Shown one piece after another: positions 1 through 64,000 of a stretch of 64,000 nucleotides of DNA; position 1 is the first letter of the stretch; the number at the start of each line of letters is the position of its first letter. Position numbers and translations under genes: made by a program. The DNA comes from an uncultured Acidobacteriota bacterium (GTDB lineage: Bacteria > Actinomycetota > Acidimicrobiia > Spongiisociales > ZC4RG35). The DNA lies in the NCBI GenBank assembly GCA_963810465.1, contig CAWENM010000003.1, positions 257,578-321,577 of the forward strand. The letters run 5' to 3'. The notes under the pieces were generated by a model that made no database searches, had not been told where the DNA came from, and saw nothing but the letters and a program-made list of their open reading frames with translations.

Positions 1-1073
1 TCGGGTTTGGCAATCCCGATATCCCGTCTCCCGATGTTGCAGTGGACGCTCTCGTCGAGGCAGCAAGACAACCGGCGAATCATCGCTATTCCGCCTCTCG
101 TGGCATCGATGACCTGAGAGAGGCCCTGGCCGGGCGATATCGGCGCCGCTTCGGGGTGGAGCTCGACCCGGAGACCGAGGTCATCTCGACCATCGGCTCC
201 AAGGAAGGTCTGTCCCACCTGATGTGGGCACTTCTACAACCCGGGGACGCAGCCATCGTGCCCGATCCCTCCTATCCGATTCACATCTACGCCCCGGTGA
301 TAGCCGGTGCTGAGGTGCGCACCGCTCCGATCGGATCCGAATCGGACTATTTCGATGTCGTGCATCGGATGTTCCATGATTCCTGGCCAAGGCCGAGGGT
401 GATCATCGTCAGCTTCCCCCACAACCCCACCGCGGCCACGGTCGACCTCGGGTTCTTCGAGAAACTCGTCGATCTGGCCCGCGAGAACGAAGTCGTCCTG
501 GTCCACGACTTCGCCTATGCCGACATCGGCTTCGACGGCTACCGACCCCCCTCTCTGCTCGAAGTTCCGGGGGCCAAGGAAGTCGCCGTCGAGATCTACT
601 CGTTGACCAAGGGTCATTCGATGGCGGGTTGGCGCGTCGGATTCATGGCAGGGAACGCCGAGGTGGTCGCGGCCCTTGCCAAGCTCAAGAGCTATCTCGA
701 TTACGGAACGTTCCAGCCGATCCAGATCGCTGCCGCTGCCGCCTTGAACGAGGGCGATGAATTCGTCGAGAACGTGAACGTCGTGTACCAGGAGCGCCGG
801 GACGTCCTGGTCGACGGTTTGGCCGATCTCGGCTGGAAGATGGATCGACCAAGGGGGACCATGTTCGTCTGGGCACCGGTCCCGGGGCCATACGAGGACC
901 TGTCCTCGGTGGAGTTCTCTATCCATCTACTCGAGACGGCAGGGGTGGCGATCAGCCCTGGAGTTGGCTTTGGCCCGAGTGGTGAGGGCTTCGTCCGGTT
1001 CGCACTTGTCGAGGAAGGGTCGCGGATCGAGCAGGCGGTGGCGCGGATCGGCCAGGCCCTCGACCGTCTGTAG
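1..1073 (+). CDS. Class I/II PLP-dependent aminotransferase (alanine/aspartate aminotransferase-like), 5' end outside window
   Basis: ORF 42..1073 is open to the window edge. It has aminotransferase-I fold motifs ([21 protein letters not shown] with the PLP-lysine context). 343 aa is about 60 aa short of typical, so the N-terminus lies upstream. Confidence 0.8.
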
Positions 1074-1082
1074 CCTGGTCTG

Positions 1083-2108
1083 ATGTCCTTTCCGGACGGC
1101 ATCGCCGATTTTCGATCCGACACGGTCACCCGACCCACACCGGAGATGATCGCGGCCATGGCGTCGGCGCCGCTCGGTGACGACGTGTACTCGGACGACC
1201 CGACGGTCAATCTCCTCGAGGAGGAGTCGGCGGCGGTGACCGGGAAGGACGCCGCCATCTACGTGCCGACCGGGACGATGGGGAACCAACTCTCGATCAT
1301 GGCGCAGACGAACCCGGGCGAGGAGGTTCTCGCCCACGAGGGGAGTCACGTTCGCAGCATCGAGGCCGGGGCGCCCCAGGCTCTCTCCGGTGTCGGGTTT
1401 CGGACTGTCAGCGGGGATGGCGGCCGGATCGAGCCAGAGGATGTGGAGCGGGCAATGGCGATGTCCGGCTTCTTCCCCAGGATCGGCCTGATGGTGTGGG
1501 AGAACACGCACAATCTCTCCGGAGGGAGGGTGATACCCCTCGATGTCATGGAGAAGACCTCCGCGGTGGCGAGGACGCACGGGCTGAGCATCCATGTAGA
1601 CGGTGCCCGGATCTTCAATGCCGTCGCTGCAAGCGGCGTGACCGCCGATCGGTATGCCGCCGTGTCGGACACCATCCAGTTCTGCTTCTCCAAAGGGCTC
1701 GGCGCACCGGTCGGGTCGATCGTTTGCGGTCCCGCCGATCTGATCTCCGAGATCCGATATCTCCGCAAGCGACTCGGTGGGGGGATGCGTCAGGCCGGTG
1801 TCATCGCTGCTGCGGCGCGGGTTGCTCTCGCCGGGCGTGACCGACTCGTCGAGGACCATGCCCTGGCTCGCGACCTGGGCGACTCCATCGCCGGGAGGTT
1901 TCCCGAAGCCGTCGACCCATCGCAGGTCGAGACCAACATGGTCAGGGTCCAGTTCGCTGCTCTGGGCGTCGAATGGCCCGAGATGAAGGAACGGTTGGAC
2001 GGTGCGGGGATCAAGGTAAACCCCCCGCTCGCCGGCGGATGGCGGATCGTCACCCACCGAGACGTCGATTCCTCGGACGTGGAGCGCCTGCTCTCGATCC
2101 TTTCGTAA
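1083..2108 (+). CDS. ltaE: Low-specificity L-threonine aldolase (beta-eliminating lyase family)
   Basis: The N-terminus [10 protein letters not shown]...[11 protein letters not shown]...VPTGTMGNQ is the characteristic threonine aldolase signature. 341 aa. Confidence 0.8.
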
Positions 2109-2138
2109 CGACGGACCGCATCTCCGAGTCGGATACTG

Positions 2139-3080
2139 GTGAGTGTCGGAATCCTGTTCCCGGGTCAGGGAAGCCAGACCGTGGGCATGGGAGCCGACCT
2201 CTTCGATGCGAGACAGGACCTGCTCGGCGACCGAGCCGACGAGATCCTCGGGTTCTCGCTCCGCACATTGTGCTTGGACGGCCCCGAGGAGGAGCTGACC
2301 CGAACCCAACACGCTCAACCCGCGCTCTTCGCCCTTTCCTATGCCCTCTGGGACACGGCCGTGTCCGGGAGCGACTTAGACCCGGGAGGAGCGGCCGGTC
2401 ATTCCCTCGGCGAATACACCGCACTGGCGGCCGCCGGAGTCTTCGACTACGACACCGCCCTCGGCCTCGTGGCGCTGAGGGGCAGGGCGATGGCTCGCGC
2501 AGCGGATCGTGAGAGCTCCGGGATGGCAGCCCTTATCGGCGCCGATCGGGATCGAGCGGATGAGGTCGCCTTGGCCCGACGAGAGCTCGGGGGCAGGTTG
2601 GAGGTGGCCAACGTGAATACCCCCGGTCAGATAGTCGTCGCCGGAGGGAGTGACGACCTGGAATGGCTGGCGGAGCACGGCTCCGGGTTCGGGATCCGAC
2701 GGGTAGTGCCCTTGAACGTCGCGGGGGCGTTTCACAGCCAGTTCATGGTTCCAGCACAAGACCAGGTGACGACTGCTCTCGAGACGATCGAGATATCCGA
2801 GCCCCGGTTCCCGGTGTGGTCAAACACGACGGCCAGGCCACATCATGTCGGGGAGATCGGCGATCTCCTTTCCCGTCAGATGACCGAGACGGTGCTCTTC
2901 TCCGACTCCCTGCTCGACATGTCGGCAGCCGGGATCGACACCTTCATCCACATCGGCCCCGGTGACGTGACTGCGGGTCTGGCCCGCCGGACCGTAGAGG
3001 GCGCCGCGGTGCACACCATCTCCCGCATCGACGACATCCGGACCGTGTTGGACGCCATCGTTACGATGAACGGACACTGA
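2139..3080 (+). CDS. fabD: Malonyl-CoA:ACP transacylase
   Basis: GTG start. Motifs FPGQGSQ and GHSLGEY (active-site Ser) are present. First gene of the fab operon. Confidence 0.9.
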   Translation: MSVGILFPGQGSQTVGMGADLFDARQDLLGDRADEILGFSLRTLCLDGPEEELTRTQHAQPALFALSYALWDTAVSGSDLDPGGAAGHSLGEYTALAAAGVFDYDTALGLVALRGRAMARAADRESSGMAALIGADRDRADEVALARRELGGRLEVANVNTPGQIVVAGGSDDLEWLAEHGSGFGIRRVVPLNVAGAFHSQFMVPAQDQVTTALETIEISEPRFPVWSNTTARPHHVGEIGDLLSRQMTETVLFSDSLLDMSAAGIDTFIHIGPGDVTAGLARRTVEGAAVHTISRIDDIRTVLDAIVTMNGH

Positions 3081-3090
3081 GGAGACCATC

Positions 3091-4176
3091 ATGAGGAACG
3101 CCGAGATAACTGGCTGGGGCATGTGCATGCCCCCCAACGTGCTGACCAACCACGATCTCGAGCGACTCGTCGACACCTCCGACGAATGGATCACCACCAG
3201 GACCGGGATCAAGGAGCGACGAATCAGTCACGTCGAAGCGTCCGAGCTTGCCGCAGTGGCCGGTCTCCGAGCACTCGCGGCAGCCGGTAAGACCGTGAAC
3301 GACCTCGACCTGATCCTCGTCGCAACGTGTTCGGGCGACTCGATCATTCCCTCTACGGCGTCGGTAGTGCAGCGGCACATGGAAGCCTGGAACGCGGCTG
3401 CCCTGGACCTCAACGCAGCCTGCTCCGGTTTCGTATATGGACTGGTCGTCGCCACCAACATGATCCGGGGCGGCACCAACAACACGGTCCTGCTGATCGG
3501 AACGGAGAAACTCCATTTCGTGACCGACTTCACCGACAGGACCACATGCGTCCTGTTCGGAGATGGGGCCGGGGCAGTGGTGCTGGAGCCGACCGACGAG
3601 CAGATCGGGCTCCTCTCCTCGGAACTGGGCATGGACGGATCAGTGGGCCACATCCTCGCCGTGCCCAGGGACGGCAGCGCGGGCGACCCGGGGCCGATCG
3701 ACCCCAGAGAGTCGGCGATCGGCATGGAAGGGCCTGAGGTCTTCCGGCGTGCGGTCACCACGATGGGGGACTCGGCTGCCCGCGCGATCAAGGACGCCGG
3801 TCTCTCGCTCGAGGATGTCGACCTGGTCATCCCGCATCAGGCCAACACGAGGATCATCGATGCAACCGCCCGCCGCCTCGGCATCGATGAGAGCAAGGTC
3901 TTCGTCAACATCGAGTCCTACGGCAACACGTCTGCGGCGACCATCCCGGTCGCCCTGACCGAGGCCCTGGAGCAGGGCCGGGTGAAGCCGGGCGACAACA
4001 TCGTGTTCACCGCGTTCGGTGGCGGGCTCAGCTGGGGATCGGCTGTGTACAGGTGGGGGGAGCGTGTCGAGCCACTCGGCGAAAGCGATGTCGAGTTGCC
4101 GCCGCCCGACCGAAACGCCATGGAATTGCTCCAGGCAAACTTCGACTTCTTCGGCCTCCCCGAAAAGCTCACGTGA
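3091..4176 (+). CDS. fabH: 3-oxoacyl-ACP synthase III
   Basis: ITGWGMCMPP...TSDEWITTRTGI...AACSGF (active Cys) and the C-terminal GFGGGLSWG are the FabH signature. Confidence 0.9.
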   Translation: MRNAEITGWGMCMPPNVLTNHDLERLVDTSDEWITTRTGIKERRISHVEASELAAVAGLRALAAAGKTVNDLDLILVATCSGDSIIPSTASVVQRHMEAWNAAALDLNAACSGFVYGLVVATNMIRGGTNNTVLLIGTEKLHFVTDFTDRTTCVLFGDGAGAVVLEPTDEQIGLLSSELGMDGSVGHILAVPRDGSAGDPGPIDPRESAIGMEGPEVFRRAVTTMGDSAARAIKDAGLSLEDVDLVIPHQANTRIIDATARRLGIDESKVFVNIESYGNTSAATIPVALTEALEQGRVKPGDNIVFTAFGGGLSWGSAVYRWGERVEPLGESDVELPPPDRNAMELLQANFDFFGLPEKLT

Positions 4177-4922
4177 GTGATCCTGGCGAGGGGAGGGTCG
4201 CCCTGGTCACGGGCGGTTCGAGGGGGATCGGCAGGGCGATCGCCCTTCGCCTTGCTTCGTCCGGTCATCCGGTGGCGGTGAACTACGCCCGTCAGCCTGA
4301 AGCCGCAGCCGAGGTCGTGGAGGAGATCATCCGGGCTGGGGGTAGGGCTGTCGCCTATCAAGCTGATGTCTCCGAAGGCAAGGAGGTCGAGGCGATGTTC
4401 GCATCGGTCGGCGAGGATCTCGGCCCGGTCACGGTGTTGGTCAACAACGCCGGCATCACCGCTGACAATCTCTTGCTGCGCATGAGCTCGGACGACTTCG
4501 ACCGGGTGATAGCCACCAACCTGAAGTCGGTCTACGTCTGCACCCGTCTCGCGCTGCGTCCCATGCTCCGGGCGCACTGGGGGAGGGTGGTATCCATCGC
4601 CTCGGTGGCCGGGATCACCGGCAACGCCGGGCAATCCAACTACGCCGCCTCGAAGGCCGGGATGATCGGATTCTCCAAGGCGGTGTCGAAAGAGGTCGGA
4701 TCCAGAGGGATCACAGTCAACGTGGTGGCGCCCGGGTTCATCGCTACCGATCTGACCGAAGACCTGAGTCAGGGGGTCAAAGACGAGGCTGTCAGCCGCA
4801 CCGCCCTCCGGCGATTCGGCGAGGCCGACGAGGTGGCAGCGGCTGTGGAGTTCCTCGCCTCCGACGCCGCCTCTTACATTTCGGGTCAGGTGCTTGCCGT
4901 CGACGGCGGCCTGGCCTTGTAA
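4173..4922 (+). CDS. fabG: 3-oxoacyl-ACP reductase (SDR family)
   Basis: In-frame GTG at 4173 overlaps the fabH TGA (GTGA), giving 249 aa. VTGGSRGIGRAIA Rossmann motif, NNAG, and the YAASKAG catalytic Tyr/Lys are present. The ORF-track upstream extension overlaps fabH and is rejected. Confidence 0.88.
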   Translation: MSDPGEGRVALVTGGSRGIGRAIALRLASSGHPVAVNYARQPEAAAEVVEEIIRAGGRAVAYQADVSEGKEVEAMFASVGEDLGPVTVLVNNAGITADNLLLRMSSDDFDRVIATNLKSVYVCTRLALRPMLRAHWGRVVSIASVAGITGNAGQSNYAASKAGMIGFSKAVSKEVGSRGITVNVVAPGFIATDLTEDLSQGVKDEAVSRTALRRFGEADEVAAAVEFLASDAASYISGQVLAVDGGLAL

Positions 4923-4956
4923 CTTTCCGCCAAACAATTCCAGGAAGGAGGAATCA

Positions 4957-5202
4957 GTGGAAAGAACTGAAGTAGCCGACCGGCTGAGCGAGGTGCTCGT
5001 ATCCGAGCTCGGGCTGGAGCAGTCGAAGATCTCCGAGGAGGCGCACTTCGAGGAGGACCTCGACGTGGACAGCTTGGGCGTCGTGGAGCTTCTCATGGCT
5101 CTCGAGGACGAGTTCGGGGTGAAGATCCCGGATGAGGAAGCGGAGTCGATCATGACAGTTGGCCAGGCGATCGACGTGGTGTACGGAAAGCTCGGAGGCT
5201 GA
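4957..5202 (+). CDS. acpP: Acyl carrier protein
   Basis: AGGAGG Shine-Dalgarno at 4947-4952, then GTG at 4957; 81 aa. LDVDSLGVVELLMALEDEFG carries the phosphopantetheine-attachment Ser in a DSL motif. Confidence 0.9.
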   Translation: MERTEVADRLSEVLVSELGLEQSKISEEAHFEEDLDVDSLGVVELLMALEDEFGVKIPDEEAESIMTVGQAIDVVYGKLGG

Positions 5203-5206
5203 TCTG

Positions 5207-6457
5207 ATGGCACCCGAGCGACGGCGGGTCGCCGTCACCGGGCTCGGGGCGGTCACTCCACTTGGAGAAGACGTCGGTTCGACCTGGGACGGGATGTTGT
5301 CGGGCAAGTCGGGGATCGGCACGATCAGCCTGTTCGACACCGAGGGGTACCGCACGACGATCGCCGGCGAGGTCCGGGGTTGGGAGCCGGAGAAGCACTT
5401 CGATCGACGGGAGGTGCGGAGACTCGACCGGTTTGCCCAGTTCTTCCTGGTCGCCGTTCGCCAGGCCCTGGAACAAGCAGGCTTGTCCTTCGAAGAGGAT
5501 GACCCTGCGGCGGCCAGGGCCGGTGTCGTGGTTGGCGCGGGGTTCGGTGGAATGGGGTCGTTCATCGACGAGATCGTCACGCTCACGGAGAGGGGGCCGG
5601 ACCGGGTCAGCCCCACCGGTGTCCCTCGAGTGATCCCCAACATGGCTGCCGGGCTGGCTTCGATCGAGCACAACCTCCTCGGGCCGGTCTCATGCGTCGT
5701 GACCGCTTGCTCTGCATCGGCCAACGCCATCGGCGACGGCGCCGAGCTGATCCGGCGTGGAGCGGCGGATGTCGTGGTTGCCGGTGGTTCCGAGGCAGCA
5801 ATCACCACATTTGGAATTGCCACCTTCGCCCAGGCGAGGGCGCTTTCCAGCCGGAACAGCGAGCCACAGAGGGCGTCGCGTCCCTTCGACGCCGAACGTG
5901 ACGGATTCGTGATGGGTGAGGGCGGGGCCGCGCTCGTCCTCGAAGACATGGAAAAGGCCCTCGATCGTGGGGCGCCGGTGCTGGCCGAGTTGACCGGCTA
6001 CGGGATGTCAGCCGACGCGTATCACATCACCCTGCCCCGGCCGGGAGGGAGCGGCGCGGCACGGGCCATGGTCAATGCCGTCGACGACGCCGGTCTGACT
6101 CCGGAGGAGATCGGGTACATCAATGCCCACGGCACATCCACCGAGGCCAACGATTCGACCGAGACCGCGGCGATACGAATCGCCATGGGTGCGGCGGCAG
6201 ATTCCACCCCGGTCTCCTCGACGAAGTCGATGACCGGTCACATCCTGGGTGGCGCCGGGGCCGTTGAGGCGGTCGCCTGCATCATGGCGCTACGTGACCA
6301 GGTGCTGCCTCCGACGATCAACTACGAGGTGCCCGACCCGGAATGTGATCTCGATTACGTCCCCAACGTCAAGCGGGAGGCTTCGCTACGCCATGCGATG
6401 TCGAACTCGTTCGGATTTGGAGGACACAACGTTTCATTGATCTTCAGCAAAGCCTGA
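5207..6457 (+). CDS. fabF: 3-oxoacyl-ACP synthase II
   Basis: ATG at 5207, 5 nt after the acpP stop. VVTGLGAVTPLG...TACSAS (active Cys)...NAHGTST...FGFGGHN gives the KAS-II catalytic triad context. 416 aa. Confidence 0.9.
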   Translation: MAPERRRVAVTGLGAVTPLGEDVGSTWDGMLSGKSGIGTISLFDTEGYRTTIAGEVRGWEPEKHFDRREVRRLDRFAQFFLVAVRQALEQAGLSFEEDDPAAARAGVVVGAGFGGMGSFIDEIVTLTERGPDRVSPTGVPRVIPNMAAGLASIEHNLLGPVSCVVTACSASANAIGDGAELIRRGAADVVVAGGSEAAITTFGIATFAQARALSSRNSEPQRASRPFDAERDGFVMGEGGAALVLEDMEKALDRGAPVLAELTGYGMSADAYHITLPRPGGSGAARAMVNAVDDAGLTPEEIGYINAHGTSTEANDSTETAAIRIAMGAAADSTPVSSTKSMTGHILGGAGAVEAVACIMALRDQVLPPTINYEVPDPECDLDYVPNVKREASLRHAMSNSFGFGGHNVSLIFSKA

Positions 6458-6467
6458 TGATCAAATG

Positions 6468-6487
6468 AGTACCAAGAACTTGGTACC
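6468..6487. terminator. Perfect palindrome AGTACCAAGAACTTGGTACC between convergent genes (candidate bidirectional terminator)
   Basis: Seen directly: GTACCAAG / CTTGGTAC arms lie 10 nt after the fabF stop and 18 nt before the stop of the convergent gene at 6505. AT-richer than the surroundings. Confidence 0.5.
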
Positions 6488-6504
6488 AGGGACGGCTCCA
6501 TGCG

Positions 6505-6756
6505 CTAGCGCTTGGAGCCTTCTCTCCATTCGGCCAGGGAGCGATAGACCAGGACCAGGACGAGGGCCACGCCCACGGTGACGACCAGGAATGAGACGAT
6601 CGCGACCAGGGCGGCCCATCCCGAACACGTGGTGAAACCACCCGCTCCATCGGGTTGCCGACAGCTCACGTCGGTGACGATCCAGCCGAGGACGCCGGCG
6701 AGGAGGCCGAGGCCGAGGGCGGGGATCGCAATCCATGGGTTCGGCCTCCGCCTCAC
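6505..6756 (-). CDS. Small two-helix membrane protein (hypothetical)
   Basis: The C-terminal 84 codons of the 6505..7089 minus frame are strongly hydrophobic (WIAIPALGLGLLAGVLGW...ALVAIVSFLVVTVGVALVLVLVY). An in-frame GTG at 6756 overlaps the upstream gene's TGA (GTGA). The rest of that ORF is Arg-rich alternate-frame noise. Confidence 0.4.
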   Translation of the reverse strand: MRRRPNPWIAIPALGLGLLAGVLGWIVTDVSCRQPDGAGGFTTCSGWAALVAIVSFLVVTVGVALVLVLVYRSLAEWREGSKR

Positions 6757-7499
6757 CGAGCCGGGCGCCCATGCTCGTCGATGTCGGCCGAATCGAGGAC
6801 CTCTCTCGGGGTGAGCTCGGGTGGGATCGGGTGCACTGTCCCCACCTCGCGGGGCGGGTGAAAGGCCACCCCGACCGATGGGTGCCAGGCCAGTGCGGCG
6901 ACGACGATCCCCGAGACAGCAGAAACGATGGCCGGCGCCAACCATTGCGTGAATGCCAGCCCGACAGCCAGGGCGGGCCAGATGATCCGAACTGCCAACA
7001 GTCCTCCCGGGAACACCCTGGCGAACCACAACGCAGCCAGCGGTGCCGTGAGCCCTACGACCACCGTCCCCACGGACGCCTCGTCCCAAGCCGCGATTCC
7101 GATTGGGAACGGGAGTCCGATGAGCAGGAGGGGGAGGACGACGGCTCGAACGGGGGGACCACTCGCCACAGGCAGCTTCCGCAGCCCGGCGGTGAGAGTG
7201 GGGGAGAAGAGAGCGATACCGGACAGCACCGTGCCGACGAGGGCGACGATCCAGAGGGCGTCGATGGGGCGCAGGACAGCGAGGGACAACATCGCAGCCA
7301 CCGCAACCAGCAGGGTCCGGTGGGCCCAGCGTCCCCCGGTCACGGTCACGCCGACCATGCCCACGGTGGCCGGGGCGAGAAGACCGGTCACGATCAACAG
7401 GACCGAGCCCGGCGAGAAGGGCCCGCTATCGATTCCCAATGCCGCGGCCCAGAGCAGCGCGGCGACGAGGGGCGTGCATGCCAGCAGGGGAACTGTCAC
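6753..7499 (-). CDS. Polytopic integral membrane protein (hypothetical)
   Basis: 248 aa, almost entirely hydrophobic, with multiple predicted TM helices. Convergent with fabF. The overlapping plus-strand ORFs (6735..7703, 6928..7674) are low-complexity Arg/Pro frames. Confidence 0.55.
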   Translation of the reverse strand: MTVPLLACTPLVAALLWAAALGIDSGPFSPGSVLLIVTGLLAPATVGMVGVTVTGGRWAHRTLLVAVAAMLSLAVLRPIDALWIVALVGTVLSGIALFSPTLTAGLRKLPVASGPPVRAVVLPLLLIGLPFPIGIAAWDEASVGTVVVGLTAPLAALWFARVFPGGLLAVRIIWPALAVGLAFTQWLAPAIVSAVSGIVVAALAWHPSVGVAFHPPREVGTVHPIPPELTPREVLDSADIDEHGRPAR

Positions 7500-7526
7500 C
7501 GGCCAAAGTTTCGCAGGACGCTCCGC

Positions 7527-8201
7527 TCAGGCGGAAGTCGGACCGTCCGGGCTACCGGCGTGCTCCAGGACACGGAGACCTCGCTTCTCTCCAAAGCGCG
7601 GGGAATCGCCTGGCTCCCAGACCGTCTCCACCCGCCATGCCGGGCCGGGACGAAGAGTCACCACAGTGCCATGACCGGGCTTCTCCTGGTGGAGCCCGCC
7701 TAGCGGTGAGCCGATCAGCCGGAGGATCCCGGCCTGGATCGGGTCCTGATGAGAGACGATGACGACATCGCCATGGGGATGCTCCGAGTCGAGCCTCCTC
7801 GCCACGGAGGCCATGCGCTCTGCCAATTCCTCGAGGGTCTCAGCGGGGAAGTCAAGGGTCTCTGGGTGCTCGAGGTATGCCTCGAGGTCACCGGGGAAGG
7901 TCGCGGGTATGTCCCGCCAGGCATGACCTTTCCAGCGCGCGATCACTTCCCATTCGGTGAGATCGGGGTCGACCTTCACCGGAACTCCGGTTCGGGCGGC
8001 TATCTCCTCCGCGGTGCGGAGGGACCGCTCGAGGGGTGAGGACCAGATGGCCACGACCGGCCGGGGGCCCAGATAACGACCCGCCCGCCTCGCTTGCTCC
8101 ACGCCGTGTGGCGAGAGGCCAAATCCTGGGAGATCGGCGTAAACCAGATGCCCGGGGTTGTCCACTTCGGCGTGGCGAACCAGATGTACCAGTGCAGCCA
8201 T
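7527..8201 (-). CDS. Histidine phosphatase family protein (phosphoglycerate-mutase-like)
   Basis: LVRHAEV (catalytic RHG-type motif) lies near the proposed start MAALVHLVRHAEV. The ORF-track 5' extension to 8276 is probably spurious. Confidence 0.7.
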   Translation of the reverse strand: MAALVHLVRHAEVDNPGHLVYADLPGFGLSPHGVEQARRAGRYLGPRPVVAIWSSPLERSLRTAEEIAARTGVPVKVDPDLTEWEVIARWKGHAWRDIPATFPGDLEAYLEHPETLDFPAETLEELAERMASVARRLDSEHPHGDVVIVSHQDPIQAGILRLIGSPLGGLHQEKPGHGTVVTLRPGPAWRVETVWEPGDSPRFGEKRGLRVLEHAGSPDGPTSA

Positions 8202-8246
8202 CCGGTCATTGTTGCCGGTCGTCGGGCAGACCCGAGGTAACTTCAC

Positions 8247-9425
8247 GTGAGGATGTGGTCCGAGCCGATTCTCCATGTGGACCTGGACGCCTTCTTCGTG
8301 GAGGCGGAGAGATTGCGAGATGCCGGCCTGATTGGGAAGCCGGTGGCCGTGGGCGGCACCGGGAACCGCGGCGTGATCGCCAGCGCCTCATACGAAGCGC
8401 GGGCCTTCGGGGTCCGATCCGCCCAACCGACTTCCACTGCGCTCCGTCTGTGCCGTGATCTGGTCGTGGTGCCCCCATCACATGGGTTTTACGGAGACCT
8501 GTCGGCTCGGGTCTTCGAGATGTTCCGTGACTTCACCCCTTACGTCGAGGGTCTGAGCCTCGACGAGGCCTTTCTCGATGTCTCCGGGCTGCGTCGCCAT
8601 TTCTCGACGCCGATCGAGGTTGCTGTGGCGGTGCGGGAGAGGATCCGGGGCCAACTCGGCCTACCCGCCTCGGTTGGGATCGCCTCGTCCAAGTTCATGG
8701 CCAAGCTGGCTTCGGAGGCAGCCAAGCCGGACGGATATCGACACATACCGAAAGAGACCGAGTTGGAATTCCTCCACGCACTCCCCGTGGAGGCACTCTG
8801 GGGCGTCGGGCCAGCCACGCTCGCCGGGCTCCAACGCCTCGGTGTGGTGACGATCGGTGATCTCGCCGAGCTTCCTGAGCCCGCCGTGCTCGGGTCGCTG
8901 GGCCCGTCCCAGGGCCGGCATCTACTCGATCTGGCCCGGGGCGTCGACCATCGGCCGGTGACACCCGATGTCGAGGCCAAGTCGATCTCGGTCGAGGAGA
9001 CCTACGACCAGGATCTCGAAGGCGCCGAGGTCATCGAGACTGCCCTGCTCGCTCATTCGCAGAGACTGGCCGACCGTCTTCATCGGTCGGGGCTTGCTGC
9101 GCGCACGGTGAGTTTGAAGCTGAGATTTGCCGACTTCATCACCGTCACCCGAAGCATGACATCGGGAAAAGTCATCGACGGGGCACGTGATCTCTATGTG
9201 ACTGCGATCGAGCTCCTCGGTCAGGTCGAGATCGACCGTCCGGTTCGTCTCCTCGGGCTGGGGGGATCGGGTCTCGAACCGGCCGGTGAGCCGAGGCAGA
9301 TGCCGATCGGGGCCGAAGGCAACTGGTCCCGAGTCGACGAGGCGGTGGCCGTGGTGCGGGAGCGTTTCGGGGAACATTCTGTTGAGCCAGCCCGTCTTCT
9401 TCGCGGGCCTGGTCCCAATCGATGA
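8247..9425 (+). CDS. dinB: DNA polymerase IV (Y-family translesion polymerase)
   Basis: ILHVDLDAFFVEAE...GKPVAVGG...RVFEMFRDFTP...SLDEAFLDV...HALPVEALWGVGPAT are classic DinB/UmuC motifs. The start may be the ATG at 8253. Confidence 0.9.
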   Translation: MRMWSEPILHVDLDAFFVEAERLRDAGLIGKPVAVGGTGNRGVIASASYEARAFGVRSAQPTSTALRLCRDLVVVPPSHGFYGDLSARVFEMFRDFTPYVEGLSLDEAFLDVSGLRRHFSTPIEVAVAVRERIRGQLGLPASVGIASSKFMAKLASEAAKPDGYRHIPKETELEFLHALPVEALWGVGPATLAGLQRLGVVTIGDLAELPEPAVLGSLGPSQGRHLLDLARGVDHRPVTPDVEAKSISVEETYDQDLEGAEVIETALLAHSQRLADRLHRSGLAARTVSLKLRFADFITVTRSMTSGKVIDGARDLYVTAIELLGQVEIDRPVRLLGLGGSGLEPAGEPRQMPIGAEGNWSRVDEAVAVVRERFGEHSVEPARLLRGPGPNR

Positions 9426-9497
9426 CATCACCGGTGAACTGTCTCCGGCCCGGGTGTATTGTGTCAGAGGGCTGTTATCGGATGTTGAGAGGTTGGC

Positions 9498-9833
9498 ATG
9501 GCCCTCGATGATCACGAACAGAAGATCTTGGCGGAGATAGAGCGTCAGTTCTACGAGGAGGATCCGGAGCTGGCTCGCGCCGTCAGGCAGATCGCCAAGC
9601 CGTCGCGCATCGGCGTACGGCTCGCCATGCTCGGAGTGGTCGCCGGTCTCGCCATCGTCATTGGCTTCTTCGCGTCGAACACAGTGGTCGCTTTCCTCGG
9701 CTTCGGGCTGCTCGTCGGCTCGGCGGTCGCCCTGGTGACCGGGCTCCGGTCACGGGCCTGGCGCTCGACTGACATCGAGCCGCAGGATGAAGAGCCCGGC
9801 CCCGGCTGGCAGGATCCCTTTCGCCGCGACTGA
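9498..9833 (+). CDS. DUF3040-family small membrane protein
   Basis: The N-terminal ALDDHEQKILAEIERQFYEEDPELA is followed by two TM helices, a pattern conserved in actinobacteria. Confidence 0.65.
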   Translation: MALDDHEQKILAEIERQFYEEDPELARAVRQIAKPSRIGVRLAMLGVVAGLAIVIGFFASNTVVAFLGFGLLVGSAVALVTGLRSRAWRSTDIEPQDEEPGPGWQDPFRRD

Positions 9834-9949
9834 TTCCGAGCGGCTAATGTACCCGGCCCTGGCGGTGGTCTCGGGAGGTTCCACCACTTGAGGAGGAGAG
9901 CGTTGGCCTATGACTCTGGGCCAGTGCAGTTGGTATTAGGAAGGGACGC

Positions 9950-10447
9950 GTGGACCAGTCATTCACAGCCGAGCAGGCATGCCGGCTGACGAACTGCACT
10001 CATCATCAACTTCGATATTGGGATCGTGTAGGACTGGTCAAACCCTCGGTGCAGACGACTGGTGGCAGACCCGGGGTACGTCGGCTCTACTCGTTCCGTG
10101 ATCTCGTCGCACTGAGAGTCGTTCGCAGCCTGCTGGACAATGGCATGTCGCTGCAACGGGTCAGACGAGCCTGGGACTATCTGCGCCGGGAGGGCGAGAT
10201 GGACGACCACCTCGCCGAGGTCAAGCTCGTCACCGATGGCCAGACCATTTTTCACGTCGGCTCCGACGAGGGGGAGTTGATGGACGCTCTCCGCACCGGC
10301 CAACTCGCCTTTTTCGTCGCAATCGACGAGATCACCCGCGAGGTCGAGGAGGACGTCTCCCGGTTCGAGCTCGATCGGAGCCGCTTTCTCGACATGCTCC
10401 GTCGCGTCGAGGACGACATCAGCGAAGAGCGGGCCGCCGGCTCCTGA
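9950..10447 (+). CDS. MerR-family transcriptional regulator
   Basis: The N-terminal HTH resembles MerR (FTAEQACRLTNCTHHQLRYWDRVGLV...YSFRDLVALRVVRSLLDNGMSLQRV). GTG start. Confidence 0.7.
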   Translation: MDQSFTAEQACRLTNCTHHQLRYWDRVGLVKPSVQTTGGRPGVRRLYSFRDLVALRVVRSLLDNGMSLQRVRRAWDYLRREGEMDDHLAEVKLVTDGQTIFHVGSDEGELMDALRTGQLAFFVAIDEITREVEEDVSRFELDRSRFLDMLRRVEDDISEERAAGS

Positions 10448-10490
10448 TCCCGGTCGGGGCTGCGGGCCGGGTGGCGATCGAATGGGCCGT

Positions 10491-10525
10491 GGGTTGCCGT
10501 GATGGCAACCCGGTGCTCAACAGAT
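10491..10525. terminator. Intrinsic terminator hairpin GGGTTGCC-GTGAT-GGCAACCC followed by a T-rich tract
   Basis: Perfect 8-bp stem plus 5-nt loop, then CAGATTTTGTGTG. Sits between convergent genes (MerR-like on plus, transglutaminase gene on minus). Confidence 0.65.
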
Positions 10526-10535
10526 TTTGTGTGCC

Positions 10536-12851
10536 CTACTCCCTGGGAATCAGTGACTTAGGGTTGAGGGAGGCAAGGGCCCGATCGCGACCCTCGAAAT
10601 TCCGCTTGATCCAGGTTTCCACGTGAGTCAGGTCTGATACGTGCCCGAGACCCTGGCGATCCCCATAGACCGTGGCCGAATACGACGAGGCGAGTGGGAC
10701 CAGAGATCGATCGGTGGCATGGGCGAATTCGAGCGGGGTCTGATGGGAGGGGACTGGTGTGCCGAGGTCGGCGAGACGATCGACTATCTCGTCCCAGGCG
10801 GCAGTGATGTCACCCTCGTGCAACCGCTTGATCCGTCTCCTCCGTCGGAACGCTTTCAGCATCGGGACCAGCGCCAGGAGACCGGCGAGAACAGGCAATA
10901 CCACCCATACCCACGTGAATCGGAGGCCGGCGTTGGCGCCGGAACTGGGGCCGATGGCCCCTCCACCCTCTTCGAACTGGCCCTCGAACGGCAAAGGCTC
11001 GCCGAGGGTGATCGCGCCTTCCCCGCCCTCAGGCAGATACGGCGCGGGGTCGAACTCGGCGGTGACGCTTTCGGGCAGCGTGCCATCGGCTCGGGGCGTT
11101 GGGTCGAAGCGCACCCAGCCGAACCCGTCCATCCACATCTCGACCCAGGCATGGGCGTTGTTGTCGCGGACCACGATCATTTCGGTGCCGTCATCCTGTT
11201 GCTCCACGCTGCCCGGGGTGAAGCCCCAAACCACCCGGCTCGGAATGCCCACGACGCGGCCGAGGTAGGCCATGGCGGCGGCGAACTGCTCGCAATAGCC
11301 CGTCCGGTAATTGAGGCTCTCCGGATCGGTGAGCCACGCCTCGAGGTCGAGTGTGCCGTGCCCGGTCGAGACTTCTGTCGAGTAGGTGAAATCGCCGCTC
11401 TCCCGGAACCAGCGCTCGAGTAGCCAGGCTGCTTCGAAAGGAGTCGAGGCACCCGCAGTCTGACGTCTTGCCTCCTGCCCCAGCGCCCTGGGGACTTCCT
11501 CGGTCAAATCGACGAATCTGTCGATGTCGGACGGCTGGTCTACGTCACCGGGTGGCTCACCTGGCTGGAGCGAGGTCGCGCCGGCCTCGGCCGCATTGGC
11601 GAACAACGGACTGAGAAGGCCTCCGGAGACGGTGGCGAGAGCGCCGAGATCCGCGTCCTGGAGAGGGAGGATCGACTGTGCCTCGTACTCGTCGCCTTCG
11701 TCCAGCTCTGCCTGGTAGATCGCCGAGCCGTCGGGAGTGATCTGGAACGCGCTGACGTTCACCGAGTCCGAGCGGAAGAACTGGCCTACACCGACGGTGG
11801 GCAGGACCTGAGACCTGAGGGCGGCGATCCGGACCCTCTGAGTGACCTCCTGGCTCGTTCCCCGGTAGGCGTGCTCCGGGTCGCCGCCACCGATCCCAGG
11901 CTCATAGAAGTCCGCCCGGTTGGCGGTGGGGCGCCACGCCTCCCCGTCGAAGAAGTCGAGACTCTCCATCCGCCAGTAGATCTCCTCGGCGGGTGGAGCG
12001 TTCGGATCGAGGGTGGCCCTGAAGACCACGGCATTCGTCCGCCGGATGATGCTCTGGCGCAGGTCGGCGAGGCGATCGAACGTGACGCCGCCGAAACCCG
12101 GTCCATAGCCGCCGCCATAACGCCAGCTGACGTTCCCTGTCGCAGGGACCAGCGAGGAGGCAGTGTCGGCGACGAACAGCGCACCTCCCGCGACCAGGGC
12201 GGCCAGGATCAGAGCCATGCCGCCGGCCCGCCGTGCAAGTGGCCGGCCTTCGACATCACGGACCCTGCCGGCATCCTGTCGTCGCTCGATCCCGATCGAT
12301 GCCAAGGCCAGTGCAATCACGATGGCGACGGCCCCCAGCCAGATCGGCCCACCCGGTATCCGGTCCATCACCGCGAACTGCAGGTACAGGCCCAGTGAGG
12401 GGGCGATCATCGCAATCGATGGACCTGCGGTCGCTCCCCAGACGTATAGAGCTCCGGTGATCCACATCAGTACCGCAAGGACCGCTACGACACCGGAGGT
12501 CGGGAACACCGGAGCCACACCGAATCGGACCAAATCCAGGGTCTGGCTCAGCTCGTCACCCAGCGCACCGAGGGTGCCCAGTGTGGGCACAAAGCCCAAC
12601 AGGAGCGTGTCCGGGACGGCGATGCGGAGGAACAGGGCGAGTCCGGCCACGACGAATACGGCCATGGCGACCCTCTTGTTGTTGACGGTCTGACCGAGCA
12701 GCCACCAGATCACCCCGCCGAGGAAGACGGAGGCGAGCATGATGAGCTGCCAGTCGGGTGCCTCGGGACCTGTGTCGAGAAGCCGCCCGAGTCGGACGAG
12801 CATCAACACGAAGGCGGCGGCGCCCGCTAGCCGACCGAGGCCGTTGTCCAT
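10536..12851 (-). CDS. Transglutaminase-domain membrane protein (TgpA-like, N-terminal polytopic region plus C-terminal transglutaminase core)
   Basis: Cys-His-Asp core: GYCEQFAAAMAYLGRVVGIPSRVVWGF ... AHAWVEMW...GWVRFDPTP. The N-terminal 300 aa hold many TM helices. The proposed start is the ATG at 12851 (MDNGLGRL...). The ORF-track extension to 13331 overlaps the DUF58 gene and is Arg-rich. Confidence 0.8.
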   Translation of the reverse strand: MDNGLGRLAGAAAFVLMLVRLGRLLDTGPEAPDWQLIMLASVFLGGVIWWLLGQTVNNKRVAMAVFVVAGLALFLRIAVPDTLLLGFVPTLGTLGALGDELSQTLDLVRFGVAPVFPTSGVVAVLAVLMWITGALYVWGATAGPSIAMIAPSLGLYLQFAVMDRIPGGPIWLGAVAIVIALALASIGIERRQDAGRVRDVEGRPLARRAGGMALILAALVAGGALFVADTASSLVPATGNVSWRYGGGYGPGFGGVTFDRLADLRQSIIRRTNAVVFRATLDPNAPPAEEIYWRMESLDFFDGEAWRPTANRADFYEPGIGGGDPEHAYRGTSQEVTQRVRIAALRSQVLPTVGVGQFFRSDSVNVSAFQITPDGSAIYQAELDEGDEYEAQSILPLQDADLGALATVSGGLLSPLFANAAEAGATSLQPGEPPGDVDQPSDIDRFVDLTEEVPRALGQEARRQTAGASTPFEAAWLLERWFRESGDFTYSTEVSTGHGTLDLEAWLTDPESLNYRTGYCEQFAAAMAYLGRVVGIPSRVVWGFTPGSVEQQDDGTEMIVVRDNNAHAWVEMWMDGFGWVRFDPTPRADGTLPESVTAEFDPAPYLPEGGEGAITLGEPLPFEGQFEEGGGAIGPSSGANAGLRFTWVWVVLPVLAGLLALVPMLKAFRRRRRIKRLHEGDITAAWDEIVDRLADLGTPVPSHQTPLEFAHATDRSLVPLASSYSATVYGDRQGLGHVSDLTHVETWIKRNFEGRDRALASLNPKSLIPRE

Positions 12852-14005
12852 GAGCTCCTCATTGCGATCATCCAGGCAGGTGCCCAGGCCTGGTCGGGTG
12901 CGACCGACACTGTCGTGACTCCCATACGGTGAAATCCGACCACGGTCTGGGATGTCGAGGCCGACGCAGTCATCAGGACGGTCGTCGGGAAGTCGCCCGC
13001 CAGTAGTTGCTGAACACCCAGGAGGGGCCGGTCGGCTACCCCGGTGACGATGACAAGGGCGCCACCGCCACCCTTCTGCCGGATCCTCCCGGCCACCGCT
13101 TCGATGTCGATCGCTGGGTCGGGTTGCACCAGCGCCAGACGCTCCATCGCCGAGGAGTAGCGGGCGGCGTCGATGGCCTCCGCATCGCCGGCCCAGAGGT
13201 CCGCGTCGAATCCTGACCCGACGAGATGTGTGACGACCGTGGCCGCTCCTGAGACCGCTTTCTCGAACGCGTCCTGTGACTCGTAGCTGGTGCTGCGCAC
13301 ATCGAGAAGTACCAGGGCGCGGGATTGCCACGGGGTCTCGAGCTGACGGATCATCAACTCATCGGTTCGAGCCGATGATGGCCAATGGACCCGTCGCAGG
13401 TCGTCGCCTTGTTGATACTCACGCAATGTGTAGAAGTCCTCGCCTCCGCGCTGGGCGTGCTCGGGGCGGGACGCCTGCATGGCCGGGTCCTGGCCCCGGA
13501 CAATCGGGAACCCGCTCAGCTCCTCGACGGCGGGATAGACCACGATCCGGTCCGCCGGGCCGGTCAGCTCGCTCGTCTCCGCCAGACCGAGAGGATCGCT
13601 CACCCGCGCCATCGTCGGCCCGACCCGGTAGACGCCACGAGGACGGCAGGTGACCCGATAGGTGGCCGTCGCCGACTCCTTTGCCTTGAGCCGCGCCACT
13701 TCGAACACGGCCACACCGAGACGGTTCACGTCGTCTTCGATGGAGAGACGGCTGAGACTGTGTCGCGCGGTGTTCTCGATCAGCAGCGTCACGGTCGTGG
13801 TCTCGCCGTCGTGAACCGTGGACGAGCCGAGTCTCCGGCTCACCTCGAGGCTTGGCCGACGTCTCCGCACCTGGATCAGGGCTACGGCCTGGGCCAGGAG
13901 GAGGAACACGCCGGTGAGGAGCAATTCGACCTCACCGAGGGCATACCAGAGGACGAGAAGGGCAAGACCGGCCCCCGACAGGGCCCAGCCTCGCAGTGTC
14001 GGCAT
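12827..14005 (-). CDS. DUF58-domain protein (MoxR-associated)
   Basis: REYQQGDDLRRVHWPSSARTDELMIRQLE is the diagnostic DUF58 motif. N-terminal TM segment. Start overlaps the moxR stop. Confidence 0.85.
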   Translation of the reverse strand: MPTLRGWALSGAGLALLVLWYALGEVELLLTGVFLLLAQAVALIQVRRRRPSLEVSRRLGSSTVHDGETTTVTLLIENTARHSLSRLSIEDDVNRLGVAVFEVARLKAKESATATYRVTCRPRGVYRVGPTMARVSDPLGLAETSELTGPADRIVVYPAVEELSGFPIVRGQDPAMQASRPEHAQRGGEDFYTLREYQQGDDLRRVHWPSSARTDELMIRQLETPWQSRALVLLDVRSTSYESQDAFEKAVSGAATVVTHLVGSGFDADLWAGDAEAIDAARYSSAMERLALVQPDPAIDIEAVAGRIRQKGGGGALVIVTGVADRPLLGVQQLLAGDFPTTVLMTASASTSQTVVGFHRMGVTTVSVAPDQAWAPAWMIAMRSSWTTASVG

Positions 14006-14984
14006 CAGGTGGCGATCCGGGAGGTGGTGCCCGGCACCCTCAGCCTGTTCATCAGGTCTTCGATGACGTCGGGGAGGGTCTCGCCACGCATCTGGGCCTC
14101 GGGCCGCAGGGCCATGCGATGCTCCAACACCGGGTGGGCCAGCAGCTTGATGTCGTCGGGCGTGACGTACTCCCTGCCCTGAGAGGCGGCTCGCGCCCTC
14201 GACAGCCGTTGGAGGAACAGCGCCGACCGTGGCGATGCTCCGAGCAGGACATCCGGATGCTGGCGGGTTCCGTCGACCAGGTCGATGATGTAGGTCTTGA
14301 CCGACGAGGAGACCGTCACCTCACGGGCCACCACAACGAGCTCTTCGATCTCCTCGACGGAGACCACGGGCTCCAGGTCGAGGAAGGTCGAGCGAACCCC
14401 GTGTGTGTCGAGAATCTCGAGCTCTTTCTGCCGACTCGGATACCCGATGACCACCCTCATCATGAACCTGTCCAGCTGGGACTCGGGTAGGGGATAGGTC
14501 CCCTCGTGCTCCAGAGGGTTCTGGGTGGCCATGACCATGAAGGGAACGGCAGGGGGCGGGTCACACCGTCGGAGGTGACCTGGCGCTCCTCCATCGCCTC
14601 GAGGAGGGCGGATTGTGTCTTCGGGCTCGCCCGGTTGATCTCGTCCCCAACCACGATGTTGGCGAAGATCGGGCCGGGTTTGAACTCGAATTCGTTGCGG
14701 TTGCGGTCCCAGACGGACACGCCGGTGACGTCGGAGGGGAGGAGGTCCGGTGTGAATTGGACTCGTTGGAACTCGCTGTGGATGGAGCGGGCAACGGATT
14801 TGGCCAACTGCGTCTTCCCGACCCCGGGAACGTCTTCGACCAGGACGTGCCCCTCGGCCACCAGGGCGAGCAGCACCAGCTCGACCACATCCCGCTTCCC
14901 CTGAATGACCTTCTCGACGTTGGTGGCGATCAGGTCGAATCGTCTCGAGAACGCTTCGATTTGCTGGGCGGATACCACGGCCAT
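14005..14984 (-). pseudogene. moxR: MoxR-family AAA+ ATPase interrupted by an apparent -1 frameshift (two ORFs, 14460..14984 and 14005..14538)
   Basis: The N-terminal ORF carries Walker A ([10 protein letters not shown]), Walker B ([10 protein letters not shown]) and ...VTRPLP. The C-terminal ORF continues in another frame with [26 protein letters not shown], the canonical MoxR sensor region. Inserting one C in the run near 14536 restores [15 protein letters not shown]. Confidence 0.85.
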
Positions 14985-15054
14985 TGACCCTCCCGACTCG
15001 CTTTTGTGGCTTCGACTCTACTGAGAGACGCTTTTATACGTAGCTAGAGTTCCC

Positions 15055-15312
15055 ATGGGAGTGTCCGACCGATCCGTGAAGAGTGGGCCCGGACTGGGCA
15101 GGGGTCTGTTTGCCTTGGCTGGCAGGCCCATTTTGCTGTGGGAAGCGATGCGTGCCGCAGTCGCGATGAGACGTCGGCATGGTGCCCTTCCCTCCCGCGT
15201 GTACCTCGACTGGCGGATGCACACGGCATATGGCCAGGGCACGAGGGAACCTCGACCTGAGGATCTGGCGTCATATCTCTCGTGGCGACGGAGAATGCGG
15301 GCGATCTCATGA
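15055..15312 (+). CDS. Possible small upstream ORF (85 aa, Arg-rich), doubtful
   Basis: ATG..TGA overlaps the next gene's ATG by ATGA at 15309-15312, suggesting coupling. No recognisable family and GC3 is not strongly coding-like. Confidence 0.2.
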   Translation: MGVSDRSVKSGPGLGRGLFALAGRPILLWEAMRAAVAMRRRHGALPSRVYLDWRMHTAYGQGTREPRPEDLASYLSWRRRMRAIS

Positions 15313-15893
15313 AAGAAAAACTTGTCGAACGGCTCCAGGACATACCCGGCGTCGAGTCCGTGTCGTTGGACATCGAGGAACTCGAATCGGGGATCAAGGT
15401 CAAGCTCGACGAGGACGCCGATGAGGCCCAGGTCCTCGAGTCGGTCCGCGCCCTCCTGGTCGCCTATGGAGTGAGATCTCTCGAGCATTCCGACCTCGAG
15501 ATAGGAAATCGTCTCTCCCAGGCCAGGGCAGCTCTCGGAGTGGACGTCCGAATCTCACAAGTGAAAGGCGGGGCCAGGGTGGAGGTCATCGGCACCGCCG
15601 TGCGCTCGTTCCGCCTGGTGCCCTCCACGCCGATGGCGATCGCTCAGGGCATGTGCGACGCCTGGTGTCAGGTTCTGGGGCGCATACCGTTGGAGATCAC
15701 GAGAGTCACACTTTCCCCGGATGAGGGAACGCTCACGGTCGTCGCCACCAACGGGACTCAGGAGCGGACCGGCCACGCCGACATCGAGGGTGGCTGGACC
15801 CTGGCGCTGCCGTTGGCGGTGGGTCGTGCGATCGGGGTCGTTGAGCCTGATTCTGAGGCGGGGGAGTCGGGTTTGGCCCACACCGATTGGTAA
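15309..15893 (+). CDS. Hypothetical protein
   Basis: 195 aa acidic ORF from the ATG at 15309 (MKEKLVERLQDIPGV...), with GGAGAA 14 nt upstream. No family recognised by eye. Confidence 0.5.
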   Translation: MKEKLVERLQDIPGVESVSLDIEELESGIKVKLDEDADEAQVLESVRALLVAYGVRSLEHSDLEIGNRLSQARAALGVDVRISQVKGGARVEVIGTAVRSFRLVPSTPMAIAQGMCDAWCQVLGRIPLEITRVTLSPDEGTLTVVATNGTQERTGHADIEGGWTLALPLAVGRAIGVVEPDSEAGESGLAHTDW

Positions 15894-15920
15894 CGTCACC
15901 AGTCAGGAACAGCGTTTCTA

Positions 15921-16418
15921 ATGGCACGGGTCCTTGTATTGAACGCCAGCTACGAGCCGCTCTCGGTGGTGACCACACGCCGGGCGGTCGTCCTCGTCCT
16001 CAACCAGAAGGCCAGCGTCGTCGTGGGGAAAGACGAGACGTGGAGCTCTGAGAGCGCCTCGATCGAAGTTCCCTCTGTGGTGCGTCTGACTCGATACGTG
16101 AAGGTTCCGTATCGCCGCGCCGCCCCCGTCACCCGACGTGCCGTCTTCGGGCGTGACGGCCATCGCTGCCAATACTGCGGAGGGCCGGCCGAGTCCCTCG
16201 ACCATGTGCTGCCCCGATCACGCGGTGGAGACCACAGCTGGGAGAACGTCGTCGCATGTTGTCGCCCTTGCAACATCTCCAAGGGGGATCGTCTCCCGAA
16301 AGAAGCCGGGCTCCGGCTGAGCAACAAGCCGGGCCCGCCACGACGGTATGCGTGGATCTACGCCTCCACCGGCTATCAGGTCGACCCGGCCTGGCATCCC
16401 TATCTCGAAGTCGCGTAG
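15921..16418 (+). CDS. HNH endonuclease
   Basis: HRCQYCGGPAESLDHVLPRSRGGDHSWENVVACCRPCNISKG is the HNH motif with Cys ligands. 165 aa. Confidence 0.8.
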   Translation: MARVLVLNASYEPLSVVTTRRAVVLVLNQKASVVVGKDETWSSESASIEVPSVVRLTRYVKVPYRRAAPVTRRAVFGRDGHRCQYCGGPAESLDHVLPRSRGGDHSWENVVACCRPCNISKGDRLPKEAGLRLSNKPGPPRRYAWIYASTGYQVDPAWHPYLEVA

Positions 16419-16428
16419 CCGTCTGATC

Positions 16429-16986
16429 GTGCCCCGGCTTCGCCCAGTGTCGGTGACCGACGCAGAGCAGATAGCCGCCATCTACGAGCCGTTGGTCCTG
16501 AGGACTGCCGTCTCCTTCGAATTGGATCCACCGGGGCCGGAGGAGATGGCGAGTCGAATCCAATCGGTCACCGCTAGTCATCCCTGGCTGGTCAGCGAGG
16601 AGAGCGGGGTGGTCCTCGCCTACGCCTATGCCACCGCGTTCCGCGGGCGCCCCGCCTACAGGTGGTCTGTCGAGACCACTGTGTACGTGAGCGAAGACCA
16701 TCGTGGGCGTGGAATCGGCGGAGATGTGTACCGGGGTCTTCTGGACCTCTCCACCCTCTGGGGCTTCGCCAACGCATATGCAGGGATCGCATTGCCCAAT
16801 CCGGGCAGCGAAGCCCTGCATGCCTCGCTCGGGTTCACCTCGATCGGGGTCTTCCCCAGGGCCGGGCACAAGATGGCGCAGTGGCACGACGTGGGCTGGT
16901 GGCACCGCCCACTGGCCTCGAGCGACCCGCCCCAGGAGCCGGCGCCTCCTGGCGAGGATCAGGTTCTCGCCCTCCTCACCCGCTGA
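16429..16986 (+). CDS. GNAT-family N-acetyltransferase
   Basis: In-frame GTG at 16429 follows the HNH stop. The acetyl-CoA binding motif (RGRGIGGDVYRGLLD) is typical of L-amino-acid N-acyltransferase-like GNATs. Confidence 0.7.
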   Translation: MPRLRPVSVTDAEQIAAIYEPLVLRTAVSFELDPPGPEEMASRIQSVTASHPWLVSEESGVVLAYAYATAFRGRPAYRWSVETTVYVSEDHRGRGIGGDVYRGLLDLSTLWGFANAYAGIALPNPGSEALHASLGFTSIGVFPRAGHKMAQWHDVGWWHRPLASSDPPQEPAPPGEDQVLALLTR

Positions 16987-17052
16987 ATCCGTCCGTATTT
17001 TCCTCACTTTTCGTCTTCTCCAGGTGTCTCGGTGTGGCAGTGATGGCATCGG

Positions 17053-17119
17053 GTGGGGCAAAAGGTTGACAAGTGGGGCGAAGTGGGCCATAGTGGCAGA
17101 CACGGCCCATGAGAAGTGG
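17053..17119 (+). promoter_or_regulatory. mraZ promoter with MraZ-box direct-repeat array (GTGGG/GTGGC repeats at 10-bp phasing)
   Basis: GTGGG lies at 17053, 17073, 17083 and 17115, and GTGGC at 17093. The core is AAGTGGGGCG-AAGTGGGCCA-TAGTGGCAGA, three consecutive 10-mers. TTGACA at 17065-17070, a 17-nt spacer and CATAGT at 17088-17093 look like -35/-10 elements. All sit 40-100 nt upstream of mraZ. Confidence 0.55.
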
Positions 17120-17155
17120 GGTCAGTGACATGAGGACGGACGGAGAAGCAAAGCA

Positions 17156-17569
17156 GTGTTCCTTGGCGAGTACTTCCACAGTCTCGACGGGAAGAGCCGG
17201 GTGGTCATGCCCTCCGGTTTTCGCCGTGATCTCGAAGACGGTTGTGTCGTCACCAAAGGCCAGGACCGTCAGCTCGTCCTCTTCCCGTCCGGTGAGTTCG
17301 AGGCGAGGGCGGCGGAGGTGACCGGCATGCAGCAGAACCGCTCCGGACGGCGCTTCTCTCGCACGGTCTTCTCAGGTGCTGATCTCCAGACGCTCGACAA
17401 GTCGGGCCGGGTGCTGATCAAGCCCGACCTGAGGGACTTCGCAGATCTGGAGACTGGCACAGAGATCGCGGTGATCGGTGTCTACGACCACGTGGAGCTG
17501 TGGAACAAGACGCTCTTCCTCGAGGACCGCGCCGCAGGTGATCAGAGCTACCTGGAGGAGGACGAGTAA
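17156..17569 (+). CDS. mraZ: Transcriptional regulator MraZ
   Basis: FLGEYFHSLDGKSRVVMPSGFR gives the duplicated SpoVT/AbrB-like halves. First gene of the dcw cluster. GTG start. Confidence 0.9.
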   Translation: MFLGEYFHSLDGKSRVVMPSGFRRDLEDGCVVTKGQDRQLVLFPSGEFEARAAEVTGMQQNRSGRRFSRTVFSGADLQTLDKSGRVLIKPDLRDFADLETGTEIAVIGVYDHVELWNKTLFLEDRAAGDQSYLEEDE

Positions 17570-17672
17570 CGACAGCACGTGCGTGGCTGGTTCATCGCCA
17601 GCCCCCCGGAACCAATGGAAGGCCCCTGACTCCGCCCGCTTCCTATTGGTACCAGCGCCCGGGGGGCTGGCA

Positions 17673-18608
17673 ATGAGCCAGAACCGGGACAACGACGACC
17701 GGGACTACCACCGGCCGGTTCTGGAGCATGAGGTGGCTGGGCTGCTGGCCCCGGTGCTGCCGGGTGTCGTGGTGGACGCGACATTCGGTGGTGGGGGACA
17801 CACCCGCCGGTTGCTGGATGAGTTCGGAGAGAGCGTGAAAATTGTGGCGATAGATCGCGACCCTGCGGCACTGGCCAATGCCAGAGACCTCGGCGTGCCC
17901 GCGGCCCAGGGCAACTTCTCCGATCTCGGGGACCTCGTCGCCTCGGTGACCCAAGAGCCAGTGGCCGGTGTCCTCTTCGATTTCGGGGTCTCGTCCCATC
18001 AGCTCGATGAGCCCGACCGGGGTTTCTCATATCGCCACGACGGGCCGCTCGACATGCGGATGGGCCCCGATGCGGCGTACACGGCTTCGGAGGTGGTCAA
18101 CGAATGGCCTGAGGACCGTCTCGCCGATGTCATCCGTCGTTTTGGGGAGGAGCCCCTGGCGCGGCGTGTCGCCCATGCCATCGTCGAAGGGCGCCCCTAT
18201 CAGTCGACGAGCCAGCTATCCACCGTCGTAGCCGCGGCGATCCCCGCGGCGCGCCGTCGGGCGGGGCATCCCGCCCGACGGACCTTTCAGGCGATCCGGA
18301 TCGCTGTCAACGGTGAGCTCGACGCCATATCGAGTGGTCTCGACCGGGCCATCGAGTTGGTGAAGCCGCAGGGGCGGATCCTGGCCATCTCGTATCACTC
18401 ACTGGAGGACCGGCTCGTCAAGCGTCGGTTCACGAAGGGCGCCACCGGCTGCACGTGCCCGCCCGAGCTCCCGGTGTGCGGGTGCGGGAACAGCGCCGAA
18501 CTGCGGATCCTGACCCGAAAAGGAATACGAGCGTCCGCTGCCGAGGTCGAGGCCAACAATCGTGCCCGCTCGGCGGTTCTGCGGGCTGCCGAGAAGGTGG
18601 CGGCGTGA
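17673..18608 (+). CDS. rsmH: 16S rRNA (cytosine1402-N4)-methyltransferase
   Basis: YHRPVLEHEV...VVDATFGGGGHTRRLL...FDFGVSSHQLDEPDRGFSY. Start ATG at 17673 (MSQNRDN...). The ORF-track N-terminal extension overlaps mraZ and is discarded. Confidence 0.88.
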   Translation: MSQNRDNDDRDYHRPVLEHEVAGLLAPVLPGVVVDATFGGGGHTRRLLDEFGESVKIVAIDRDPAALANARDLGVPAAQGNFSDLGDLVASVTQEPVAGVLFDFGVSSHQLDEPDRGFSYRHDGPLDMRMGPDAAYTASEVVNEWPEDRLADVIRRFGEEPLARRVAHAIVEGRPYQSTSQLSTVVAAAIPAARRRAGHPARRTFQAIRIAVNGELDAISSGLDRAIELVKPQGRILAISYHSLEDRLVKRRFTKGATGCTCPPELPVCGCGNSAELRILTRKGIRASAAEVEANNRARSAVLRAAEKVAA

Positions 18609-18988
18609 CTGCAGCGCGCCCGCTCAAGCAGTCGGCGCCACGGCAGGGCATGCGTGTCCTCCGGGGCCGCAAGCAGCTCAGGCGACCGGCCCTCGCCCCA
18701 TGGATGATGATGGTTCTGATCGGCGTAGCCGCCTTCCTGGGCCTTGGCTTCGCCAGGACGTCGCTGGACCGATCGGCGTTCGAGCTCGATCGTCTCGATC
18801 GTGCCATTGCCGAGCAGGAGGCTCTCAACGAGCAACTGCGGCTCGAGATCGCCCGCATGGAGAATCCGGCGCGCATCGCGCCACTGGCCGAGGAGCTCGG
18901 GCTGATGATCCCGGGCGACACCAGGCAGCTCCTGGTGGATCTGGGAGGTCCGGCGGTGGCCTCCGTCGATGAGGGAGATACGCAATGA
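18605..18988 (+). CDS. ftsL: Cell division protein FtsL-like (septum formation initiator)
   Basis: GTG at 18605 overlaps the rsmH TGA. 127 aa with a single TM helix (WMMMVLIGVAAFLGLGFA) followed by a coiled coil (LDRLDRAIAEQEALNEQLRLEIARMENP). Position is between rsmH and ftsI. Confidence 0.75.
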   Translation: MTAARPLKQSAPRQGMRVLRGRKQLRRPALAPWMMMVLIGVAAFLGLGFARTSLDRSAFELDRLDRAIAEQEALNEQLRLEIARMENPARIAPLAEELGLMIPGDTRQLLVDLGGPAVASVDEGDTQ

Positions 18989-20843
18989 GGACCCGACGGC
19001 GCGCTGGAGCCGGGCTCCCGGAGGGAACAGGTCGTTCCCGACCACCGGGGTCTCGGCCGGGGACTTAGCCGTGGCTGCCGGCAAGGCCGCCACCAGACCC
19101 GACCGATCACGGGCACGGGTTTCCCTGATCGGGCTCTCATTGGTGATCGCTCTTCTGGGTCTCGCCTTCCGACTCTTCCAGGTTCAGGTCGTCCAGGCGG
19201 CCGATCTGGCGGGCCAGGGCCTGGATCAGCGTCTCGTGACCCGGGACCTGGCCCCGCAGCGGGGCAAGGTCTACGACCGAAACGGGGAATTGCTGGCGAT
19301 GACGGTGGAGGCGCAGAGCATCTGGGCCAATCCCACCCAGATCGAGGAGCCGCTCTGGGTGGCACAGCAGGTGGGTGGGCTCCTCGGCGTCGACTCCCAG
19401 GAGCTGCTCACCAGACTCGAGTCAGATCGCGAGTTCGTGTATCTGAAGCGTCAGGTGGAGCCTGGAGTCGCCGAGCAAATCGCCGCACTCGAAGTCAGGG
19501 GCATCTACGCCCACCCGGAGTCGACTCGCATCTACCCGGCCGGGGCAGTCGCCTCCCACGTGACCGGCTTCGTCGACATCGACGGGAACGGCCAGGAGGG
19601 CCTCGAATACATGTACGACGAGGCGCTGCGCGGGGTCCCGGGCAAGGCCGTCTTCGAGCGCGACCTGGAAGGTCGGATCATCCCCCAGGGCATCAGCGAC
19701 ATCGTCCCTGCCGTTCCTGGCACCGACCTGAACACCACCATCGACCTACCCCTGCAATACCAGGCACAGCAGGCGTGTCTCTCTGCGGTCGACCGCACCG
19801 ATGCCGAGTCGTGCTGGGTAGTGGTCCTCGACGTCGAATCAGGGGGGGTCCTGGCTCTGGCCGGCGCCCCGGTGTTCGACCCGCAGACCCGCCAGACGGT
19901 CGACGAAGACTGTGACCCGGCGCTCGACCCGACATGTCACGCGTTCAGGAACTTCATCGTCCGGGGCGTTTACGAGCCCGGGTCGACCCAGAAGCTGATC
20001 ACGGTGGCAGCGGCCATCGAAGAGGGTGAGGTGAAAGCCGGGACCGTGATCCCCGGGGTCGCCGATCTCCTGGAACTGCGCCCGGACGCCTGTCGTTCGG
20101 CGGATGACGACCTATTCGGCTGCTACCGCGATTTCGAGGAGCACGAGACGGCCAACATGAGCGTGGCGGAGATATTCACCAAGTCCTCGAACGTCGGCAC
20201 GATCCTGGTTGCAGAGAAGCTGGGGCAGGACCGGCTCATCTCCTACATCGAGCGGTTCGGCCTTGGTTCCCAAACCGGTGTCGACTACTCCGTCGAGGCG
20301 CCCGGGACATTGAACTTCGAGGCCGGCTGTGAGACATGCTGGGCTTCGGCTGCGATCGGTTACTCGGTGGCCGCCACACCGCTCCAGATGGCCGCGGCCT
20401 ATGGCGCCATCGGCAACGACGGCATCTGGACGGCGCCACACATCGTCGCCTCCACGACCGACGTAGATGGCAATCAGGAAGTGGCGGGGCTGGAGACGAA
20501 GCGGGTCGTATCCCAGGAGACGGCGGTCCTCATGCAAGAGCTGCTGGCCAATGTGGTCGATGAGGGCACCGGACAAGCCGCGACGGTGGCGGGCTACCAG
20601 GTTGGGGGGAAGACCGGAACCGCCAACAAGCTGGGAGAGGACGGTCGGTACACCGAGGTGACACGTGCGTCTTTCGTGGGCATGGCGCCGATGAGTGACC
20701 CGAAGGTCGTCGTGGCGGTCCTCATCGACGCTCCCTCTTACCAGTACCGGACAGGTGGGGCGGCCGCGGCGCCTGTGTTCGCTCAGGTGATGGAGCAGGC
20801 TCTACACCGATTGGGGGTGCCCCCCGATGCCGGCGCCGGGTAG
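18969..20843 (+). CDS. ftsI: Peptidoglycan D,D-transpeptidase (PBP2/3-class, FtsI)
   Basis: N-terminal TM segment, dimerisation domain and transpeptidase motifs (STQK-like GSTQKL, SSN, KTGT). Located in the dcw cluster. Confidence 0.88.
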   Translation: MREIRNEDPTARWSRAPGGNRSFPTTGVSAGDLAVAAGKAATRPDRSRARVSLIGLSLVIALLGLAFRLFQVQVVQAADLAGQGLDQRLVTRDLAPQRGKVYDRNGELLAMTVEAQSIWANPTQIEEPLWVAQQVGGLLGVDSQELLTRLESDREFVYLKRQVEPGVAEQIAALEVRGIYAHPESTRIYPAGAVASHVTGFVDIDGNGQEGLEYMYDEALRGVPGKAVFERDLEGRIIPQGISDIVPAVPGTDLNTTIDLPLQYQAQQACLSAVDRTDAESCWVVVLDVESGGVLALAGAPVFDPQTRQTVDEDCDPALDPTCHAFRNFIVRGVYEPGSTQKLITVAAAIEEGEVKAGTVIPGVADLLELRPDACRSADDDLFGCYRDFEEHETANMSVAEIFTKSSNVGTILVAEKLGQDRLISYIERFGLGSQTGVDYSVEAPGTLNFEAGCETCWASAAIGYSVAATPLQMAAAYGAIGNDGIWTAPHIVASTTDVDGNQEVAGLETKRVVSQETAVLMQELLANVVDEGTGQAATVAGYQVGGKTGTANKLGEDGRYTEVTRASFVGMAPMSDPKVVVAVLIDAPSYQYRTGGAAAAPVFAQVMEQALHRLGVPPDAGAG

Positions 20844-22314
20844 CACCGTGGGTGACGCATCGGGCCGCGTCGGTGGCCTCGTCGTCGGCGATCCTGAGAT
20901 CTGGCTCGGCGATGTGACCCATGATTCGACGTTGGCCGGCCCCGACGTCCTGTTCGTTGCGGTCCAGGGCTCGACGCACGACGGGCACGACTTTGTCGGC
21001 TCGGCGGTGAATGCCGGGTCTCCTGCTGTGGCGGTCGAGACACTTCAGGACAATCCGGTGACACAGATCGTGGTCGGCGACACCCGCGCCGCCATGGGCC
21101 CGATGGCAGCCCGGGTCCACGGCGACCCGTCCACTGAGGTGGACGTCGTCGGGGTCACCGGGACCAATGGCAAGACAACGGTCACTCACTACCTCGAATC
21201 GCTGCTCACCTCGGCCGGTCGTGTCGTCGGCTTGATCGGGACTGTGGAGACGCGAGTGGGGGCGACAGCTCTGCCCTCGGTGCGGACCACACCGGAGGCC
21301 ACCGATTTCCAGCGTCTCCTTGCCGAGATGAGACGGCTCGACGCAGGTGTGGTCGCGGCTGAGATCTCGTCCCATGCCCTCGAGATGAGCCGCGTTGCCG
21401 GCACCCGGTTCGAGGTTGCGGCCTTCACCAACCTGTCCCAGGACCATCTCGACTTCCACGGTTCCATGGAGTCATACCGACGTGCCAAGGAGCGGCTTTT
21501 CCGAGAGTACGACGTCGGGACGGCAGTCCTCAATGTCGACGACCCCGTTGGCGCCGCCATCTCCTCGTGGGTCGGAGCGCCGGTGATCAGGGTCGGCCGG
21601 GACGGCGAAGTTCGCGCCGAAAACGTCGAAACCTCCTTTCTCGGGACTCGTTTCGATCTGGTCACTGAAAACGGGACGGTCACGGTGACCTCCGATCTCA
21701 TCGGCGCGTTCAACGTGGAGAACGCCCTGGTGGCGGTGGGCTGCTCCCTGGCCATCGGGTTGGACCTCGATGAGATCTCCGGTGGGTTGGCCCGTCTTGG
21801 AGGCGTGCCCGGTCGATTCGAGCAGGTATCCGGGAGTGGGCCGGTCCATGTCATCGTCGACTACGCCCACACCCCTGACGGGGTCGCGGAGGCCATTTCG
21901 GTCGCTCGATCGATTGCGACGGGGAGGGTGATCGCCGTGGTCGGGGCAGGCGGCGACCGTGACCGGGAAAAACGGCCGTTGATGGGCCGGGCAGCGACCG
22001 GGGCCGATCTGGCCATTCTGACCAGCGACAACCCGCGTTCCGAGGACCCTGATGAGATCCTCTCCGAAGTGGCCGGGGGGGCCTCGGGGCCGTGGGTCAT
22101 CGTCGAAGTGGACAGGCGCCGGGCCATCGAATCGGCCATCGCGGCGGCAGAGAAGGGCGACGTGGTCCTGATCCTCGGGAAGGGGCACGAGACGGGCCAG
22201 GAGATCGGGGGCCACGTGCTCCCGTTCGACGATCGACAAGTCGCCAGAGAGATCCTGTCCTCGAGGTCCGGGTCCGCCGATTTCGACCCTGATTCAGGGA
22301 GCATGACGGCGTGA
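20827..22314 (+). CDS. murE: UDP-N-acetylmuramoyl-L-alanyl-D-glutamate--2,6-diaminopimelate ligase
   Basis: VTGTNGKTT P-loop, DYAHTPD, and DNPR (TSDNPRSEDP), the meso-DAP specificity motif. 495 aa. Confidence 0.9.
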   Translation: MPAPGSTVGDASGRVGGLVVGDPEIWLGDVTHDSTLAGPDVLFVAVQGSTHDGHDFVGSAVNAGSPAVAVETLQDNPVTQIVVGDTRAAMGPMAARVHGDPSTEVDVVGVTGTNGKTTVTHYLESLLTSAGRVVGLIGTVETRVGATALPSVRTTPEATDFQRLLAEMRRLDAGVVAAEISSHALEMSRVAGTRFEVAAFTNLSQDHLDFHGSMESYRRAKERLFREYDVGTAVLNVDDPVGAAISSWVGAPVIRVGRDGEVRAENVETSFLGTRFDLVTENGTVTVTSDLIGAFNVENALVAVGCSLAIGLDLDEISGGLARLGGVPGRFEQVSGSGPVHVIVDYAHTPDGVAEAISVARSIATGRVIAVVGAGGDRDREKRPLMGRAATGADLAILTSDNPRSEDPDEILSEVAGGASGPWVIVEVDRRRAIESAIAAAEKGDVVLILGKGHETGQEIGGHVLPFDDRQVAREILSSRSGSADFDPDSGSMTA

Positions 22315-23363
22315 TACCGCTGCTGACCGCCGCCGCAGTCGGGCTGGTCGTCTCGATTTTCGGCACGCCCTATGCCATTCGCTTCTTCAGACGTCGCGAG
22401 ATCGGGCAGTTCATCCAGGAAGAGATCGCCGGGATGCACGGCCACAAGCAGGGGACCCCGACCATGGGCGGCGTCGTATTCGTAGCCGCCGCCATAATCG
22501 GGTACCTCGTCTCGCACGTCCGCCTCGTCGCCCCGGCTGGCGGCATCAGGCTCGAATTCACCCCGTTGAGCGATGGTGGGCTGCTCACTGTCTTCGCACT
22601 GGCCGGTATGGCGGTGGTGGGCTTCCTGGACGACTGGATCAAGTACTCGAACAAGCGGAGCCTCGGGCTGTCCAAATCGGCCAAGTTCGGAGGTCAGCTG
22701 GCGATTGCGGCCCTATTCGCCTGGGGCGCGACCGAAGCCGGCGTGGTCACCGAGATCTCATTCGTGAGACCGCTGGGCATCGATCTCGGCGCATTCTTCG
22801 TGATCTGGGTCCTCCTCATGCTGACCGGATGGGCAAATGGCGTGAATCTGGCCGATGGCATGGATGGCCTGGCCGGAGGATCATCCGCCCTGGTCGTTGC
22901 CTCCTACACGGTCATCGCCTTCTGGCAGTTTCGTAACCCCGAGGTCTACGAGTCGGTCGACCCCCTCGAGCTGGCCATCATCTCGGCAGCGATGTTCGGG
23001 GCCATCCTCGGCTTTCTCTGGTGGAACGCGCCGCCGGCCAAGATCATCATGGGAGATGTCGGCTCACAGGGCATCGGTGGGCTCCTCGCTGCCCTGGCAC
23101 TGCTCACCAACACCAGTCTGCTCCTGGTCGTGCTGGGAGCCATTTTCGTGGCGGAGACGGCATCGGTGATCCTCCAGGTCGCCAGCTTCAAGATCTTCGG
23201 GAAGCGGATCTTTCGCATGTCGCCGATCCACTACCACTTCGACCTGGGTGGCTGGCCCGAGACCACCGTGGTGATCCGGTTCTGGATCCTGACCGGTTTC
23301 GGTGTCGCCCTCGGGCTCGGGTTCTTCTACGGCGACTTCCTCCGGCTCGAGGACTTGCTGTGA
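22311..23363 (+). CDS. mraY: Phospho-N-acetylmuramoyl-pentapeptide transferase
   Basis: Polytopic membrane protein with conserved MraY motifs (NAVNLTDGLDGLA-like NGVNLADGMDGLAGG, HHHFE-like PIHYHFDL). Starts 4 nt inside the murE stop. Confidence 0.9.
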   Translation: MIPLLTAAAVGLVVSIFGTPYAIRFFRRREIGQFIQEEIAGMHGHKQGTPTMGGVVFVAAAIIGYLVSHVRLVAPAGGIRLEFTPLSDGGLLTVFALAGMAVVGFLDDWIKYSNKRSLGLSKSAKFGGQLAIAALFAWGATEAGVVTEISFVRPLGIDLGAFFVIWVLLMLTGWANGVNLADGMDGLAGGSSALVVASYTVIAFWQFRNPEVYESVDPLELAIISAAMFGAILGFLWWNAPPAKIIMGDVGSQGIGGLLAALALLTNTSLLLVVLGAIFVAETASVILQVASFKIFGKRIFRMSPIHYHFDLGGWPETTVVIRFWILTGFGVALGLGFFYGDFLRLEDLL

Positions 23364-24658
23364 CCCGGGTACTCGTCCTCGGGGCCGGGGTCTCCGGCCT
23401 GGCGGCCGCCGCCCTCGCCCGGGACCGGGACATGCCGGTGACGATCTACACCCGGGATCAGCCCGAGATCGCTCTCGAAAAAGGCTTCCCGGTGGCCAGC
23501 GGCGGATGGGACCCGGTCTTGCTCACCGGCATCGACCTCGTCGTCACCAGCCCGGGATTCCCCGAACGTGCCCTACCCATCGTGGAGGCACTGGAATGGG
23601 GCATCCCGGTATGGAGCGAGGTCGAGTTTGCCTGGAGGCATCTCGATGTCCCGGTGGCGGCCGTCACCGGGACGAACGGGAAGACGACGGTCACCGAGGC
23701 CACTTCTGCCATGCTCGAGGCTTCGGGCATCGATGCTCCAGCGGCTGGCAATATCGGATCCGCCCTCTCAGAGCACGTCGACCGCGGTCACAAAGCTGTG
23801 GTAGTCGAGGTGTCCAGCTTCCAGCTTCGCTTCTGCGAGGAGTTTCACCCGACGGCGGCCGCCATCACCAATGTCGCCGTCGACCATCTCGACTGGCACG
23901 GATCGGAGCACTCGTATCGGGCAGCCAAAGCGAAGATATTCATGAACCAGACCGATGAGGATCTCCTGGTGTTCGATGCCGACGACGAAGGGGCCTCGTC
24001 GCTGGTCTCAGGGGCGCGGAGTGAGCTGTTCCCGGTTTCGGGAAGGCATCTCCCGTCTGGCGGTGGTGGCGTCGACGACGACCGTCTGGTCATCGGCGAG
24101 CTGACCATCTCGATTGGCGACCTGGTGTCCGATGACCCGACTCACCTGGTCAACATTGCGTCGGCCTCGGCCCTCGCCTTGCGCATGGGGGCGACTGCCG
24201 ATGGAGTGACCAGGGCGGCCAGGTCCTTCGCGCCCGGGCCCCACAGGAGATCGCTGGTTGCCAGAACTGGCGGCGTCACCTGGATCGACGACTCGAAGGC
24301 GACGAACACCCACGCTGCCCTCAGCTCGATCAGAGCCCACGACTCGGTGGTTCTCATCGCCGGAGGTTTGGCCAAAGGCATGGATGTGGCTCCGATTGCC
24401 CGAGAGCCGAATGTGCGATACCTGCTCGGCATCGGCGAGGCCGGTCCCGATCTGGCGGCGGCCGCAGGGGAGCGGGGCCGCGAGGCAGGCACTCTCGAGC
24501 GCGCCGTCGAGTTGGCGGCGGAACTGGCGGAGCCGGGGGACACTGTGCTTCTCGCTCCGGGCTGCGCCAGCTTCGACCAGTTCTCCTCTTACGCCGAGCG
24601 AGGCGACAGATTCGCTGCCCTCGTCCGATCGATCACGGATGAGGCAAGGTCCGGATGA
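23360..24658 (+). CDS. murD: UDP-N-acetylmuramoylalanine--D-glutamate ligase
   Basis: GTG at 23360 overlaps the mraY TGA. VLVLGAGVSG Rossmann N-terminus, VTGTNGKTT P-loop, DDSKATN. 432 aa. Confidence 0.88.
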   Translation: MTRVLVLGAGVSGLAAAALARDRDMPVTIYTRDQPEIALEKGFPVASGGWDPVLLTGIDLVVTSPGFPERALPIVEALEWGIPVWSEVEFAWRHLDVPVAAVTGTNGKTTVTEATSAMLEASGIDAPAAGNIGSALSEHVDRGHKAVVVEVSSFQLRFCEEFHPTAAAITNVAVDHLDWHGSEHSYRAAKAKIFMNQTDEDLLVFDADDEGASSLVSGARSELFPVSGRHLPSGGGGVDDDRLVIGELTISIGDLVSDDPTHLVNIASASALALRMGATADGVTRAARSFAPGPHRRSLVARTGGVTWIDDSKATNTHAALSSIRAHDSVVLIAGGLAKGMDVAPIAREPNVRYLLGIGEAGPDLAAAAGERGREAGTLERAVELAAELAEPGDTVLLAPGCASFDQFSSYAERGDRFAALVRSITDEARSG

Positions 24659-25818
24659 CGGCGAACGTGACATCGATTGCGAAGGTTCGGGCCGCCGCCC
24701 GAAGCCGCGCCGAGCGGCTCAAGATGAACAATCGCACCGCCACGGCGCTGCTTGTCCTGGCGGTGGTTCTGATCGTGATCGGCCTGGGCGCCACCCAGTC
24801 GGCGTCTTCTGTGGTGGCTATCGACCAGTCCGAGGACCGGTTCTATTTCTTCAAGCGGCAGTTGGTCGGGGTCGGCATCGGGACCGTGGCTCTCCTGATC
24901 ACCAGCCGGATCCCGTACCGGGTCTACCGCAGACTCGCCCTGCCCGGGTTCTTCGTCACTGTGGCGCTGTTGATCGCGGTGCTCGCGGTCGGTCCGGTCA
25001 TCGGCGGCTCCCAACGCTGGCTGCCGATCGCGGGCTTCAGCTTCCAGCCATCCGAGGTGGCCAAAGTGGCCATCGTCCTGGTATTGGCCCATCTCTTCGA
25101 GAAGAAGCACCGGCTCCTCACCCGCTTCGGCCATTTCCTTGTCCCGGTGGTGTTCACGGTCGGCGTGCTCGGTGGCCTGGTGATCCTCCAGCCCGACCTG
25201 GGAACGACGATCATCATCGGAGCTGCAGCGATGGCGGTGATCATGGCCAGCGACACACCGCTGAGGTACGTACTGGTCCTGACCGTCCTGGTTGTCCTTG
25301 CCGCATGGGTCCTCGCATTCGGCGACGAGTATCGGGTGGATCGCATCGTCGGGTTCCTCGACCCCTGGGGAAACGCCGACGGCGAGGGCTACCAGCTGAT
25401 ACAGGGCTACTACGCCCTGTCCAACGGCGGTCTCTTCGGGGTCGGGTTGGGCGCAAGCCGTGCCCGTTGGTTCTATCTGCCCAATGCCCACACGGACTTC
25501 ATCTTCGCCATCATCGGGGAAGAGACCGGGCTGATCGGGGGGCTGACGGTCATCGGCCTCTATATCGTCCTGGCACTGGCAGGGTGGATGGTCGCGATCA
25601 GGGCCCCGGATCGCTTCGGCAGGATGGTGGCGGCAGGTCTCACCGCCTGGCTCACATTTCAGGCAATCGTCAACATCGGCGGCGTTCTCGGCGTGATGCC
25701 GATAACGGGCATCTCGCTCCCGTTCGTCTCATTCGGGAGCACATCGCTGATCGTGTGCATGGCCTCTCTCGGCATCCTCGTCAACATCGCCCAGGCAGGG
25801 GTGCAACCCAAGACATGA
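24655..25818 (+). CDS. ftsW: SEDS-family peptidoglycan glycosyltransferase FtsW
   Basis: About 10 TM helices with FtsW/RodA motifs (QPSE...K, HTDFIFA, GGLFGVGLG). Follows murD with a 4-nt overlap. Confidence 0.88.
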   Translation: MTANVTSIAKVRAAARSRAERLKMNNRTATALLVLAVVLIVIGLGATQSASSVVAIDQSEDRFYFFKRQLVGVGIGTVALLITSRIPYRVYRRLALPGFFVTVALLIAVLAVGPVIGGSQRWLPIAGFSFQPSEVAKVAIVLVLAHLFEKKHRLLTRFGHFLVPVVFTVGVLGGLVILQPDLGTTIIIGAAAMAVIMASDTPLRYVLVLTVLVVLAAWVLAFGDEYRVDRIVGFLDPWGNADGEGYQLIQGYYALSNGGLFGVGLGASRARWFYLPNAHTDFIFAIIGEETGLIGGLTVIGLYIVLALAGWMVAIRAPDRFGRMVAAGLTAWLTFQAIVNIGGVLGVMPITGISLPFVSFGSTSLIVCMASLGILVNIAQAGVQPKT

Positions 25819-26888
25819 CCTTCCTCATCGCCGCAGCCGGCACCGGTGGCCACGTGTTCCCTGGGCTGGCCGTCGGCGAGGCCCTACTGACCCTTGGGAC
25901 GCCCAAGGACTCGATCCTCTATGTCGGCGGCGACAGGCTCGAGAAGTCGGTCTATCCAGAGTCGGGATTCCCTTTCCTCCAGGTGGAGGTGAGGGGTCTG
26001 CAGCGATCGATCACCACGAGGAACCTGAACCTGCCCCGTGTCGTTTGGCGTGCCCGGGACGTCATCATCGCCGCCATCGAGGAGAGAGATGTGAAGGTGG
26101 TGCTCGGAATGGGAGGTTATGTCACCATCCCCGCCGCCCTGGCCGCCCGGAGCTCCGGATCAGCGTTGGTCGTGGCCGAGCAGAACGCCGGCGGTGGTCT
26201 GGCCAATCGTGTCGCTTCGCGCTGGGCGGCACGGATATTCACCTCCTTCCCCGACACAGACGGCCTCGAGAGAGGGGAGTGGGTAGGCAACCCGGTCCGT
26301 GCCTCCTTGGCCAACCTGAATCGGGAGCAGACGAGACCGGAGGCTCTGGCCCATTACGGGCTCGATCCGGGATACCCGGTCCTCGGGGCCGTTGGCGGCT
26401 CGCTGGGGGCGGGATTGATCAATGGAGCGGTCGGGGATCTGGTCGAGAACTGGGAGGGGAGACGGATCCAGGTCTTGCATCTCACCGGCGAGGGCAACCT
26501 GGACCCGGATCAGAGGCCATCCGACTCGGTGCTCTGGGTACAACGCCCGTTCGAGAGGCGGATGGAGCTGTTCTACGCCGCCTGTGACCTGGTGGTGGCT
26601 CGGGCCGGGGGAGGAGTCGCCGAGCTGACCGTGACCTCGACCCCGTCGATCCTCATCCCCGGCGAGTTCGGCTCCTCAGGTCATCAGGCCGCAAACGCTG
26701 CCTTCTTACACGAGGCGGGTGCAGCAGAGGTTCTCGCTCAGGACCGCCTCGACCTGCTACCGGGCCTCGTCGCGGAGATCCTGCTGTCACCGGACCGGCT
26801 CGGGGCGATGAGGATCGGCGCCAGGAGCATCGCCAAACCCGACGGGGCGATCACAATCGCCGGTGCCATGCGGGATTTGTTGACATGA
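25815..26888 (+). CDS. murG: Undecaprenyldiphospho-muramoylpentapeptide beta-N-acetylglucosaminyltransferase
   Basis: ATG at 25815 overlaps the ftsW TGA (ATGA). N-terminus MTFLIAAAGTGGHVFPGLAV is the MurG G-loop. Only the C-terminal 357 codons of the 876-aa track ORF 24258..26888 are real. Confidence 0.88.
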   Translation: MTFLIAAAGTGGHVFPGLAVGEALLTLGTPKDSILYVGGDRLEKSVYPESGFPFLQVEVRGLQRSITTRNLNLPRVVWRARDVIIAAIEERDVKVVLGMGGYVTIPAALAARSSGSALVVAEQNAGGGLANRVASRWAARIFTSFPDTDGLERGEWVGNPVRASLANLNREQTRPEALAHYGLDPGYPVLGAVGGSLGAGLINGAVGDLVENWEGRRIQVLHLTGEGNLDPDQRPSDSVLWVQRPFERRMELFYAACDLVVARAGGGVAELTVTSTPSILIPGEFGSSGHQAANAAFLHEAGAAEVLAQDRLDLLPGLVAEILLSPDRLGAMRIGARSIAKPDGAITIAGAMRDLLT

Positions 26889-28243
26889 GACTCGACTATC
26901 GCCATATCCACCTGGTCGGGGCGGGAGGCGCCGGCATGAGCGCAATCGCCAAGGTGCTGGCCGGCATGGGCCACGTGGTCTCCGGTTCCGACCAGCGAGG
27001 TGGATCGACCCTGGACAGGCTGGAGGACTTCGGTATTGCCACCCATACCGGCCACCACCCGGAGGTGGCTCGCACCGCAGACCTCGTTGTCGCCTCGTCG
27101 GCTGTTCCCGAGCAGGACCCCGAGCTGATCGCCGCGGCCGACGCCGGGGTGCCGTTGTGGCGTCGCCCCGACCTCCTCGCCGCTCTCACCGAGGGGATCA
27201 CGACGATCGGCGCCACCGGCACGCACGGAAAGACCACGACGACGGCGCTGCTCGTCTCAGCATTGAGGGCCCTTGGGGAGGATCCGAGTTTCATCGTTGG
27301 CGGGGATCTCGTCGACTGGAACACCAACGGCCATTTCGGTGCGACGCCCCTTCTTGTCGTTGAGGCCGATGAGGCCTTTCGCACGTTTGAGAGACTGCGT
27401 CTCTCCGGGCTGATCGTCACCAACGTCGAGTCGGAGCACATGGAGCACTTTGGGACCGAGTCCGACCTGGAGGAGGCGTTCGTCACCGTCGCCGAAGGCG
27501 TCGACGGGCCTGTTGTCGTCTGCGCCGATGATCCGGGCTCCCGCCAGATCGGGGTACGTACCGGGGCTATCACCTACGGCCTGGACCCTGGGGCGGACTG
27601 GCGGATCATCGACCTGACGGGTCACGACGGAGGGACCAGGTTCGAGCTAGTCGGGCCATCGGGGCGTGCGCTTGTCAGTCTCGGACGGCCCGGTGCTCAT
27701 GTGGCCCTCGATGCGGCAGGCGCCCTCGCGTTGCTCGGCTCGATGGGCCGCGACATCGCGGCTGCCGCCCTCGGCCTGGCCTCGTTCCGGGGCGTCGGTC
27801 GGCGATGGGAGCACAGGGGCACCGTGTCCGGTATCACCCTGATCGACGATTATGCCCATCATCCGACCGAGGTGGCGGCCACCGTCGAGGTGGGGAGAAC
27901 TCTGGCCAAAGGGCGGCTGTGGGCGGTCTTTCAACCGCACCTGTACAGCAGGACGGCGCGATTTCACGAGGAGTTCGGCACGGCGCTCAGCGGTGCGGAC
28001 GAGGTCGTGATCACAGATGTTTACGGGTCGCGGGAAGATCCCGTCCCCGGTGTCACCGGCGCCCTGGTGGTCGATGCGGCGCGTCGCCACGGCGCCAGCG
28101 CCCACTACGTCCCCCATCGACGCGATCTCGCCGACTTCCTCGCGGAGCGTGTCGCTGAAGGGGACCTGGTCCTGACCATGGGGGCGGGAGACATCACTCT
28201 CGTCCCCACAGAGCTCGCCATCCGGCTGGCGGAGCGAGAATGA
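26885..28243 (+). CDS. murC: UDP-N-acetylmuramate--L-alanine ligase
   Basis: HLVGAGGAGMSAIA, GTHGKTTTT P-loop, DDYAHHP. 452 aa. Confidence 0.9.
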   Translation: MRLDYRHIHLVGAGGAGMSAIAKVLAGMGHVVSGSDQRGGSTLDRLEDFGIATHTGHHPEVARTADLVVASSAVPEQDPELIAAADAGVPLWRRPDLLAALTEGITTIGATGTHGKTTTTALLVSALRALGEDPSFIVGGDLVDWNTNGHFGATPLLVVEADEAFRTFERLRLSGLIVTNVESEHMEHFGTESDLEEAFVTVAEGVDGPVVVCADDPGSRQIGVRTGAITYGLDPGADWRIIDLTGHDGGTRFELVGPSGRALVSLGRPGAHVALDAAGALALLGSMGRDIAAAALGLASFRGVGRRWEHRGTVSGITLIDDYAHHPTEVAATVEVGRTLAKGRLWAVFQPHLYSRTARFHEEFGTALSGADEVVITDVYGSREDPVPGVTGALVVDAARRHGASAHYVPHRRDLADFLAERVAEGDLVLTMGAGDITLVPTELAIRLAERE

Positions 28244-29145
28244 GCTCGTTCGATTCACTCATCGCTTCCGGGATGGTGCGAGAACACGTGCCGCTCGGGC
28301 CATACACCACGTACAAGTCGGGTGGCCCTGCTCGTTACCTGGCCGAGGTGGCCGACACCGAGGCACTCGACGATCTCGTCGCCTCGGGGGTGGTCGCCGG
28401 CATGCCGGTCCTCGTCCTGGGTCGCGGATCCAATCTGGTGGTAGCCGATTCCGGGTTCGACGGCCTCGTCATCCGCCTCGGACCAGCCTTTGGTGTGGTC
28501 GAGGTCGTCGGGACTGCGGTGCACGCCGGCGGCGCCGCACCATTGGCGCAGGTGGCTCGGAGCAGTGTCGATGCCGCACTGACCGGGCTCGAGTTCTTCA
28601 TCGGTGTCCCCGGATCGGTTGGGGGAGCCGTGCGGCAGAACGCAGGATGCTTCGGGACCGAGACCCGCGATCGTCTACTCGAGGCCTCGATAGTCGATTT
28701 GACCGATGGAAAAACGGGCACATTCGGCCCCGACGATCTGGACCTGTCCTATAGGCACTCGAACGTCATCTCAACCCGGGTGGTGGTGCGCGCCGTGTTC
28801 CAGGCGTCGCCGGGGGACATCGACGCAGGCCGCGCCGAATTACGCCGCATCACTCGATGGCGGCGCGACAACCAGCCGGGAGGGACCTTCAATGCAGGAA
28901 GTGTCTTCAAGAACCCGGTCGGCACCACGGCGGGGGAGATCATCGACTCGCTCGGGCTGAAGAAGATGAGGGTCGGGGATGTAGCCGTGTCGGAGAAACA
29001 CGCCAACTTCTTCGTCGCCGGGGCGTCGGCCACATCCGAGGACATCAGAAAGTTGGTCGCCGCGGTCAAAGACCGTGTTTTCGAGGAGACCGGCACCATG
29101 CTGGAGCCGGAGATCCAGTTCGTCGGATTCGATGATGAAAATTGA
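28240..29145 (+). CDS. murB: UDP-N-acetylenolpyruvoylglucosamine reductase
   Basis: FAD-binding PCMH-type N-terminus (PLGPYTTYKSGGPARY...VLVLGRGSNLVV) and C-terminal MurB domain. Sits inside the dcw cluster between murC and ftsQ. Confidence 0.85.
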   Translation: MSSFDSLIASGMVREHVPLGPYTTYKSGGPARYLAEVADTEALDDLVASGVVAGMPVLVLGRGSNLVVADSGFDGLVIRLGPAFGVVEVVGTAVHAGGAAPLAQVARSSVDAALTGLEFFIGVPGSVGGAVRQNAGCFGTETRDRLLEASIVDLTDGKTGTFGPDDLDLSYRHSNVISTRVVVRAVFQASPGDIDAGRAELRRITRWRRDNQPGGTFNAGSVFKNPVGTTAGEIIDSLGLKKMRVGDVAVSEKHANFFVAGASATSEDIRKLVAAVKDRVFEETGTMLEPEIQFVGFDDEN

Positions 29146-29875
29146 CCCACGGCTAGCCGAGCGACGACGAGAAGTCGCCGAGGACCGGGCGCGGCGCAAG
29201 GTCAGTCGCCTGGTCAAGTTTCTCGTCGCCTTCGGTCTGATCGGAGCCATCGTCTGGTTGTTTCTCTCGCCCCTGCTCAGCGTTCAAGCCGTGACCGCAT
29301 CGGGCATTGCCGCCAGCTCCGCGGACACGGTCCTGGTCGAGCAAGGTGTGGTCGCGGGCACCCCGCTCATACTGATCCGGGCGGGGAATGTCGAAAGCGC
29401 TCTGGAGACAGACCCGTGGGTCCGTGAGTCGGTCGTCGAGCTCGATTGGCCAACCGGTGTCGTCGTGCGGGTCCAGGAGCGGGTGCCCGTCGCCTGGCTG
29501 GAGACTGCCGAAGGTTGGGGGCTCTACGCCGTCGACGGCGTCCAATTGGCCACTGCGCCCGATCCCGATCCCTCGATGCCGTGGATCCAACTGGGGGCTG
29601 TCCCTGTCGACGAGACCGAATCCTCCCGGGAGGTCCTCGGATCGCTGGAGTTCGCCGCAACCTTGCCCGAAGAGCTCAGAGCCACTGCTCGAGTCCGCAC
29701 CGAGCAAGGTGGGGAGATCTGGGCCGAGGTAGCCGGGTTCCAGGTGAGACTCGGGCGGGCGGTGGAGATGGGTGCCAAGGCTCTGAGTCTGGCCGCACTG
29801 CTCCGCGAGCAGCCCGCCCCGGGCTCGACCTTGACCCTCATCGCCCCGACCCATCCCGCCATCTCCCCACCCTGA
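29132..29875 (+). CDS. ftsQ: Cell division protein FtsQ/DivIB
   Basis: ATG at 29132 (MMKIDPRL...). Basic N-terminus, one TM helix (FLVAFGLIGAIVWLFL), then a POTRA-like region. Canonical position upstream of ftsZ. Confidence 0.75.
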   Translation: MMKIDPRLAERRREVAEDRARRKVSRLVKFLVAFGLIGAIVWLFLSPLLSVQAVTASGIAASSADTVLVEQGVVAGTPLILIRAGNVESALETDPWVRESVVELDWPTGVVVRVQERVPVAWLETAEGWGLYAVDGVQLATAPDPDPSMPWIQLGAVPVDETESSREVLGSLEFAATLPEELRATARVRTEQGGEIWAEVAGFQVRLGRAVEMGAKALSLAALLREQPAPGSTLTLIAPTHPAISPP

Positions 29876-29992
29876 TCTGACGGGCCTGCACCTGTAGACG
29901 TCTAGTTGAGGGTTAGAGATTGCGTCTTTACTTACCTGCCGGCAAACGGTAAACCTCTACTTCAGCTTCCGATATCCACTGGAGGAATTGTC

Positions 29993-31042
29993 GTGAACTC
30001 GTCGAGCGGCGGCTATTTGGCCGTCATCAAAGTCGTAGGGATCGGCGGTGGCGGCGTCAATGCCGTCAATCGCATGGTCGAAGCGGGCATACGCGGTGTC
30101 GAGTTCATCGCGTTGAACACCGATGCCCAGGCACTGCTCATGAGCGATGCCGATGTCAAACTCGACATCGGGCGCGAGGTGACCAGAGGTCTGGGCGCAG
30201 GCGCCAACCCCGAGATCGGTCGGGCCGCCGCCGAAGAGCACAAGGCGGAGCTCGAGGACGTCCTCAAGGGCTCCGACATGATCTTCATCACCGCCGGGGA
30301 GGGTGGTGGCACCGGTACCGGTGGGGCTCCGGTCGTGGCCGAGGTGGCGCGCTCCGTAGGCGCCCTCACCGTTGGTGTGGTGACGCGGCCTTTTGGCTTC
30401 GAAGGACGACGTCGCGCCGTCCATGCCGAACAGGGCATCGACGATCTCAAGGACGCGGTCGACACCCTGATCGTCATCCCCAACGACAGATTGCTCGAGG
30501 TCGGGGACCCCGAAGCCCCGATCGCCGAGACATTCCGTCTCGCCGATGAGGTCTTGATGAGTGGTGTTGCCGGCATAACCGATCTGATCACAACCCCCGG
30601 GCTTATCAATGTGGACTTCGCCGACGTGCGGACCATCATGTCTGACGCCGGGTCTGCGGTGATGGGCATCGGCAGGGCAACCGGTGAGAATCGGGCCAAG
30701 CAGGCCGCCGAGAGGGCCATCTCCAGCCCGATGCTGGAGACCTCGATGGAAGGCGCCAAGGGTGTCCTTCTCTCCGTATCCGGTCCCTCCTCGATGACCT
30801 TGCATGAGGCCACGGAGGCGGCACGAGTCGTAGCCGACCACGCCGACACCGAGGCGGACATCATCTTCGGGGCGATCGTCGACGACGATCTCGGTGAGGA
30901 GATGAAGGTGACCGTGATCGCTGCTGGATTCGAACGGAGACGACAGGGTCGGCCGGCGACAACGCGGCCATCGACCCGGTCTTACTCGGGCTTCGAGGAG
31001 GGTGACGACGTCCTCGACATCCCGACCTTCGTGCAAGGGTGA
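29993..31042 (+). CDS. ftsZ: Cell division GTPase FtsZ
   Basis: GGAGG Shine-Dalgarno, then GTG at 29993. [17 protein letters not shown] tubulin signature, NTDAQAL. 349 aa. Confidence 0.92.
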
Positions 31043-31662
31043 ATCGGCCCCCCGGTGTCGACGGGGCGGCCTTCACCGACGCATCTGACGGAGATCAGCG
31101 CAACGACCTGACCGCCCGATCCGCAGTGTCGTCCTGGCTCGGTATCTCACGTGAGTGGGCCACCGTCCGACAGGTCCACGGGGCCGTCCTCACCCGGGCG
31201 GAATCGTCAGGGGAGCTCGACGACGCCGATGCCATCTGGAGCGACGTGCCGCGCCTCCCGGTGGCGGTGTTCACAGCCGATTGTTTCGGCGTGGTGCTCA
31301 AGTCGGAATCCGCAGTGGGAGTCGCTCACGCCGGATGGCGCGGAGTGGCGAGTGGTGTGGTCCTCGTTCTCAGGGAGGAGATGACCCGCCAGGGTCATGT
31401 GCCCGTGGCAGCCGCCGTCGGGCCCGGGATCGGCCCCTGTTGTTTCGAAGTGGGGCTCGAGGTGGCGGAGAGGTTCCCCCAGGATGTGGCCGAGACCCGA
31501 TGGGGAGCGACTTCGGTGGACCTCATCTCGGCATTGAGGCGCCAACTCGATGGCATGGATATCTGGGTATCCGGTGCCTGCACGATGCATGAGATGAGCC
31601 TCTACAGCCATCGTCGAAACCGGACGGCCCTGCGCAACGCGACGATTGCCTGGGTGTCATGA
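31039..31662 (+). CDS. pgeF: Peptidoglycan editing factor PgeF / YfiH (DUF152 laccase-domain protein)
   Basis: GTG overlaps the ftsZ TGA. Conserved His/Cys motif context ([10 protein letters not shown]...VAHAGWRG...GPCCFEVG). Classical post-ftsZ position. Confidence 0.75.
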
Positions 31663-32312
31663 GCTACGAAGACGTCCTCACGCGGATGGCCGCCGCCGCG
31701 GAGCGAGTCGGCCGGGATCCTTACTCGATCACATTGGTGGCGGTGTCAAAGGCGAAATCGGTGCCCGACATCGAGGCCGTGTACCGGTTGGGCCACCGCG
31801 ACTTTGGTGAGAACCGGGCGCAGGAGATGGCGGAGAAGGCGGCGAGGTTGCCCGATGACATCCGCTGGCACTTCGTGGGCGGTCTGCAAACGAACAAGGC
31901 TCGTCTGATCCGGCCGATCACCCATCTCCTCCATTCGATGGACAGGCCATCCCTCGCCGGAGCATGGGCGAAGGGAGCCGGTCTGCCCCCACCGGCCCTG
32001 TTGCAGGTCAACACCGGGCATGAGCTCCAGAAGTCGGGAGCGACGCCCGACGATGCCCGATCCATCCTCTCTGAAGTCGTGTCCCTCGGGCTGGAAGTCC
32101 GCGGGTTGATGGCGATCCCACCGCTCACCGAAGACCCGGAGGCCCAGCGGCCCCACTTCGCCATGTTGCGGGAGATCCAATCCGAGCTGGCCGCCGAGTA
32201 CCCCGGAATCATCGAGCTCTCGATGGGGATGACCGATGACTTCGAGATCGCGATCGAGGAAGGCTCCTCAATTATCCGCGTGGGACGGGCTATCTTTGGT
32301 GAACGCACTTGA
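31659..32312 (+). CDS. yggS: YggS-family PLP homeostasis protein
   Basis: VAVSKAKSV carries the PLP-lysine. HFVGGLQTNKA and the alanine-racemase N-domain fold motif are present. ATGA overlap with pgeF. Confidence 0.85.
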   Translation: MSYEDVLTRMAAAAERVGRDPYSITLVAVSKAKSVPDIEAVYRLGHRDFGENRAQEMAEKAARLPDDIRWHFVGGLQTNKARLIRPITHLLHSMDRPSLAGAWAKGAGLPPPALLQVNTGHELQKSGATPDDARSILSEVVSLGLEVRGLMAIPPLTEDPEAQRPHFAMLREIQSELAAEYPGIIELSMGMTDDFEIAIEEGSSIIRVGRAIFGERT

Positions 32313-32321
32313 CGGAGTGAT

Positions 32322-32855
32322 ATGTCGTCACTGTTCTCCAAAGCTCTCGTCTACCTGGGATTGGTCGACGAGGACCAGATGGATTCCGAGACTGCCGATC
32401 GTCCGGCATCCGGTCCCATCGAGGAGCCGGCGCGGCGTGTCGAGCCCCGGCGTGTCGAGCCATTTCCGCAGAGCCGGAGGGTGGAGCCGCCACCGACTGC
32501 TCGTGCTGCCACCAGGCCCCAGGGTCGCGAGGGCTCCGAGACCGTCGGGGTGGTGAGGGCTGTCGAGACGCAGTCGGACGTGATCCTGGTCGAGGAGTTC
32601 GGCGACGCGCGAATCCTGGCCGATCGCATCCGCGACCGGGTGCCCGTCGTACTCGACATGCGCAGGGCGGACCACGATCTGGTTCGTCGGGTGGTCGATT
32701 TCTCCTCGGGCTTGATCTACGCACTCGACGGCTCGATGCGAAAAGTGGGCGACGGCCTCGTGGTGGTCCTGCCCCCGCGAGTCACCTTGAGCCGGGAGGA
32801 AAAGCGGCGTCTCTCCACGCTGGGGGCCTACGAGCTCGACGACATCGACGACTGA
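32322..32855 (+). CDS. sepF: Cell division protein SepF
   Basis: N-terminal MSSLFSKALVYLGLVD (membrane-binding amphipathic helix). The C-terminal SepF core (VILVEEFGDARILADRIRDRVPVVLDMRRADHDLVRRVVDFSSGLIYALDGSM) is well conserved. Confidence 0.85.
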   Translation: MSSLFSKALVYLGLVDEDQMDSETADRPASGPIEEPARRVEPRRVEPFPQSRRVEPPPTARAATRPQGREGSETVGVVRAVETQSDVILVEEFGDARILADRIRDRVPVVLDMRRADHDLVRRVVDFSSGLIYALDGSMRKVGDGLVVVLPPRVTLSREEKRRLSTLGAYELDDIDD

Positions 32856-32858
32856 GCT

Positions 32859-33128
32859 GTGAACATCGGCGGCGTCCTGAACCTGATCCTCCAGATCTAC
32901 TTCTATGCCGTCCTGGCCTGGGTGATCCTGTCCTGGATCCCCACGTCCTCGGAGCACCCGCTCGGCAAGGTCAATGTGTTCCTCGATCGGATCATCTACC
33001 CCGTGATTCTCCCGCTTCGGCGTGTCATCCCTCCAGTTCGTCTCGGAGGGGGGATGCTCGATCTATCCCCGATCGTGCTCCTCATCGGGCTCCAGTTGTT
33101 GATGGGCTTGGTGCGAGGAATCTTCTGA
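32859..33128 (+). CDS. yggT: YggT-family membrane protein
   Basis: 89 aa with two TM helices. The YggT motif context (ILQIYFYAVLAWVILSWIP) is present. Position sepF-yggT-divIVA. Confidence 0.8.
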   Translation: MNIGGVLNLILQIYFYAVLAWVILSWIPTSSEHPLGKVNVFLDRIIYPVILPLRRVIPPVRLGGGMLDLSPIVLLIGLQLLMGLVRGIF

Positions 33129-33187
33129 TCCTTGGAGCCGGGCCGCTTCGTTCGTATCCTCACTCCAGAACCAAGGGGTATAAAGCT

Positions 33188-33943
33188 ATGGCGATAACAC
33201 CTGCCGACATCGAGAAGAAGACCTTCTCCACCGCGTTGCGGGGTTACGACCTCGACGAGGTCGATGATTTCCTGGACGAGATGGTGGTGGCCGTCCGTGA
33301 GCTCGAGGAGGAGTTGACTCGGTCCAAGGAGCGAGTCGCACAGCTCGAAAACGACCCGGAGGCAATGGCGGCTGTCGCCGCTGCGCCGCCCCCACCCGGG
33401 CCTGACGAGTCGGCGGTCGGACGCGCCCTCATCGCTGCCCAGACGGCAGCCGACAGGTTGCTCGAGGATGCCCAAAGCGAAGCGGACAAGATCGTCGGGG
33501 ACGCCAGATCGGAAGCCGACAGCTTCGCCCAGGAGCGGGACAGGAAAAAGGCTGACGTCGACGCCGAGATGGCCGAGATGACGGGTCTGGTCGCCGGTGT
33601 CCGCAATCAGCTCGCTGTTCTCGCTACCACTGTGGCCGACAAGCTCGATGAGATGGATGCGGTGGTGTCCGGCGCCCACAGCCAGGGCGCGATCGAACCA
33701 GAAACCGACACTGGCACCGCCGATTCCGGGGACGACCTCGCCGACGAGGCTCCGGAGGACGTCGCGATAGACGACACCGACGACGGAGACCCGGATGTCG
33801 AGGAGGGCGATGATTCCGGACCGGGTGAGGAAGCGGGCCTCGAGGTGGACCTCGCGGACGTCGAGTCCGGCAACGAGGGCGACGACGATGCCGGCTCGTC
33901 AGAGATCGAAGGCGGGGACGGCGAGGAGAACCAGGAGATCTGA
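33188..33943 (+). CDS. divIVA: DivIVA-domain protein (Wag31-like)
   Basis: ITPADIEKKTFSTALRGYDLDEVDDFLDEMV is the DivIVA N-terminal lipid-binding domain. Coiled coil and acidic C-terminal tail. Confidence 0.88.
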   Translation: MAITPADIEKKTFSTALRGYDLDEVDDFLDEMVVAVRELEEELTRSKERVAQLENDPEAMAAVAAAPPPPGPDESAVGRALIAAQTAADRLLEDAQSEADKIVGDARSEADSFAQERDRKKADVDAEMAEMTGLVAGVRNQLAVLATTVADKLDEMDAVVSGAHSQGAIEPETDTGTADSGDDLADEAPEDVAIDDTDDGDPDVEEGDDSGPGEEAGLEVDLADVESGNEGDDDAGSSEIEGGDGEENQEI

Positions 33944-34142
33944 TCGAGGACCCGGTCCGCGACCTCGGCTTCTCCTATCGGGCCTATCGTCCCAACGAGG
34001 TCGTGATATCACGACATGGGGTCGATGTGACGACCCTTCGCGGAGAGGCAGCCGAGAAGTTCATCAGCCGCCTCGACCAGGGCGACCCCCAGCTGCTCAT
34101 GGCCCGGGTCACGGGGAACTACAAGCGAGGCAACGAGCGTCG

Positions 34143-37100
34143 CTAGCCGGTCGTGGTCGGATCGACCACCAACGAGACAGTCCGCCGATCGATTTCGAAC
34201 GACTCGCCACGGTCGTCGTCGGACTCGTTGATCGAGATCGCGAGCACCTCGGCACCGATCTCCGCTGCATGGGTGAAGATGGCGGAGCGAATCAGCGGGT
34301 CTTCGCTCTTCCACTGCAGAACCACCCGGTCGGTCACGTCCAGGCCCGCCTCCCGTCGCAGCCGCTGTACCCGGCTGATCACCTCCCTGGCTATGCCCTC
34401 GAGAAGCAATTCATCCGACACATGAGTGTCGAGAGCCACCGCGAAGACGACGCCGGCCTCGACCACGGTTTCGTCCCGCGGCGTGCGCTCGATTAGCAAA
34501 TCCGACAAGCCGAGGTCGCGCCCGCCGATGGAGACTGTGCCGCCCTCGAGGACCGCTTCGAGATCGTCGGGTTGCAGAGCGGCGATGGAAGCGGCTGCCT
34601 CGGGCATCGCCGACCCGAACAGCGGCCCGAGGATTCGGAAGTTGGCCTTGGCCGACAGGTGGACCAGCGCCCCCTCGTCAGATGAGGTGATCACCTCCCT
34701 CACATTGAGCTCGTCTGCAATCACCTCAGAGTGCGTCTCCACTGCCCGGGCAACGATGGGATCACGGGCGAGCACCGTCAGCCGCATCAAGGGCTGACGG
34801 ACGCGGAGACCCTCTCTCTTGCGAAGGTTCCGGCCCAGGCGAACCACCTCCCTGACCACCCCCATCGCCGATTCCAGGTCCTGGTCGATGAGGGCGGTCT
34901 CTGCTTCGGGGAAATCGCGGTGATGGACGCTTGTCACCGCATCCGGGTTATGACGTGCGACCAGGTCCTGATAGAGGTGCTCGGTGATAAATGGCAGGAC
35001 CGGGGCGAGCACCTCGATGAAGGTGGTCAGCACTTCGTACAGGGTGGCGAAGGCAGCCAACTTGTCGGCATCGCCTTCACCCGACTCACCTCGGGCCCGC
35101 CAAAACCGACGTCGGGAGCGGCGGACGTACCAGTTGGTGAGGTGATCGATGAACCCCAGAGTGGGTGGCACGACGTTGTAGAGGTAGTAGCCCTCCATTT
35201 GGGTGTTGACCTCGGAGACGAGGCTCTGCAGGACGGACAGGATCCATCGATCCAGCTCCGGCCGCTCATCGGGAGGCGGAGCCATCTCGAGATCGGCAAC
35301 GGTGATGCCGTCGGCCTCGGCGTAGGTGGTGAAGAAGCTGTAGGTGTTCCACATTGGCAGCAGGACCGTGCGGACTACCTCTGCGACCCCATCGCTGCTG
35401 AAGCGGAGGGGCTCGGCTCGGAGCACCGGCGAGTTGATGAGGAAGGCGCGCAACGCATCGGCGCCCATGTGATCGAAGATCCCCGATGGGTCCGGATAGT
35501 TCTTAAGGCTCTTGGACATCTTTCGCCCGTCCTCGGCCAGGATCAGCCCGTTGACCACGCAGTTCTCGAACGCAGGGGCGTCGAACAGAGCGGTGGAGAG
35601 GACGATGAGCGTGTAGAACCAGCCCCGGGTCTGGTCGAGCCCCTCTGCGATGAACTTGGCGGGGAAGGCGGCCTCGAATCGCTCGGCATTCTCGAACGGG
35701 TAGTGGAGCATCCCGTAGGGCATCGAGCCCGATTCGAACCAGCCGTCGAGGACCTCGGGGACCCTGATCATCGATCCTCCGCAGGACGAGCAGGCCCACC
35801 CGATCTCATCGACGACGTGTTTGTGGAGGTCGGCGGGCCGTTGGCCGGAGAGACTCTCCAACTCGTCGAGGGATCCGACGGCGACCGCTTCGTCACACCC
35901 GGTGCATTCCCAGACCGGGATGCATGAGCCCCAGTACCGGTTACGGCTGACCGCCCAATCACGTGCATTCGCCACCCAGTTCCCGAAACGACGGCTTCCC
36001 ACGTAGTCCGGGACCCAGTGGATGGTGTCATTGATCTCCACCATGCGGTCCCTGATCTCCTCGACCCGGATGAACCAGGTGGGAATCGCCTTGTAGATCA
36101 ATGGGGTGCCGGTCCGCTCGCAGAAAGGGTACGAGTGTGTCATACGGTCGGAATGCACGAGGTTGCCCGAGTCCCTCAAGAGCTCGATGAGCGTGTCATC
36201 GGCCACCTTGACGTTCAGACCGGCGACCTCGGCAACCTGCTCTGTGAAGTTTCCCTCGGCGTCGACCGGATCGACCAGGGATTCGATCCCGGCCGCCTTG
36301 AGCGCGTAGAAGTCGGCCTCGCCGTAGGCAGGGGCCATGTGAACCAACCCCGTCCCCTCCTCGACGGTCACCTCCGGTGAAGAGACGATGCGGAATGCCC
36401 CCGACTCACCCTCCCCGATGAAGTGATCGAATGGCGGCCGATAGGGGACACCGAGCAGCTCGGACCCCTTGGCTTCGCCGACCACATTGGGGTCGTCGCC
36501 GAACACGGTCGCAGCGCGCGCAGCGGCGATCCAATAGTGCTCATCGCCCCAATCTTGTTCATCGCCGCTGATGCGGGAATAGACGATGTCCTCGCCGACC
36601 GCTACCGCCAGGTTGCCGGGAAGGGTCCACGGCGTGGTCGTCCAGATGAGGAGGAAGTCGCCGGCCTTCACCGGGCCGCCATCTTGGAGCACCTCGAGCC
36701 TCACGGTGATGGACGGATCCTCCACATCGCGATAGTCCTTGTTCGCCTCGAAATTAGAGAGCGGTGTCGCCGCCCCCCAGGAGTAGGGGAGGACCTTGAA
36801 GTCCTTGTAGACCAGACCCTTGTCCCAGAGCTGTTTGAACACCCACCAGACGGTCTCCATGTACTCGGGGTCCAGGGTCTTGTAGTCGTTCTCGAAGTCG
36901 ACCCAGCGGCCGATCCGCTCGGTGAGAACCTCCCAGTTCTCCGTATTGGCCTGGACAACGCTCCGGGCGGCTTCATTGAACCGGTCGACACCGTATTCGG
37001 CGATCGCCTTGGGACCGGAGATTCCCAGGCGCTTCTCGACCTCGATCTCGATCGGAAGCCCGTGGGTGTCCCAGCCGAACCGCCTCTCGACGCGGTAGCC

Positions 37101-37361
37101 GCGCATGGTCCAATATCGGGGCACCATGTCCTTGATCACGCCGGCCAAGAGGTTGCCGTAGTGCGGGCTCCCTGTGGGGAACGGTGGCCCGTCGTAGAAG
37201 ATGTACTCGTTGTCGGCGGGGCGTCGCTGAACCGATTCCTCGAAGGCCTTGGTCCTGCGCCACAGTTCGAGGATGCCCATTTCCATGGCGGGAATGTCCA
37301 CCGCGGGCTCAACCCGGGTGAAACCGGTACCGGCTCGCTTGTCCTGCGCGTCAGTCGTCAT
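34143..37361 (-). CDS. ileS: Isoleucine--tRNA ligase (type 2, eukaryote-like form common in actinobacteria)
   Basis: HYGNLLAG (HIGH), KMSKSLKN (KMSKS), a large editing domain and the C-terminal Zn-free extension. Proposed start MTTDAQDKRAG at 37361. The track's 109-aa N-terminal extension is Arg-rich and reaches into the divergent gene region. Confidence 0.9.
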   Translation of the reverse strand: MTTDAQDKRAGTGFTRVEPAVDIPAMEMGILELWRRTKAFEESVQRRPADNEYIFYDGPPFPTGSPHYGNLLAGVIKDMVPRYWTMRGYRVERRFGWDTHGLPIEIEVEKRLGISGPKAIAEYGVDRFNEAARSVVQANTENWEVLTERIGRWVDFENDYKTLDPEYMETVWWVFKQLWDKGLVYKDFKVLPYSWGAATPLSNFEANKDYRDVEDPSITVRLEVLQDGGPVKAGDFLLIWTTTPWTLPGNLAVAVGEDIVYSRISGDEQDWGDEHYWIAAARAATVFGDDPNVVGEAKGSELLGVPYRPPFDHFIGEGESGAFRIVSSPEVTVEEGTGLVHMAPAYGEADFYALKAAGIESLVDPVDAEGNFTEQVAEVAGLNVKVADDTLIELLRDSGNLVHSDRMTHSYPFCERTGTPLIYKAIPTWFIRVEEIRDRMVEINDTIHWVPDYVGSRRFGNWVANARDWAVSRNRYWGSCIPVWECTGCDEAVAVGSLDELESLSGQRPADLHKHVVDEIGWACSSCGGSMIRVPEVLDGWFESGSMPYGMLHYPFENAERFEAAFPAKFIAEGLDQTRGWFYTLIVLSTALFDAPAFENCVVNGLILAEDGRKMSKSLKNYPDPSGIFDHMGADALRAFLINSPVLRAEPLRFSSDGVAEVVRTVLLPMWNTYSFFTTYAEADGITVADLEMAPPPDERPELDRWILSVLQSLVSEVNTQMEGYYLYNVVPPTLGFIDHLTNWYVRRSRRRFWRARGESGEGDADKLAAFATLYEVLTTFIEVLAPVLPFITEHLYQDLVARHNPDAVTSVHHRDFPEAETALIDQDLESAMGVVREVVRLGRNLRKREGLRVRQPLMRLTVLARDPIVARAVETHSEVIADELNVREVITSSDEGALVHLSAKANFRILGPLFGSAMPEAAASIAALQPDDLEAVLEGGTVSIGGRDLGLSDLLIERTPRDETVVEAGVVFAVALDTHVSDELLLEGIAREVISRVQRLRREAGLDVTDRVVLQWKSEDPLIRSAIFTHAAEIGAEVLAISINESDDDRGESFEIDRRTVSLVVDPTTTG

Positions 37362-37468
37362 GGGAGTCGGAGATGCTAGGGCGCGGCCTCGAGTTGCACC
37401 CTTCGGCGAAACCCGCCCGATAGCGGTCGTGCGTTGGTAGGGTTTCCGCCCTTTAGCAGGGGTTTCCC

Positions 37469-37840
37469 GTGGCCAGACAGCTCGCCAAGTCAACCGTAGA
37501 CAAATTCCGGTCGAGACTGGAAGAGGAGCAGGCGCGGCTTCAGGGGCTCGTCGACGATTACGAGCAAGAATTGGAAGAGGCGCGACTCTCAGAGAGCTCG
37601 TCCGACCGCAGTCCCGACCCCGGCAATGCCGAAGCCAGCTCGACGAAGCTGGAGTACGCCAAGGAGCTCTCGATCGAGCAGAACACACTCGATCTACTCA
37701 GCAAAGTCGAGCGGGCGTTGGAGAAGATAGAACAGGGCACATACGGCATATGCGAGAGCTGTGGCAAGTCGATTCCCCTGGCCAGACTCGACGTCCTTCC
37801 CTACGTGACGCTCTGCGTCGACTGCGCACGCAAGGCTTGA
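37469..37840 (+). CDS. TraR/DksA-family C4-type zinc-finger regulator
   Basis: Coiled-coil N-terminus plus C-terminal CESCGKSIPLARLDVLPYVTLCVDC (CxxC-17-CxxC). Divergent from ileS and upstream of lspA. Confidence 0.75.
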   Translation: MARQLAKSTVDKFRSRLEEEQARLQGLVDDYEQELEEARLSESSSDRSPDPGNAEASSTKLEYAKELSIEQNTLDLLSKVERALEKIEQGTYGICESCGKSIPLARLDVLPYVTLCVDCARKA

Positions 37841-38298
37841 TCCGCCGGTACGCCCTAGGGGTCGGGTTGGCCGCGTTCGTCGTTCTCCTCGACGTGATCA
37901 CCAAGCGATGGGCATCGATCGAGCTCGTCGACAGCGACATAGTGATCATCCCCAACTTCCTGGTGCTCACCTATACCGAGAACCCTGGCGCTGCCTTCTC
38001 GATGTTCGAGAACGCCGGCCCGTTCTTCGGCATCGCGGCCATCACTGTCAGTGCGGCGCTCCTCTGGTCTCTCCGGCTGGAGCGCCCGTGGATGGAGACG
38101 GCCGCCTACGGCCTGATCATCGGTGGCGCGCTGGGGAATCTCGTCGACAGGGTGTTTCGCGGGCCCGGTCTGCTCGATGGGAGGGTCATCGACTGGATCG
38201 ATCTCTGGTGGATCCCGACTTTCAACGTGGCCGACATGTCGATCACGATCGCGGTCGGGCTGCTACTGATACACGCGTGGCTGACACGCTCGACCTAG
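37837..38298 (+). CDS. lspA: Lipoprotein signal peptidase (signal peptidase II)
   Basis: TTG at 37837 overlaps the upstream TGA. Four TM helices. Conserved LspA motifs NPGAAFS and FNVAD (catalytic Asp). Confidence 0.8.
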   Translation: MIRRYALGVGLAAFVVLLDVITKRWASIELVDSDIVIIPNFLVLTYTENPGAAFSMFENAGPFFGIAAITVSAALLWSLRLERPWMETAAYGLIIGGALGNLVDRVFRGPGLLDGRVIDWIDLWWIPTFNVADMSITIAVGLLLIHAWLTRST

Positions 38299-39197
38299 AG
38301 GTACCCGAGCGCCTCGAAGGGCAACGGGTCGACAAAGTACTGGCCGACCTGCTCCACTTGAGTCGTGCCCAGGCCCGAGCCCTGCTCGATGCGGGCGTGC
38401 TTCTCGACGGCGCTCCGGCCCGGCCCAGCGACCGGGTTCGCACCGGGGCGGTGGTCGTGTCCCCTGCGCCTGAGGTCGCCATTGGGCTCGTGGCCGAGCC
38501 GGTCGATTTCGGGGTGATCTACGAGGATCCAGACATGATCGTGGTCGATAAGCCCGCCGGCCTCGTCGTCCACCCTGGTTCCGGTCACGAGCGCTCCACT
38601 CTGGCGGCCGGCTTGCTTTATCGATATCCGGAGCTCGAGGGTGTGGGGGCAGTGGGGCGCTGGGGCCTGATCCATCGGCTCGACCGGGACACATCCGGCG
38701 TCCTGCTCGTTGGTCGAACGGCTGCATCCTTCGAGCGGCTCAACTCTGACATGGCACGACGACGGATACGAAGGCTCTACACGACGCTCGTTCATGGCAC
38801 CTTTGCCACCCCCACTGGAACCATCGACGCCCCGATCGGCCGTGATCCGGACCGGCCGACGAGGCGAGCTGTCGTCCCTGGTGGGAAACCTGCAGTCACC
38901 CATTACGAGGTCGTCGAGGAGTTCACCCCGGCGGATGTGTCTTTGCTCGAAGTGGCACTGGCGACGGGCCGCACCCACCAGATCAGGGTCCACATGACCG
39001 CCATCGATCACCCGATCGTCGGCGACAAGGCCTACTCGAGCATGAACAAGGCCGTCGAAAGCCCACGAATCTTCCTCCATGCCCAGCAGGTGAGTCTGCA
39101 TCATCCCGTCACCGAGGAGGAGCTCACCTTCACGTCGCCAGTGCCATCCGATCTGACCGAAGTCCTCGATTTCGTCCGTTCCGCGGAGGAGGGGTAA
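38277..39197 (+). CDS. rluD: RluA-family 23S rRNA pseudouridine synthase (RluD-like)
   Basis: GTG at 38277. S4-like N-terminal domain. HRLDRDTSGVLLVG has the catalytic Asp in the HRLD motif. KAYSSMNK C-terminal motif. lspA-rluD is a conserved pair. Confidence 0.85.
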   Translation: MADTLDLEVPERLEGQRVDKVLADLLHLSRAQARALLDAGVLLDGAPARPSDRVRTGAVVVSPAPEVAIGLVAEPVDFGVIYEDPDMIVVDKPAGLVVHPGSGHERSTLAAGLLYRYPELEGVGAVGRWGLIHRLDRDTSGVLLVGRTAASFERLNSDMARRRIRRLYTTLVHGTFATPTGTIDAPIGRDPDRPTRRAVVPGGKPAVTHYEVVEEFTPADVSLLEVALATGRTHQIRVHMTAIDHPIVGDKAYSSMNKAVESPRIFLHAQQVSLHHPVTEEELTFTSPVPSDLTEVLDFVRSAEEG

Positions 39198-39224
39198 GCC
39201 CATGACGGCGATACCGTTCCGGCC

Positions 39225-40052
39225 GTGACCCAGGATCACACCACAACGCCGGTCTGCTATCGGCACCCTGATCGGAGCACCCTGCTCAGCTGCAACCACT
39301 GTGGCCGGCCCATCTGTTCTTCGTGCTCGACCGACGCCTCGGTCGGGCAGCGCTGTCCTGAGTGCATGAGAGAGGAGGGGACGCAAAAGGTGATCCCCAC
39401 CGGATCCCGAAGCCGAACGACTGCGACGTCGGGCGCACCGGCCACCGTGACCTTCATCGCCGTGGCGGTGATCTTCTACCTGCTCGACGCCTTCGGCATC
39501 GTGGAAGGACTGGTGCCCCGCTTTGCCCAGATAAACGTCCTTGTCGAGGAAGGTGAGTGGTGGCGGATCTTCACCGTGGTCCTGCTCCACGGGTCTATCA
39601 CCCACATCCTGTTCAACATGTGGGCGCTGTGGGCGCTCGGTCCCCAAATCGAGCGTGGGGTGGGAACATGGCCTTTCATCAGTCTTTTTCTGGCCTCGGC
39701 CGGGGTCGGTGGGGTCTTTGCCTATTACCTGGGAGATATCAACGACATTGCTATCGGTGCCTCCGGCGCCATCTTCGGTCTGTTCGGCATCTGGCTGAGC
39801 TGGGCGCTGCACCGGAGAAACACGATGCAGGGGAGGGCATTGCTCAGCCAGCTGATCTTCCTCCTCGTCATCAACGCAGCCATCCCTTTCGTATTCAGGA
39901 ACATCTCGTGGCAGGCTCACCTGGGCGGGCTCATCGCCGGGTTTGTGATAGGCGAGATCTGGAGCCGGATCAGAGGCCCCAATGCGGAGGCGATGCGGGC
40001 CTGGGTCGGCTTCGCCATCGCAGCGCTGGCCGCACTGGCCGTCGCCATCTGA
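39225..40052 (+). CDS. Rhomboid-family intramembrane serine protease with N-terminal zinc ribbon
   Basis: N-terminal CYRHP...CNHCGRPICSSCS...CPEC (4-Cys ribbon). Rhomboid core has the catalytic GASGAIFGL Ser and a downstream His (AHLGGLIAGF). Confidence 0.8.
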   Translation: MTQDHTTTPVCYRHPDRSTLLSCNHCGRPICSSCSTDASVGQRCPECMREEGTQKVIPTGSRSRTTATSGAPATVTFIAVAVIFYLLDAFGIVEGLVPRFAQINVLVEEGEWWRIFTVVLLHGSITHILFNMWALWALGPQIERGVGTWPFISLFLASAGVGGVFAYYLGDINDIAIGASGAIFGLFGIWLSWALHRRNTMQGRALLSQLIFLLVINAAIPFVFRNISWQAHLGGLIAGFVIGEIWSRIRGPNAEAMRAWVGFAIAALAALAVAI

Positions 40053-40098
40053 CGGAATCCATGCTGTCCCGGTCGAGGTTGCCATCCTGGGAACGGCA

Positions 40099-41535
40099 AT
40101 GACGGTCCCCAAGTCGATCCTCTCCCGCGAGTTGCTGCCGGCGTCGGTCGCCATCTTCACGACCGTTGCCATCGTTGCCTTCGAGGGTCTGGCCGTCACC
40201 GCCGCCCTCCCCGACCTCACCGCCGAGCTCGGCCAGGTGCATCTCCTGCCGTGGGTCATCACTGCCTTTCTGCTGGCCTCGGGTGTGATGACCGCTATCG
40301 CCGGATCGTTCATCGATTCCGTCGGGACGTCCACCGTGTTCAGGTGGGCGACATTCGCCTTCGCCGCTTCCTCGCTCGCTGCCGCCGCTGCGGGATCGAT
40401 GCCGATGCTGGTCGCCACACGTGTTCTCCAGGGCGCCGCGGGCGGGGCAATCATCTCGGTCGGAGTGGGCGCCGTGGCCCTGGTCTATCCGAGCCATCTC
40501 GTCGGCAGAGCGTTTGCCGCCAATTCGAATGTGTGGGGCGTACTGGGCATCGCCGGTCCTGCCATCGCGGCGGCTTTGCTCCAGGTGGGCTCCTGGCGAT
40601 GGATCTTCTTGCTGATGGTGCCCATCTCTGCCGTGGCTCTGGTCGCGGGCTGGGGAACCCTGCCCGGCCCGGTCGATCCCGCCCCCCTTCGAGTCGACTG
40701 GGTGGCGGTCGGGTTGTTGGTAGTGACCTTCGGAGCTCTCTTGGCAGCAGTGTCGAACTTCTCGATGTTCTCGGCCATCTTCGCCGCGGTCGCGGTGCTG
40801 GCGGGGGTGGTGTTGTGGCGAAGGATGGCCCGGGGCCGATCGAGTTTGCTCGACCCCCGGTTTGTGGGGGCATACCCCTATCGCCAGCTCGCGCTGACGG
40901 TGTCGCTGACGTTGGTTGCCATGATCGGTCTGTCGTCGTATCTGCCCGTCTATGTCCGTGGCGCCCGGGGCGGCACGGCGGCCGCGGCAGCCTGGTCGGT
41001 CTTGTGGCTCACCCTTGGGTGGACCACGGCCGCCAACATCTCCGGTCGCATCACCGATCGGGTGAGTGAGCGGGCTGTGCTCCGGGTGGCAGCGATCGGG
41101 GGAGTTCCCGCCATCGCCGCTGCTTGGGCCGCTGTCTCCTTCTCGGCCCCGCTACCGGTCGTCTATGCCTGCTACTTCGCAATGGGAATGTCTGTGGGTG
41201 CGGTGACCAACTCCGCGTTTCAGATGGTGCGTCTTGCGGTTGCCGACAACCTGGCAGGCCGGGCAACGTCAGCCCATGCCTTCCTGCGTACCGTCGGGAT
41301 GTCGGTTGGGGCAGGCCTGGCCGGGGGAGTGATCCTGGCAACGGTGGCGGCCTCGGTAGGCGACATCTCTACGGTTCGGGAGGCTCTGGCGGGGGCCGCG
41401 ACGGATCTGGCTGGTCCAACAGCGACCGCCCTGGCGGACGGCTTCTCGATCGCCCATGGGGTGAGTCTGATGATCATGCTGACGGCAGTCATGATTTCGA
41501 GGCGTCTGGGGAGCGACGTGAAAACTGGAACCTAA
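40099..41535 (+). CDS. MFS transporter (drug:H+ antiporter-like, about 14 TM)
   Basis: ATG at 40099 (MTVPKSIL...). Fourteen hydrophobic segments. MFS motif A-like region (ATRVLQGAAGGAII). Confidence 0.75.
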   Translation: MTVPKSILSRELLPASVAIFTTVAIVAFEGLAVTAALPDLTAELGQVHLLPWVITAFLLASGVMTAIAGSFIDSVGTSTVFRWATFAFAASSLAAAAAGSMPMLVATRVLQGAAGGAIISVGVGAVALVYPSHLVGRAFAANSNVWGVLGIAGPAIAAALLQVGSWRWIFLLMVPISAVALVAGWGTLPGPVDPAPLRVDWVAVGLLVVTFGALLAAVSNFSMFSAIFAAVAVLAGVVLWRRMARGRSSLLDPRFVGAYPYRQLALTVSLTLVAMIGLSSYLPVYVRGARGGTAAAAAWSVLWLTLGWTTAANISGRITDRVSERAVLRVAAIGGVPAIAAAWAAVSFSAPLPVVYACYFAMGMSVGAVTNSAFQMVRLAVADNLAGRATSAHAFLRTVGMSVGAGLAGGVILATVAASVGDISTVREALAGAATDLAGPTATALADGFSIAHGVSLMIMLTAVMISRRLGSDVKTGT

Positions 41536-41584
41536 AACAGCACGAGGGAGCGACCCGGAGGGTCGTTGCCTTGTGCTACCTTGA

Positions 41585-44500
41585 ATGACAGCCGTGTCAT
41601 TCGCACACCTCCACGTCCACACCGAGTATTCGATGCTCGACGGTGCGGCCCGGATCAAGGACGTGGTGGCGGCAGCGGCGGCCGATGGGCAACCGGCGAT
41701 TGCCATCACCGACCATGGCGTCCTGTACGGAGTCGTCGACTTCGTGAAGGAGGCGAAGGCTGCCGGCATCAAGCCCATCGTTGGCATCGAGGCGTACCTG
41801 ACCGAGGGCTCCAGATTCGACCGGCCGGTTGGCAACGCGAATCGGCGCTTCCACATGAACCTGCTCGCCGAGAACGAAGTCGGATATCGCAACCTCCTCC
41901 AGCTCTCCTCGCGAGCGTTTCTCGAGGGCTATTACTACAAGCCGCGGATGGACTTCGAGCTGCTGGCCGAGCACTCTGAAGGGATCATCGCCACCTCAGG
42001 CTGTCTCGGCGGGATGGTGGCGCAGCTCCTCGCTCCCGATTCGATGAGCGAGGAGGGGAACAAGGGCCAGATGCGGGACTTCGACGCCGCAATGGCCTCC
42101 GCGGGGAGGTTCCAGGACATCTTCGGGAAGGACAACTTCTTCATCGAGGTCCAGGACCATGGGCTGGCCGCCCAGCGAGCGATCATGCCCGACCTCATCG
42201 AGATCTCATCCCGGACCGGGGCGCCCCTGCTCGCCACCAACGACGCTCATTACACCCATCGCGCCGAGCACGATGCCCATGATGTGCTGCTGTGCATTCA
42301 GACCGGCTCGCTCCGGGCTGAGACGAGCCGACTGCGATTCGAAGGGAATGAGCATTATCTGAAGACGGCGGAGGAGATGCAGCGCCTCTTCCCGGCCGAC
42401 ACCTTCCCCGGGGCTTGTGACAACACCCTCTCGATCGCGGAGCGGGTCGATGTCGACCTCGACTTCGGGAGGATCCTCCTGCCCAGCTTCCCTGTTCCTT
42501 CGGACGAGACGGAGGTGAGCTATCTCCGGAGGCTGGTCGACCAGGGAGCGAGAGACCGCTACGGCCATGATGCCGCCTCCGAAGTCTGGGACCGCGTCGA
42601 GCACGAGTTGAAGATCATCGAGGAGATGGGCTTCCCCGCCTACTTCCTCATCGTGTGGGACCTGATCCGCCATGCCCGGGAGAGCGGCATCCGCGTAGGC
42701 CCCGGTCGGGGGTCGGCGGCGGGGTCGATCGTGTCGTATTGCCTGCGAATCACCGACATCGACCCCCTCGCCTACGGTCTCATCTTCGAGCGCTTCCTCA
42801 ACCCCGGTCGCCGGCAGATGCCCGATATCGACATGGACTTCGACGAGCGCTACCGGGCGGACATGATCAAATACGCCGCCCAGAAGTACGGGCCCGATCG
42901 GGTCGCCCAGATCGTCACCTTCTCCACGATCAAGGGCAAGCAGGCGCTGCGGGATGCGGCCAGGGTTCTCGGCCATCCGTACGGTGTGGGCGATCGAGTC
43001 GCGAAGGCGATGCCTGCCGCCATTCTCGGCCGCGAGGCAACCCTCGAGCAGGTGATGACACCTCCTCCATCCGATGCCGATTCGACGGCCAAGGACTGGT
43101 ATGCCAACGCCCAGGGTCTTCGGGACCTCTATGAGGCCGACCCGGCGGTGCGGGAGACGGTCGATGCAGCCCGCGGGCTGGAGGGTTTGCGCCGGCAGGA
43201 CTCGATCCACGCCGCCGCCGTGGTCATCGCCCCGGAGCCATTGATCAACGTGGTCCCCATCCAGCAGAAGGGCGAGGGCGCCGAGGTGGTGACGCAGTAC
43301 GAGATGTACGGCGTCGAGTCATTGGGCTTGCTCAAGATGGACTTCCTCGGGTTGCGCAACCTGTCGATCATCGAGCGTTGTCTGGAGCTGGTCGAGGAGG
43401 GCACAGGGGAACGGGTCGACATCGACGGTGTCCAACTCGACGACGCCAAGACCTTCGAGTTGCTCCAGTCCGGCAACACCATCGGTGTCTTCCAGCTCGA
43501 GGGCAACGCGATGCGGTCGCTGATCCGCTCACTGAAGCCAGATTCGTTCGACGACGTCATCGCTCTCGTGGCCCTCTATCGCCCGGGCCCGATGGGGGCC
43601 AACATGCACAACCTCTACGCCGACCGCAAGAACGGGCGGGCCCCCATCGAGGAGCTGCATCCCGCACTCACCGACAAGCTGGCCGACACCTACCAGATCA
43701 TGGTGTACCAGGAGCAAGTCATGTCGGTCGCCCAGGAGATGGCCGGCTACTCGATGGTCGACGCCGACAACCTGCGCCGGGCCATGGGCAAGAAGATCAA
43801 GGCGGTGATGAAGGCCGAGGAGGAGAAGTTCGTCGCCGGCAGTGTCGCCCAGGGCCACGACGAGAAGGTGGGTCGTGAGATCTTCGGGCTCATCGAGCAC
43901 TTCTCGGGGTACGGGTTCAACAAATCTCATTCGAGCGGCTACGGCCTCGTTGCCTATCAGACCGCATTCCTGAAGGCGCATCACCCCGCCGAGTACCTCG
44001 CCGCCCTGCTCACGGCCACCAAGAAGGACAAGGACCGGACCGCCATCTATCTCAACGAGTGCAGGCAGATGCGGATCGAGGTGCTCGTGCCCGATGTCAA
44101 TGAGTCAGACTCCGACTTCACGGTGAAGGACAGCCGGATCCGCTTCGGGCTGTCGGCGGTCCGCAATGTTGGTGAGGGCGTGGTGGAGAAGGTCGTCGAG
44201 GCGCGGGCCGAGGGCCCATTCGACTCCTTCCATGACTTCGTCGATCGGGTCGATGTGTCGGCCCTCAACAAACGCACGGTCGAGTCCCTGATCAAAGCCG
44301 GAGCCTTCGATGCCATGGGCTACCCGAGAAAAGGCTTGACCGTGGTGTTCGAGCAGATCCTCGACGCAACCCTGGAGCGCCGGCGCAACGAGGACATGGG
44401 CCAGTTCAGCCTGTTCGCGGGCGAGCCGGGGGAGGTCTCACACGGTCGTATCGAGGTGCCCGACTTGATCTGGCCGCAGAAGATCAAGCTCGCCTTCGAG

Positions 44501-45091
44501 AAGGAGATGCTCGGTCTGTACGTCTCCGATCATCCACTTCTCTCGGTCGGCCAGTCCCTGGCGGCGGCGACGACCACGACCATCAGTCAGCTCGATGAGC
44601 TGGCGGACAAGACGAGCGTGACAGTGGGCGGGCTGGTGGCCGGCATCACCCGCCGATGGACCAGAAATGGGGATCCGATGATCTTCTTCCAACTCGAAGA
44701 CCTCGAGGGATCGGTCGAAGTCGTCGCTTTCCCCCGCACCGTCAACGACTACGGGCACGCTGTCATCGAGGATGCGGTGGTGATAGTCAACGGGCATCTC
44801 GATCACCGCGGCGACGAAGTGAAGGTCATGGCCCGGGAGATCAAAGAGCTCGAGATCCGTGACGACGCGACGGTGCGTCTCAAGACGCCTGCATCGAGTC
44901 TCACTCCCGAGATGGTGGCGCGGCTAAAGACAATCCTCTCCAATCACCCGGGCCCCGCCCCGGTGTACCTGAATATGACCAGCGAACAAGGGATGAAGGT
45001 GCTCAAGCTCAGCGATGCGCACCGCGTCGAGCCACGGACAGCGCTGTTCGCCGAGTTGAAGGAACTGTTGGGGCCGAGCGCGATTCTCTAG
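41585..45091 (+). CDS. dnaE: DNA polymerase III alpha subunit (DnaE1)
   Basis: PHP domain with FAHLHVHTEYSMLDGA; the polymerase core, OB fold and other catalytic motifs are present. 1168 aa. Confidence 0.92.
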   Translation: MTAVSFAHLHVHTEYSMLDGAARIKDVVAAAAADGQPAIAITDHGVLYGVVDFVKEAKAAGIKPIVGIEAYLTEGSRFDRPVGNANRRFHMNLLAENEVGYRNLLQLSSRAFLEGYYYKPRMDFELLAEHSEGIIATSGCLGGMVAQLLAPDSMSEEGNKGQMRDFDAAMASAGRFQDIFGKDNFFIEVQDHGLAAQRAIMPDLIEISSRTGAPLLATNDAHYTHRAEHDAHDVLLCIQTGSLRAETSRLRFEGNEHYLKTAEEMQRLFPADTFPGACDNTLSIAERVDVDLDFGRILLPSFPVPSDETEVSYLRRLVDQGARDRYGHDAASEVWDRVEHELKIIEEMGFPAYFLIVWDLIRHARESGIRVGPGRGSAAGSIVSYCLRITDIDPLAYGLIFERFLNPGRRQMPDIDMDFDERYRADMIKYAAQKYGPDRVAQIVTFSTIKGKQALRDAARVLGHPYGVGDRVAKAMPAAILGREATLEQVMTPPPSDADSTAKDWYANAQGLRDLYEADPAVRETVDAARGLEGLRRQDSIHAAAVVIAPEPLINVVPIQQKGEGAEVVTQYEMYGVESLGLLKMDFLGLRNLSIIERCLELVEEGTGERVDIDGVQLDDAKTFELLQSGNTIGVFQLEGNAMRSLIRSLKPDSFDDVIALVALYRPGPMGANMHNLYADRKNGRAPIEELHPALTDKLADTYQIMVYQEQVMSVAQEMAGYSMVDADNLRRAMGKKIKAVMKAEEEKFVAGSVAQGHDEKVGREIFGLIEHFSGYGFNKSHSSGYGLVAYQTAFLKAHHPAEYLAALLTATKKDKDRTAIYLNECRQMRIEVLVPDVNESDSDFTVKDSRIRFGLSAVRNVGEGVVEKVVEARAEGPFDSFHDFVDRVDVSALNKRTVESLIKAGAFDAMGYPRKGLTVVFEQILDATLERRRNEDMGQFSLFAGEPGEVSHGRIEVPDLIWPQKIKLAFEKEMLGLYVSDHPLLSVGQSLAAATTTTISQLDELADKTSVTVGGLVAGITRRWTRNGDPMIFFQLEDLEGSVEVVAFPRTVNDYGHAVIEDAVVIVNGHLDHRGDEVKVMAREIKELEIRDDATVRLKTPASSLTPEMVARLKTILSNHPGPAPVYLNMTSEQGMKVLKLSDAHRVEPRTALFAELKELLGPSAIL

Positions 45092-45897
45092 GACCGCAGG
45101 CGCCAGATCTCCCGCTGGGCCATCTGGGCCAGGGCAGACGAGCGTCCGTGCTTTCGTCCCAGGGCATACGCGCCAACCGCGGCCGCCACACCGAGACTTC
45201 CAAGGGCGCTGAGCGCAATTGCCCTCTTCGTCTTTCGGGCGAAGATCACGACCGGCCAGCCTCGCTCATGGGAGACCGAATCGAGCTCGGAGTCCGGATT
45301 GACCGCCACAGGGTGGCCTACCAATTCCATCATGGGCAGGTCGGAGATCGAGTCGGAGTAGGCGTAGCTGCGTTCCAGGTCATACCCGAAGTCGGCTGCG
45401 ATCTTCTCGATGGCGTCGACTTTGCCTGCGCCGTACACAAATGGCCCATCGAGCTCTCCGGTGTAGTGGCCGGCGACCACCTTTCCCCTCGTGCCGATGG
45501 CTCCGGTCATCCCCAACGAACGGGCCAGAGGCTCAACGATCTCGTGAGGGGCGGCAGAGACGATCCAGGTATCCCTCCCCGCCTCGTGGTGCAGGTTGAT
45601 GAGCTTTCGTGACTCGGGGCGGACCCGGGCGACCAGTTTGGGCAGGACGGCGGCACCGACCATCTCGAGAGCCTGGACCGACGCACCGGCGATCCCACTC
45701 AAGAAGTCGCCCTTGACATCGTCGGTGGCGTCACCCTTGTCGCCTAACAGACGGAAACTCAACGCCGATACCGCCCAGCGGCCGATATCGGGGTTGGAGG
45801 CGATGCCCTGGCGCCATGCTTCCACGCCGAGGGGGAAGGCGGACGCGCCGGAGATCAGGGTCCGGTCGAGGTCGAAGAATGCGGCTGAGTTAGCCAT
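45088..45897 (-). CDS. HAD-IB family hydrolase
   Basis: FFDLDRTL (DxDxT catalytic motif) at the N-terminus. A HAD-IB-like cap and C-terminal TM tail. 4-nt overlap with the dnaE stop (convergent). Confidence 0.7.
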   Translation of the reverse strand: MANSAAFFDLDRTLISGASAFPLGVEAWRQGIASNPDIGRWAVSALSFRLLGDKGDATDDVKGDFLSGIAGASVQALEMVGAAVLPKLVARVRPESRKLINLHHEAGRDTWIVSAAPHEIVEPLARSLGMTGAIGTRGKVVAGHYTGELDGPFVYGAGKVDAIEKIAADFGYDLERSYAYSDSISDLPMMELVGHPVAVNPDSELDSVSHERGWPVVIFARKTKRAIALSALGSLGVAAAVGAYALGRKHGRSSALAQMAQREIWRLRS

Positions 45898-45901
45898 GCC
45901 T

Positions 45902-46936
45902 TCAGGATATGCCTACCTCGGCCCATGGCAACTCACTCGATTCGTCGAGCAGCCGTGCGAGCCCGTCCAGATCGGTCGGAGGGGTCGGTGACCAGGGGAT
46001 GGTGGCTATGTGCGCTCCGTATCTCGAGGAGAACTCCTCGCGGGAGTCGCGTTGGCGCACTGTCTCCGCGCTCCACCGGGCCAGATTCTGTTCCAAGGCC
46101 AGCGAGGTCCCGGGTGGCGCGGTCGCATCCGCCCACTCGTCCGGCAGGATTCGATTGAAGACGACCGCGGCGGGGCTGGTCGCCAGGCCGGGCAGGTCGC
46201 GATAGAACTTGATGGCCTCGCGTACCGGGGCCGGGTCGGAGGAAGTCACCACGAAGATCGACGCCGAGCTGAGGACGCGCTCGATCTCGCGACCCCGCTG
46301 CGCCACGCCGTCGTAGGTGGTCCTCAAGTCGAGCAGGAACTCGGCAACGCGCTCCAACAGGTCGGAGCCGAGCACCGAGTCGGCGATCCGGAGCACCGGC
46401 TTGGCGGCGAGGTTGTAGAAGGCCCGGCGCCCGGGGAGCGGACCCCCCGTCAGCCATCGGAGAAGCCGTCCTCCGACGAGATCGGCCATCTGGGCCGGGG
46501 CGGCGAAGAAGTCGATTCCTCCACCCGACGGCGGTGTGTCCACGATGACGAGATCCCAAGCCATCGCTTGCACGAAGGTGGCAGCCTGATCGGCCGCGGC
46601 GTACGACTGCGAGGCCGGAAAATGCTCCGATGCCGCCCGGAAGAAATCGTTGTCGGCCAGGCGGGTTGCCACCTCGGGGTCGGCGTGCCGCATCGCCACC
46701 GCCCGCCAGGAGGCGGTGGAGTCGAGCATGGCTGCCCAGAGATTGGGCTCGTCCGAGTGCGGCTGGGGCTCATTTCCCAGGTCTTCGACTCCTAATGCCG
46801 TTGCCAGCCGGCGAGCAGGGTCGACGGTTACCACGAGGGTGCGCAGACCGCTTCGGGCTGCCCTGACTCCGAGGGCGGCGGCGACGGTGGTCTTGCCGAC
46901 GCCTCCGGCGCCGGTGATGAGCAGGGTGCGCGTCAC
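45902..46936 (-). CDS. ArsA/Get3-family P-loop ATPase (paired with the next gene; equivalent to the mycobacterial Rv3679/Rv3680-type pair)
   Basis: The N-terminal deviant Walker A LITGAGGVGKTTVAAALG is characteristic of the ArsA/Get3/MinD superfamily. 344 aa. Confidence 0.7.
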   Translation of the reverse strand: MTRTLLITGAGGVGKTTVAAALGVRAARSGLRTLVVTVDPARRLATALGVEDLGNEPQPHSDEPNLWAAMLDSTASWRAVAMRHADPEVATRLADNDFFRAASEHFPASQSYAAADQAATFVQAMAWDLVIVDTPPSGGGIDFFAAPAQMADLVGGRLLRWLTGGPLPGRRAFYNLAAKPVLRIADSVLGSDLLERVAEFLLDLRTTYDGVAQRGREIERVLSSASIFVVTSSDPAPVREAIKFYRDLPGLATSPAAVVFNRILPDEWADATAPPGTSLALEQNLARWSAETVRQRDSREEFSSRYGAHIATIPWSPTPPTDLDGLARLLDESSELPWAEVGIS

Positions 46937-47805
46937 GTGATCTGCTCGAACTCGTCGGCCATACGAGCCGCCACCTCACCGGGTGTGAAGAGGCCGTGGA
47001 GGTAGGGAAGCAGGTGGTCGGGAGGCAGCCTCTCCAGCCAGACCTGCTGCTCTGACCACAGGGCCCGATGGAGCTGTGCCGCCTCTCCCACCGGCCCCGG
47101 CGGCGTCTCCGGGTCGGTCAACTCGTCGAGGATGCGGTTCCCCATCACGGTCGGGGCCGCCACGACCTCTTCCTTGGCCAGCCAGGTGATGGACTCTTCG
47201 GTCTCGGTGGTGGGTAGCTCCTCAGGGAGGGTGACGAGGACGAGCCCTGTGACCGTCTGATCGCGAAGGATCTCCCGCATGATCTCGGCCTGGACCCGGA
47301 TCCGCCCGGAAGGAACCAGCTCGGAGATCGTGACGGGTGCCCGGAGGAAGGACCCGATCTGGCCGGTCGGCGGGGCATCGGCGATGACAATGTCCCATCG
47401 ATCCTCCCGAACCTCCCAGATCGCCTTGCCGACGGTGATGATCTCCCTGATCCCAGGGGCTGTGGTGGCCAGTGCATCGAACGCCCTGGCCAGGGGGCCG
47501 AACCTGTTGAGACCCTTGATGTTCAGCTGAAGGGCGAGGTACTCGAGAAGGGCGTCGGAGCGGACCATCTGCATGGCATGAAGCCCTGGCCTCAGCTCTC
47601 TCGGCTCGAATTCGAGAGGGCCGGTGCCGAAATGTGCCGAGAGACCACCAGGGGAGCCCATCTCCATGGCCAGGACCCGTAGACCCCGGCGCTGGGCGAG
47701 GAGGGCGAGACCGGCGCTCACCGCGGACTTGCCGACCCCTCCCTTGCCCGAGACGAGGACGAGACGTTTCTCGAGCATGTGGCGAGCTGGGCTAGCCGGA
47801 CCCAC
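46933..47805 (-). CDS. ArsA/Get3-family P-loop ATPase (second of the pair)
   Basis: VLVSGKGGVGKSAVSAGLA P-loop. ATGA overlap with the downstream paralogue. The true start is probably MLEKRLVLVSG at 47778. Confidence 0.7.
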   Translation of the reverse strand: MGPASPARHMLEKRLVLVSGKGGVGKSAVSAGLALLAQRRGLRVLAMEMGSPGGLSAHFGTGPLEFEPRELRPGLHAMQMVRSDALLEYLALQLNIKGLNRFGPLARAFDALATTAPGIREIITVGKAIWEVREDRWDIVIADAPPTGQIGSFLRAPVTISELVPSGRIRVQAEIMREILRDQTVTGLVLVTLPEELPTTETEESITWLAKEEVVAAPTVMGNRILDELTDPETPPGPVGEAAQLHRALWSEQQVWLERLPPDHLLPYLHGLFTPGEVAARMADEFEQIT

Positions 47806-48013
47806 CGAGTGGAATGCGAAGGACGAGCTCGCCGTCCTCCACGCTCCAGCTGGCGGTCCCGATCAGGGCGTAGTCGGTGTAGTCGGCTTCCGCCCGCTCC
47901 ACGAACAGTCTTCGCTCGTCGCCCGCAACTGGAGGGAGGGGGCGCTCCTTGACGGCAGCGGCGCGCTCCTGATAACGCACCAGCATGGCGTCGACATCGA
48001 ATTGGGCCATGCG
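47792..48013 (-). CDS. Small hypothetical protein (about 73 aa)
   Basis: ORF from ATG 48013 (MAQFDVDAMLVRYQERAAAVKERP...) ends inside the start region of the ArsA-like gene. No recognisable family and no clear Shine-Dalgarno. Confidence 0.35.
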   Translation of the reverse strand, partial: RMAQFDVDAMLVRYQERAAAVKERPLPPVAGDERRLFVERAEADYTDYALIGTASWSVEDGELVLRIPLGGSG

Positions 48014-48020
48014 AGGAACG

Positions 48021-48047
48021 GTACTTGGTACTTGGTACTTGGTACTA
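48021..48047. repeat. Tandem heptamer repeat GTACTTG x3 (plus a degenerate fourth) in an intergenic spacer
   Basis: Seen directly: GGTACTTGGTACTTGGTACTTGGTACTAGG. The last unit carries the TAG stop (minus strand) of the ThyX-like gene. AT-rich relative to the genome. Confidence 0.7.
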
Positions 48048-49667
48048 GGACTGGCTGGCCAAGCGGCGCCGGCTCTCGGCTTTGCGCTCACTCTCGAGCC
48101 GTTCCAGGTCGACGTCGCTGTAGTCGACGTAGCTCATTGCCTCGGCGATCAAATGGTGACCGGCCACCTCATCGATGGCGCGGTGCATCTCATGGGCAAC
48201 CCGGCGGTAGGCCGGATGCCCGGCCGCCTGGCTGCGCAGCTCGATGAGATGGAAGGCCTGCCTGGGGTTCATCTCCATGACGAAGCGCACGTTGAAGGCA
48301 AATGGCACCACGTATTGGGCCACATCGGCGCCAAGGTCCGTCCGCAGCACTTCGTAGAATTCGAGAGACTGAGCCATCAGTCGATGCCATTCGTCGGCGA
48401 GGCCCAGTTCCTCGACTTCTGCCGGAAGGTCATAACCGAGTCGGGTCGTGTACCGCTGCCATTCCAGCGTCATCAGACGATGACGTTGAAGGTCGCGGAA
48501 CGCCCCGATGTCACAGGTGACATCGAACCGGTAGGTGGTTCGCTCCATGGCCCGCCCCGGCCGATGTCTCCGATTCGCCCGATCCCCGACGAGAGAGGCA
48601 ATGATGCTTGCCCTCTCTGACTGGGTCATCGAAGTGGCTATTTGGAGAAGCTCAGCATCGGGCAACTCCGAGACGGCGTAGAGGGCAGCCGCGGCGATCT
48701 TGAGCTCCGCATCGGGGTCCCAGTCGACCAGAGTCACGGATGGTCCGTGGTCAGAGGGCGACTGAAGCCCGGATGCTCGCTGCTCGAGCCCTGAGCGGAC
48801 GTCTTCCAGATATCGGGACCAGCGCACCCCACGGTCGTCCAGATCGACCCGCGTGAGGAACGACGGGATGATCTTCCGTAGCTCACCGAGCATCATCTCC
48901 CCGTACTGCTGCACCTCGCGCAACGGGTTGGCCCGCATCCTGACCAGGGACATCTCGTAAGCCTGCCCGGTGCCGTAGATGCCGACGTTGGATTGTGTCG
49001 ACACCGGAAGCAGGCCCCGTACCGTGTCGCACGCCTTGGCCCGGATCGTCGCATTCCAAATTCCCACCGAGTCGTCCTCTCCCCGGGGATGCAACACTTC
49101 GAAATGGGCCGTCGTCCTGGCCACCATGCTCGAATAGGTGTCGAAGACATGCTCCATGTGGCCGAGATATCGCCCCGCATGAGATGACGTGGTGATCTCA
49201 GGAGGGACGAAGTACCTGTAGCGGTCCCCAAGACGCGCGTCGTAGCGGATATAGCGGGTCGATTGCTCCAGATAGGCGGCGAGACGGCCCCACTCCAGGA
49301 CCTTGGTCAGGAGGTTCGAGGCCTGTTCGCATGCGAGGTGGGCGCCGCCGAGTTGGGCGACTGAGTCGTCTCCGTAGTCGAAGAAGACCCGTTGATACAA
49401 CTGTTCCGCTTTGCGAGTTGCCACCAACGGGTCATCGTCGAGACCCCGGGCCATGGCGTCGATCCCGGAATCGGGATCGGCCACGAACTCGTCGAGGAAG
49501 AGCCGTCGCAGCGACTTCGCCGACCTCGAATACCGGGCGAAGAGTGCTCCCTTGACCACCTCCGGGAGATTGATCAACCCGAACACCGGCAGGTCGAGAT
49601 TGGTGAAAAACCGATTGAGGACGGCCTTCTCCTCGGCGGTGAACTCCTCTTGGTGGTACGACGTCAC
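48045..49667 (-). CDS. Tandem ThyX-like (FAD-dependent thymidylate synthase, Thy1 fold) two-domain protein, function unknown
   Basis: 540 aa. The C-terminal half carries the ThyX signature, RHR then 7 residues then QRY (FRDLQRHRLMTLEWQRYT). The N-terminal half carries a degenerate copy (GRLAAYLEQSTRYIRY, aligning to RHRxASYNQQSGRYV) and an N-terminal ALFARYSRS segment like the ThyX AARVCYSS region. Confidence 0.5.
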   Translation of the reverse strand: MTSYHQEEFTAEEKAVLNRFFTNLDLPVFGLINLPEVVKGALFARYSRSAKSLRRLFLDEFVADPDSGIDAMARGLDDDPLVATRKAEQLYQRVFFDYGDDSVAQLGGAHLACEQASNLLTKVLEWGRLAAYLEQSTRYIRYDARLGDRYRYFVPPEITTSSHAGRYLGHMEHVFDTYSSMVARTTAHFEVLHPRGEDDSVGIWNATIRAKACDTVRGLLPVSTQSNVGIYGTGQAYEMSLVRMRANPLREVQQYGEMMLGELRKIIPSFLTRVDLDDRGVRWSRYLEDVRSGLEQRASGLQSPSDHGPSVTLVDWDPDAELKIAAAALYAVSELPDAELLQIATSMTQSERASIIASLVGDRANRRHRPGRAMERTTYRFDVTCDIGAFRDLQRHRLMTLEWQRYTTRLGYDLPAEVEELGLADEWHRLMAQSLEFYEVLRTDLGADVAQYVVPFAFNVRFVMEMNPRQAFHLIELRSQAAGHPAYRRVAHEMHRAIDEVAGHHLIAEAMSYVDYSDVDLERLESERKAESRRRLASQS

Positions 49668-49723
49668 GGGCCGGCGATTGTATGCCTGGAAACTGGGCGC
49701 ACCCGGTTACCGTTTTAAGGGCA

Positions 49724-50002
49724 ATGTCCGTCTTCCTGGTGCGTCTCGGTGTGTTCATACTCTCTGCAACGGCAATCGGCATTGCATTGATACCGATCCT
49801 CGTTCTCATCGACTTGCTGGACGGGGGCACAGGCTGGGGACTCTGCCCACAGGGCATCGAAGCCTGCAGCAACCCGTACACCACGGCCGCCGAGTTCGGG
49901 ATCGTCCTGACAATCGGGTTGTTCCTGTCGGTGCTGGGGATCCGCTTACTGATGAAGCTGGCCCGACGTCTCCGCTCCGACGACTACCAGGTGAGTCAAT
50001 GA
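49724..50002 (+). CDS. Small membrane protein (hypothetical, 2 TM)
   Basis: ATG 49724 MSVFLVRLGVFILSATAIGIALIPILVLIDLL ... IVLTIGLFLSVLGI. Good hydrophobic periodicity and no homology recognised. Confidence 0.4.
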   Translation: MSVFLVRLGVFILSATAIGIALIPILVLIDLLDGGTGWGLCPQGIEACSNPYTTAAEFGIVLTIGLFLSVLGIRLLMKLARRLRSDDYQVSQ

Positions 50003-50880
50003 GCCGGTGTCACCGCTTCGGCCTCGATTGAGGCCCGGTCGGTCTGCTTCGTCACCACGATGAAGATCGCGATGATGATGAGGGCGGCGCCGGCCCATCC
50101 CGCCACTGTGAGCCTCTCACCCAACACGACCCATGCCGTGGCGACCGCGAAGGCCGGCTCGGCGGCCAGCACGACGGCTGCGGTGGTTGCACCGACGACG
50201 GTCTGAGCCCAGATCTGAAGAACGAAGCATCCAGCGCTGGCCCCTATGCCTGTGATCAGCAGGGCGCCCCATACCGAGCTCGGTGGCAGGACCGGCCCTT
50301 CGATCAAGAGAGCGGCAGGAAATGCCAGCGCCGAGGTGACTGCGAGTTGCACCGCGGTGAAGGGGACCACGGGGTGATAACGGGCGAGACGGGACAGGAC
50401 CACGATATGCATGGAGAAGGAAAACGCGCAGGCGAGGGTGAAGAGATCGCCACGCTCGAAGCTGAGGCCATCCGCCCCGGTGATCAGGATCAGGCCGCCA
50501 AAGGACAGGGCGGCCGCACCCACGCTCCACCAACTCGGTGGGCGTCTGGCGAACAATGCCGCGAGGAAAGGCGTGATCACCACGTAGAGGCCGGTGATCA
50601 GCGCCGAGTTGCTGGCGCTGGTCTCGGTCAATCCCACGGTCTGGAAGGCATATCCGCCGAAAAGAGCGAGCCCGGCCAGGGTGCCATGCCACCAGATCCT
50701 GCGTCCGCGTGGAAAAGCGAATATGGAGAGGAGGAGTGCGCCGAGGAGGAAACGCCACGCCACGAACGTCAGAGGCGGGACCTCGGAAACCGCCGACTTC
50801 ACCACCACGAAGGTCGCGCCGAAGACAAACGACGCCACCAGCAATGCAAGGATCGCCCGGCTTCGATTCGACCTGAACAT
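49996..50880 (-). CDS. EamA/DMT-superfamily transporter
   Basis: Ten TM helices in two EamA repeats. Proposed start MFRSNRSRAILALLVASFVFG at 50880. The longer track ORF has a non-hydrophobic 39-aa extension. Confidence 0.7.
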   Translation of the reverse strand: MFRSNRSRAILALLVASFVFGATFVVVKSAVSEVPPLTFVAWRFLLGALLLSIFAFPRGRRIWWHGTLAGLALFGGYAFQTVGLTETSASNSALITGLYVVITPFLAALFARRPPSWWSVGAAALSFGGLILITGADGLSFERGDLFTLACAFSFSMHIVVLSRLARYHPVVPFTAVQLAVTSALAFPAALLIEGPVLPPSSVWGALLITGIGASAGCFVLQIWAQTVVGATTAAVVLAAEPAFAVATAWVVLGERLTVAGWAGAALIIIAIFIVVTKQTDRASIEAEAVTPAH

Positions 50881-50960
50881 GAGCGCGGGCAGGGTAGGAC
50901 CGGTGCCGGTCACGCCCGTGTGTCTGTCGGGCGGCGCCCTGGTCAATACGATGCCGGCAC

Positions 50961-51656
50961 ATGCCTCTGAGCAGAGCCGATGGGTCGGTGCCGTCACGGG
51001 CTGAGAAGGGCAAGGCTCGCGCGGTCCTCAACCGTCTCCGGCGTCGTTATCCAACCATCGGGACTGCCCTCGACTACGAGTCACCGTTCCAGCTGCTGGT
51101 TGTCACCGTCCTCTCTGCGCAGACCACAGACGAGAACGTGAACAAGGTGGCGCCCGTTCTCTTCGCGGCCTTCCCAACGATCACCGATCTCGCAGAGGCC
51201 GATCCCGAGGACGTGGAGAGGATCGTCTATTCAACTGGCTTCTTCCGTCAGAAGACCAAGTCGATCATCAAGCTGGCCCAGGCAATCGAGGAGATGTTCG
51301 ACGGTGAGGTGCCGAGAGATCTCGATGAGTTGGTCAAGCTCCCCGGAGTTGGTCGCAAGACCGCAAGCGTCCTGCTCGCAGAGGCATGGGATGTGCCGGC
51401 GATCGCAGTCGACACCCATGTGAGGAGAGTCGCCCACCGGCTAGGTCTCACCGACCATGGCGATCCTGTGAAGATCGAACGAGACCTCATGGCGCTGTAC
51501 CCGAAGACCGAATGGTCCGGTCTTTCGATGAGGATCATCCAGTTCGGACGTGATGTCTGTGACGCCAGGCGACCCTTGTGCGGGCAATGTGAGCTCTTCG
51601 ATCTCTGCGAGTTCCCTGATCGGTTCTTCTTCGCCCACAAGACGCCAAGAGGGTGA
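50961..51656 (+). CDS. nth: Endonuclease III
   Basis: HhH-GPD motif (LVKLPGVGRKTASVLL), catalytic Lys/Asp context, and the C-terminal 4Fe-4S cluster CDARRPLCGQCELFDLC (C-X6-C-X2-C-X5-C). The true start may lie downstream of 50961. Confidence 0.88.
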   Translation: MPLSRADGSVPSRAEKGKARAVLNRLRRRYPTIGTALDYESPFQLLVVTVLSAQTTDENVNKVAPVLFAAFPTITDLAEADPEDVERIVYSTGFFRQKTKSIIKLAQAIEEMFDGEVPRDLDELVKLPGVGRKTASVLLAEAWDVPAIAVDTHVRRVAHRLGLTDHGDPVKIERDLMALYPKTEWSGLSMRIIQFGRDVCDARRPLCGQCELFDLCEFPDRFFFAHKTPRG

Positions 51657-52957
51657 CCGGCGCCCGAATCGCCGATCGAGCCATTCTCCGGCTTGCCATC
51701 CCCGCGTTGGGGACCCTGGCGATAGACCCGCTCCTGACCCTCATCGACACCGCGTTTGTGGCGCGGGTTGGGGTCGACGAGCTGGCAGCACTGGGCGTCG
51801 ACACCGCAATCCTCGGATTCGTCTTCTTCGGGTTCAACTTCCTCGCGTATGCGACAACGCCGCTAGTGGCGCAGGCACTCGGTCGTGGGAACCAGGCGGA
51901 GGCACGCCGGTGGGTCGGCGACGCCTTCGTGCTCGCCGTGCTCCTTGGTCTCCTCGCGGCAGTCGTGGTCGAGCTCCTGGCTCCCTGGTTCGTCGGTCTG
52001 ATGGGCGCTAGTGAGGAAGTAGCGGGTCCCGCCGTCGCCTACCTGCGGATCCGGGGGATAGCGACGCCCGCCGTGCTCCTGGTGACAGCCGGGCACGGCG
52101 CCTTTCGCGGGTATCAGGACACACGGACCCCACTCCGCGTCGCGGTCGGGATCAACGTCATCAACCTGGTGATCGACCCGATCCTCATCTTCGTGGTCGG
52201 GTTGGGGCTCGAGGGGGCAGCCCTGGGCACCGTGATCGCCCAATGGGCTGGGGCACTGTGGTTCCTGCAACTGGTCCGCTCGCGGGGTATGGCCGACCGG
52301 CCCGTCGGGCTCAAGAAGGCGCTTCCTACGATCCTGGCCCTGGCTCGGAGCGGAGTCCTGGTGTCGATCCGGACCGGGTTTCTCCTTCTCGGCCTGACCT
52401 TCGCCGCCGCGACCGCGACCAGGCTCGGACCGGCGGACATCGCTGCCCATCAGGTCGTGATGCAGGTCTGGCTACTCGCGGCCATGGTTGCGGACGCCTT
52501 CGCCATCGCGGGTCAGGCAATGGTTGCCGAGGCCGTTGGCGGCAGAGATACGAGGAGCGTGGACGATCTGGCTCGGCGACTGTTGCTTTGGGGAGTGTTC
52601 ACGGGCGTACTGCTGATGGGCGCATTCGTGCTCGGAGGTCCCGCAATCGCCGGTCTGGTCGGTGATCCGACCGTGGCAGCCCTGGCAGTGTCCGCAGCAG
52701 CGGTTGCAGGCTGGATGATGCCGATTGGCGCGCCGTTGTTCGTGGCGGACGGCATCTTCTTCGGCCTCCTGGCATTCGGCACGATCATCGCCTCAACCGC
52801 ACTCGGCTCTGTCGTCTTGGTGACCCTCATCTCGTTCACACCGCTGGGCGAATCGCTCGACGGGATCTGGTGGGGGATCGCGGCGATGCTGGCCGCCCGT
52901 GGGTTGGTGTTCGTCTTCGGCTACAGGCGAGCGGTGCGGATGGCTCTCAGGTCCTGA
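51653..52957 (+). CDS. MATE-family efflux transporter (DinF-like)
   Basis: Twelve TM helices. The MATE N-terminal motif (ILRLAIPALGTLAIDPLLTLIDTAFVARVG) is present. 4-nt overlap with nth. Confidence 0.8.
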   Translation: MTGARIADRAILRLAIPALGTLAIDPLLTLIDTAFVARVGVDELAALGVDTAILGFVFFGFNFLAYATTPLVAQALGRGNQAEARRWVGDAFVLAVLLGLLAAVVVELLAPWFVGLMGASEEVAGPAVAYLRIRGIATPAVLLVTAGHGAFRGYQDTRTPLRVAVGINVINLVIDPILIFVVGLGLEGAALGTVIAQWAGALWFLQLVRSRGMADRPVGLKKALPTILALARSGVLVSIRTGFLLLGLTFAAATATRLGPADIAAHQVVMQVWLLAAMVADAFAIAGQAMVAEAVGGRDTRSVDDLARRLLLWGVFTGVLLMGAFVLGGPAIAGLVGDPTVAALAVSAAAVAGWMMPIGAPLFVADGIFFGLLAFGTIIASTALGSVVLVTLISFTPLGESLDGIWWGIAAMLAARGLVFVFGYRRAVRMALRS

Positions 52958-54204
52958 CCTCGTGTCTCGGGGAGGAGCAGGGTGAGCAAGGCGGCGATCA
53001 CCATCCCGACACCGAGGATCGTGACCGTCTGGGAGAGGCCGAATCGATCGATGGTGAAGATCCCAAGGATCAGCCCGAGCCCGGACCCGACCAAGCCGAA
53101 GTTCGTCGCCGCGGTGTTGGCGCTGGCCCTGAGCCCCGTGGGGAACAGCTCGGCCCGATGAGAGCCTCCGGCCGGGACGAATGCGAATGTGCCGAACGAC
53201 GACACCATGACGGCCACGACTATCAGCGGGACCGAGGTGGACCAGTAGATGACGAGACCACCTCCGACAGCAAGGAGGAGACTCACCACCGTCGTCCTTC
53301 GACGGCCCAAGCTGTCGGCCAGGTGCCCGCCGACGAAGAAGCCGAGCCCGCCGAGGGTCCCGCCGAGGAGGGCGATCAGAACCGTCGAGCCGGTGCTGAG
53401 CCCGAGATATTCGATCATGCGTGTGGTGGAGAACGCGAGGGCGACCGCCGAGAAGGCGGAGACGAGGAAGGCGATGATCACCACTATCCAGAAGCGACGT
53501 GCCCATTCCCCGGTGGCCAGTTCTCGCCAGTGCCTGTCCTCGTGATCTTCGAGAAAGATGTGGCTCTCCGGCACGTTGCGAATCAGGAACGGGAGCACGA
53601 GGAAACCGAGGGCGATCATCAGATGCGGAATCCGCCAGCTCTGACCACCTCCGTCGGCCAGTGGGAGGGTCATCAACGCCAAGCCTCCGCCGAAGGACAC
53701 CGCTGCCCCATAGAAGGAAATCGCATAAGCGCGGATGTGAGGTGAGACCTGCTCGGCGAGAAGGACGATGGCCAGGCCTCCCATCCCGGCAGTCCCGGTG
53801 CGCAGGATCGCCTGGGCGGTCCCGAACTGCCACGCCTCGAAGACGAGACCGGCCAGGGTGCCCCCGACAATCACCAGGGTGAGGGACCACAGGAAAGGGC
53901 GCCTCCGCCCTTTGTGGTCTCCGAGCCACCCCAGAGGGAGGGCGGCGAAGGCGGCGAGTCGGGCGAGGCCGAGCAGAAGGCTCATCTCACCCTCGGTGAG
54001 CCCTAGACCGGCGCGTGTGAACGGAAGCGTTGCCGCGGCCTGGGACTGGGCGAAGCCTTGGATGACTCCGGCTGTCCAGATGATGAACACGATTCGGCGA
54101 TCGCCCGAGGTGAACCTCTCCACCGGGAGCAACGGGCCCAGAACGCGTCGCAGCCACGGTGCCACGAGTCGAGAGTAGAGGGGCACGCGTGCGATCATCC
54201 CCAC
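52921..54204 (-). CDS. MFS transporter
   Basis: Twelve TM helices. MFS motif-A-like DHKGRRRPF loop and a second-half GRRRT loop. Convergent with the MATE gene with a 37-nt overlap. Confidence 0.75.
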   Translation of the reverse strand: MGMIARVPLYSRLVAPWLRRVLGPLLPVERFTSGDRRIVFIIWTAGVIQGFAQSQAAATLPFTRAGLGLTEGEMSLLLGLARLAAFAALPLGWLGDHKGRRRPFLWSLTLVIVGGTLAGLVFEAWQFGTAQAILRTGTAGMGGLAIVLLAEQVSPHIRAYAISFYGAAVSFGGGLALMTLPLADGGGQSWRIPHLMIALGFLVLPFLIRNVPESHIFLEDHEDRHWRELATGEWARRFWIVVIIAFLVSAFSAVALAFSTTRMIEYLGLSTGSTVLIALLGGTLGGLGFFVGGHLADSLGRRRTTVVSLLLAVGGGLVIYWSTSVPLIVVAVMVSSFGTFAFVPAGGSHRAELFPTGLRASANTAATNFGLVGSGLGLILGIFTIDRFGLSQTVTILGVGMVIAALLTLLLPETRGQDLRAIRTARL

Positions 54205-54232
54205 ACTTCGGCTAATTCACCGGGGAACCAAA

Positions 54233-55003
54233 GTGTTCGACAGCGTCGACTCGGCCGCCTACATCGTCCAGATCCTGATCGCTTTCGGGGCGGGGATCAT
54301 CTCGTTCGTATCTCCGTGCGTCCTGCCCCTTCTGCCCGGCTATCTATCGATGATGTCTGGCTACTCGGCGAGCCAGCTGGAGGAGGGCGATGTGTCCACG
54401 GCCCGGATGACCCGGGTAATCCTCCTCTTCATCGCAGGCTTCACTGTCGTGTTCGTCGCCCTTGGCGCAATCGCTACCGGTCTCCGCACCTGGCTGGTGC
54501 AGAACCTGACGACATTCACCCGGCTGGCCGGGCTGACCGTGATCGTCTTCGGAGTGCTCATGGTGGCCATGGCGGTGTCCGATCGAGGTCCGCTCGCCAC
54601 AGTTGGGAGGGAGCGCAGGCTCGATGTCCGCCCCAGTCGGCTCGGGTCGTGGGGTCCCCCTGTCATGGGGCTGGCCTTCGGATTCGCCTGGACGCCTTGC
54701 ATCGGACCGGTCCTCACCGTGATCCTCGCCACAGCCTCGCTCCAGGAGACTCTCGGCCAGGGCATGCTGCTCCTTCTCGCCTATTCCCTTGGACTCGGAG
54801 TGCCCTTCCTCCTGAGCGGCCTCGGGCTGTTCAAGCTGTTCGGGCGGCTCAAGCCCTACCTGCGTCCGATCAACATCGCTTCGGGAGTGTTGTTGACCCT
54901 GTTCGGCGTTCTCATGTTGACTGGAAACGTGGGCACCTTGTCGAGCTGGTTCTCTGACGTTCTGCTCTCGATACCGTTCCTCCGTGACCTGGCGACGATC
55001 TGA
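54233..55003 (+). CDS. ccdA: Cytochrome c-type biogenesis / thiol-disulfide transfer membrane protein CcdA (DsbD family)
   Basis: SPCVLPLLPGYLS and TPCIGP carry the two conserved Cys. Six TM helices. Confidence 0.88.
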   Translation: MFDSVDSAAYIVQILIAFGAGIISFVSPCVLPLLPGYLSMMSGYSASQLEEGDVSTARMTRVILLFIAGFTVVFVALGAIATGLRTWLVQNLTTFTRLAGLTVIVFGVLMVAMAVSDRGPLATVGRERRLDVRPSRLGSWGPPVMGLAFGFAWTPCIGPVLTVILATASLQETLGQGMLLLLAYSLGLGVPFLLSGLGLFKLFGRLKPYLRPINIASGVLLTLFGVLMLTGNVGTLSSWFSDVLLSIPFLRDLATI

Positions 55004-55822
55004 ATGAGCCTCACCGAGCCGCATCTGGCCCCGTCGGCACCCGAGCTGGTTTGGTTCGGAGGCGCCGATGCGATCCGTTTCCTCAATGATTTGATCAGTC
55101 AGGAGATCGGCGACATGGAGCCCGGGTCGGTCCGACGATCGCTGCTGCTCACGCCGCAGGGCAAGCTCGACCACATCCTCTGGGTTCTCCGAGGAGACGA
55201 TGAGGTGGGCTTGGTGGTGGATGCCGACCAGGGCGAGGATCTGGCAGCCAAGCTGGGCCGTTATCGGATCCGGGTCGATGTCGAGATCGCTCCGTCGACC
55301 CTCGAGCGGTGGCTCGTCGTTGCGCCGTTCGGGGCGGATCCCGGGCGGTGGACTGGCGATCGTGGCGAATTGATGGCCGACGTGTCCTGGTCGAACCTCG
55401 AGCGGACGCTGGTGGTGGGGGAGAGGCCGGACCTTCCGTGATGGAAGTCGAGGATTACGAGTCTGCTGCGCATTGAAGCCGGGGAGCCACTGATGGGCGT
55501 GGATGTCACCGACGCCACCATCCCTCAGGAGACCGGTCTCGTCGCGGAGACGATCTCATTCAACAAGGGGTGCTTTCTCGGTCAGGAGTTGGTAGCCCGT
55601 CTCGACAGTCGGGGAGGACGGGTCAACCACCATCTCCGCATCCTGCGCTTCGACGGTTCGGCGCCGGAGGTGGGCACCGAGGTCACCAAGGATGGCGAGC
55701 AGGTGGGGGTGCTCAGCTCGGCAGCAGACCGTATCGGGCTGGCATTACTCCGGCGGGGGGTCGAACCGGGGGATACGGTGACGGTGGGTGACGGTCGAGC
55801 GTCGGTGGATGCGGTTCCGTAG
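55004..55822 (+). pseudogene. YgfZ/GcvT-like folate-binding protein interrupted by an in-frame TGA at 55439-55441
   Basis: ORF 55004..55441 has the N-terminal GcvT-like domain. The same reading frame continues right after the TGA with WKSRITSLLRIEAGEPLMGVDV...FNKGCFLGQELVARLDSRG, the YgfZ KGCY(F)xGQE signature. ORF 55493..55822 in the track is that downstream portion. Confidence 0.75.
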
Positions 55823-55856
55823 AGTGACCCGCTCGGGCGTAGACATCAGCCACGTG

Positions 55857-55940
55857 TGCCGGAGGCGGGATTCGAACCCGCACGGGGTTTCCCCCAATGG
55901 TGTTTGAGACCATATTGTCTACCAGTTCCAACACTCCGGC
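55857..55940 (-). tRNA. tRNA-Leu (anticodon CAA), class II with long variable arm; CCA not encoded
   Basis: Reverse complement folds as acceptor GCCGGAG/CTCCGGC, D-stem TTG/CAA with GGTAGA loop, anticodon stem ATGGT/ACCAT with loop CTCAAAC, 15-nt variable arm, T-arm GCGGG-TTCGAAT-CCCGC, discriminator A. Closely parallels E. coli tRNA-Leu(CAA). Confidence 0.9.
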
Positions 55941-55951
55941 GTGACCACATT

Positions 55952-56769
55952 TTACCGGTCAATGCTTGGGACCGATAAAGGTGTCCATATAGGCCACATC
56001 TTCACGGCGGGCGATCGAAATGTCACGCGGGGTGGTCTGCGTCCAATGACTCCGAGCAGATCTAGGGCGTCGGTGAAGATCCCCAGGATGTCGGTGGAAA
56101 CATTGGTGAACATGTAGCGCGGATAGCGATAACGCCGGGGACCGGATCGGAGCTTCCGGATCACTTCGTTGACGTGCCGGTTGCCGTCAGAATGGATCAG
56201 ACCACGGACCAGGGCCTTGGGATGACCAGCAATGATCACGTCCTGCCACCGTTCGAGCTCGATGTGACGATTGTGTTTGCGGCCAGGGCCATGTTGCGGG
56301 AAGAGGCAAAGCCAGTGTTTCCAGTCGGAGTAGACCTCGACGCATCCCTTCTTCGAGATGAACCCCACTTGCTCGGTGGCTCGGGTGACGACGATTGAGC
56401 CGGCGATCTCGTCGATGATGTCGGGTACTTGAGGTCACACACGATCCGCAAGCGATAGACGTCCCGAGGCACGAGGCAGAGGCAGCCGTCGCCCAAGTAG
56501 GCCCCGAGGAGATATGCATACGCCTCCTCGTCGACCCATCCGCCGATGCATCGAAAGCAGGTGGCTTGGCGTCTGCCGGACCAAAATTTGGTGCGGCCAC
56601 CGCTACCCGAAGCCACGCCGACCCGCCAGTCTCGAATCGTGCCGCGGGGAATCCCGAGACGACGGCCGATCTCGCAGTCGTTGATCCCGATGTCGATCAG
56701 TTGGATAGCTCGGCGGTATTCCTCTTCCGACCTCATGACGTGAACCCTTTCTTCGAAGGTACAAGCCAC
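55952..56769 (-). pseudogene. Free-standing HTH plus double-LAGLIDADG homing-endonuclease-like gene, frameshifted (-1)
   Basis: ORF 56236..56769 has an HTH (IQLIDIGINDCEIGRRLGIPRGTIRDWR) and a first LAGLIDADG motif (YLLGAYLGDGCL). ORF 55952..56368 in another frame carries the second motif (KALVRGLIHSDGN). Adding 1 nt after codons CDLKYP joins them into about 270 aa (…CDLKYPDIIDEIAGSIVVTRATEQVGFISKKG…). Confidence 0.65.
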
Positions 56770-56826
56770 CTAGGACAGAATCGACGTTGTCGATATCGCC
56801 GAATAGGGGGATACCCTGCGCATGTC

Positions 56827-57102
56827 GTGAAGCGCGTCCACCGCCGGCTGTTTCGGCTCAATGATCAGATCGACTCCCTCAACCGGGAGTTGCGGTTGGT
56901 GAACGCTGAGCTCTCCAATCATCGCTCGATCGACGAGGACGCCCAGCGTGATGCGGTCGTGGGCAACTACATCGATCGTGAAGAGGCGGGGCGAACGGCA
57001 GGCGATGTCCGTCGGTTCGAGAGGACCGCCTTCTATCTCCGGGTTCGTCGAGCCAAGCTGATCAAGACCAGGGATCGACTGCTCACCCGTCTGCCCGACT
57101 GA
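56827..57102 (+). CDS. Small coiled-coil hypothetical protein (91 aa from GTG)
   Basis: ORF in the 56566..57102 frame from GTG 56827 (VKRVHRRLFRLNDQIDSLNRELRLVNAELSN...). No family recognised. Sits between the endonuclease remnant and polA. Confidence 0.3.
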   Translation: MKRVHRRLFRLNDQIDSLNRELRLVNAELSNHRSIDEDAQRDAVVGNYIDREEAGRTAGDVRRFERTAFYLRVRRAKLIKTRDRLLTRLPD

Positions 57103-57128
57103 TCGGGCACGCCGCTACCGTCAGCCTC

Positions 57129-59741
57129 GTGCCCACACTTGCCCTGATCGACGGTAACTCCGTCGCTTATCGGGCCTTCTACGCCCTCCCCGAGGACCTG
57201 GCGACCAAGGGCGGCCAGGTGACGAATGCAGTGTTCGGATTTACCCGGATGCTGATCAGGCTGCTCAAGGACTACCACCCTGATGGCATCGCTGTCGCCT
57301 GGGACGTGTCCCGTCAGACCTTTCGAACCGAGTCTTATCCGGAGTACAAGGCGCAACGAGAGAAGGCGCCGGATCACTTCCGCAGCCAGCTGCCACTGAT
57401 GGACGAAGTGCTGCAGACGCTCAACATCACCCAGCTCAGGGCGGAGGGTTTCGAGGCGGACGACATCATCGCCACTCTCGCCAGGAATGGGGTAGCCGCC
57501 GGATGGGAGGTCCTCATCGTCACAGGTGACCGCGACGCATTTCAGCTGATCGAAGGGGCTGTGAAGGTGGTCTACACACGCCGCGGCATCAGCGACATCG
57601 TCCTGGCGGACGATGCGTATGTCGAGGAGAAGTACGGCATCAGACCCGACCAGTACGTCGAGTACGCGGCCCTGAGAGGCGACACGTCGGACAATCTGCC
57701 CGGCGTGCCCGGAGTGGGGGAGAAGACGGCCTCACGACTGATCGCCGACCACGGTGACCTGGACAACTTGTTCCTGGCCGTGACCGACCTGACACCGAAG
57801 CTCAGGGAAAACCTGTCCGCACATCGTGAGCAGGTCTTCCTCAACAGGGAGCTCATGCGCCTCATCGACGACATGGATCTGGGGGTCGAGATCGAGGGCC
57901 TTCGCACCAAGGAGTGGGATCGGAATCAGGTCAAAGATCTGTTCGACAGTCTCGAGTTTCACTCCATGTGGAACGACCTGGAACAAGCCCTTCCCTCGGC
58001 CGCCACGCAGTCAGAGCTCGTGGAAGTCGAGTCGTTCCTTGTCACCATGCCCGATCAGGTCGCCGCCATGGCGAAGGAGCCCGTCCTCATCGCGGGATTG
58101 GTGAACGATGGCGGCGAGCCCTTCGGGCTTGCCGTTTCCAGGGGTCCCGGGGAGGCGGCCGTGGTGCCTTTCGATTCGGCCGGCCCACTTCTCGACGCCC
58201 TCGAGAACGGGCAGGCGGCCCTTGCCGGTCACGATGTGAAGGACCTTGTGCGGGTGTTGCTCGAGATGGACCGCGACGTGGACCGGCTGGCGATGGACAC
58301 CGCACTTGCCGCCTACATCGTCAACCCGTCACAACGCACTTATGACCTCGAGGAGCTGGCGGACCGTCTGCTCGGACTCGAGCTGGTCTCGCCGGATGAC
58401 GACGGCGCGGCTCTGGGAACCTTGCCGTTCGACAGCGGGCCCGATCTCGAGACCGAGGGCCGCAGGATCGAAGGCGTTCGGCGGCTGGTCGAAGTCATGC
58501 GCTCCGAGTTGTCCGACCGCGAGGAAGGCGAGCTCTTCGAGGAGTTCGAGCTCCCCTTGATCCCGGTCCTCGCCCGAATGGAGCACGCCGGCATCGCGGT
58601 GGACCGCGCCTATCTCGAGAATATGGGCGCCGACTTGAGGGAGAAACTCACCGCCCTCGACGCCCGGATCCAGGAGCTGGCGGGGGAGCAGTTCAACGTC
58701 AACTCGACCGACCAGCTCCGCTATGTCCTCTTCGAGAAGTTGGCGCTCCCGGTGATCAAGAAGACCTCCACGGGCAAGCCATCCACCGACGCCTCCGTCT
58801 TGAAGAAGCTGGATCATCCTGTGGTTGAGGCCCTCCTCGAGTACCGGGAGTACGAGAAGTTACGGGGCACGTATGTCGACGGGTATCTGCCATTGGTCGA
58901 CCCCGACGGTCGAATCAGGACCCGGTTCAATCAGATGGCGGCGACGACCGGGCGCTTGTCTTCCGATCGTCCCAATCTGCAGAACATCCCGATACGTTCC
59001 GAGTCGGGCCGCACCATTCGCCGTGCCTTCATCGCCGGGGAAGGCGCGGAGTTCCTGGTGGCCGACTACTCCCAGATCGAGTTGAGGGTCCTGGCTCACA
59101 TGAGCGGGGACCCCTTCCTGGTGGAGGCTTTCCGTTCCGGCTCCGACATCCACACCGCCACCGCGGCTCGGGTTTGGGGGCTTACCGAGCCCGACGTGAC
59201 CGCCAATCAGCGCCGCACGGCCAAGATGATCAACTTTGGCCTGCTCTATGGGATGGAGGCATTTGGACTGGCCGACCGTCTCGGCATCTCACGGGACGAG
59301 GCGCAACAGCACATGGATGCCTACTTCTCACAGTTCGTGCAGGTCAAGGAGTTCATGTCGGCGATGGTCACCCAGGCCCGGAACCAGGGCTACACCACGA
59401 CGCTCTTTGGGCGACGGCGCTATCTGCCTGAGCTCAAGTCGGACAACTTCCGCATTCGTCAGATGGGTGAGCGCATGGCCCTGAACGCCCCTGTCCAAGG
59501 CACTGCCGCCGACATAATCAAGAAGGCGATGATCGATCTCGACGCCAGTCTGCGATCCGAGGGGCTGGCCTCCACATTGATCCTCCAGATCCATGACGAG
59601 CTCATTTTGGAGAGCCCACTCGATGAGCTGGAGGTCGCGGAGAAGCTGGTAGTGGGGACGATGGAGGGCGTGGTCGCCCTCGATGTGCCGCTCGACGTCG
59701 ATGTGGCCACCGGCCCCGATCTGGCATCGGTGAAGAGCTGA
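57129..59741 (+). CDS. polA: DNA polymerase I
   Basis: 5'-3' exonuclease domain (LALIDGNSVAYRAFYA), vestigial 3'-5' exo region, and Pol A motifs (DYSQIELR motif A, KMINFGLLYG motif B, QIHDELIL motif C). 870 aa. Confidence 0.92.
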   Translation: MPTLALIDGNSVAYRAFYALPEDLATKGGQVTNAVFGFTRMLIRLLKDYHPDGIAVAWDVSRQTFRTESYPEYKAQREKAPDHFRSQLPLMDEVLQTLNITQLRAEGFEADDIIATLARNGVAAGWEVLIVTGDRDAFQLIEGAVKVVYTRRGISDIVLADDAYVEEKYGIRPDQYVEYAALRGDTSDNLPGVPGVGEKTASRLIADHGDLDNLFLAVTDLTPKLRENLSAHREQVFLNRELMRLIDDMDLGVEIEGLRTKEWDRNQVKDLFDSLEFHSMWNDLEQALPSAATQSELVEVESFLVTMPDQVAAMAKEPVLIAGLVNDGGEPFGLAVSRGPGEAAVVPFDSAGPLLDALENGQAALAGHDVKDLVRVLLEMDRDVDRLAMDTALAAYIVNPSQRTYDLEELADRLLGLELVSPDDDGAALGTLPFDSGPDLETEGRRIEGVRRLVEVMRSELSDREEGELFEEFELPLIPVLARMEHAGIAVDRAYLENMGADLREKLTALDARIQELAGEQFNVNSTDQLRYVLFEKLALPVIKKTSTGKPSTDASVLKKLDHPVVEALLEYREYEKLRGTYVDGYLPLVDPDGRIRTRFNQMAATTGRLSSDRPNLQNIPIRSESGRTIRRAFIAGEGAEFLVADYSQIELRVLAHMSGDPFLVEAFRSGSDIHTATAARVWGLTEPDVTANQRRTAKMINFGLLYGMEAFGLADRLGISRDEAQQHMDAYFSQFVQVKEFMSAMVTQARNQGYTTTLFGRRRYLPELKSDNFRIRQMGERMALNAPVQGTAADIIKKAMIDLDASLRSEGLASTLILQIHDELILESPLDELEVAEKLVVGTMEGVVALDVPLDVDVATGPDLASVKS

Positions 59742-59852
59742 AAGATCCCGCCACGGGCTTATCCGTTGGCGGTTGTGGACAAACCTGCGTACACTCACCA
59801 CGCCTGTGGACCCAGCGTTTGCAGAGTTCCTTTCGGAGGTAACCACTCACAC

Positions 59853-61268
59853 ATGACCAGCGAGCCACAAAACGCGCCCGCGAGCGCTCCCGAGACGGAG
59901 AGCGTGGAGGCGCCCGAGACCACCGAGCCGGAGACGCAGATTTCCGTCGACGTGGAGGAGCCCACCGAGGCTCCCGCAGAAGTCGAAGTATCCGGCCGCG
60001 AGGCCCTCGTCGCCCCAGATCTGAGCGACCTTCCCGATGACATCGGCGACGATTTCGAGCGCGCCATCGAGGCAACGGTTCTCGAGTTCAAGGAGGGCGA
60101 CATCGTCGAGGGCACCGTCGTCAGCGTCGATGCCGACGGGGCCATGATCGACATCGGTTACAAGTCCGAAGGGCTGATTCCGACACGCGAGCTCTCCATT
60201 CGAAACAACGTCGACCCCAATGACGCGGTCAACGTGGGGGAGCGGGTCGAAGCCGTCGTGCTCAACAAGGAGGACGACGAGGGCCGGCTGATCCTCTCCA
60301 AGAAGCGAGCCATGTACGAGCGCGCTTGGGGCAGGATCCAGGAAGTCGCCAAGGAAGGCGGAACCGTCGACGGGACGGTCATCGAGGTCGTCAAGGGCGG
60401 TCTCATCGTCGACATCGGCCTTCGCGGGTTCCTTCCGGCATCTTTGGTCGACATGCGACGTGTCCGCGATCTCGACCCTTTCATCGGCGAGAGCATCACC
60501 GCCAAAGTGATCGAGCTCGACCGGGCCCGAAACAATGTCGTCCTCTCCCGCCGCGCCTATCTGGAAGAGGCCCAGGCAGAGGAGCGCAACGCCTTCCTCG
60601 ACGGACTCGGCGAGGGTGAGGTCCGCGACGGAGTCGTCTCCTCAGTCGTCAATTTCGGGGCATTCGTCGACCTCGGCGGGATGGACGGACTGGTCCATGT
60701 CTCCGAGCTCTCTTGGCAGCACGTCAATCATCCCGGCGAGCTGGTCAAGGTCGGCGACAAAGTCCAGGTCAAGGTTCTCGAGGTCGATCGCGATCGGGAG
60801 CGGATCTCCCTGTCCATTCGCCAGACGAGCGACGACCCATGGGATGTCTTCGCCCGTGAGCACGAAGTGGGCGACGTGATCGACGGGATGGTGACCAAGA
60901 CAGTGCCGTTCGGCGCCTTCGTCTCGGTCGCCGATGGGGTCGAGGGGTTGGTACACGTATCCGAGATCGCCAGCCACCGCGTCGAGTCCCCGGAGCTCGA
61001 GCTCTCCATCGGCCAACAAGTCAAGGTGAAGATCACCGAGAAGGAAGACGAGCGTCGACGCATCTCGCTGTCCATCAAGCAGGCCTCTCCCGATTGGAAG
61101 GAGAGGGAGGCTCAGATGGAAGAGCAGAAGAAGGGCCGCCGCCGGCCCCAGAAAGAGTTCGAGCGCGAGTTCGGACCTTCCGAGGAGGAGCGGCCACCTA
61201 TGCCCGTCGATGCCTCGCTCGAGGCCATCCTGCAGGAGTTGAAGGAGCGCGGCATCGGCCGTAGGTGA
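59853..61268 (+). CDS. rpsA: 30S ribosomal protein S1
   Basis: Four tandem S1 domains (GDIVEGTVV..., GTVDGTVIEVVKGGLIVDIG, GVVSSVVNFGAFVDLGG, GDVIDGMVTKTVPFGAFV). ATG at 59853 with GGAGG 13 nt upstream. The track start at 59766 is probably a 5' over-extension. Confidence 0.9.
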   Translation: MTSEPQNAPASAPETESVEAPETTEPETQISVDVEEPTEAPAEVEVSGREALVAPDLSDLPDDIGDDFERAIEATVLEFKEGDIVEGTVVSVDADGAMIDIGYKSEGLIPTRELSIRNNVDPNDAVNVGERVEAVVLNKEDDEGRLILSKKRAMYERAWGRIQEVAKEGGTVDGTVIEVVKGGLIVDIGLRGFLPASLVDMRRVRDLDPFIGESITAKVIELDRARNNVVLSRRAYLEEAQAEERNAFLDGLGEGEVRDGVVSSVVNFGAFVDLGGMDGLVHVSELSWQHVNHPGELVKVGDKVQVKVLEVDRDRERISLSIRQTSDDPWDVFAREHEVGDVIDGMVTKTVPFGAFVSVADGVEGLVHVSEIASHRVESPELELSIGQQVKVKITEKEDERRRISLSIKQASPDWKEREAQMEEQKKGRRRPQKEFEREFGPSEEERPPMPVDASLEAILQELKERGIGRR

Positions 61269-61276
61269 CCCTTTCT

Positions 61277-61296
61277 CCCCCAAAGGGGGGAGTACC
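61277..61296 (+). terminator. Hairpin CTCCCCC-AAA-GGGGGAG after rpsA (GC-rich terminator-like stem, no U-tract)
   Basis: Seen directly 9 nt after the rpsA stop. 7-bp G/C stem. Confidence 0.45.
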
Positions 61297-61457
61297 GGCA
61301 TAGCCGGGGAGGGGGATCTCAGACTTCCACAGTGCCCGCATATGGGGCGACAGAACTATGGAAAGTGTGGGGAAACGCTCAAGACTCTTCCGAAACGGTC
61401 CGAATCTGTCCTGTGGAATCGGATTTGAAGCACCGGGATGGCGCTTGCCCGTCGGTA

Positions 61458-61475
61458 GCATGCCTCGAGGCATGC
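61458..61475. promoter_or_regulatory. Perfect 18-bp palindrome GCATGCCTCGAGGCATGC about 50-70 nt upstream of cpaB (candidate operator)
   Basis: Seen directly. Perfectly self-complementary. Lies in the rpsA-cpaB intergenic region. Confidence 0.4.
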
Positions 61476-61524
61476 CCCCGACACGGTTCGGCGGCATTCC
61501 CTGGGGACATACGAAGGGGACTCA

Positions 61525-62445
61525 ATGGGTAGGAGAGCCATCGTGTTGCTAGTGGCCTTGGTACTGGCCGGGCTAGCAGCTTGGGCGGTCTGGAACTATC
61601 TCCAGAACGTCGAGAACGAAATTGTCGAAGGCCAGGAGATCGTCGAGGTCTACCGGGCCGGCGAAGCCATTGCAGAAGGCACGGATGGAGCGATCCTCCT
61701 CTCCGACTTCAACAGTGGCGGCGTGCTGATCACACTCAGCGAGGACCAGGCCGAGGACGTCCCTGTGGGCGCCATCACGACCCCCGAGCAGCTGAATCAG
61801 GTGCTCACCGATCGTGTCGCTGCCGGGCCGATCGCTGCCGGGTCGATCCTCAACGAGTCACAGTGGGCTTCGATCACGGTGAATGTGGTCCCGCTCGCCG
61901 AGGAGATCCCATCCGGCAAGCAGGCCATGACGATCGCGACCGACAACATCAAGGGCATCAACGGGTTCGTCGAGCCCGGTGACCGGGTCAACATGATCCT
62001 CACCATCGACATCCCTGAGAACCTGCTCCCTGATGAGCTGGGTGGCATCGCCGAGCCTGTCGCTCCGGTAGAAGGCGCTCCTGCCACCGAGCAGGCGCCT
62101 GCCGCTGTCACCTACACGCGGTTTGTCCTCCAGGGTCTCCCCGTCATGGCGACTGGTCGTGACATCCGCCCCGAGGAGGATGCTCCCGAGACGGTCGAAG
62201 TCGACCCGGAGACCACCGGCGACACGACACCCGAAGGGGAGCCAGTGGAGGAGGAGCTCGGCAACGACACCACCTTCACCCTCGAGGTGACGCCCGAGCA
62301 GGCCGAGCGGATCGCCTATGCGACCGAGAACGGCTCGATCTGGCTGACGCTGGTGCCTGGCGACTTTGTCGAAGTCGAGACCACCGGTGTGACAACTCTC
62401 AACTTGTTCGGCGGAAATCTGCTGGACGACATCTTCGGAAGCTGA
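61525..62445 (+). CDS. cpaB: Flp pilus assembly protein CpaB (RcpC) with SAF domain
   Basis: N-terminal TM helix, SAF-like domain, and C-terminal CpaB region (GFVEPGDRVNMILTI). An alternative GTG start at 61543 has a better Shine-Dalgarno (AGGAGAG). Confidence 0.75.
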   Translation: MGRRAIVLLVALVLAGLAAWAVWNYLQNVENEIVEGQEIVEVYRAGEAIAEGTDGAILLSDFNSGGVLITLSEDQAEDVPVGAITTPEQLNQVLTDRVAAGPIAAGSILNESQWASITVNVVPLAEEIPSGKQAMTIATDNIKGINGFVEPGDRVNMILTIDIPENLLPDELGGIAEPVAPVEGAPATEQAPAAVTYTRFVLQGLPVMATGRDIRPEEDAPETVEVDPETTGDTTPEGEPVEEELGNDTTFTLEVTPEQAERIAYATENGSIWLTLVPGDFVEVETTGVTTLNLFGGNLLDDIFGS

Positions 62446-62458
62446 CAGAGGTTCGACG

Positions 62459-63640
62459 ATGACGATGGCTGAGCACAACTTGTTGGTCGTGGACAAGGAC
62501 GATGACTTCGTCTCCTCGGCCAAGGAGCTCTTCGAGGGCCGGCTCCCGGTTGCTCGCTCCATAGAGGAAGCGAGTCACACCGCGGAGTCCGGTGAACTGA
62601 GGATGCTCCTGCTCGGCCCGTCGTTCTCCAACGACGAGTCTCTCGAGCAGATCCGGAGCCTGCACAACCAAGACCCCGCCCTGATCCTGATGATGGTGGC
62701 GGAGAAGGTCACGTCCGATCTGCTCCGGGGTGCGATGCGAGCCGGCGTGTCCGATGTGATCGAAGCGCCTCTCGACGAGACCAAGATCGAGGCTGCGATC
62801 GAGCAGTTCGGTCACGATGTGCTCAAGCGGCGCAGTGCTGCCAAGCCGCCGACTGAGCCGGTTCGCACCGAGAAAGGCGCCATCGTCACTGTCACGTCAG
62901 CCAAGGGTGGGAGCGGCAAGACCGTGGTCGCCACCAATGTGGCCCTCCTCCTCAACAGGATCCCGGACAAGAAGGTGGTCCTGGTCGACGCCGACCTGCA
63001 GTTCGGCGATGTCTGCCTGCTGTTGCAGCTAGAGCCGAGATTCACCATGGTCAATGCGGCCCACGAGCTCCATCATCTCGATGTCGAGATGCTCGACTCC
63101 CTTCTCACCGAGCACCCCACCGGCCTGAAGGTCCTCGCCGCCCCGCTCGAGCCGGCCTTCGCCGACGACATCACCACCGCCGGCCTCATGCAGATGCTCG
63201 ACCTGCTCCAGGAGAGTTACGACTACGTGGTCGTCGACACCGCCTCGATGCTCGACGAGCTGATTCTCTCTCTGATCGAGAAGGCGGATCACGTCCTGAT
63301 GGTGGTGGATATGGACCTCCCCTCAGTGAAGAACGCCAAGCTCGCCCTGGAGACCCTGCGTCTCCTCAAGTTTTCGACCCAGAACGTCCAGCTTGTCATG
63401 AACAGGAACAACTCGAAGGCCAAGTTGGACAACAAGGAAATCGAAAGCGCCCTGAAGATGGAGATCTCGGCCGCCGTCCCCTCGGACGCCGCGGTCCCGA
63501 CCTCGGTCAACGAGGGGCGCCCCATCGTCGAAGCCGATCCCAAGGGCAAGGTCGCCAAGGGTTTCGAGAGCGTCGCCGAATTGATCGCCGGAAAGATCCC
63601 CGAGAGCACGCCCAAGAGCGGGCTCTTCGGCAGGAAATAG
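62459..63640 (+). CDS. cpaE: Flp pilus assembly ATPase CpaE/TadZ (receiver-like N-domain plus MinD/ParA-type ATPase)
   Basis: N-terminal response-regulator-like domain without the obvious phospho-Asp context. Deviant Walker A VTSAKGGSGKTVVATN and the ParA/MinD fold. Confidence 0.8.
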   Translation: MTMAEHNLLVVDKDDDFVSSAKELFEGRLPVARSIEEASHTAESGELRMLLLGPSFSNDESLEQIRSLHNQDPALILMMVAEKVTSDLLRGAMRAGVSDVIEAPLDETKIEAAIEQFGHDVLKRRSAAKPPTEPVRTEKGAIVTVTSAKGGSGKTVVATNVALLLNRIPDKKVVLVDADLQFGDVCLLLQLEPRFTMVNAAHELHHLDVEMLDSLLTEHPTGLKVLAAPLEPAFADDITTAGLMQMLDLLQESYDYVVVDTASMLDELILSLIEKADHVLMVVDMDLPSVKNAKLALETLRLLKFSTQNVQLVMNRNNSKAKLDNKEIESALKMEISAAVPSDAAVPTSVNEGRPIVEADPKGKVAKGFESVAELIAGKIPESTPKSGLFGRK

Positions 63641-63656
63641 TGGAAGGTAGATAGAA

Positions 63657-64000
63657 GTGCCATCGCTTTCTGAACGAGTCGCAGCCGCAAGGCAGACAGA
63701 GACACAAGACGTCAGCAGCAACCGCTCGGACGCCCTTGGCGAACTGCGCGGTCGTCTGCATTTCAAGGTCGTCGAAGAGCTGGGCCCGACCCTGTACGAC
63801 CGTCAGATGTCGGACGCCGAGCTCCGCCTACGCGTCCTCGAGATGCTGGAATGGGCAGTGGACCAGGAGCAGGGCCTCCCGCTCACTTCCGCCGATCGTC
63901 GCGCCCTGCTCAATGAGATCGCATCCGATGTCCTCGGGTACGGCCCGATCGACCCGCTGCTCAACGATCCGGACATCACCGAAGTCATGGCCAATGGCCC
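63657..64000 (+). CDS. cpaF: Type II/IV secretion ATPase CpaF/TadA, 3' end outside window
   Basis: GGAAGG Shine-Dalgarno then GTG at 63657. The N-terminal domain motif LGYGPIDPLLNDPDITEVMANG matches CpaF. Runs off the window end. Confidence 0.75.
   Translation, partial: MPSLSERVAAARQTETQDVSSNRSDALGELRGRLHFKVVEELGPTLYDRQMSDAELRLRVLEMLEWAVDQEQGLPLTSADRRALLNEIASDVLGYGPIDPLLNDPDITEVMANG

Follow-up and report, generated by a model that had tools for sequence, protein, structure and literature searches.

The flavin-dependent thymidylate synthase ThyX synthesizes an essential precursor of DNA. It is under study as a target for antibacterial agents and serves as a model for flavin-mediated methyl transfer. 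The canonical enzyme (ThyX or FDTS, EC 2.1.1.148), as found in T. maritima (TM0449), M. tuberculosis (Rv2754c), H. pylori and PBCV-1, is a homotetramer with four identical active sites, each formed where three subunits meet. As described in reviews of ThyX, mixed-mutant experiments located the active site between subunits. In M. tuberculosis (Mtb) numbering, subunit A gives RHR and Arg199 to the site, subunit C gives Ser105, Arg107 and Tyr108, and subunit B gives Ser71 and Arg190 (PMC6514825). The motif criterion used for ThyX, after Myllykallio 2002, is RHR-x7-S (PMC2826268).

The window analyzed here, the whole stretch of 64,000 nucleotides, contains a gene for a ThyX-like protein with two domains in one chain. 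A preliminary description, made from the sequence alone, had proposed a fused pseudo-dimer with one intact and one degenerate site, encoded beside a pair of ArsA-type ATPases. In the following, we compare the protein, its homologues and its gene neighborhood with the described systems.

A protein of two fused ThyX-fold domains

The gene and its two domains are located as follows:

48045..49667, minus strand: tandem (double-domain) ThyX-like flavin-dependent thymidylate synthase gene, 540 aa, GTG start
48861..49433, minus strand: N-terminal Thy1 domain, aa 79-269 (Pfam, N-half alone: 1.8e-15, profile positions 31-191)
48162..48734, minus strand: C-terminal Thy1 domain, aa 312-502 (Pfam, C-half alone: 3e-24, profile positions 1-189)

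The 540-aa ORF and the strings quoted from it in the preliminary description were present at this position, and independent gene calls returned the same ORF. An assembly or fusion artefact was excluded by the occurrence of the identical 540-aa protein on three independent metagenome contigs, together with thousands of full-length homologues. When the whole protein was compared to the Pfam Thy1 profile (PF02511), it matched in two stretches, with an E-value of 9e-41 and a score of 140.2 bits (cutoff 24.8). The N-terminal half by itself scored 57.6 bits and the C-terminal half 86.3 bits. Both halves thus carry a Thy1 match, as had been predicted, and the lack of any such match, which had been named as grounds for giving up the assignment, was seen in neither. 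Against the NCBIfam thyX equivalog model (TIGR02170), the window protein scored 62.1 bits, under the curated cutoff of 87.9. Other tandem members also fell below this cutoff, at 30.4, 42.1, 63.7 and 80.8 bits, with one giving no match.

A sequence search of the PDB yielded marginal matches only (E 0.008-0.09), and the fold was established by a fold search with a predicted model, which identified the ThyX fold in the window protein. The AlphaFold model used was built from a three-layer alignment, while a model from a shallow alignment (74-96% identity, pLDDT 51.5) was set aside. The N- and C-domains have diverged so far that a local profile comparison between them aligned a single 53-residue segment. 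Forced-global hhalign runs, either between the two domains or between each domain and the single T. maritima sequence, produced unreliable alignments and were not used. The Pfam matches in both halves and the fold comparison agree with the proposed architecture: two fused ThyX-fold domains form a pseudo-dimer in one chain.

Catalytic residues are divided between the domains

The two segments that correspond to the ThyX signature are the following:

49251..49286, minus strand: N-domain loop R128-LAAYL-E134-Q-S136-T-R138-Y139, dUMP-binding loop by equivalence, 'subunit C' role
48477..48485, minus strand: C-domain R395-H396-R397 (RHR), in the 'subunit A' role, where it is predicted to bind FAD and dUMP; a HMMER alignment places it on T. 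maritima R78-H79-R80

The register of the N-domain was based on motif spacing, the secondary structure of the model and one local profile anchor. Its loop is equivalent to R80...E86-x-S88-x-R90-Y91 in T. maritima, with identical spacing, and the spacing of R128-x7-S136-x-R138-Y139 is exactly the canonical one. At the RHR position, the N-domain has W126-G127-R128, so that the third arginine is kept and R-H is lost. In the preliminary description, RHR was said to be replaced by GRL, with the downstream SxRY kept; the SxRY is indeed retained, but the GRL reading was off by one in register. The Arg147 equivalent in this domain is R217, and the FAD-contacting serine of the 'B' role is S102.

In the C-domain, RHR and R478, which is equivalent to Arg174, are present, but the Ser/Arg/Tyr loop and a counterpart of Arg147 are missing. 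The RHR is followed by a shortened loop, LMTLEW-Q404, with Gln where canonical ThyX has Ser. The 'RY' at 405-406 is specific to the protein's own lineage and is not conserved in the family. Consequently, of the full signature proposed near residue 395, the RHR (R395-R397) stands, but the Ser position is occupied by Q404 and the RY is a lineage-specific feature. Rather than one intact and one degenerate site, both halves are degenerate, and their losses are complementary.

Conservation was assessed in 93 sequences with 38-91% identity to the window protein. In the N-domain, R128, E134, S136, R138, Y139, R217, S102 and K122 were present in all 93, and the lost R-H was replaced by D or W at position 126 and by G, A or S at position 127. 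The C-domain residues R395, H396, R397, R478 and R469 were likewise found in 93/93, but Gln took the place of the Ser (Q404) in 92/93 and of Arg147 (Q451) in 67/93. In 38 cluster representatives, with identities as low as 33%, the residues were divided between the domains in the same way. Neither domain by itself contained the RHR-x7-S of the published criterion (PMC2826268), and the motif appeared only when split across the two. The FAD- and dUMP-contacting set (equivalents of RHR, Arg174, Ser88/Arg90/Tyr91, Ser/Thr55 and Arg165) was complete across both domains in every one of the 93 sequences. The contact residues of the N- and C-domains are predicted to converge on one pocket.

At the position of T. 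maritima His53, in the G-H-x-S/T segment, the N-domain has D100 (Asp in 93/93) and the C-domain has P370 (Pro in 84/93). We take His53 to be a position important to ThyX. Since the cellular family is without an equivalent, its reductive or folate half-reaction may not be the same.

The absence of a full RHR-x7-S from both domains and the score below the curated equivalog threshold might be read as signs of a catalytically dead pseudo-enzyme, a ThyX-fold protein with a regulatory or structural role. However, the losses in the two domains complement each other exactly, and the catalytic residues that remain do not vary across bacteria, archaea and phages. This is not the pattern expected from the decay of a dead enzyme, and we consider such a protein very improbable.

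Family distribution and phage homologues

The double-domain architecture had been thought unusual, but 941 clusters at 50% identity reached E<=1e-30 against the window protein. The best 150 of these 941 were mostly ~510-590 aa in length and matched nearly the entire query. Family members occur in Acidimicrobiia, Chloroflexota, DPANN archaea, a CPR bacterium and phages. Every source that named a member called it ThyX or thymidylate synthase; the tandem type is widespread and carries the ThyX label in databases already. PDB sequence and fold searches returned no solved structure of any tandem member, and no biochemical data or published description of a tandem ThyX was found in the literature on doubled or unusual ThyX architecture or in ThyX papers. 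Approximate tblastn probes for thyA, folA and single-domain thyX gave no match in the window or in 80 loci (~17 kb each, a small fraction of each genome), and probes for dCMP deaminase and dut gave no match in the window or the cellular loci.

Among the phage homologues, gp50 of Tunturiibacter phage Tunturi_5 (518 aa) is a two-domain protein that aligned to 89% of the query with 26.5% identity, and gp020 of Microcystis phage Ma-LMM01 (491 aa) gave a Foldseek alignment of ~540 columns with a TMq of 0.56. The phage tandem proteins have ~20-27% identity to the window protein and show the same division of residues, with E-x-S-x-R-Y and an Arg147 equivalent in the N-domain and with RHR, an Arg174 equivalent and H484 in the C-domain. 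They differ from the window protein in that their N-domains retain the canonical G-H-x-S histidine, where the window protein has G-D-D-S, and in that R469 is not kept. In Tunturi_5, a jumbo phage, the tandem gene lies after dCMP deaminase and near dUTPase, both of which supply dUMP. The phage copy is part of a nucleotide-metabolism module, whereas the window copy lies beside ArsA-type ATPases. The phage context suggests active dTMP synthesis, which also argues against a dead enzyme.

These data bear on whether the protein is instead a ThyX-fold nucleotide methylase with another substrate or cofactor, such as a PolB-like UMP/dUMP methylase or an enzyme that draws on a different reductant or one-carbon carrier. 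Each nucleotide-contacting residue named for ThyX, namely the Arg that opens RHR, the equivalent of Arg174 and the loop's Ser/Arg/Tyr, is invariant in either the N- or the C-domain. The gene is, moreover, a conserved core gene in small-genome lineages, there was no secondary-metabolite cluster around it in any examined locus, and the phage homologue adjoins dUMP-producing enzymes. A methylase of this other kind is therefore unlikely. The preliminary description had stated that the tandem protein could not be placed in a described pathway, which was too strong: its residues fit the three-subunit ThyX site, the phage gene sits in a dUTPase/dCMP deaminase/thymidylate synthase module, and databases that name family members call them ThyX or thymidylate synthase.

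Gene neighborhood

The following features surround the thyX-like gene:

47792..48010, minus strand: conserved 72-aa ORF from gene calls, 34 bp downstream of the thyX-like gene
46933..47778, minus strand: BagA-like ArsA/Get3-type ATPase, 281 aa as called (Pfam ArsA_ATPase 1.8e-21; the longest ORF reaches 47805)
45902..46936, minus strand: BagB-like ArsA/Get3-type ATPase, 344 aa (Pfam ArsA_ATPase 1e-25; 4-bp overlap with the BagA-like gene)
45088..45897, minus strand: HAD-IB family hydrolase, last gene of the cluster (Pfam HAD 7.7e-32; TIGR01490 161.9 bits, above the cutoff of 98.3)
49677..49682, minus strand: TACAAT, a possible -10 element read from the sequence, ending 9 nt ahead of the GTG start

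The five same-strand genes are separated by 34, 13, -4 and 4 bp, and terminator-like sites were no more numerous in the cluster than in shuffled sequence. The thyX-like gene is probably the first gene of this compact cluster; nth lies upstream of it on the opposite strand. A compact same-strand cluster with an ArsA-type ATPase pair had been described, along with its resemblance to the nth...Rv3679/Rv3680 region, and both points agree with our results, since nth is present and the best matches of the pair are BagA and BagB. The BagA-like protein scored 124.9 bits against BagA (NF053622), under the 400-bit cutoff, and the BagB-like protein 189.6 bits against BagB (NF053621), under the 521-bit cutoff; judged by these matches, the pair is best described as BagA/BagB-like ArsA-family ATPases. 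The small ORF, previously given as 73 aa, is 72 aa long. Its third-codon-position differences were 2.5x those at positions 1 and 2 (70 ungapped orthologues), and it had no relative in Pfam, NCBIfam or PDB.

With the TACAAT element so close to the start codon, the thyX-like transcript is possibly leaderless. The element was not reported by a consensus promoter scan, which requires two hexamers. An upstream regulatory RNA was rejected, as Rfam gave a single tRNA only in the whole window.

The order of the thyX-like gene and the cluster was kept in ~70 of 80 related loci, down to 57% identity. Adjacency to the ATPase pair was absent for a 57%-identical Actinomycetota homologue (L085), in five Chloroflexota loci and in one DPANN locus, all of which had other, unrelated genes alongside. 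Within Acidimicrobiia, the thyX-like gene was inverted relative to the cluster in one locus (L074), and the small ORF was flipped in six. Among the loci examined, there was no conserved partner gene beyond one Acidimicrobiia sublineage. The conservation of the neighborhood, which had been suggested as a check, therefore held within that sublineage but not in the more distant loci, and the ATPase link is not a property of the tandem ThyX family.

To our knowledge, mycobacterial bagAB has no adjacent thyX. This, the loss of the association outside one sublineage, and the inverted and flipped genes all count against a stress-resistance module made up of the tandem ThyX, the 72-aa protein, the BagA/BagB-like ATPases and the HAD hydrolase. 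Such a module might, for example, protect or restore the supply of dTMP when cells meet nitrosative or methylglyoxal stress. The analogy would be with BagAB of mycobacteria, which shields M. tuberculosis against toxicity arising from glycerol and from nitric oxide (PMC10597346). The close gene spacing, the gene order shared by most of the related loci and the results of the terminator comparison speak in its favor, but overall we find it quite unlikely. Most likely, the ATPase adjacency reflects a lineage-specific gene order, perhaps with co-transcription, and no dedicated functional partnership.

A model for the tandem enzyme

Probably, the gene encodes a fused two-domain flavin-dependent thymidylate synthase with a complementary split motif, forming a pseudo-tetramer with two live sites. 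It would catalyze the reaction dUMP + methylene-tetrahydrofolate + NADPH -> dTMP. According to this model, an ancestral thyX was duplicated and the copies became fused, after which each would have lost a different part of the active site. The C-domain would play the 'A' role, supplying RHR for FAD and dUMP, plus R478. The N-domain would play the 'C' role with its E-x-S-x-R-Y loop and R217, and it also keeps S102, the Ser of the 'B' role. Because the A and C residue sets come from different subunits in canonical tetramers, two chains would be expected to assemble their four ThyX-fold domains into a pseudo-tetramer in which two sites are complete and two are dead. Each live site would then combine RHR and R478 from one C-domain with residues from both N-domains. 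The model builds on four observations: a fold of two domains, conservation patterns that complement each other, a broad family and the phage gene context. From these we infer dimerization, the number of live sites, which domain takes the 'B' role, which interface is intramolecular and that the protein is an active enzyme.

A bolder reading is that the tandem proteins constitute a distinct, uncharacterized class of synthase. They could be the sole formers of dTMP in Acidimicrobiia, many Chloroflexota, DPANN and CPR, and they would be obligatorily asymmetric, with two live and two dead sites. Given the loss of the His53 equivalent in the cellular family (G-D-D-S for G-H-x-S), they might also be altered in how they handle the reductant or one-carbon donor, perhaps using a non-folate carrier in archaea. 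We find this conceivable but doubtful. The tandem ThyX of the window is most likely a housekeeping thymidylate synthase, a little-studied variant of a known enzyme.

If the model is correct, the tandem family is a natural counterpart of the mixed-mutant experiments, with the two roles placed on two fused, independently evolving domains. It would show which residues each subunit must supply, and the enzyme is predicted to be of the half-of-sites kind. The family seems to be widely distributed among several large lineages that are for the most part uncultured. Motif-based surveys that require RHRX7S may have left it out, and it also misses the TIGR02170 cutoff; censuses of thymidylate synthases in such genomes could therefore miscount it. 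For the window itself, the message is modest: ordinary housekeeping thymidylate synthesis is most likely, and the link to the stress-related ATPases is a matter of local gene order.

Comparison with known systems

The window protein differs from canonical ThyX in several respects. It has two domains per chain and only ~14-23% identity to the solved structures, and all solved ThyX structures that it matched are single-domain. Its motif is split over the domains, and a predicted dimer with two sites replaces the tetramer with four. The cellular family is also without the His53 equivalent and falls under the NCBIfam thyX cutoff.

PolB (PDB 4p5a, 4p5b), a ThyX-like UMP/dUMP C5-methylase of polyoxin biosynthesis, is a single-domain protein encoded in an antibiotic gene cluster, whereas the window protein has two domains fused in one chain and is encoded in a housekeeping chromosomal region. 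As in mycobacteria, where BagA/BagB (Rv3679/Rv3680) form an adjacent ArsA/Get3-type pair in a region with nth, the ATPases in the window are neighbors, but their scores lie far under the respective cutoffs (125 vs 400 and 190 vs 521 bits), and here they are preceded by the thyX-like gene and the 72-aa ORF.

The tandem protein and its two Thy1 domains

A 540-aa ORF with tandem ThyX-like domains had been proposed from the sequence, and both the ORF and the domain assignment were borne out:

48045..49667, minus strand: tandem ThyX-like gene, GTG start, 540 aa

The identical protein, with equal called length, was found by gene calling on three independent metagenome contigs of at most 451 kb. The Pfam Thy1 model (PF02511) matched the whole protein at 9e-41, in two separate stretches, which is the result that had been suggested as a check on the assignment. 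Each half also matched Thy1 on its own, far above chance: the N-half over aa 79–269 (1.8e-15) and the C-half over aa 312–502 (3e-24). By sequence and fold, the tandem ThyX is a member of the Thy1 superfamily, and it is predicted to work like ThyX.

The active-site motif is split between the domains

The C-domain was compared with Thermotoga maritima (Tma) ThyX by profile alignment, in which R395-H396-R397 correspond to Tma R78-H79-R80, R469 to R165 and R478 to R174, with Q404 in place of Ser88 and Q451 in place of Arg147. The next conserved anchor after the RHR, Y412-x2-P415-x-E417, corresponds to Tma Y99...E104, so that the intervening loop is four residues short of the canonical length. Gln is found at position 404 in 92 of the 93 aligned family members, and positions 405 and 406 ("RY" in the window protein) are variable among them. 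The preliminary description of a full RHR-x7-S-x-RY signature in the C-half therefore does not hold.

The same description treated the N-half as a degenerate copy in which RHR is replaced. The replacement is real, with the register off by one: the residues standing where canonical ThyX has RHR are W126-G127-R128. Position 126 is D or W and position 127 is G, A or S in the 93 sequences. The spacing after R128 is exactly canonical (R128-x3-Y-x-E134-x-S136-x-R138-Y139, corresponding to Tma R80-x3-Y84-x-E86-x-S88-x-R90-Y91). R128, E134, S136, R138 and Y139 are each invariant in all 93 sequences, as are R217 (Tma Arg147), K122 (Tma Arg74) and S102 (Tma Thr55, M. tuberculosis Ser71). Neither domain carries a complete ThyX motif, showing that the motif is split between the two, and the identical split pattern was found in 38 cluster representatives with 33–62% identity to the query.

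By narrower definitions of ThyX, the protein lacks a complete RHR-x7-S in any one domain, scores below the TIGR02170 cutoff and has no His53, and it would carry the mechanistically relevant residues only in trans, with the two domains combined. His53 is reportedly important in T. maritima ThyX; in the cellular family its place is taken by D100 (N-domain) and P370 (C-domain), and the reductant or folate may consequently be handled differently.

A model for the divided site

The ThyX active site is built from three subunits (PMC6514825). Subunit A supplies the RHR, which binds the FAD phosphates and ribityl and whose first Arg also touches dUMP, together with Arg199 (M. tuberculosis, Mtb) or Arg174 (H. 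pylori); subunit B supplies Ser71 and Arg190, and subunit C supplies Arg87, Ser105, Arg107 and the Tyr108 lid (Mtb numbering; PMC6514825). The C-domain of the tandem family keeps exactly the A set, and the N-domain keeps exactly the C set and also the B Ser. The Arg assigned to B lies in the C-domain, as R469; its N-domain counterpart, position 235, is Gln in Acidimicrobiia and Arg in DPANN-type members.

In the proposed model, two N-domains and two C-domains would be arranged with D2 symmetry. A site with the N-domain in the A role would lack the R-H, and one with the C-domain in the C role would lack the Ser, Arg and Tyr, so that exactly two of the four pseudo-sites could be complete. Phage homologues keep the N-domain His and Ser and do not keep R469, which suggests that the N-domains take on both B and C, leaving the C-domain with A only. 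In the fused protein the active-site residues are thus shared out between the two domains.

Distribution of the tandem family

A first homologue search was saturated, with all 8000 scored candidates passing, giving at least 8000 homologues. Among the matches listed, lengths were around 540 aa, and the named ones were Acidimicrobiia proteins annotated as "FAD-dependent thymidylate synthase" or "thymidylate synthase ThyX". When 1.84 billion cluster representatives were searched exhaustively, 4373 matched at E ≤ 0.001, of which 2891 reached E ≤ 1e-10 and 941 reached E ≤ 1e-30; with this last number, the architecture is not the rarity it was first taken for. The best 150 matches were mostly 510–590 aa and aligned over nearly the whole query, with identity down to about 34%. 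Named genomes belonged to Acidimicrobiia (57–94% identity) and Chloroflexota/Dehalococcoidia (about 60%). The most divergent subgroup in the family alignment (about 38–46% identity to the query) consists of DPANN archaea, including Micrarchaeota, Woesearchaeota and Aenigmarchaeota, and one tandem cluster came from a CPR bacterium. Among phages, the tandem type is present in the Microcystis phage Ma-LMM01 group and in Tunturiibacter phage Tunturi_5, whose 518-aa homologue has two Thy1 stretches and covers 89% of the query.

All five tandem members scored against the NCBIfam thyX equivalog model (P0435, P0261, P0356, L086 and the Tunturi_5 protein, L087) fell below its cutoff of 87.9 bits, four at 30–81 bits and one without a match, indicating that the subfamily has no curated model. 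The thymidylate synthase names in databases presumably rest on weaker evidence, such as a Pfam domain.

Evidence for function

From bacteria to archaea and phages, the residues that contact the nucleotide and the flavin do not vary, which argues against a dead protein. In Tunturi_5 (PP885688.1, 1..4048) the gene order is dUTPase, DNA helicase, dCMP deaminase and tandem ThyX. The thymidylate synthase substrate, dUMP, is a product of both dUTPase and dCMP deaminase. Tunturi_5 is a jumbo phage, and this block is a dTMP-supply module. The phage N-domain has the canonical G-H-x-S His, where the cellular family has G-D-D-S. The family also occurs in lineages with very small genomes. Neither thyA nor a canonical thyX was found in the 64-kb window or the 80 related loci, which represent a small part of each genome. 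Most likely, the tandem ThyX is the organism's housekeeping flavin-dependent thymidylate synthase. It is a fused variant that is widespread and annotated in databases but has had little experimental study.

Genomic neighbourhood

Four genes follow the thyX-like gene on the same strand:

47792..48010, minus strand: 72-aa ORF
46933..47778, minus strand: BagA-like ATPase, matching ArsA_ATPase
45902..46936, minus strand: BagB-like ATPase, matching ArsA_ATPase
45088..45897, minus strand: HAD-IB hydrolase, the last of the four

BagA and BagB are the best NCBIfam families for the two ATPases, although the scores fall far under the equivalog cutoffs. For M. tuberculosis, a protective role of BagAB against nitric oxide and glycerol-derived toxicity has been reported (PMC10597346). 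The five genes are spaced by 34, 13, −4 and 4 bp and are possibly co-transcribed; terminator-like and promoter-like sites showed no excess over shuffled sequence. One hexamer was read upstream of the thyX-like gene:

49677..49682, minus strand: TACAAT, ending 9 nt before the GTG start

There is no obvious Shine–Dalgarno sequence at this start, and together the two features would fit a leaderless mRNA, a type common in Actinomycetota.

Conservation of the neighbourhood across Actinomycetota, which had been suggested as a check, was found in part. About 70 of the 80 loci have the order nth / thyX-like / small ORF / bagA-like / bagB-like / dnaE. It is absent from the five Chloroflexota loci, from the 4-Mb contig of an Actinomycetota homologue with 57% identity, and from a DPANN archaeon. 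One Acidimicrobiia locus (L074) has an inverted thyX-like gene, and in six more distant ones the small ORF is on the other strand. We read the thyX-like/ATPase adjacency as a lineage-specific gene order rather than a functional system.

The 72-aa protein, whose gene separates the thyX-like gene from that of the BagA-like ATPase, has a strongly conserved motif (MA.FDVDAM..R...RA..V..RPLPPVAG.ER..F...A..D.TD) and no relative in Pfam, NCBIfam or PDB. Across 70 orthologues, differences at third codon positions exceeded those at the first and second by a factor of 2.5, showing that the gene is real. Divergent from the thyX-like gene is a further ORF, called on all three source contigs and without a match in Pfam, whose 3' end runs a few bases into the end of a convergent gene for an EamA transporter:

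49724..50002, plus strand: 92-aa ORF, hydrophobic, membrane-like

Window positions 1..41500 and 54000..64000, leaving out the ORFs at 18.9–32.3 kb, which are all on the plus strand, are ordinary chromosomal core (aminotransferase, beta-eliminating lyase, fabD/fabH/fabF-like genes, dinB, ileS, rluD-like, MFS transporters, a 931-aa TgpA-like transglutaminase, polA, ribosomal protein S1 and CpaB/CpaE-like Tad pilus genes), with a single tRNA:

55856..55940, minus strand: tRNA-Leu(CAA)

In ENA ERZ25039469 contig_55399, one of the three contigs with the identical ThyX protein, gene calling broke dnaE into several short pieces (132, 211 and 78 aa), after which come small ORFs that lack annotation (region 14700..21000); the fragmented calls suggest that dnaE is disrupted, or its region misassembled, in that sample.

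Comparison with known ThyX proteins

Taken as a whole, the preliminary description had made a real finding but erred on the details and on how rare the architecture is, the motif being split and the family widespread. No tandem ThyX was found among the solved structures searched, and no description of a doubled or unusual ThyX architecture in the searchable literature, including a Liu & Yang lead. An evolutionary survey dropped ThyX candidates deviating by more than two residues from RHRX7S (PMC2826268), and may have missed the tandem class through this filter. Given the tandem type in Microcystis cyanophages, the ThyX of cyanobacteria may belong to the same class. The biochemically characterised Chlamydia trachomatis ThyX is about 529 aa long. 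If either the cyanobacterial or the chlamydial ThyX has the tandem architecture, the class is already known; if the chlamydial one does, it has already been assayed as well.

Follow-up and report, generated by a model that had tools for sequence, protein, structure and literature searches.

The in-frame TGA that interrupts the ygfZ gene in the window (the whole 64,000-nucleotide stretch of DNA analyzed here) is shown by alignment with closely related genes to be the product of a compensating pair of frameshifts and not of a nonsense substitution. The same kind of lesion was found in moxR and in an HTH-containing gene next to ygfZ. The two ygfZ indels lie 24 nt apart, their net effect on gene length is zero, and eight codons from the TGA on (*WKSRITS) are out of register. 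We consider it likely that the pair is a consensus error of the metagenome assembly at strain-variable sites.

The interrupted gene

The open reading frame 55004-55441 stops at the TGA at 55439-55441, and the same frame continues beyond it to a TAG at 55820-55822, giving 273 codons in total (Table 1). An earlier, sequence-only reading of this DNA had described this continuation through the TGA and had assigned the gene to the YgfZ-like proteins. Both observations were borne out, with the caveat that the continuous frame includes the out-of-register stretch WKSRITS. The N-terminal part of the joined protein matched the GCV_T folate-binding domain (PF01571; E=1.6e-8, 34.6 bits, cut-off 25.6) and its C-terminal part matched the CAF17 C-terminal barrel (PF25455; 33-35 bits, cut-off 25.7), while the joined protein scored 67.8 bits against the NCBIfam YgfZ model TIGR03317 (cut-off 49). 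Residues 188-195 read KGCFLGQE and were invariant in an alignment of the window protein with 23 relatives; we take them to be the conserved YgfZ motif K-G-C-[YF]-x-G-Q-E with its essential Cys, a definition that reportedly goes back to Waller et al. in 2010. In its GCV_T-like domain, CAF17 barrel, TIGR03317 score and KGCFLGQE motif, the gene resembles those encoding E. coli YgfZ and Iba57-CAF17 (COG0354), and its 272 aa are the length of the Acidimicrobiia orthologues of this group. It differs from the family in that codons 146-153 are out of register, beginning with the TGA, which was seen in no other member.

More than 2,000 relatives were present in the protein collection. Among the 120 listed, nearly all were 272-288 aa long with 100% query coverage, and none ended at the point equivalent to the TGA, as would be expected if there were two genes; the orthologous ygfZ is thus a single gene. 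The uninterrupted frame of about 270-290 aa that is missing from the window was present in three sibling contigs (L001, L045 and L006, described below) as well as in nearly all of these 120 relatives. The closest relative, P0001, is intact, 272 aa long and 96% identical to the window protein. A tblastn search found one ygfZ locus and no second copy within the window. The two fragments of the window gene (145 aa and 109 aa) correspond to P0121 and P0123, which are recorded on a single NCBI/ENA contig of 404,008 bp, presumably the source of the window, and nowhere else in the protein collection.

Table 1. Genes, lesions and single-base indels of the window (positions are those of the window).
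Feature	Position	Strand	Remarks
moxR	14005..14979	-	a 1-nt deletion at 14544, private to the window and inside the window-private divergent patch 13622-14983, splits the gene
Indel	14544		splits moxR
Indel	14982		directly upstream of moxR
Indel	37397		intergenic, upstream of ileS
DsbD/CcdA-like membrane protein gene	54233..55003	+	ends ATC TGA directly before the ygfZ ATG
ygfZ/CAF17-family gene (folate-binding Fe-S cluster assembly factor)	55004..55822	+	272 sense-codon positions, broken at codon 146; identified by Pfam and TIGR03317
1-nt deletion, window-private	55438..55439	+	window CCG|TG; from DNA alignments and codon table
Out-of-register segment	55438..55461	+	one base to the left reads GTG ATG GAA GTC GAG GAT TAC GAG (VMEVEDYE)
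In-frame TGA	55439..55441	+	produced by the shift: bases 2 and 3 of the Val/Thr/Leu146 codon, then the A of ATG147
Indels	55439 and 55462 (the deletion and insertion also listed singly)		ygfZ
1-nt insertion, window-private	55462..55464	+	GAG TCTG CTG CGC; restores the original frame; gap in 10/10 other sequences
C-terminal 109-aa ORF of ygfZ	55493..55822	+	ATG preceded by GGGGAG; recorded as separate protein P0123
tRNA-Leu(CAA)	55856..55940	-	
Indel (1-nt deletion, window-private)	55941		beside tRNA-Leu, just outside its 5' end
HTH-containing gene	55952..56769	-	called LAGLIDADG gene in the sequence-only reading; broken by the deletions at 56053 and 56422
Indels (two window-private 1-nt deletions)	56053 and 56422		HTH-containing gene

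The paired indels

When the window was compared codon by codon with nine related genes, every one of these was seen to keep eight in-frame codons between the two sites, and the -1 and the +1 occurred in the window only. At the site of the deletion the relatives carry CCG ACG (L001 and L045), CCC GTG (L006 and L044) or CCN CTN (others). At the site of the insertion they have exactly one codon (CTG, TCG, GTG, ATG and others) ahead of the Leu or Phe codon that precedes an Arg codon. The window strings that bear the indels are CCGTGATGG and, downstream, GAGTCTGCTG. The conserved peptide of this region is found one frame away, in the overlapping ORF 55309-55476, which carries the VMEVEDYE frame and ends in ...SVMEVEDYESAAH; its counterpart in P0001 is TMEVEDYE. 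The seven residues that follow the TGA in the original frame, WKSRITS, showed no homology within the family, and the alignment resumes at LLRIEAGEP. In the 23 aligned relatives the TGA lies opposite T, A, L, V, P or S, and Trp occurs there in none of them.

These results contradict the proposal of the sequence-only reading that the interruption is a nonsense codon, unlike the indels of moxR and of the neighboring gene, and that it arose by a transition from TGG (Trp).

Outside the eight shifted codons the window protein and P0001 differ at two residues, and at both of them the window has the family consensus. Therefore, apart from the two indels, the gene shows no sign of decay. The few private substitutions of the window ygfZ match the state found in L006 and L044.

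Sibling assemblies

Frameshifts were detected by direct comparison with sibling contigs, a GC3-based frame scan being too noisy. The contig contig_489 of assembly ERZ25039550 (L047, L004 and L001) matches the window with an identity of 99.4-99.8% along 59 kb (L001: 99.79% nucleotide identity over 19 kb), and contig_55399 of ERZ25039469 (L045 and L048) is 99.56% identical over the 19 kb on the ygfZ side. Both carry an intact ygfZ of 272 aa, and L001 and L045 belong to assemblies from two samples other than that of the window. In contig_141296 of ERZ25039576 (L006), an identity of about 99.9% extends to position 55188 and is followed by a divergence of about 15% from inside ygfZ (55189) to about 56900; its ygfZ is intact, with 288 aa. 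The switch in identity at 55189 is a recombination breakpoint, and the locus formed by the 3' part of ygfZ, the tRNA-Leu and the HTH-containing gene is a strain-variable hot spot. L001 (10957-11736) and L045 have an intact HTH-containing gene of 259 aa; in L006 it is heavily decayed, and L044 lacks it. The former designation of this gene as a LAGLIDADG gene could not be established, as only a sub-threshold match to HTH_23 and non-significant matches to I-AniI (E=0.88) and WhiA (E=0.21) were found.

Two of the sibling contigs have frameshifts of their own. In contig_20734 of ERZ25039591 (L044), which is about 93% identical to the window, ygfZ is split into 162 and 116 aa at a different base, the equivalent of window position 55489 (GAGCCACTG to GAGCC-CTG); the nearby MatE and MFS genes are broken too, and several frameshifts fall within 7.7 kb. 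In L048, at the equivalent of window position 17522, strains have either A or C and this contig has AC, which leaves an mraZ of 128 instead of 137 aa; it directly exemplifies a single-nucleotide polymorphism rendered as an insertion. The same contig has an additional G at the equivalent of 9104, with a dinB of 314 instead of 392 aa. Exact-site scans of genome_contigs and metagenome_contigs that allowed either allele found no second occurrence of the window ygfZ lesion.

Indels and divergent patches across the window

The window and contig_489 differ over 59 kb by 200 substitutions and eight single-base indels (Table 1). All eight indels are located where at least four substitutions fall within ±250 bp, a density found at 9.7% of positions. 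Three- and five-way comparisons covered the regions of seven of them (all but that at 37397), and all seven were private to the window, namely the five in 55439-56422 and both in 14544-14982. Most of the private indels are outside long homopolymers, and three adjoin a private substitution (ACG to -TG, TTTT to -ATT and AATCT to ACTC-). The change at 56422, GTCCGGG to GT-CGGG, is a plain deletion at a point where all known alleles agree.

The deletion in moxR (GAAGGGCAACGG to GAAGGG-AACGG) splits the gene into ORFs of 174 and 177 aa, while three sibling assemblies have an intact gene of 324 aa. The moxR/DUF58 patch, 13622-14983, contains 86 window-private substitutions, with 72 synonymous against 11 non-synonymous changes (87% synonymous; it is the sole patch tested). 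This ratio identifies the patch, despite its frameshift, as a functional allele under purifying selection. A free-standing HNH endonuclease gene of 165 aa, conserved in all sibling assemblies, occupies 15921-16418 (+); the moxR end of this patch is about 0.9 kb away. A further patch of raised divergence from contig_489, with about 10 substitutions per kb, occupies 35000-38000. The ORF 34143-37688 overstates ileS, which has 1072 aa in the siblings.

Origin of the lesion

Nanopore-only assemblies made with Flye and Medaka retain indels that lead to frameshifts in gene calling (PMC9262707; PMC12313526). The sibling contigs have Flye-style names, which suggests that the ERZ2503xxxx assemblies come from the Nanopore project of PMC12313526, and the window itself would also derive from a Nanopore/Flye-type assembly. 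The lesions described here resemble the frameshift errors of long-read (Nanopore) metagenome-assembled genomes in that private one-nucleotide indels split conserved genes, vary from assembly to assembly and are missing from near-identical assemblies, where the genes are intact. They differ from the homopolymer errors of such genomes in that they cluster at strain-variable patches, often beside a substitution. Such a pattern speaks for mis-resolved strain variants rather than for miscalled homopolymers. Private indels beside private substitutions are what would be expected from multi-nucleotide variants that were resolved incorrectly.

A consensus error of this kind could arise in the following way. 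Co-occurring strains would differ at these points by clustered (multi-nucleotide) substitutions, and there the long-read consensus would go wrong. A gapped alignment of two alleles of equal length would write each such difference as a paired insertion and deletion, and a consensus or polishing step that took only some of these edits would leave an off-register hybrid. The source of the indels would then be mixed-strain reads and not mutation. In ygfZ, CTTCCGTGATGG and GAGTCTGCTGCGC can be rebuilt exactly as the L001 allele (CTTCCG|ACGATGG and GAGC|TGCTGCGC) joined at off-by-one anchors to a form with CCCG|TGATGG and GAGTC|GCT, the latter being seen in L006 and L044. We favor a mixed-strain consensus because the variation is biased toward synonymous changes and the frame-breaking indels affect unrelated conserved genes, at strain-variable patches and in one assembly only. 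The sibling contigs L048 and L044, with private frameshifts of their own, show errors of the same kind. Of the explanations offered in the sequence-only reading, the sequencing artefact is thus the one we retain, whereas neither its single-nucleotide or nonsense mechanism nor UGA readthrough found support.

Three points count against an artefact. The second allele that it presupposes (CCN, the eight codons given in Table 1 for the shifted segment, and TCN CTG) was absent from the scans of genome_contigs and metagenome_contigs, the collections in which it was looked for. The hybrid model does not account for all of the window indels, because some, such as that at 56422, are plain deletions. Finally, the HTH-containing gene beside ygfZ is truly decaying in L006, so real decay does occur at this locus.

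The principal alternative is that both indels are true and that ygfZ is a very recent, strain-specific pseudogene, produced by two hits or by one complex event such as error-prone synthesis during recombination at a strain-variable locus. The gene would then be inactivated, and at most the 145-aa N-terminal and the 109-aa C-terminal fragments would be made. The lesion is indeed present in the deposited sequence, its fragments are recorded as separate proteins on that contig, and an SD-like GGGGAG precedes the ATG at 55493 by 6 nt. The locus is a recombination hot spot, where the identity of L006 to the window drops within ygfZ from about 99.9% to about 85%, and the state of the adjacent HTH-containing gene, decayed in L006 and missing from L044, is also consistent with a real inactivation. 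Furthermore, ygfZ is dispensable in E. coli. However, the second indel would bring no benefit, because the shifted stretch holds a stop whichever of the two came first, and it is improbable that an otherwise undecayed gene would take two neutral hits within 24 nt of each other. Among the hundreds of relatives seen, the sole one with a broken gene was the error-laden L044, where the break is at a different base. The indels co-localize with divergent patches and break unrelated conserved genes, including moxR, whose patch is under strong purifying selection. True heteroduplex repair between alleles of equal length, moreover, cannot change the register or make off-register hybrids. For these reasons we regard a real pseudogene as a possible but rather unlikely explanation.

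A variant of it also takes the indels as real and makes them, together with the other window-private indels, a by-product of recombination, the import of short divergent patches at a hot spot associated with mobile genes being itself mutagenic. If this were true, clustered -1/+1 frameshifts would knock out flanking housekeeping genes and would be the trace that mutagenesis associated with breaks or recombination leaves in a natural population. We consider this very improbable.

Functional recoding would require UGA readthrough, insertion of selenocysteine, or a ribosome that shifts by -1 at CCG U and by +1 at GAG U and so produces VMEVEDYE. In its favor, the frame is regained exactly after eight codons and the rest of the gene is perfectly conserved. 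However, five of seven conserved genes that were checked stop at a TGA. One of them is the DsbD/CcdA-like gene immediately upstream, whose TGA lies right before ygfZ and shows that this codon works as a normal stop in this DNA. Reassignment of TGA (table 4/25) was also considered and rejected, as the dsbD-like gene, polA, sepF, murC and ftsW end in TGA where the genes of the siblings end; the GC content of the window is 61-68%. Readthrough would give an abnormal product with eight scrambled residues, among them the near-invariant Tyr152.

Selenocysteine had already been judged unlikely in the sequence-only reading, and our results were in keeping with that judgment. Like a bacterial selenoprotein gene, ygfZ has an in-frame UGA within an open frame; unlike one, it has neither a hairpin after the UGA nor a Cys-containing homologue at the site. 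Folding of the 65 nt from the UGA gave a minimum free energy of -15.1 kcal/mol against a mean of -18.4 for 200 shuffles (z = +1.18), 177 of which folded at least as well, and this comparison revealed no SECIS-like hairpin 3' of the UGA. No Cys, Sec or Trp occupies the position of the TGA among the 23 aligned relatives, and the YgfZ family is not known to include selenoproteins. With the +1 frameshift of prfB (RF2), ygfZ shares an in-frame UGA in the early to middle part of the gene and a true continuation in another frame. It would need a -1 followed by a +1 shift, though, and it lacks both the CUU UGA sequence and an SD stimulator at the right spacing; neither a slippery heptamer nor a prfB-like CUU UGA context was found at CTT CCG TGA or at GAG TCT G. 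As genomes about 99.6-99.8% identical to the window show a plain, unbroken frame and so lack the feature, nothing about it is conserved, and recoding in any of these forms is extremely improbable.

A single TGG to TGA change, as a nonsense mutation or as a substitution-type error, has virtually no chance of being correct, for although the two codons are one transition apart and the downstream frame is open, it is refuted by an aligned residue that is never W, by the next seven residues that do not align, by the conserved peptide in the neighboring frame and by the DNA gaps on both sides.

Implications

The results serve as a caution that an in-frame stop suggestive of readthrough or recoding can consist of two compensating indels, which are not recognized until the DNA is compared by alignment with that of close relatives. 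Care is needed when genes are counted, pseudogenes called or metabolism inferred for this metagenome-assembled genome, because lesions at strain-variable patches split ygfZ, moxR and the gene next to ygfZ. The broken ygfZ is most likely not a real feature of the organism; a real lesion would mean no more than that one strain had lost a non-essential gene for an Fe-S helper, which is an ordinary event.

Follow-up and report, generated by a model that had tools for sequence, protein, structure and literature searches.

The interval between tRNA-Leu(CAA) and polA in the window, the 64,000-nucleotide stretch of DNA analysed here, probably carries a free-standing homing-type endonuclease cassette that is linked to the tRNA-Leu(CAA) locus and is intact in the real genome. 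Its relatives make up a large chromosomal family without a name, which occurs across Actinomycetota and which, in the sampled loci, lies nearly always beside tRNA-Leu(CAA). Filled and empty alleles of the site, flanks that are discordant with the gene they enclose, and degenerate copies were all found, as would be expected of a mobile LAGLIDADG homing endonuclease.

The gene and its predicted product

The first-pass annotation had described a free-standing gene with an HTH and a double LAGLIDADG motif, placed beside tRNA-Leu(CAA) and upstream of polA. Both the location and the domain content were borne out. The features concerned are as follows:

55856..55940, minus strand: tRNA-Leu(CAA), type II, whose variable arm is long (Rfam tRNA, 52.8 bits)
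55959..56736, minus strand: HTH and double-LAGLIDADG coding sequence, 259 aa after restoring two bases (homolog alignment; intact allele in another assembly, L082)
56180..56212, minus strand: LAGLIDADG motif 2, LVRGLIHSDGN, with the putative catalytic residue D184 (aligns with GFIEAEGC of I-AniI and with I-Tsp061I)
56243..56302, minus strand: inter-domain segment FPQHGPGRKHNRHIELERWQ, where the family is most strongly conserved (lowest column entropy)
56479..56514, minus strand: LAGLIDADG motif 1, YLLGAYLGDGCL, with the putative catalytic residue D83 (aligns with YAYLVGLYEGDG of I-AniI)
56620..56724, minus strand: N-terminal three-helix HTH, residues about 4-42 (Pfam HTH_23 and structure model)
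57129..59741, plus strand: polA (confirmed open reading frame)

The tRNA gene begins 18 nt past the endonuclease stop codon, on the same strand. The two open reading frames annotated in different frames are real (56236..56769 and 55952..56368, both on the minus strand); however, when 55959..56736 is read without repair, the coding sequence is spread across three frames and not two. A single inserted base, which had been thought to restore a protein of about 270 residues, is therefore not sufficient: two 1-nt deletions have to be repaired, and the product is a protein of 259 aa. Its coding sequence (56736..55959, minus strand) starts with the ATG at 56736, the GTG at 56769 being excluded. All close homologs are 257-262 aa long and cover 100% of the repaired protein, and an intact homolog shows 89% identity over that full length.

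At the N terminus, the Pfam model HTH_23 matched the repaired protein with E = 3e-5, slightly under the gathering score, and it was matched by 79 of the 85 diverse family members (36-48% identical to the reference) that were used for conservation. Structure was modelled by AlphaFold2 for P0001, a homolog sharing 89% identity with the repaired window protein; in this model (pLDDT 90), the HTH helices span residues 4-15, 20-27 and 31-42. Two alpha-beta-beta-alpha-beta-beta-alpha halves are predicted in the same model, in the order H70-82, E, E, H105-119, E, E, H173-184, E, E, H215-227, E, E, H245-255. When the model was compared with the PDB by Foldseek, the best 50 matches were all LAGLIDADG proteins with a probability of 1.00, namely homing endonucleases along with engineered variants, a single maturase (bI3) and a single intein bearing an endonuclease; I-Tsp061I (E = 1e-7), I-AniI, I-DmoI and I-OnuI were among the matches.

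Both D83 (YLGDG) and D184 (HSDG) are present in the window and align with GDG and AEG of I-AniI, whose corresponding residues we take to be D16 and E148. Across the 85 diverse members, L81, G82, D83 and G84 of motif 1 are unchanged, as are G179, L180 and G185 of motif 2, where D184 is at least 90% conserved. P147, G152, K154, R157 and Q165 of the inter-domain segment are likewise unchanged. Within the family, beta-strand positions are more variable than helix positions, and a short Cys-containing linker is also part of the protein.

The assignment to LAGLIDADG, which is no coincidental resemblance, required family-level profiles together with the structure model. A match to LAGLIDADG profiles was obtained for the family and not for the window protein: Pfam LAGLIDADG models did not match the window protein, P0001 or the L082 allele even at E <= 10 or E <= 1, whereas PF14528 (LAGLIDADG_3) matched 78 of the 85 diverse members at E <= 1, the best with E = 4.5e-8. 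Conversely, the family profile matched I-AniI, I-Tsp061I and I-DmoI weakly. The NCBIfam search with the repaired protein returned nothing and that of PDB sequences nothing meaningful, and Pfam WhiA matched neither the protein nor the family. There was no sign of residence in an intron or intein, which is usual for such enzymes though not required, the gene being a stand-alone open reading frame between the tRNA and a 91-aa open reading frame; apart from the tRNA, no RNA family turned up in the window. As part of the overall reading, and judging from the structure model, the gene thus probably encodes a free-standing, monomeric, two-motif LAGLIDADG endonuclease with an N-terminal HTH, for which DNA cleavage is predicted.

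Occupancy and probable allelic exchange at the tRNA-Leu(CAA) locus

Among the 8,000 candidates scored, 7,650 matched the family, which forms 2,759 clusters at 50% identity, and the scan of species genomes gave at least 577 stretches with a gene for a relative. A tRNA with the CAA anticodon adjoins the gene in 76 of the 80 species-genome loci kept; the pair occurs in at least three arrangements, with both partners in the same orientation in 70 of these 76 loci. The gene lies 5' of the tRNA in Acidimicrobiia and 3' of it in Actinomycetes, and there is therefore no single insertion point, which counts against the homing interpretation. In Actinomycetes, the order liv ABC transporter, pdtaR, tRNA, endonuclease gene and pyk is stable. 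In the phage and plasmid collections, no homolog of the family was found, and an origin on either was consequently dropped. Literature searches yielded no description of it, and its members figure in public annotation as 'helix-turn-helix domain-containing' or hypothetical proteins.

The suspicion that the interval between tRNA-Leu and polA holds an insert was confirmed as a real insertion polymorphism in the following segment:

55941..56811, minus strand: insert relative to empty sites, about 870 nt (alignment of the filled loci of the window and L084 with the empty loci L086, L089, L092 and L094)

The insert comprises the gene and short flanks, and extends from the tRNA 5' end to a conserved ATACCCTGCGCA box immediately upstream of the 91-aa open reading frame. 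In Acidimicrobiia relatives, 55 loci are empty and 16-17 are filled at the same position, with a spacer between tRNA and open reading frame of 63 nt (median) in the former and of 815-909 nt in the latter.

Two neighbouring features had been proposed as parts of the same islet. The 91-aa open reading frame, for which no significant Pfam match was obtained, is not one of them, since nearly all of the sampled relatives have it upstream of polA, those lacking the endonuclease gene as well as those carrying it. The palindrome ATCGAC-GTT-GTCGAT does exist at 56789..56803, but its membership of the islet does not hold: it sits in a 38-nt segment that is missing from L001 and L084, and it was rejected as an operator, not being conserved in 14 other filled loci. 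As regards att-like or target-site repeats, just a weak 15-nt direct pair was detected at 55762 and 56800, which is probably due to chance. No tRNA-derived repeat was found around the insert, and a promoter and terminator scan of 55700..57200 gave nothing useful.

Degenerate copies include one with an internal deletion (L104) and two with frameshifts (L100 and L108), as well as L005 and L045; in Streptomyces isolates, one copy is frameshifted (L179) and another has lost its N-terminal part (L168). No tRNA sequence was common to filled and empty sites, in a comparison that ignores phylogeny.

Exchange at the locus is indicated by comparison with the flanks. Between strains whose flanks are 99-100% identical, the endonuclease is 25-50% divergent, and the recombination boundaries are sharp. 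In Streptomyces isolates with pyk and pdtaR DNA at least 99.4% identical, the segments comprising tRNA and gene are 59% identical and the encoded proteins 51%; here, too, the divergent segments have sharp edges, and one allele pair (L174/L180) is mosaic. In two Actinomadura loci (L011 and L014), pyk is 99% and the endonuclease protein 69% identical, with identity falling exactly at the tRNA 5' end. The discordance between cassette and flanks goes in both directions. L087 and L088 are 95-98% identical to the window in polA and 75% in the endonuclease, compared with 93% for both in L084. Furthermore, L087 combines the same tRNA as the window with an endonuclease gene that is 74% identical, and gene and tRNA alleles are therefore not strictly co-inherited, a further point against the homing interpretation.

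These data also bear on an alternative that we consider unlikely, in which the protein is a domesticated, WhiA-like LAGLIDADG/HTH regulator that controls tRNA-Leu(CAA) or its neighbours, is transmitted vertically and is no longer a mobile nuclease. Such a role would be in line with the HTH domain, with the stable gene order in Actinomycetes, with a protein tree that tracks taxonomy at a high level, with the lack of copies in phage and plasmid collections, and with the presence of an intact gene in 18 of the 20 Streptomyces loci sampled; a host function would likewise be compatible with vertical residence over a long time. However, both catalytic aspartates have been kept across the phylum, while WhiA has lost them (PMC3384342), and about three quarters of the related Acidimicrobiia sites are empty. 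The low identity of the Streptomyces proteins despite flanks at least 99.4% identical, the sharp mosaic boundaries, and the pseudogenes and truncated copies likewise form a pattern that is unexpected for a housekeeping regulator. The initial choice between a selfish element and a domesticated nuclease is thus mostly settled in favour of a selfish, mobile one, as a predicted nuclease; the degeneration suggested at the same time does not apply to this genome, as detailed below.

Frameshifts and co-existing haplotypes

The coordinates relevant to the apparent damage are the following:

55189..56690, no strand assigned: hyper-divergent allelic tract, in which L082 and L083 are 66-94% identical inside and 99-100% outside
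56422/56423, minus strand: first 1-nt deletion, C in L082 and G in L083; the frame is lost after CDLKYP
56048/56049, minus strand: second 1-nt deletion, A in L082 and C in L083; the frame is lost before HWTQTT

Judging from assemblies of other samples, both frameshifts of the endonuclease gene, as well as an in-frame stop in the ygfZ-like neighbour, are most likely consensus errors, and the real gene is most likely intact. Their likely origin is the collapse, at assembly, of two strongly differing alleles of this 1.5-kb region that occur side by side in the sampled population. The caveat of a sequencing error, which had been raised for the frameshift, was well founded in that the deletions lie at haplotype-polymorphic columns and L082 is intact. 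The C run to which the frameshift had been attributed is unaffected: an intact relative reads TACCCGGAC, and the missing base is one G of a GG pair, the window having TACCCGA where both L001 and L082 have TACCCGGA. At the second deletion, the flanking bases 56050-56052 are those of the L083 haplotype, and beyond it the true C terminus (...HWTQTTPRDISIARREDVAYMDTFIGPKH, stop) sits in the third frame.

The L082 assembly encodes the same polA protein as the window and has near-identical flanking DNA, with an endonuclease gene intact at 259 aa and a ygfZ-like gene intact at 272 aa. Outside 55189..56690, L082 and L083 match the window at 99-100% identity; they encode identical polA proteins, and their endonuclease genes are 76% identical to one another. 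The tract takes in the ygfZ-like gene over its 3' two thirds, the tRNA, and all but the first ~15 codons of the endonuclease gene, and all assembly errors of the window fall within it. Between the window and L082 there are 21 differing sites in the tract, of which 5 are indels, compared with 6 sites and 0 indels over about 7 kb of shared flanks. Each of the four window deletions (55438, 55941, 56048 and 56422) coincides with a column that distinguishes L082 from L083, the single insertion (55462) abuts such a column, and 14 of the 16 substitutions relative to L082 inside the tract carry the L083 base.

It is accordingly quite improbable that the window copy is a true recent pseudogene, that is, a decaying selfish element in which both deletions are real, although the frameshifts do stand in the window sequence and degenerate family copies occur elsewhere, isolate genomes included. 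The coincidence of the deletions with haplotype differences, the insertion that abuts one, the bases taken from the other haplotype, the ygfZ-like neighbour 'broken' in the same manner, the flanks free of indels and the intact L082 copy all speak against real decay. Moreover, the gene shows no other decay, being 89% identical at full length to an intact homolog. The degenerating copy that had been suspected here was consequently given up. Hyper-variable cassettes of this kind lead to false frameshifts in metagenome assemblies.

Proposed mode of spread and comparison with known systems

In the homing cycle that we favour, the protein would recognise an extended DNA site within or next to alleles of the tRNA-Leu(CAA) locus that lack the gene or differ from its own, this target being a guess; targets of LAGLIDADG homing endonucleases measure 14-40 bp. 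It would then introduce a double-strand break by means of its two conserved aspartates, and recombinational repair would copy the gene and the linked tRNA allele into the cut chromosome. A cycle of invasion, fixation, decay and loss of this type would be expected to give rise to filled and empty sites, bounded mosaic tracts and occasional degenerate copies. The same-strand position just up- or downstream of an essential tRNA probably lets the gene use the transcription of that tRNA.

A further step, which we put forward tentatively as possible and not as probable, is a 'cut-and-replace' drive, in which the nuclease cuts rival tRNA-Leu(CAA) alleles while the cassette supplies a resistant, functional one. 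If so, an arms race between nuclease and tRNA would explain the extreme within-species diversity of tRNA-Leu(CAA), its many compensated stem changes and its type I/type II dimorphism in Streptomyces.

The same diversity could be ascribed to a host conflict or defence module, in which diversifying selection, exerted for instance by tRNA-targeting toxins or phages, rapidly alters both tRNA-Leu(CAA) and a linked nuclease that serves the host; we regard this as highly unlikely. The allelic diversity of both tRNA and gene within species, the lack of tRNA sequences shared by filled and empty sites (phylogeny being ignored) and the type I/type II dimorphism at the locus would suit it, but it requires an extra agent and no companion defence genes were seen, whereas a single-gene insert, empty sites, decay and recombination tracts are what homing predicts. 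Although tRNA genes are common integration sites and the weak 15-nt direct repeat might be read as a trace of integration, an origin as the leftover of an integrase-type integrative element with the tRNA as its attachment site can be practically dismissed, given that there is neither an integrase nor a duplicated tRNA part, that the insert amounts to a single gene of about 870 nt, and that the same lone gene stands beside the tRNA across the phylum.

The predicted endonuclease resembles the monomeric LAGLIDADG enzymes I-Tsp061I, I-DmoI, I-AniI and I-OnuI in its predicted two-half fold packed through the LAGLIDADG helices, in the acidic residue that closes each motif, a metal-binding and catalytic position in those enzymes, and in its presence or absence at a defined site with degenerate copies. 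It differs from them in that the gene lies outside an intron or intein, in a bacterial chromosome and beside a tRNA, and in that the family has an extra N-terminal HTH and the conserved inter-domain sequence FPQHGPGxKHxRxIxLxxWQ. In addition, the window protein is too dissimilar for the Pfam models, and its nuclease role is a predicted one.

T4 Seg/Mob, F-CphI and HO spread or switch by gene conversion in which the flanks are co-converted, and added DNA-binding modules are known both from phage enzymes (NUMOD/HTH) and from HO (zinc finger). The window gene is similar to these systems as a stand-alone nuclease gene located beside, and not inside, its presumed target. However, T4 Seg/Mob and F-CphI are GIY-YIG or HNH enzymes and not LAGLIDADG proteins. 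HO, which is a free-standing LAGLIDADG enzyme (PMC3384342), differs in being eukaryotic and intein-derived. Unlike the phage enzymes and HO, the window family is partnered with a chromosomal tRNA-Leu(CAA) across a bacterial phylum. WhiA (DUF199) shares with it the combination of an actinobacterial LAGLIDADG fold and an HTH in one protein. WhiA carries its LAGLIDADG part at the N terminus and its HTH at the C terminus and no longer has the catalytic residues (PMC3384342), whereas the window protein has the reversed domain order and keeps both aspartates; WhiA is also universal and single-allele, whereas the window gene is polymorphic and dispensable.

Should the homing interpretation be correct, Actinomycetota harbour a very large, so far undescribed family of free-standing LAGLIDADG endonucleases bound to one essential tRNA gene. 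This would represent a rare instance of a homing-type element that resides in bacterial chromosomes but not within an intron or intein, and would provide hundreds of natural variants of rare-cutting enzymes, each with its probable target adjoining. It would also offer a testable cause for the puzzle of short-arm versus long-arm tRNA-Leu(CAA) in Streptomyces (PMC6614811).

In this regard, the type I tRNA-Leu(CAA) of Streptomyces coelicolor is leucylated by ScoLeuRS (PMC6614811), and the adjacent, cassette-linked CAA tRNAs of many Actinomycetes are of the same kind, with 74-78 nt and a short variable loop. The idea that each endonuclease clade goes strictly with one tRNA type was given up, as sister sequences have partners of type I and type II in mixed order. 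The occurrence of type I in some Streptomyces and of type II in others is left unexplained in that study (PMC6614811), whereas in the loci analysed here both types of tRNA-Leu(CAA) occupy a single locus as alternative alleles, within the hyper-variable endonuclease cassette.

The interrupted gene beside tRNA-Leu(CAA)

Six-frame translation of the interval between tRNA-Leu(CAA) and polA revealed a single minus-strand gene broken into three frames. The HTH and the two LAGLIDADG motifs described in the first-pass annotation are real, and two repairs, rather than the one proposed there, are required to restore the frame. No homolog starts at the GTG at 56769, upstream of the coding sequence. The features are as follows.

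55004..55822, plus: ygfZ-like (GCV_T / CAF17) gene, seemingly interrupted at 55439..55441 by an in-frame TGA
55856..55940, minus: tRNA-Leu(CAA), type II (ARAGORN and Rfam)
56736..55959, minus: endonuclease CDS, 778 nt, 259 aa once repaired
minus, fragment 1: MRSEEEY...YLLGAYLGDGCL...CDLKYP
minus, fragment 2: DIIDEIAG...FPQHGPGRKHNRHIELERWQ...LVRGLIHSDGN...DALDLLG
minus, fragment 3, to the stop: HWTQTTPRDISIARREDVAYMDTFIGPKH*
56827..57102, plus: 91-aa predicted coiled-coil ORF
57129..59741, plus: polA

Two assemblies with window-like flanks, L082 and L083 (ENA samples ERZ25039550 and ERZ25039565), were found through the window's exact polA protein. All three sequences are 99–100% identical outside 55189..56690; inside this tract the L083 allele is strongly divergent (66–94% identical per 100 nt). 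In L082, both the endonuclease gene (259 aa) and the ygfZ-like gene (272 aa) are intact. The window differs from L082 at 21 sites within the tract: its four deletions (55438, 55941, 56048 and 56422) all fall on columns where L082 and L083 differ, its one insertion (55462) adjoins such a column, and 14 of its 16 substitutions carry the L083 base. Over about 7 kb of shared flanks, six substitutions and no indels separate the window from L082. Because the indels coincide with or abut haplotype differences and the flanks are indel-free, it is strongly indicated that the frameshifts are assembly artefacts of a two-haplotype consensus, a reading that we regard as very probable and that bears out the earlier caveat of a possible sequencing error. 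The in-frame TGA of the ygfZ-like gene, which carries a -1/+1 indel pair at 55438 and 55462, would likewise result from this mixing. The L083 consensus is itself broken over several frames, probably for the same reason.

Family-level evidence for a LAGLIDADG protein

When the repaired protein was compared with Pfam, NCBIfam and PDB sequences, its sole match was HTH_23, below threshold. Taken literally, this is the outcome that the first-pass annotation had named as refuting its assignment, motif 2 of the window protein aligning to no LAGLIDADG profile; it is outweighed by the evidence from the family, in which a predicted LAGLIDADG fold and conserved putative catalytic residues are shown. Of 8,000 candidates scored, 7,650 were homologs of the repaired protein, almost all of 257–262 aa and with 100% query coverage, and an exhaustive search yielded 2,759 clusters at 50% identity. 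Pfam LAGLIDADG_3 was matched by 78 of 85 diverse members, with a best E of 4.5e-8, and HTH_23 by 79; the family profile weakly matched I-AniI (via motif 1), I-Tsp061I (via motif 2) and I-DmoI. For P0001, a homolog that shares 89% identity with the window protein, the AlphaFold2 model (pLDDT 90) comprises an N-terminal three-helix domain, a low-confidence linker bearing a CxxC, and two alpha-beta-beta-alpha-beta-beta-alpha halves. All of the top 50 Foldseek matches in the PDB were LAGLIDADG proteins (probability 1.00): homing endonucleases and engineered variants, together with the maturase bI3 and a single intein that carries an endonuclease.

The putative catalytic residues D83 and D184, which end motifs 1 and 2, are invariant and at least 90% conserved, respectively, across the 85 members, which are just 36–48% identical to the reference. 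This contrasts with WhiA, in which the acidic residues ending the motifs have been lost (PMC3384342). Beta-strand positions of the LAGLIDADG core are more variable than the helices, often in alternation, which would fit a shifting DNA-contact face.

The most conserved stretch of the family, WKHW.CLFPQHGPGxKHxRxIxLxxWQ (residues about 139–165; 56243..56302, minus), lies between the two halves, with P147, G152, K154, R157 and Q165 invariant; we know of no counterpart to this stretch in characterised LAGLIDADG enzymes. The CxxC (residues 60–63; 56548..56559, minus) lies in the linker between HTH and core, and three further cysteines (C100, C132 and C144) are invariant among close relatives; this may be a metal site.

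Filled sites, empty sites and the tRNA-Leu partner

Scanning metagenomes for the 91-aa ORF yielded 80 related loci, in which the tRNA-Leu/polA interval is polymorphic for the gene. At 55 empty sites, which lack the gene, tRNA-Leu(CAA) is located upstream of the 91-aa ORF and polA at a median distance of 63 nt; at 16–17 filled sites, the endonuclease gene sits exactly between tRNA and ORF, with a spacer of 815–909 nt. Alignment of filled with empty sites placed the left edge of the insert at the tRNA 5' end (window 55940) and the right edge near 56811, directly before a common ATACCCTGCGCA box. The two states occur in close relatives, since L084 is filled and L086 and L089 are empty at 93–95% polA identity. 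Degenerate copies were also present: one locus (L104) retains only residues 1–38 and 207–258, those of L100 and L108 are frameshifted, and those of L005 and L045 are broken.

The 91-aa ORF, which has no significant Pfam match, was found in all of these loci and lies directly upstream of polA in the sampled Acidimicrobiia-type relatives. As it is kept both where the endonuclease gene is present and where it is absent, it belongs with polA and not, as first suggested, with the islet. The palindrome at 56789..56803, tentatively assigned to the same islet, is not conserved across 14 other filled loci, and L001 and L084 lack the 38-nt segment in which it falls.

A relative is encoded in at least 577 stretches of the one-genome-per-species contigs, with hosts including Streptomyces, Actinomadura, Nocardioides, Kribbella, Nonomuraea, Mycolicibacterium, Solirubrobacterales, Thermoleophilia, Acidimicrobiia and one Dormiibacterota genome. 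The immediate neighbour is a tRNA with anticodon CAA in 76 of 80 loci kept, co-oriented with the gene in 70, the remaining six having it on the other strand. Most Actinomycetes have this tRNA 30–230 nt upstream on the same strand; in Acidimicrobiia and some others it is 11–46 nt downstream, also on the same strand. Three of the four exceptions adjoin another tRNA-Leu (TAG or CAG; L049, L057 and L062, from Mycolicibacterium, Thermoleophilaceae and Solirubrobacterales), and one has no tRNA; the link may extend to tRNA-Leu genes as a group. A Leu/Trp/Gly/Pro tRNA cluster is close by in several Solirubrobacterales loci.

No homolog was found in 50,697 phage and 72,556 plasmid records. The wider Actinomycete order (liv ABC transporter, pdtaR, tRNA, endonuclease gene, pyk) is kept, and the protein tree mirrors taxonomy at high level; the locus is therefore old and mostly chromosomally inherited.

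Exchange of the cassette and its proposed activity

At fine scale, the aligned loci behave as an exchangeable, hyper-variable cassette of tRNA and endonuclease gene, with sharp recombination tracts. Acidimicrobiia endonuclease alleles share just 70–76% DNA identity despite 93–100% in polA, and L087 and L088, with polA nearer to the window's than that of L084, have far more divergent endonucleases (75% versus 93%). Between Actinomadura L011 and L014, pyk is 99% and the endonucleases 69% identical, with identity lost precisely at the tRNA 5' end. In cultured Streptomyces isolates picked by identical PdtaR protein, pyk and pdtaR DNA is at least 99.4% identical, compared with 59% for tRNA-plus-gene segments and 51% for endonuclease proteins; the divergent tract (about 980 nt) has as its limits the final ~55 nt of the endonuclease gene and the pdtaR start. 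In L174 and L180, the 340 nt at the 3' end of the gene are common to both, indicating that it is of mosaic origin; two isolates carry degenerate copies (L179, frameshift; L168, N-terminal deletion). The window and L084 show the reverse of the L082/L083 pattern, with 90–97% identity per 100 nt in the tRNA-endonuclease segment and about 76–92% in most flanking DNA (a few segments reach 96%), suggesting that this allele has recently spread horizontally.

In the sequences compared, the tRNA changes along with the cassette. The unique tRNAs of filled sites (12) and those of empty sites (43) have no sequence in common, and a C occupies loop position 38 in 4 of 12 versus 1 of 43 (Fisher p = 0.006, uncorrected for phylogeny). 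The Actinomycete partner takes one of two forms, a normal long-arm tRNA-Leu (type II, 84–88 nt) or a short-arm tRNA(CAA) (type I, 74–78 nt; 49–58 bits on the Rfam tRNA model), which are swapped between sister taxa and inside one Streptomyces species group. Both occur as alternative alleles at one position (pdtaR / tRNA / gene / pyk), about 100–130 nt upstream of the gene, for example in L010, L014, L015, L076, L175–L183 and many other Actinomycete loci. The short-arm form is of the same kind as the S. coelicolor type I tRNA-Leu(CAA), which is charged by ScoLeuRS and is missing, without explanation there, from some Streptomyces (PMC6614811).

We propose that the endonuclease would cut DNA at or near alleles of the tRNA-Leu(CAA) locus and that the cassette would spread through recombinational repair, with the shared orientation (70 of 76 loci) providing transcription of the gene. 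The main rival, a domesticated regulator, suits a location that is old and stable and a gene that is close to fixation in Streptomyces, but fits poorly with the retained catalytic residues, with the empty sites and decayed copies, and with 50% protein divergence among near-identical strains. We file the family, for which a literature search found no published description, as putative free-standing, HTH-bearing LAGLIDADG endonucleases of bacterial chromosomes with a tRNA-gene partner.

Six stretches of the window (4173–4768, 16415–17129, 23572–24643, 25815–26588, 37697–39198 and 40049–41585), each of 0.6–1.5 kb, lack a high-GC3 ORF in the crude gene map. A 15-nt imperfect direct repeat (55762..55776, CGAACCGGGGGATAC; 56800..56814, CGAATAGGGGGATAC), bracketing the ygfZ end, the tRNA and the endonuclease gene, is probably due to chance.
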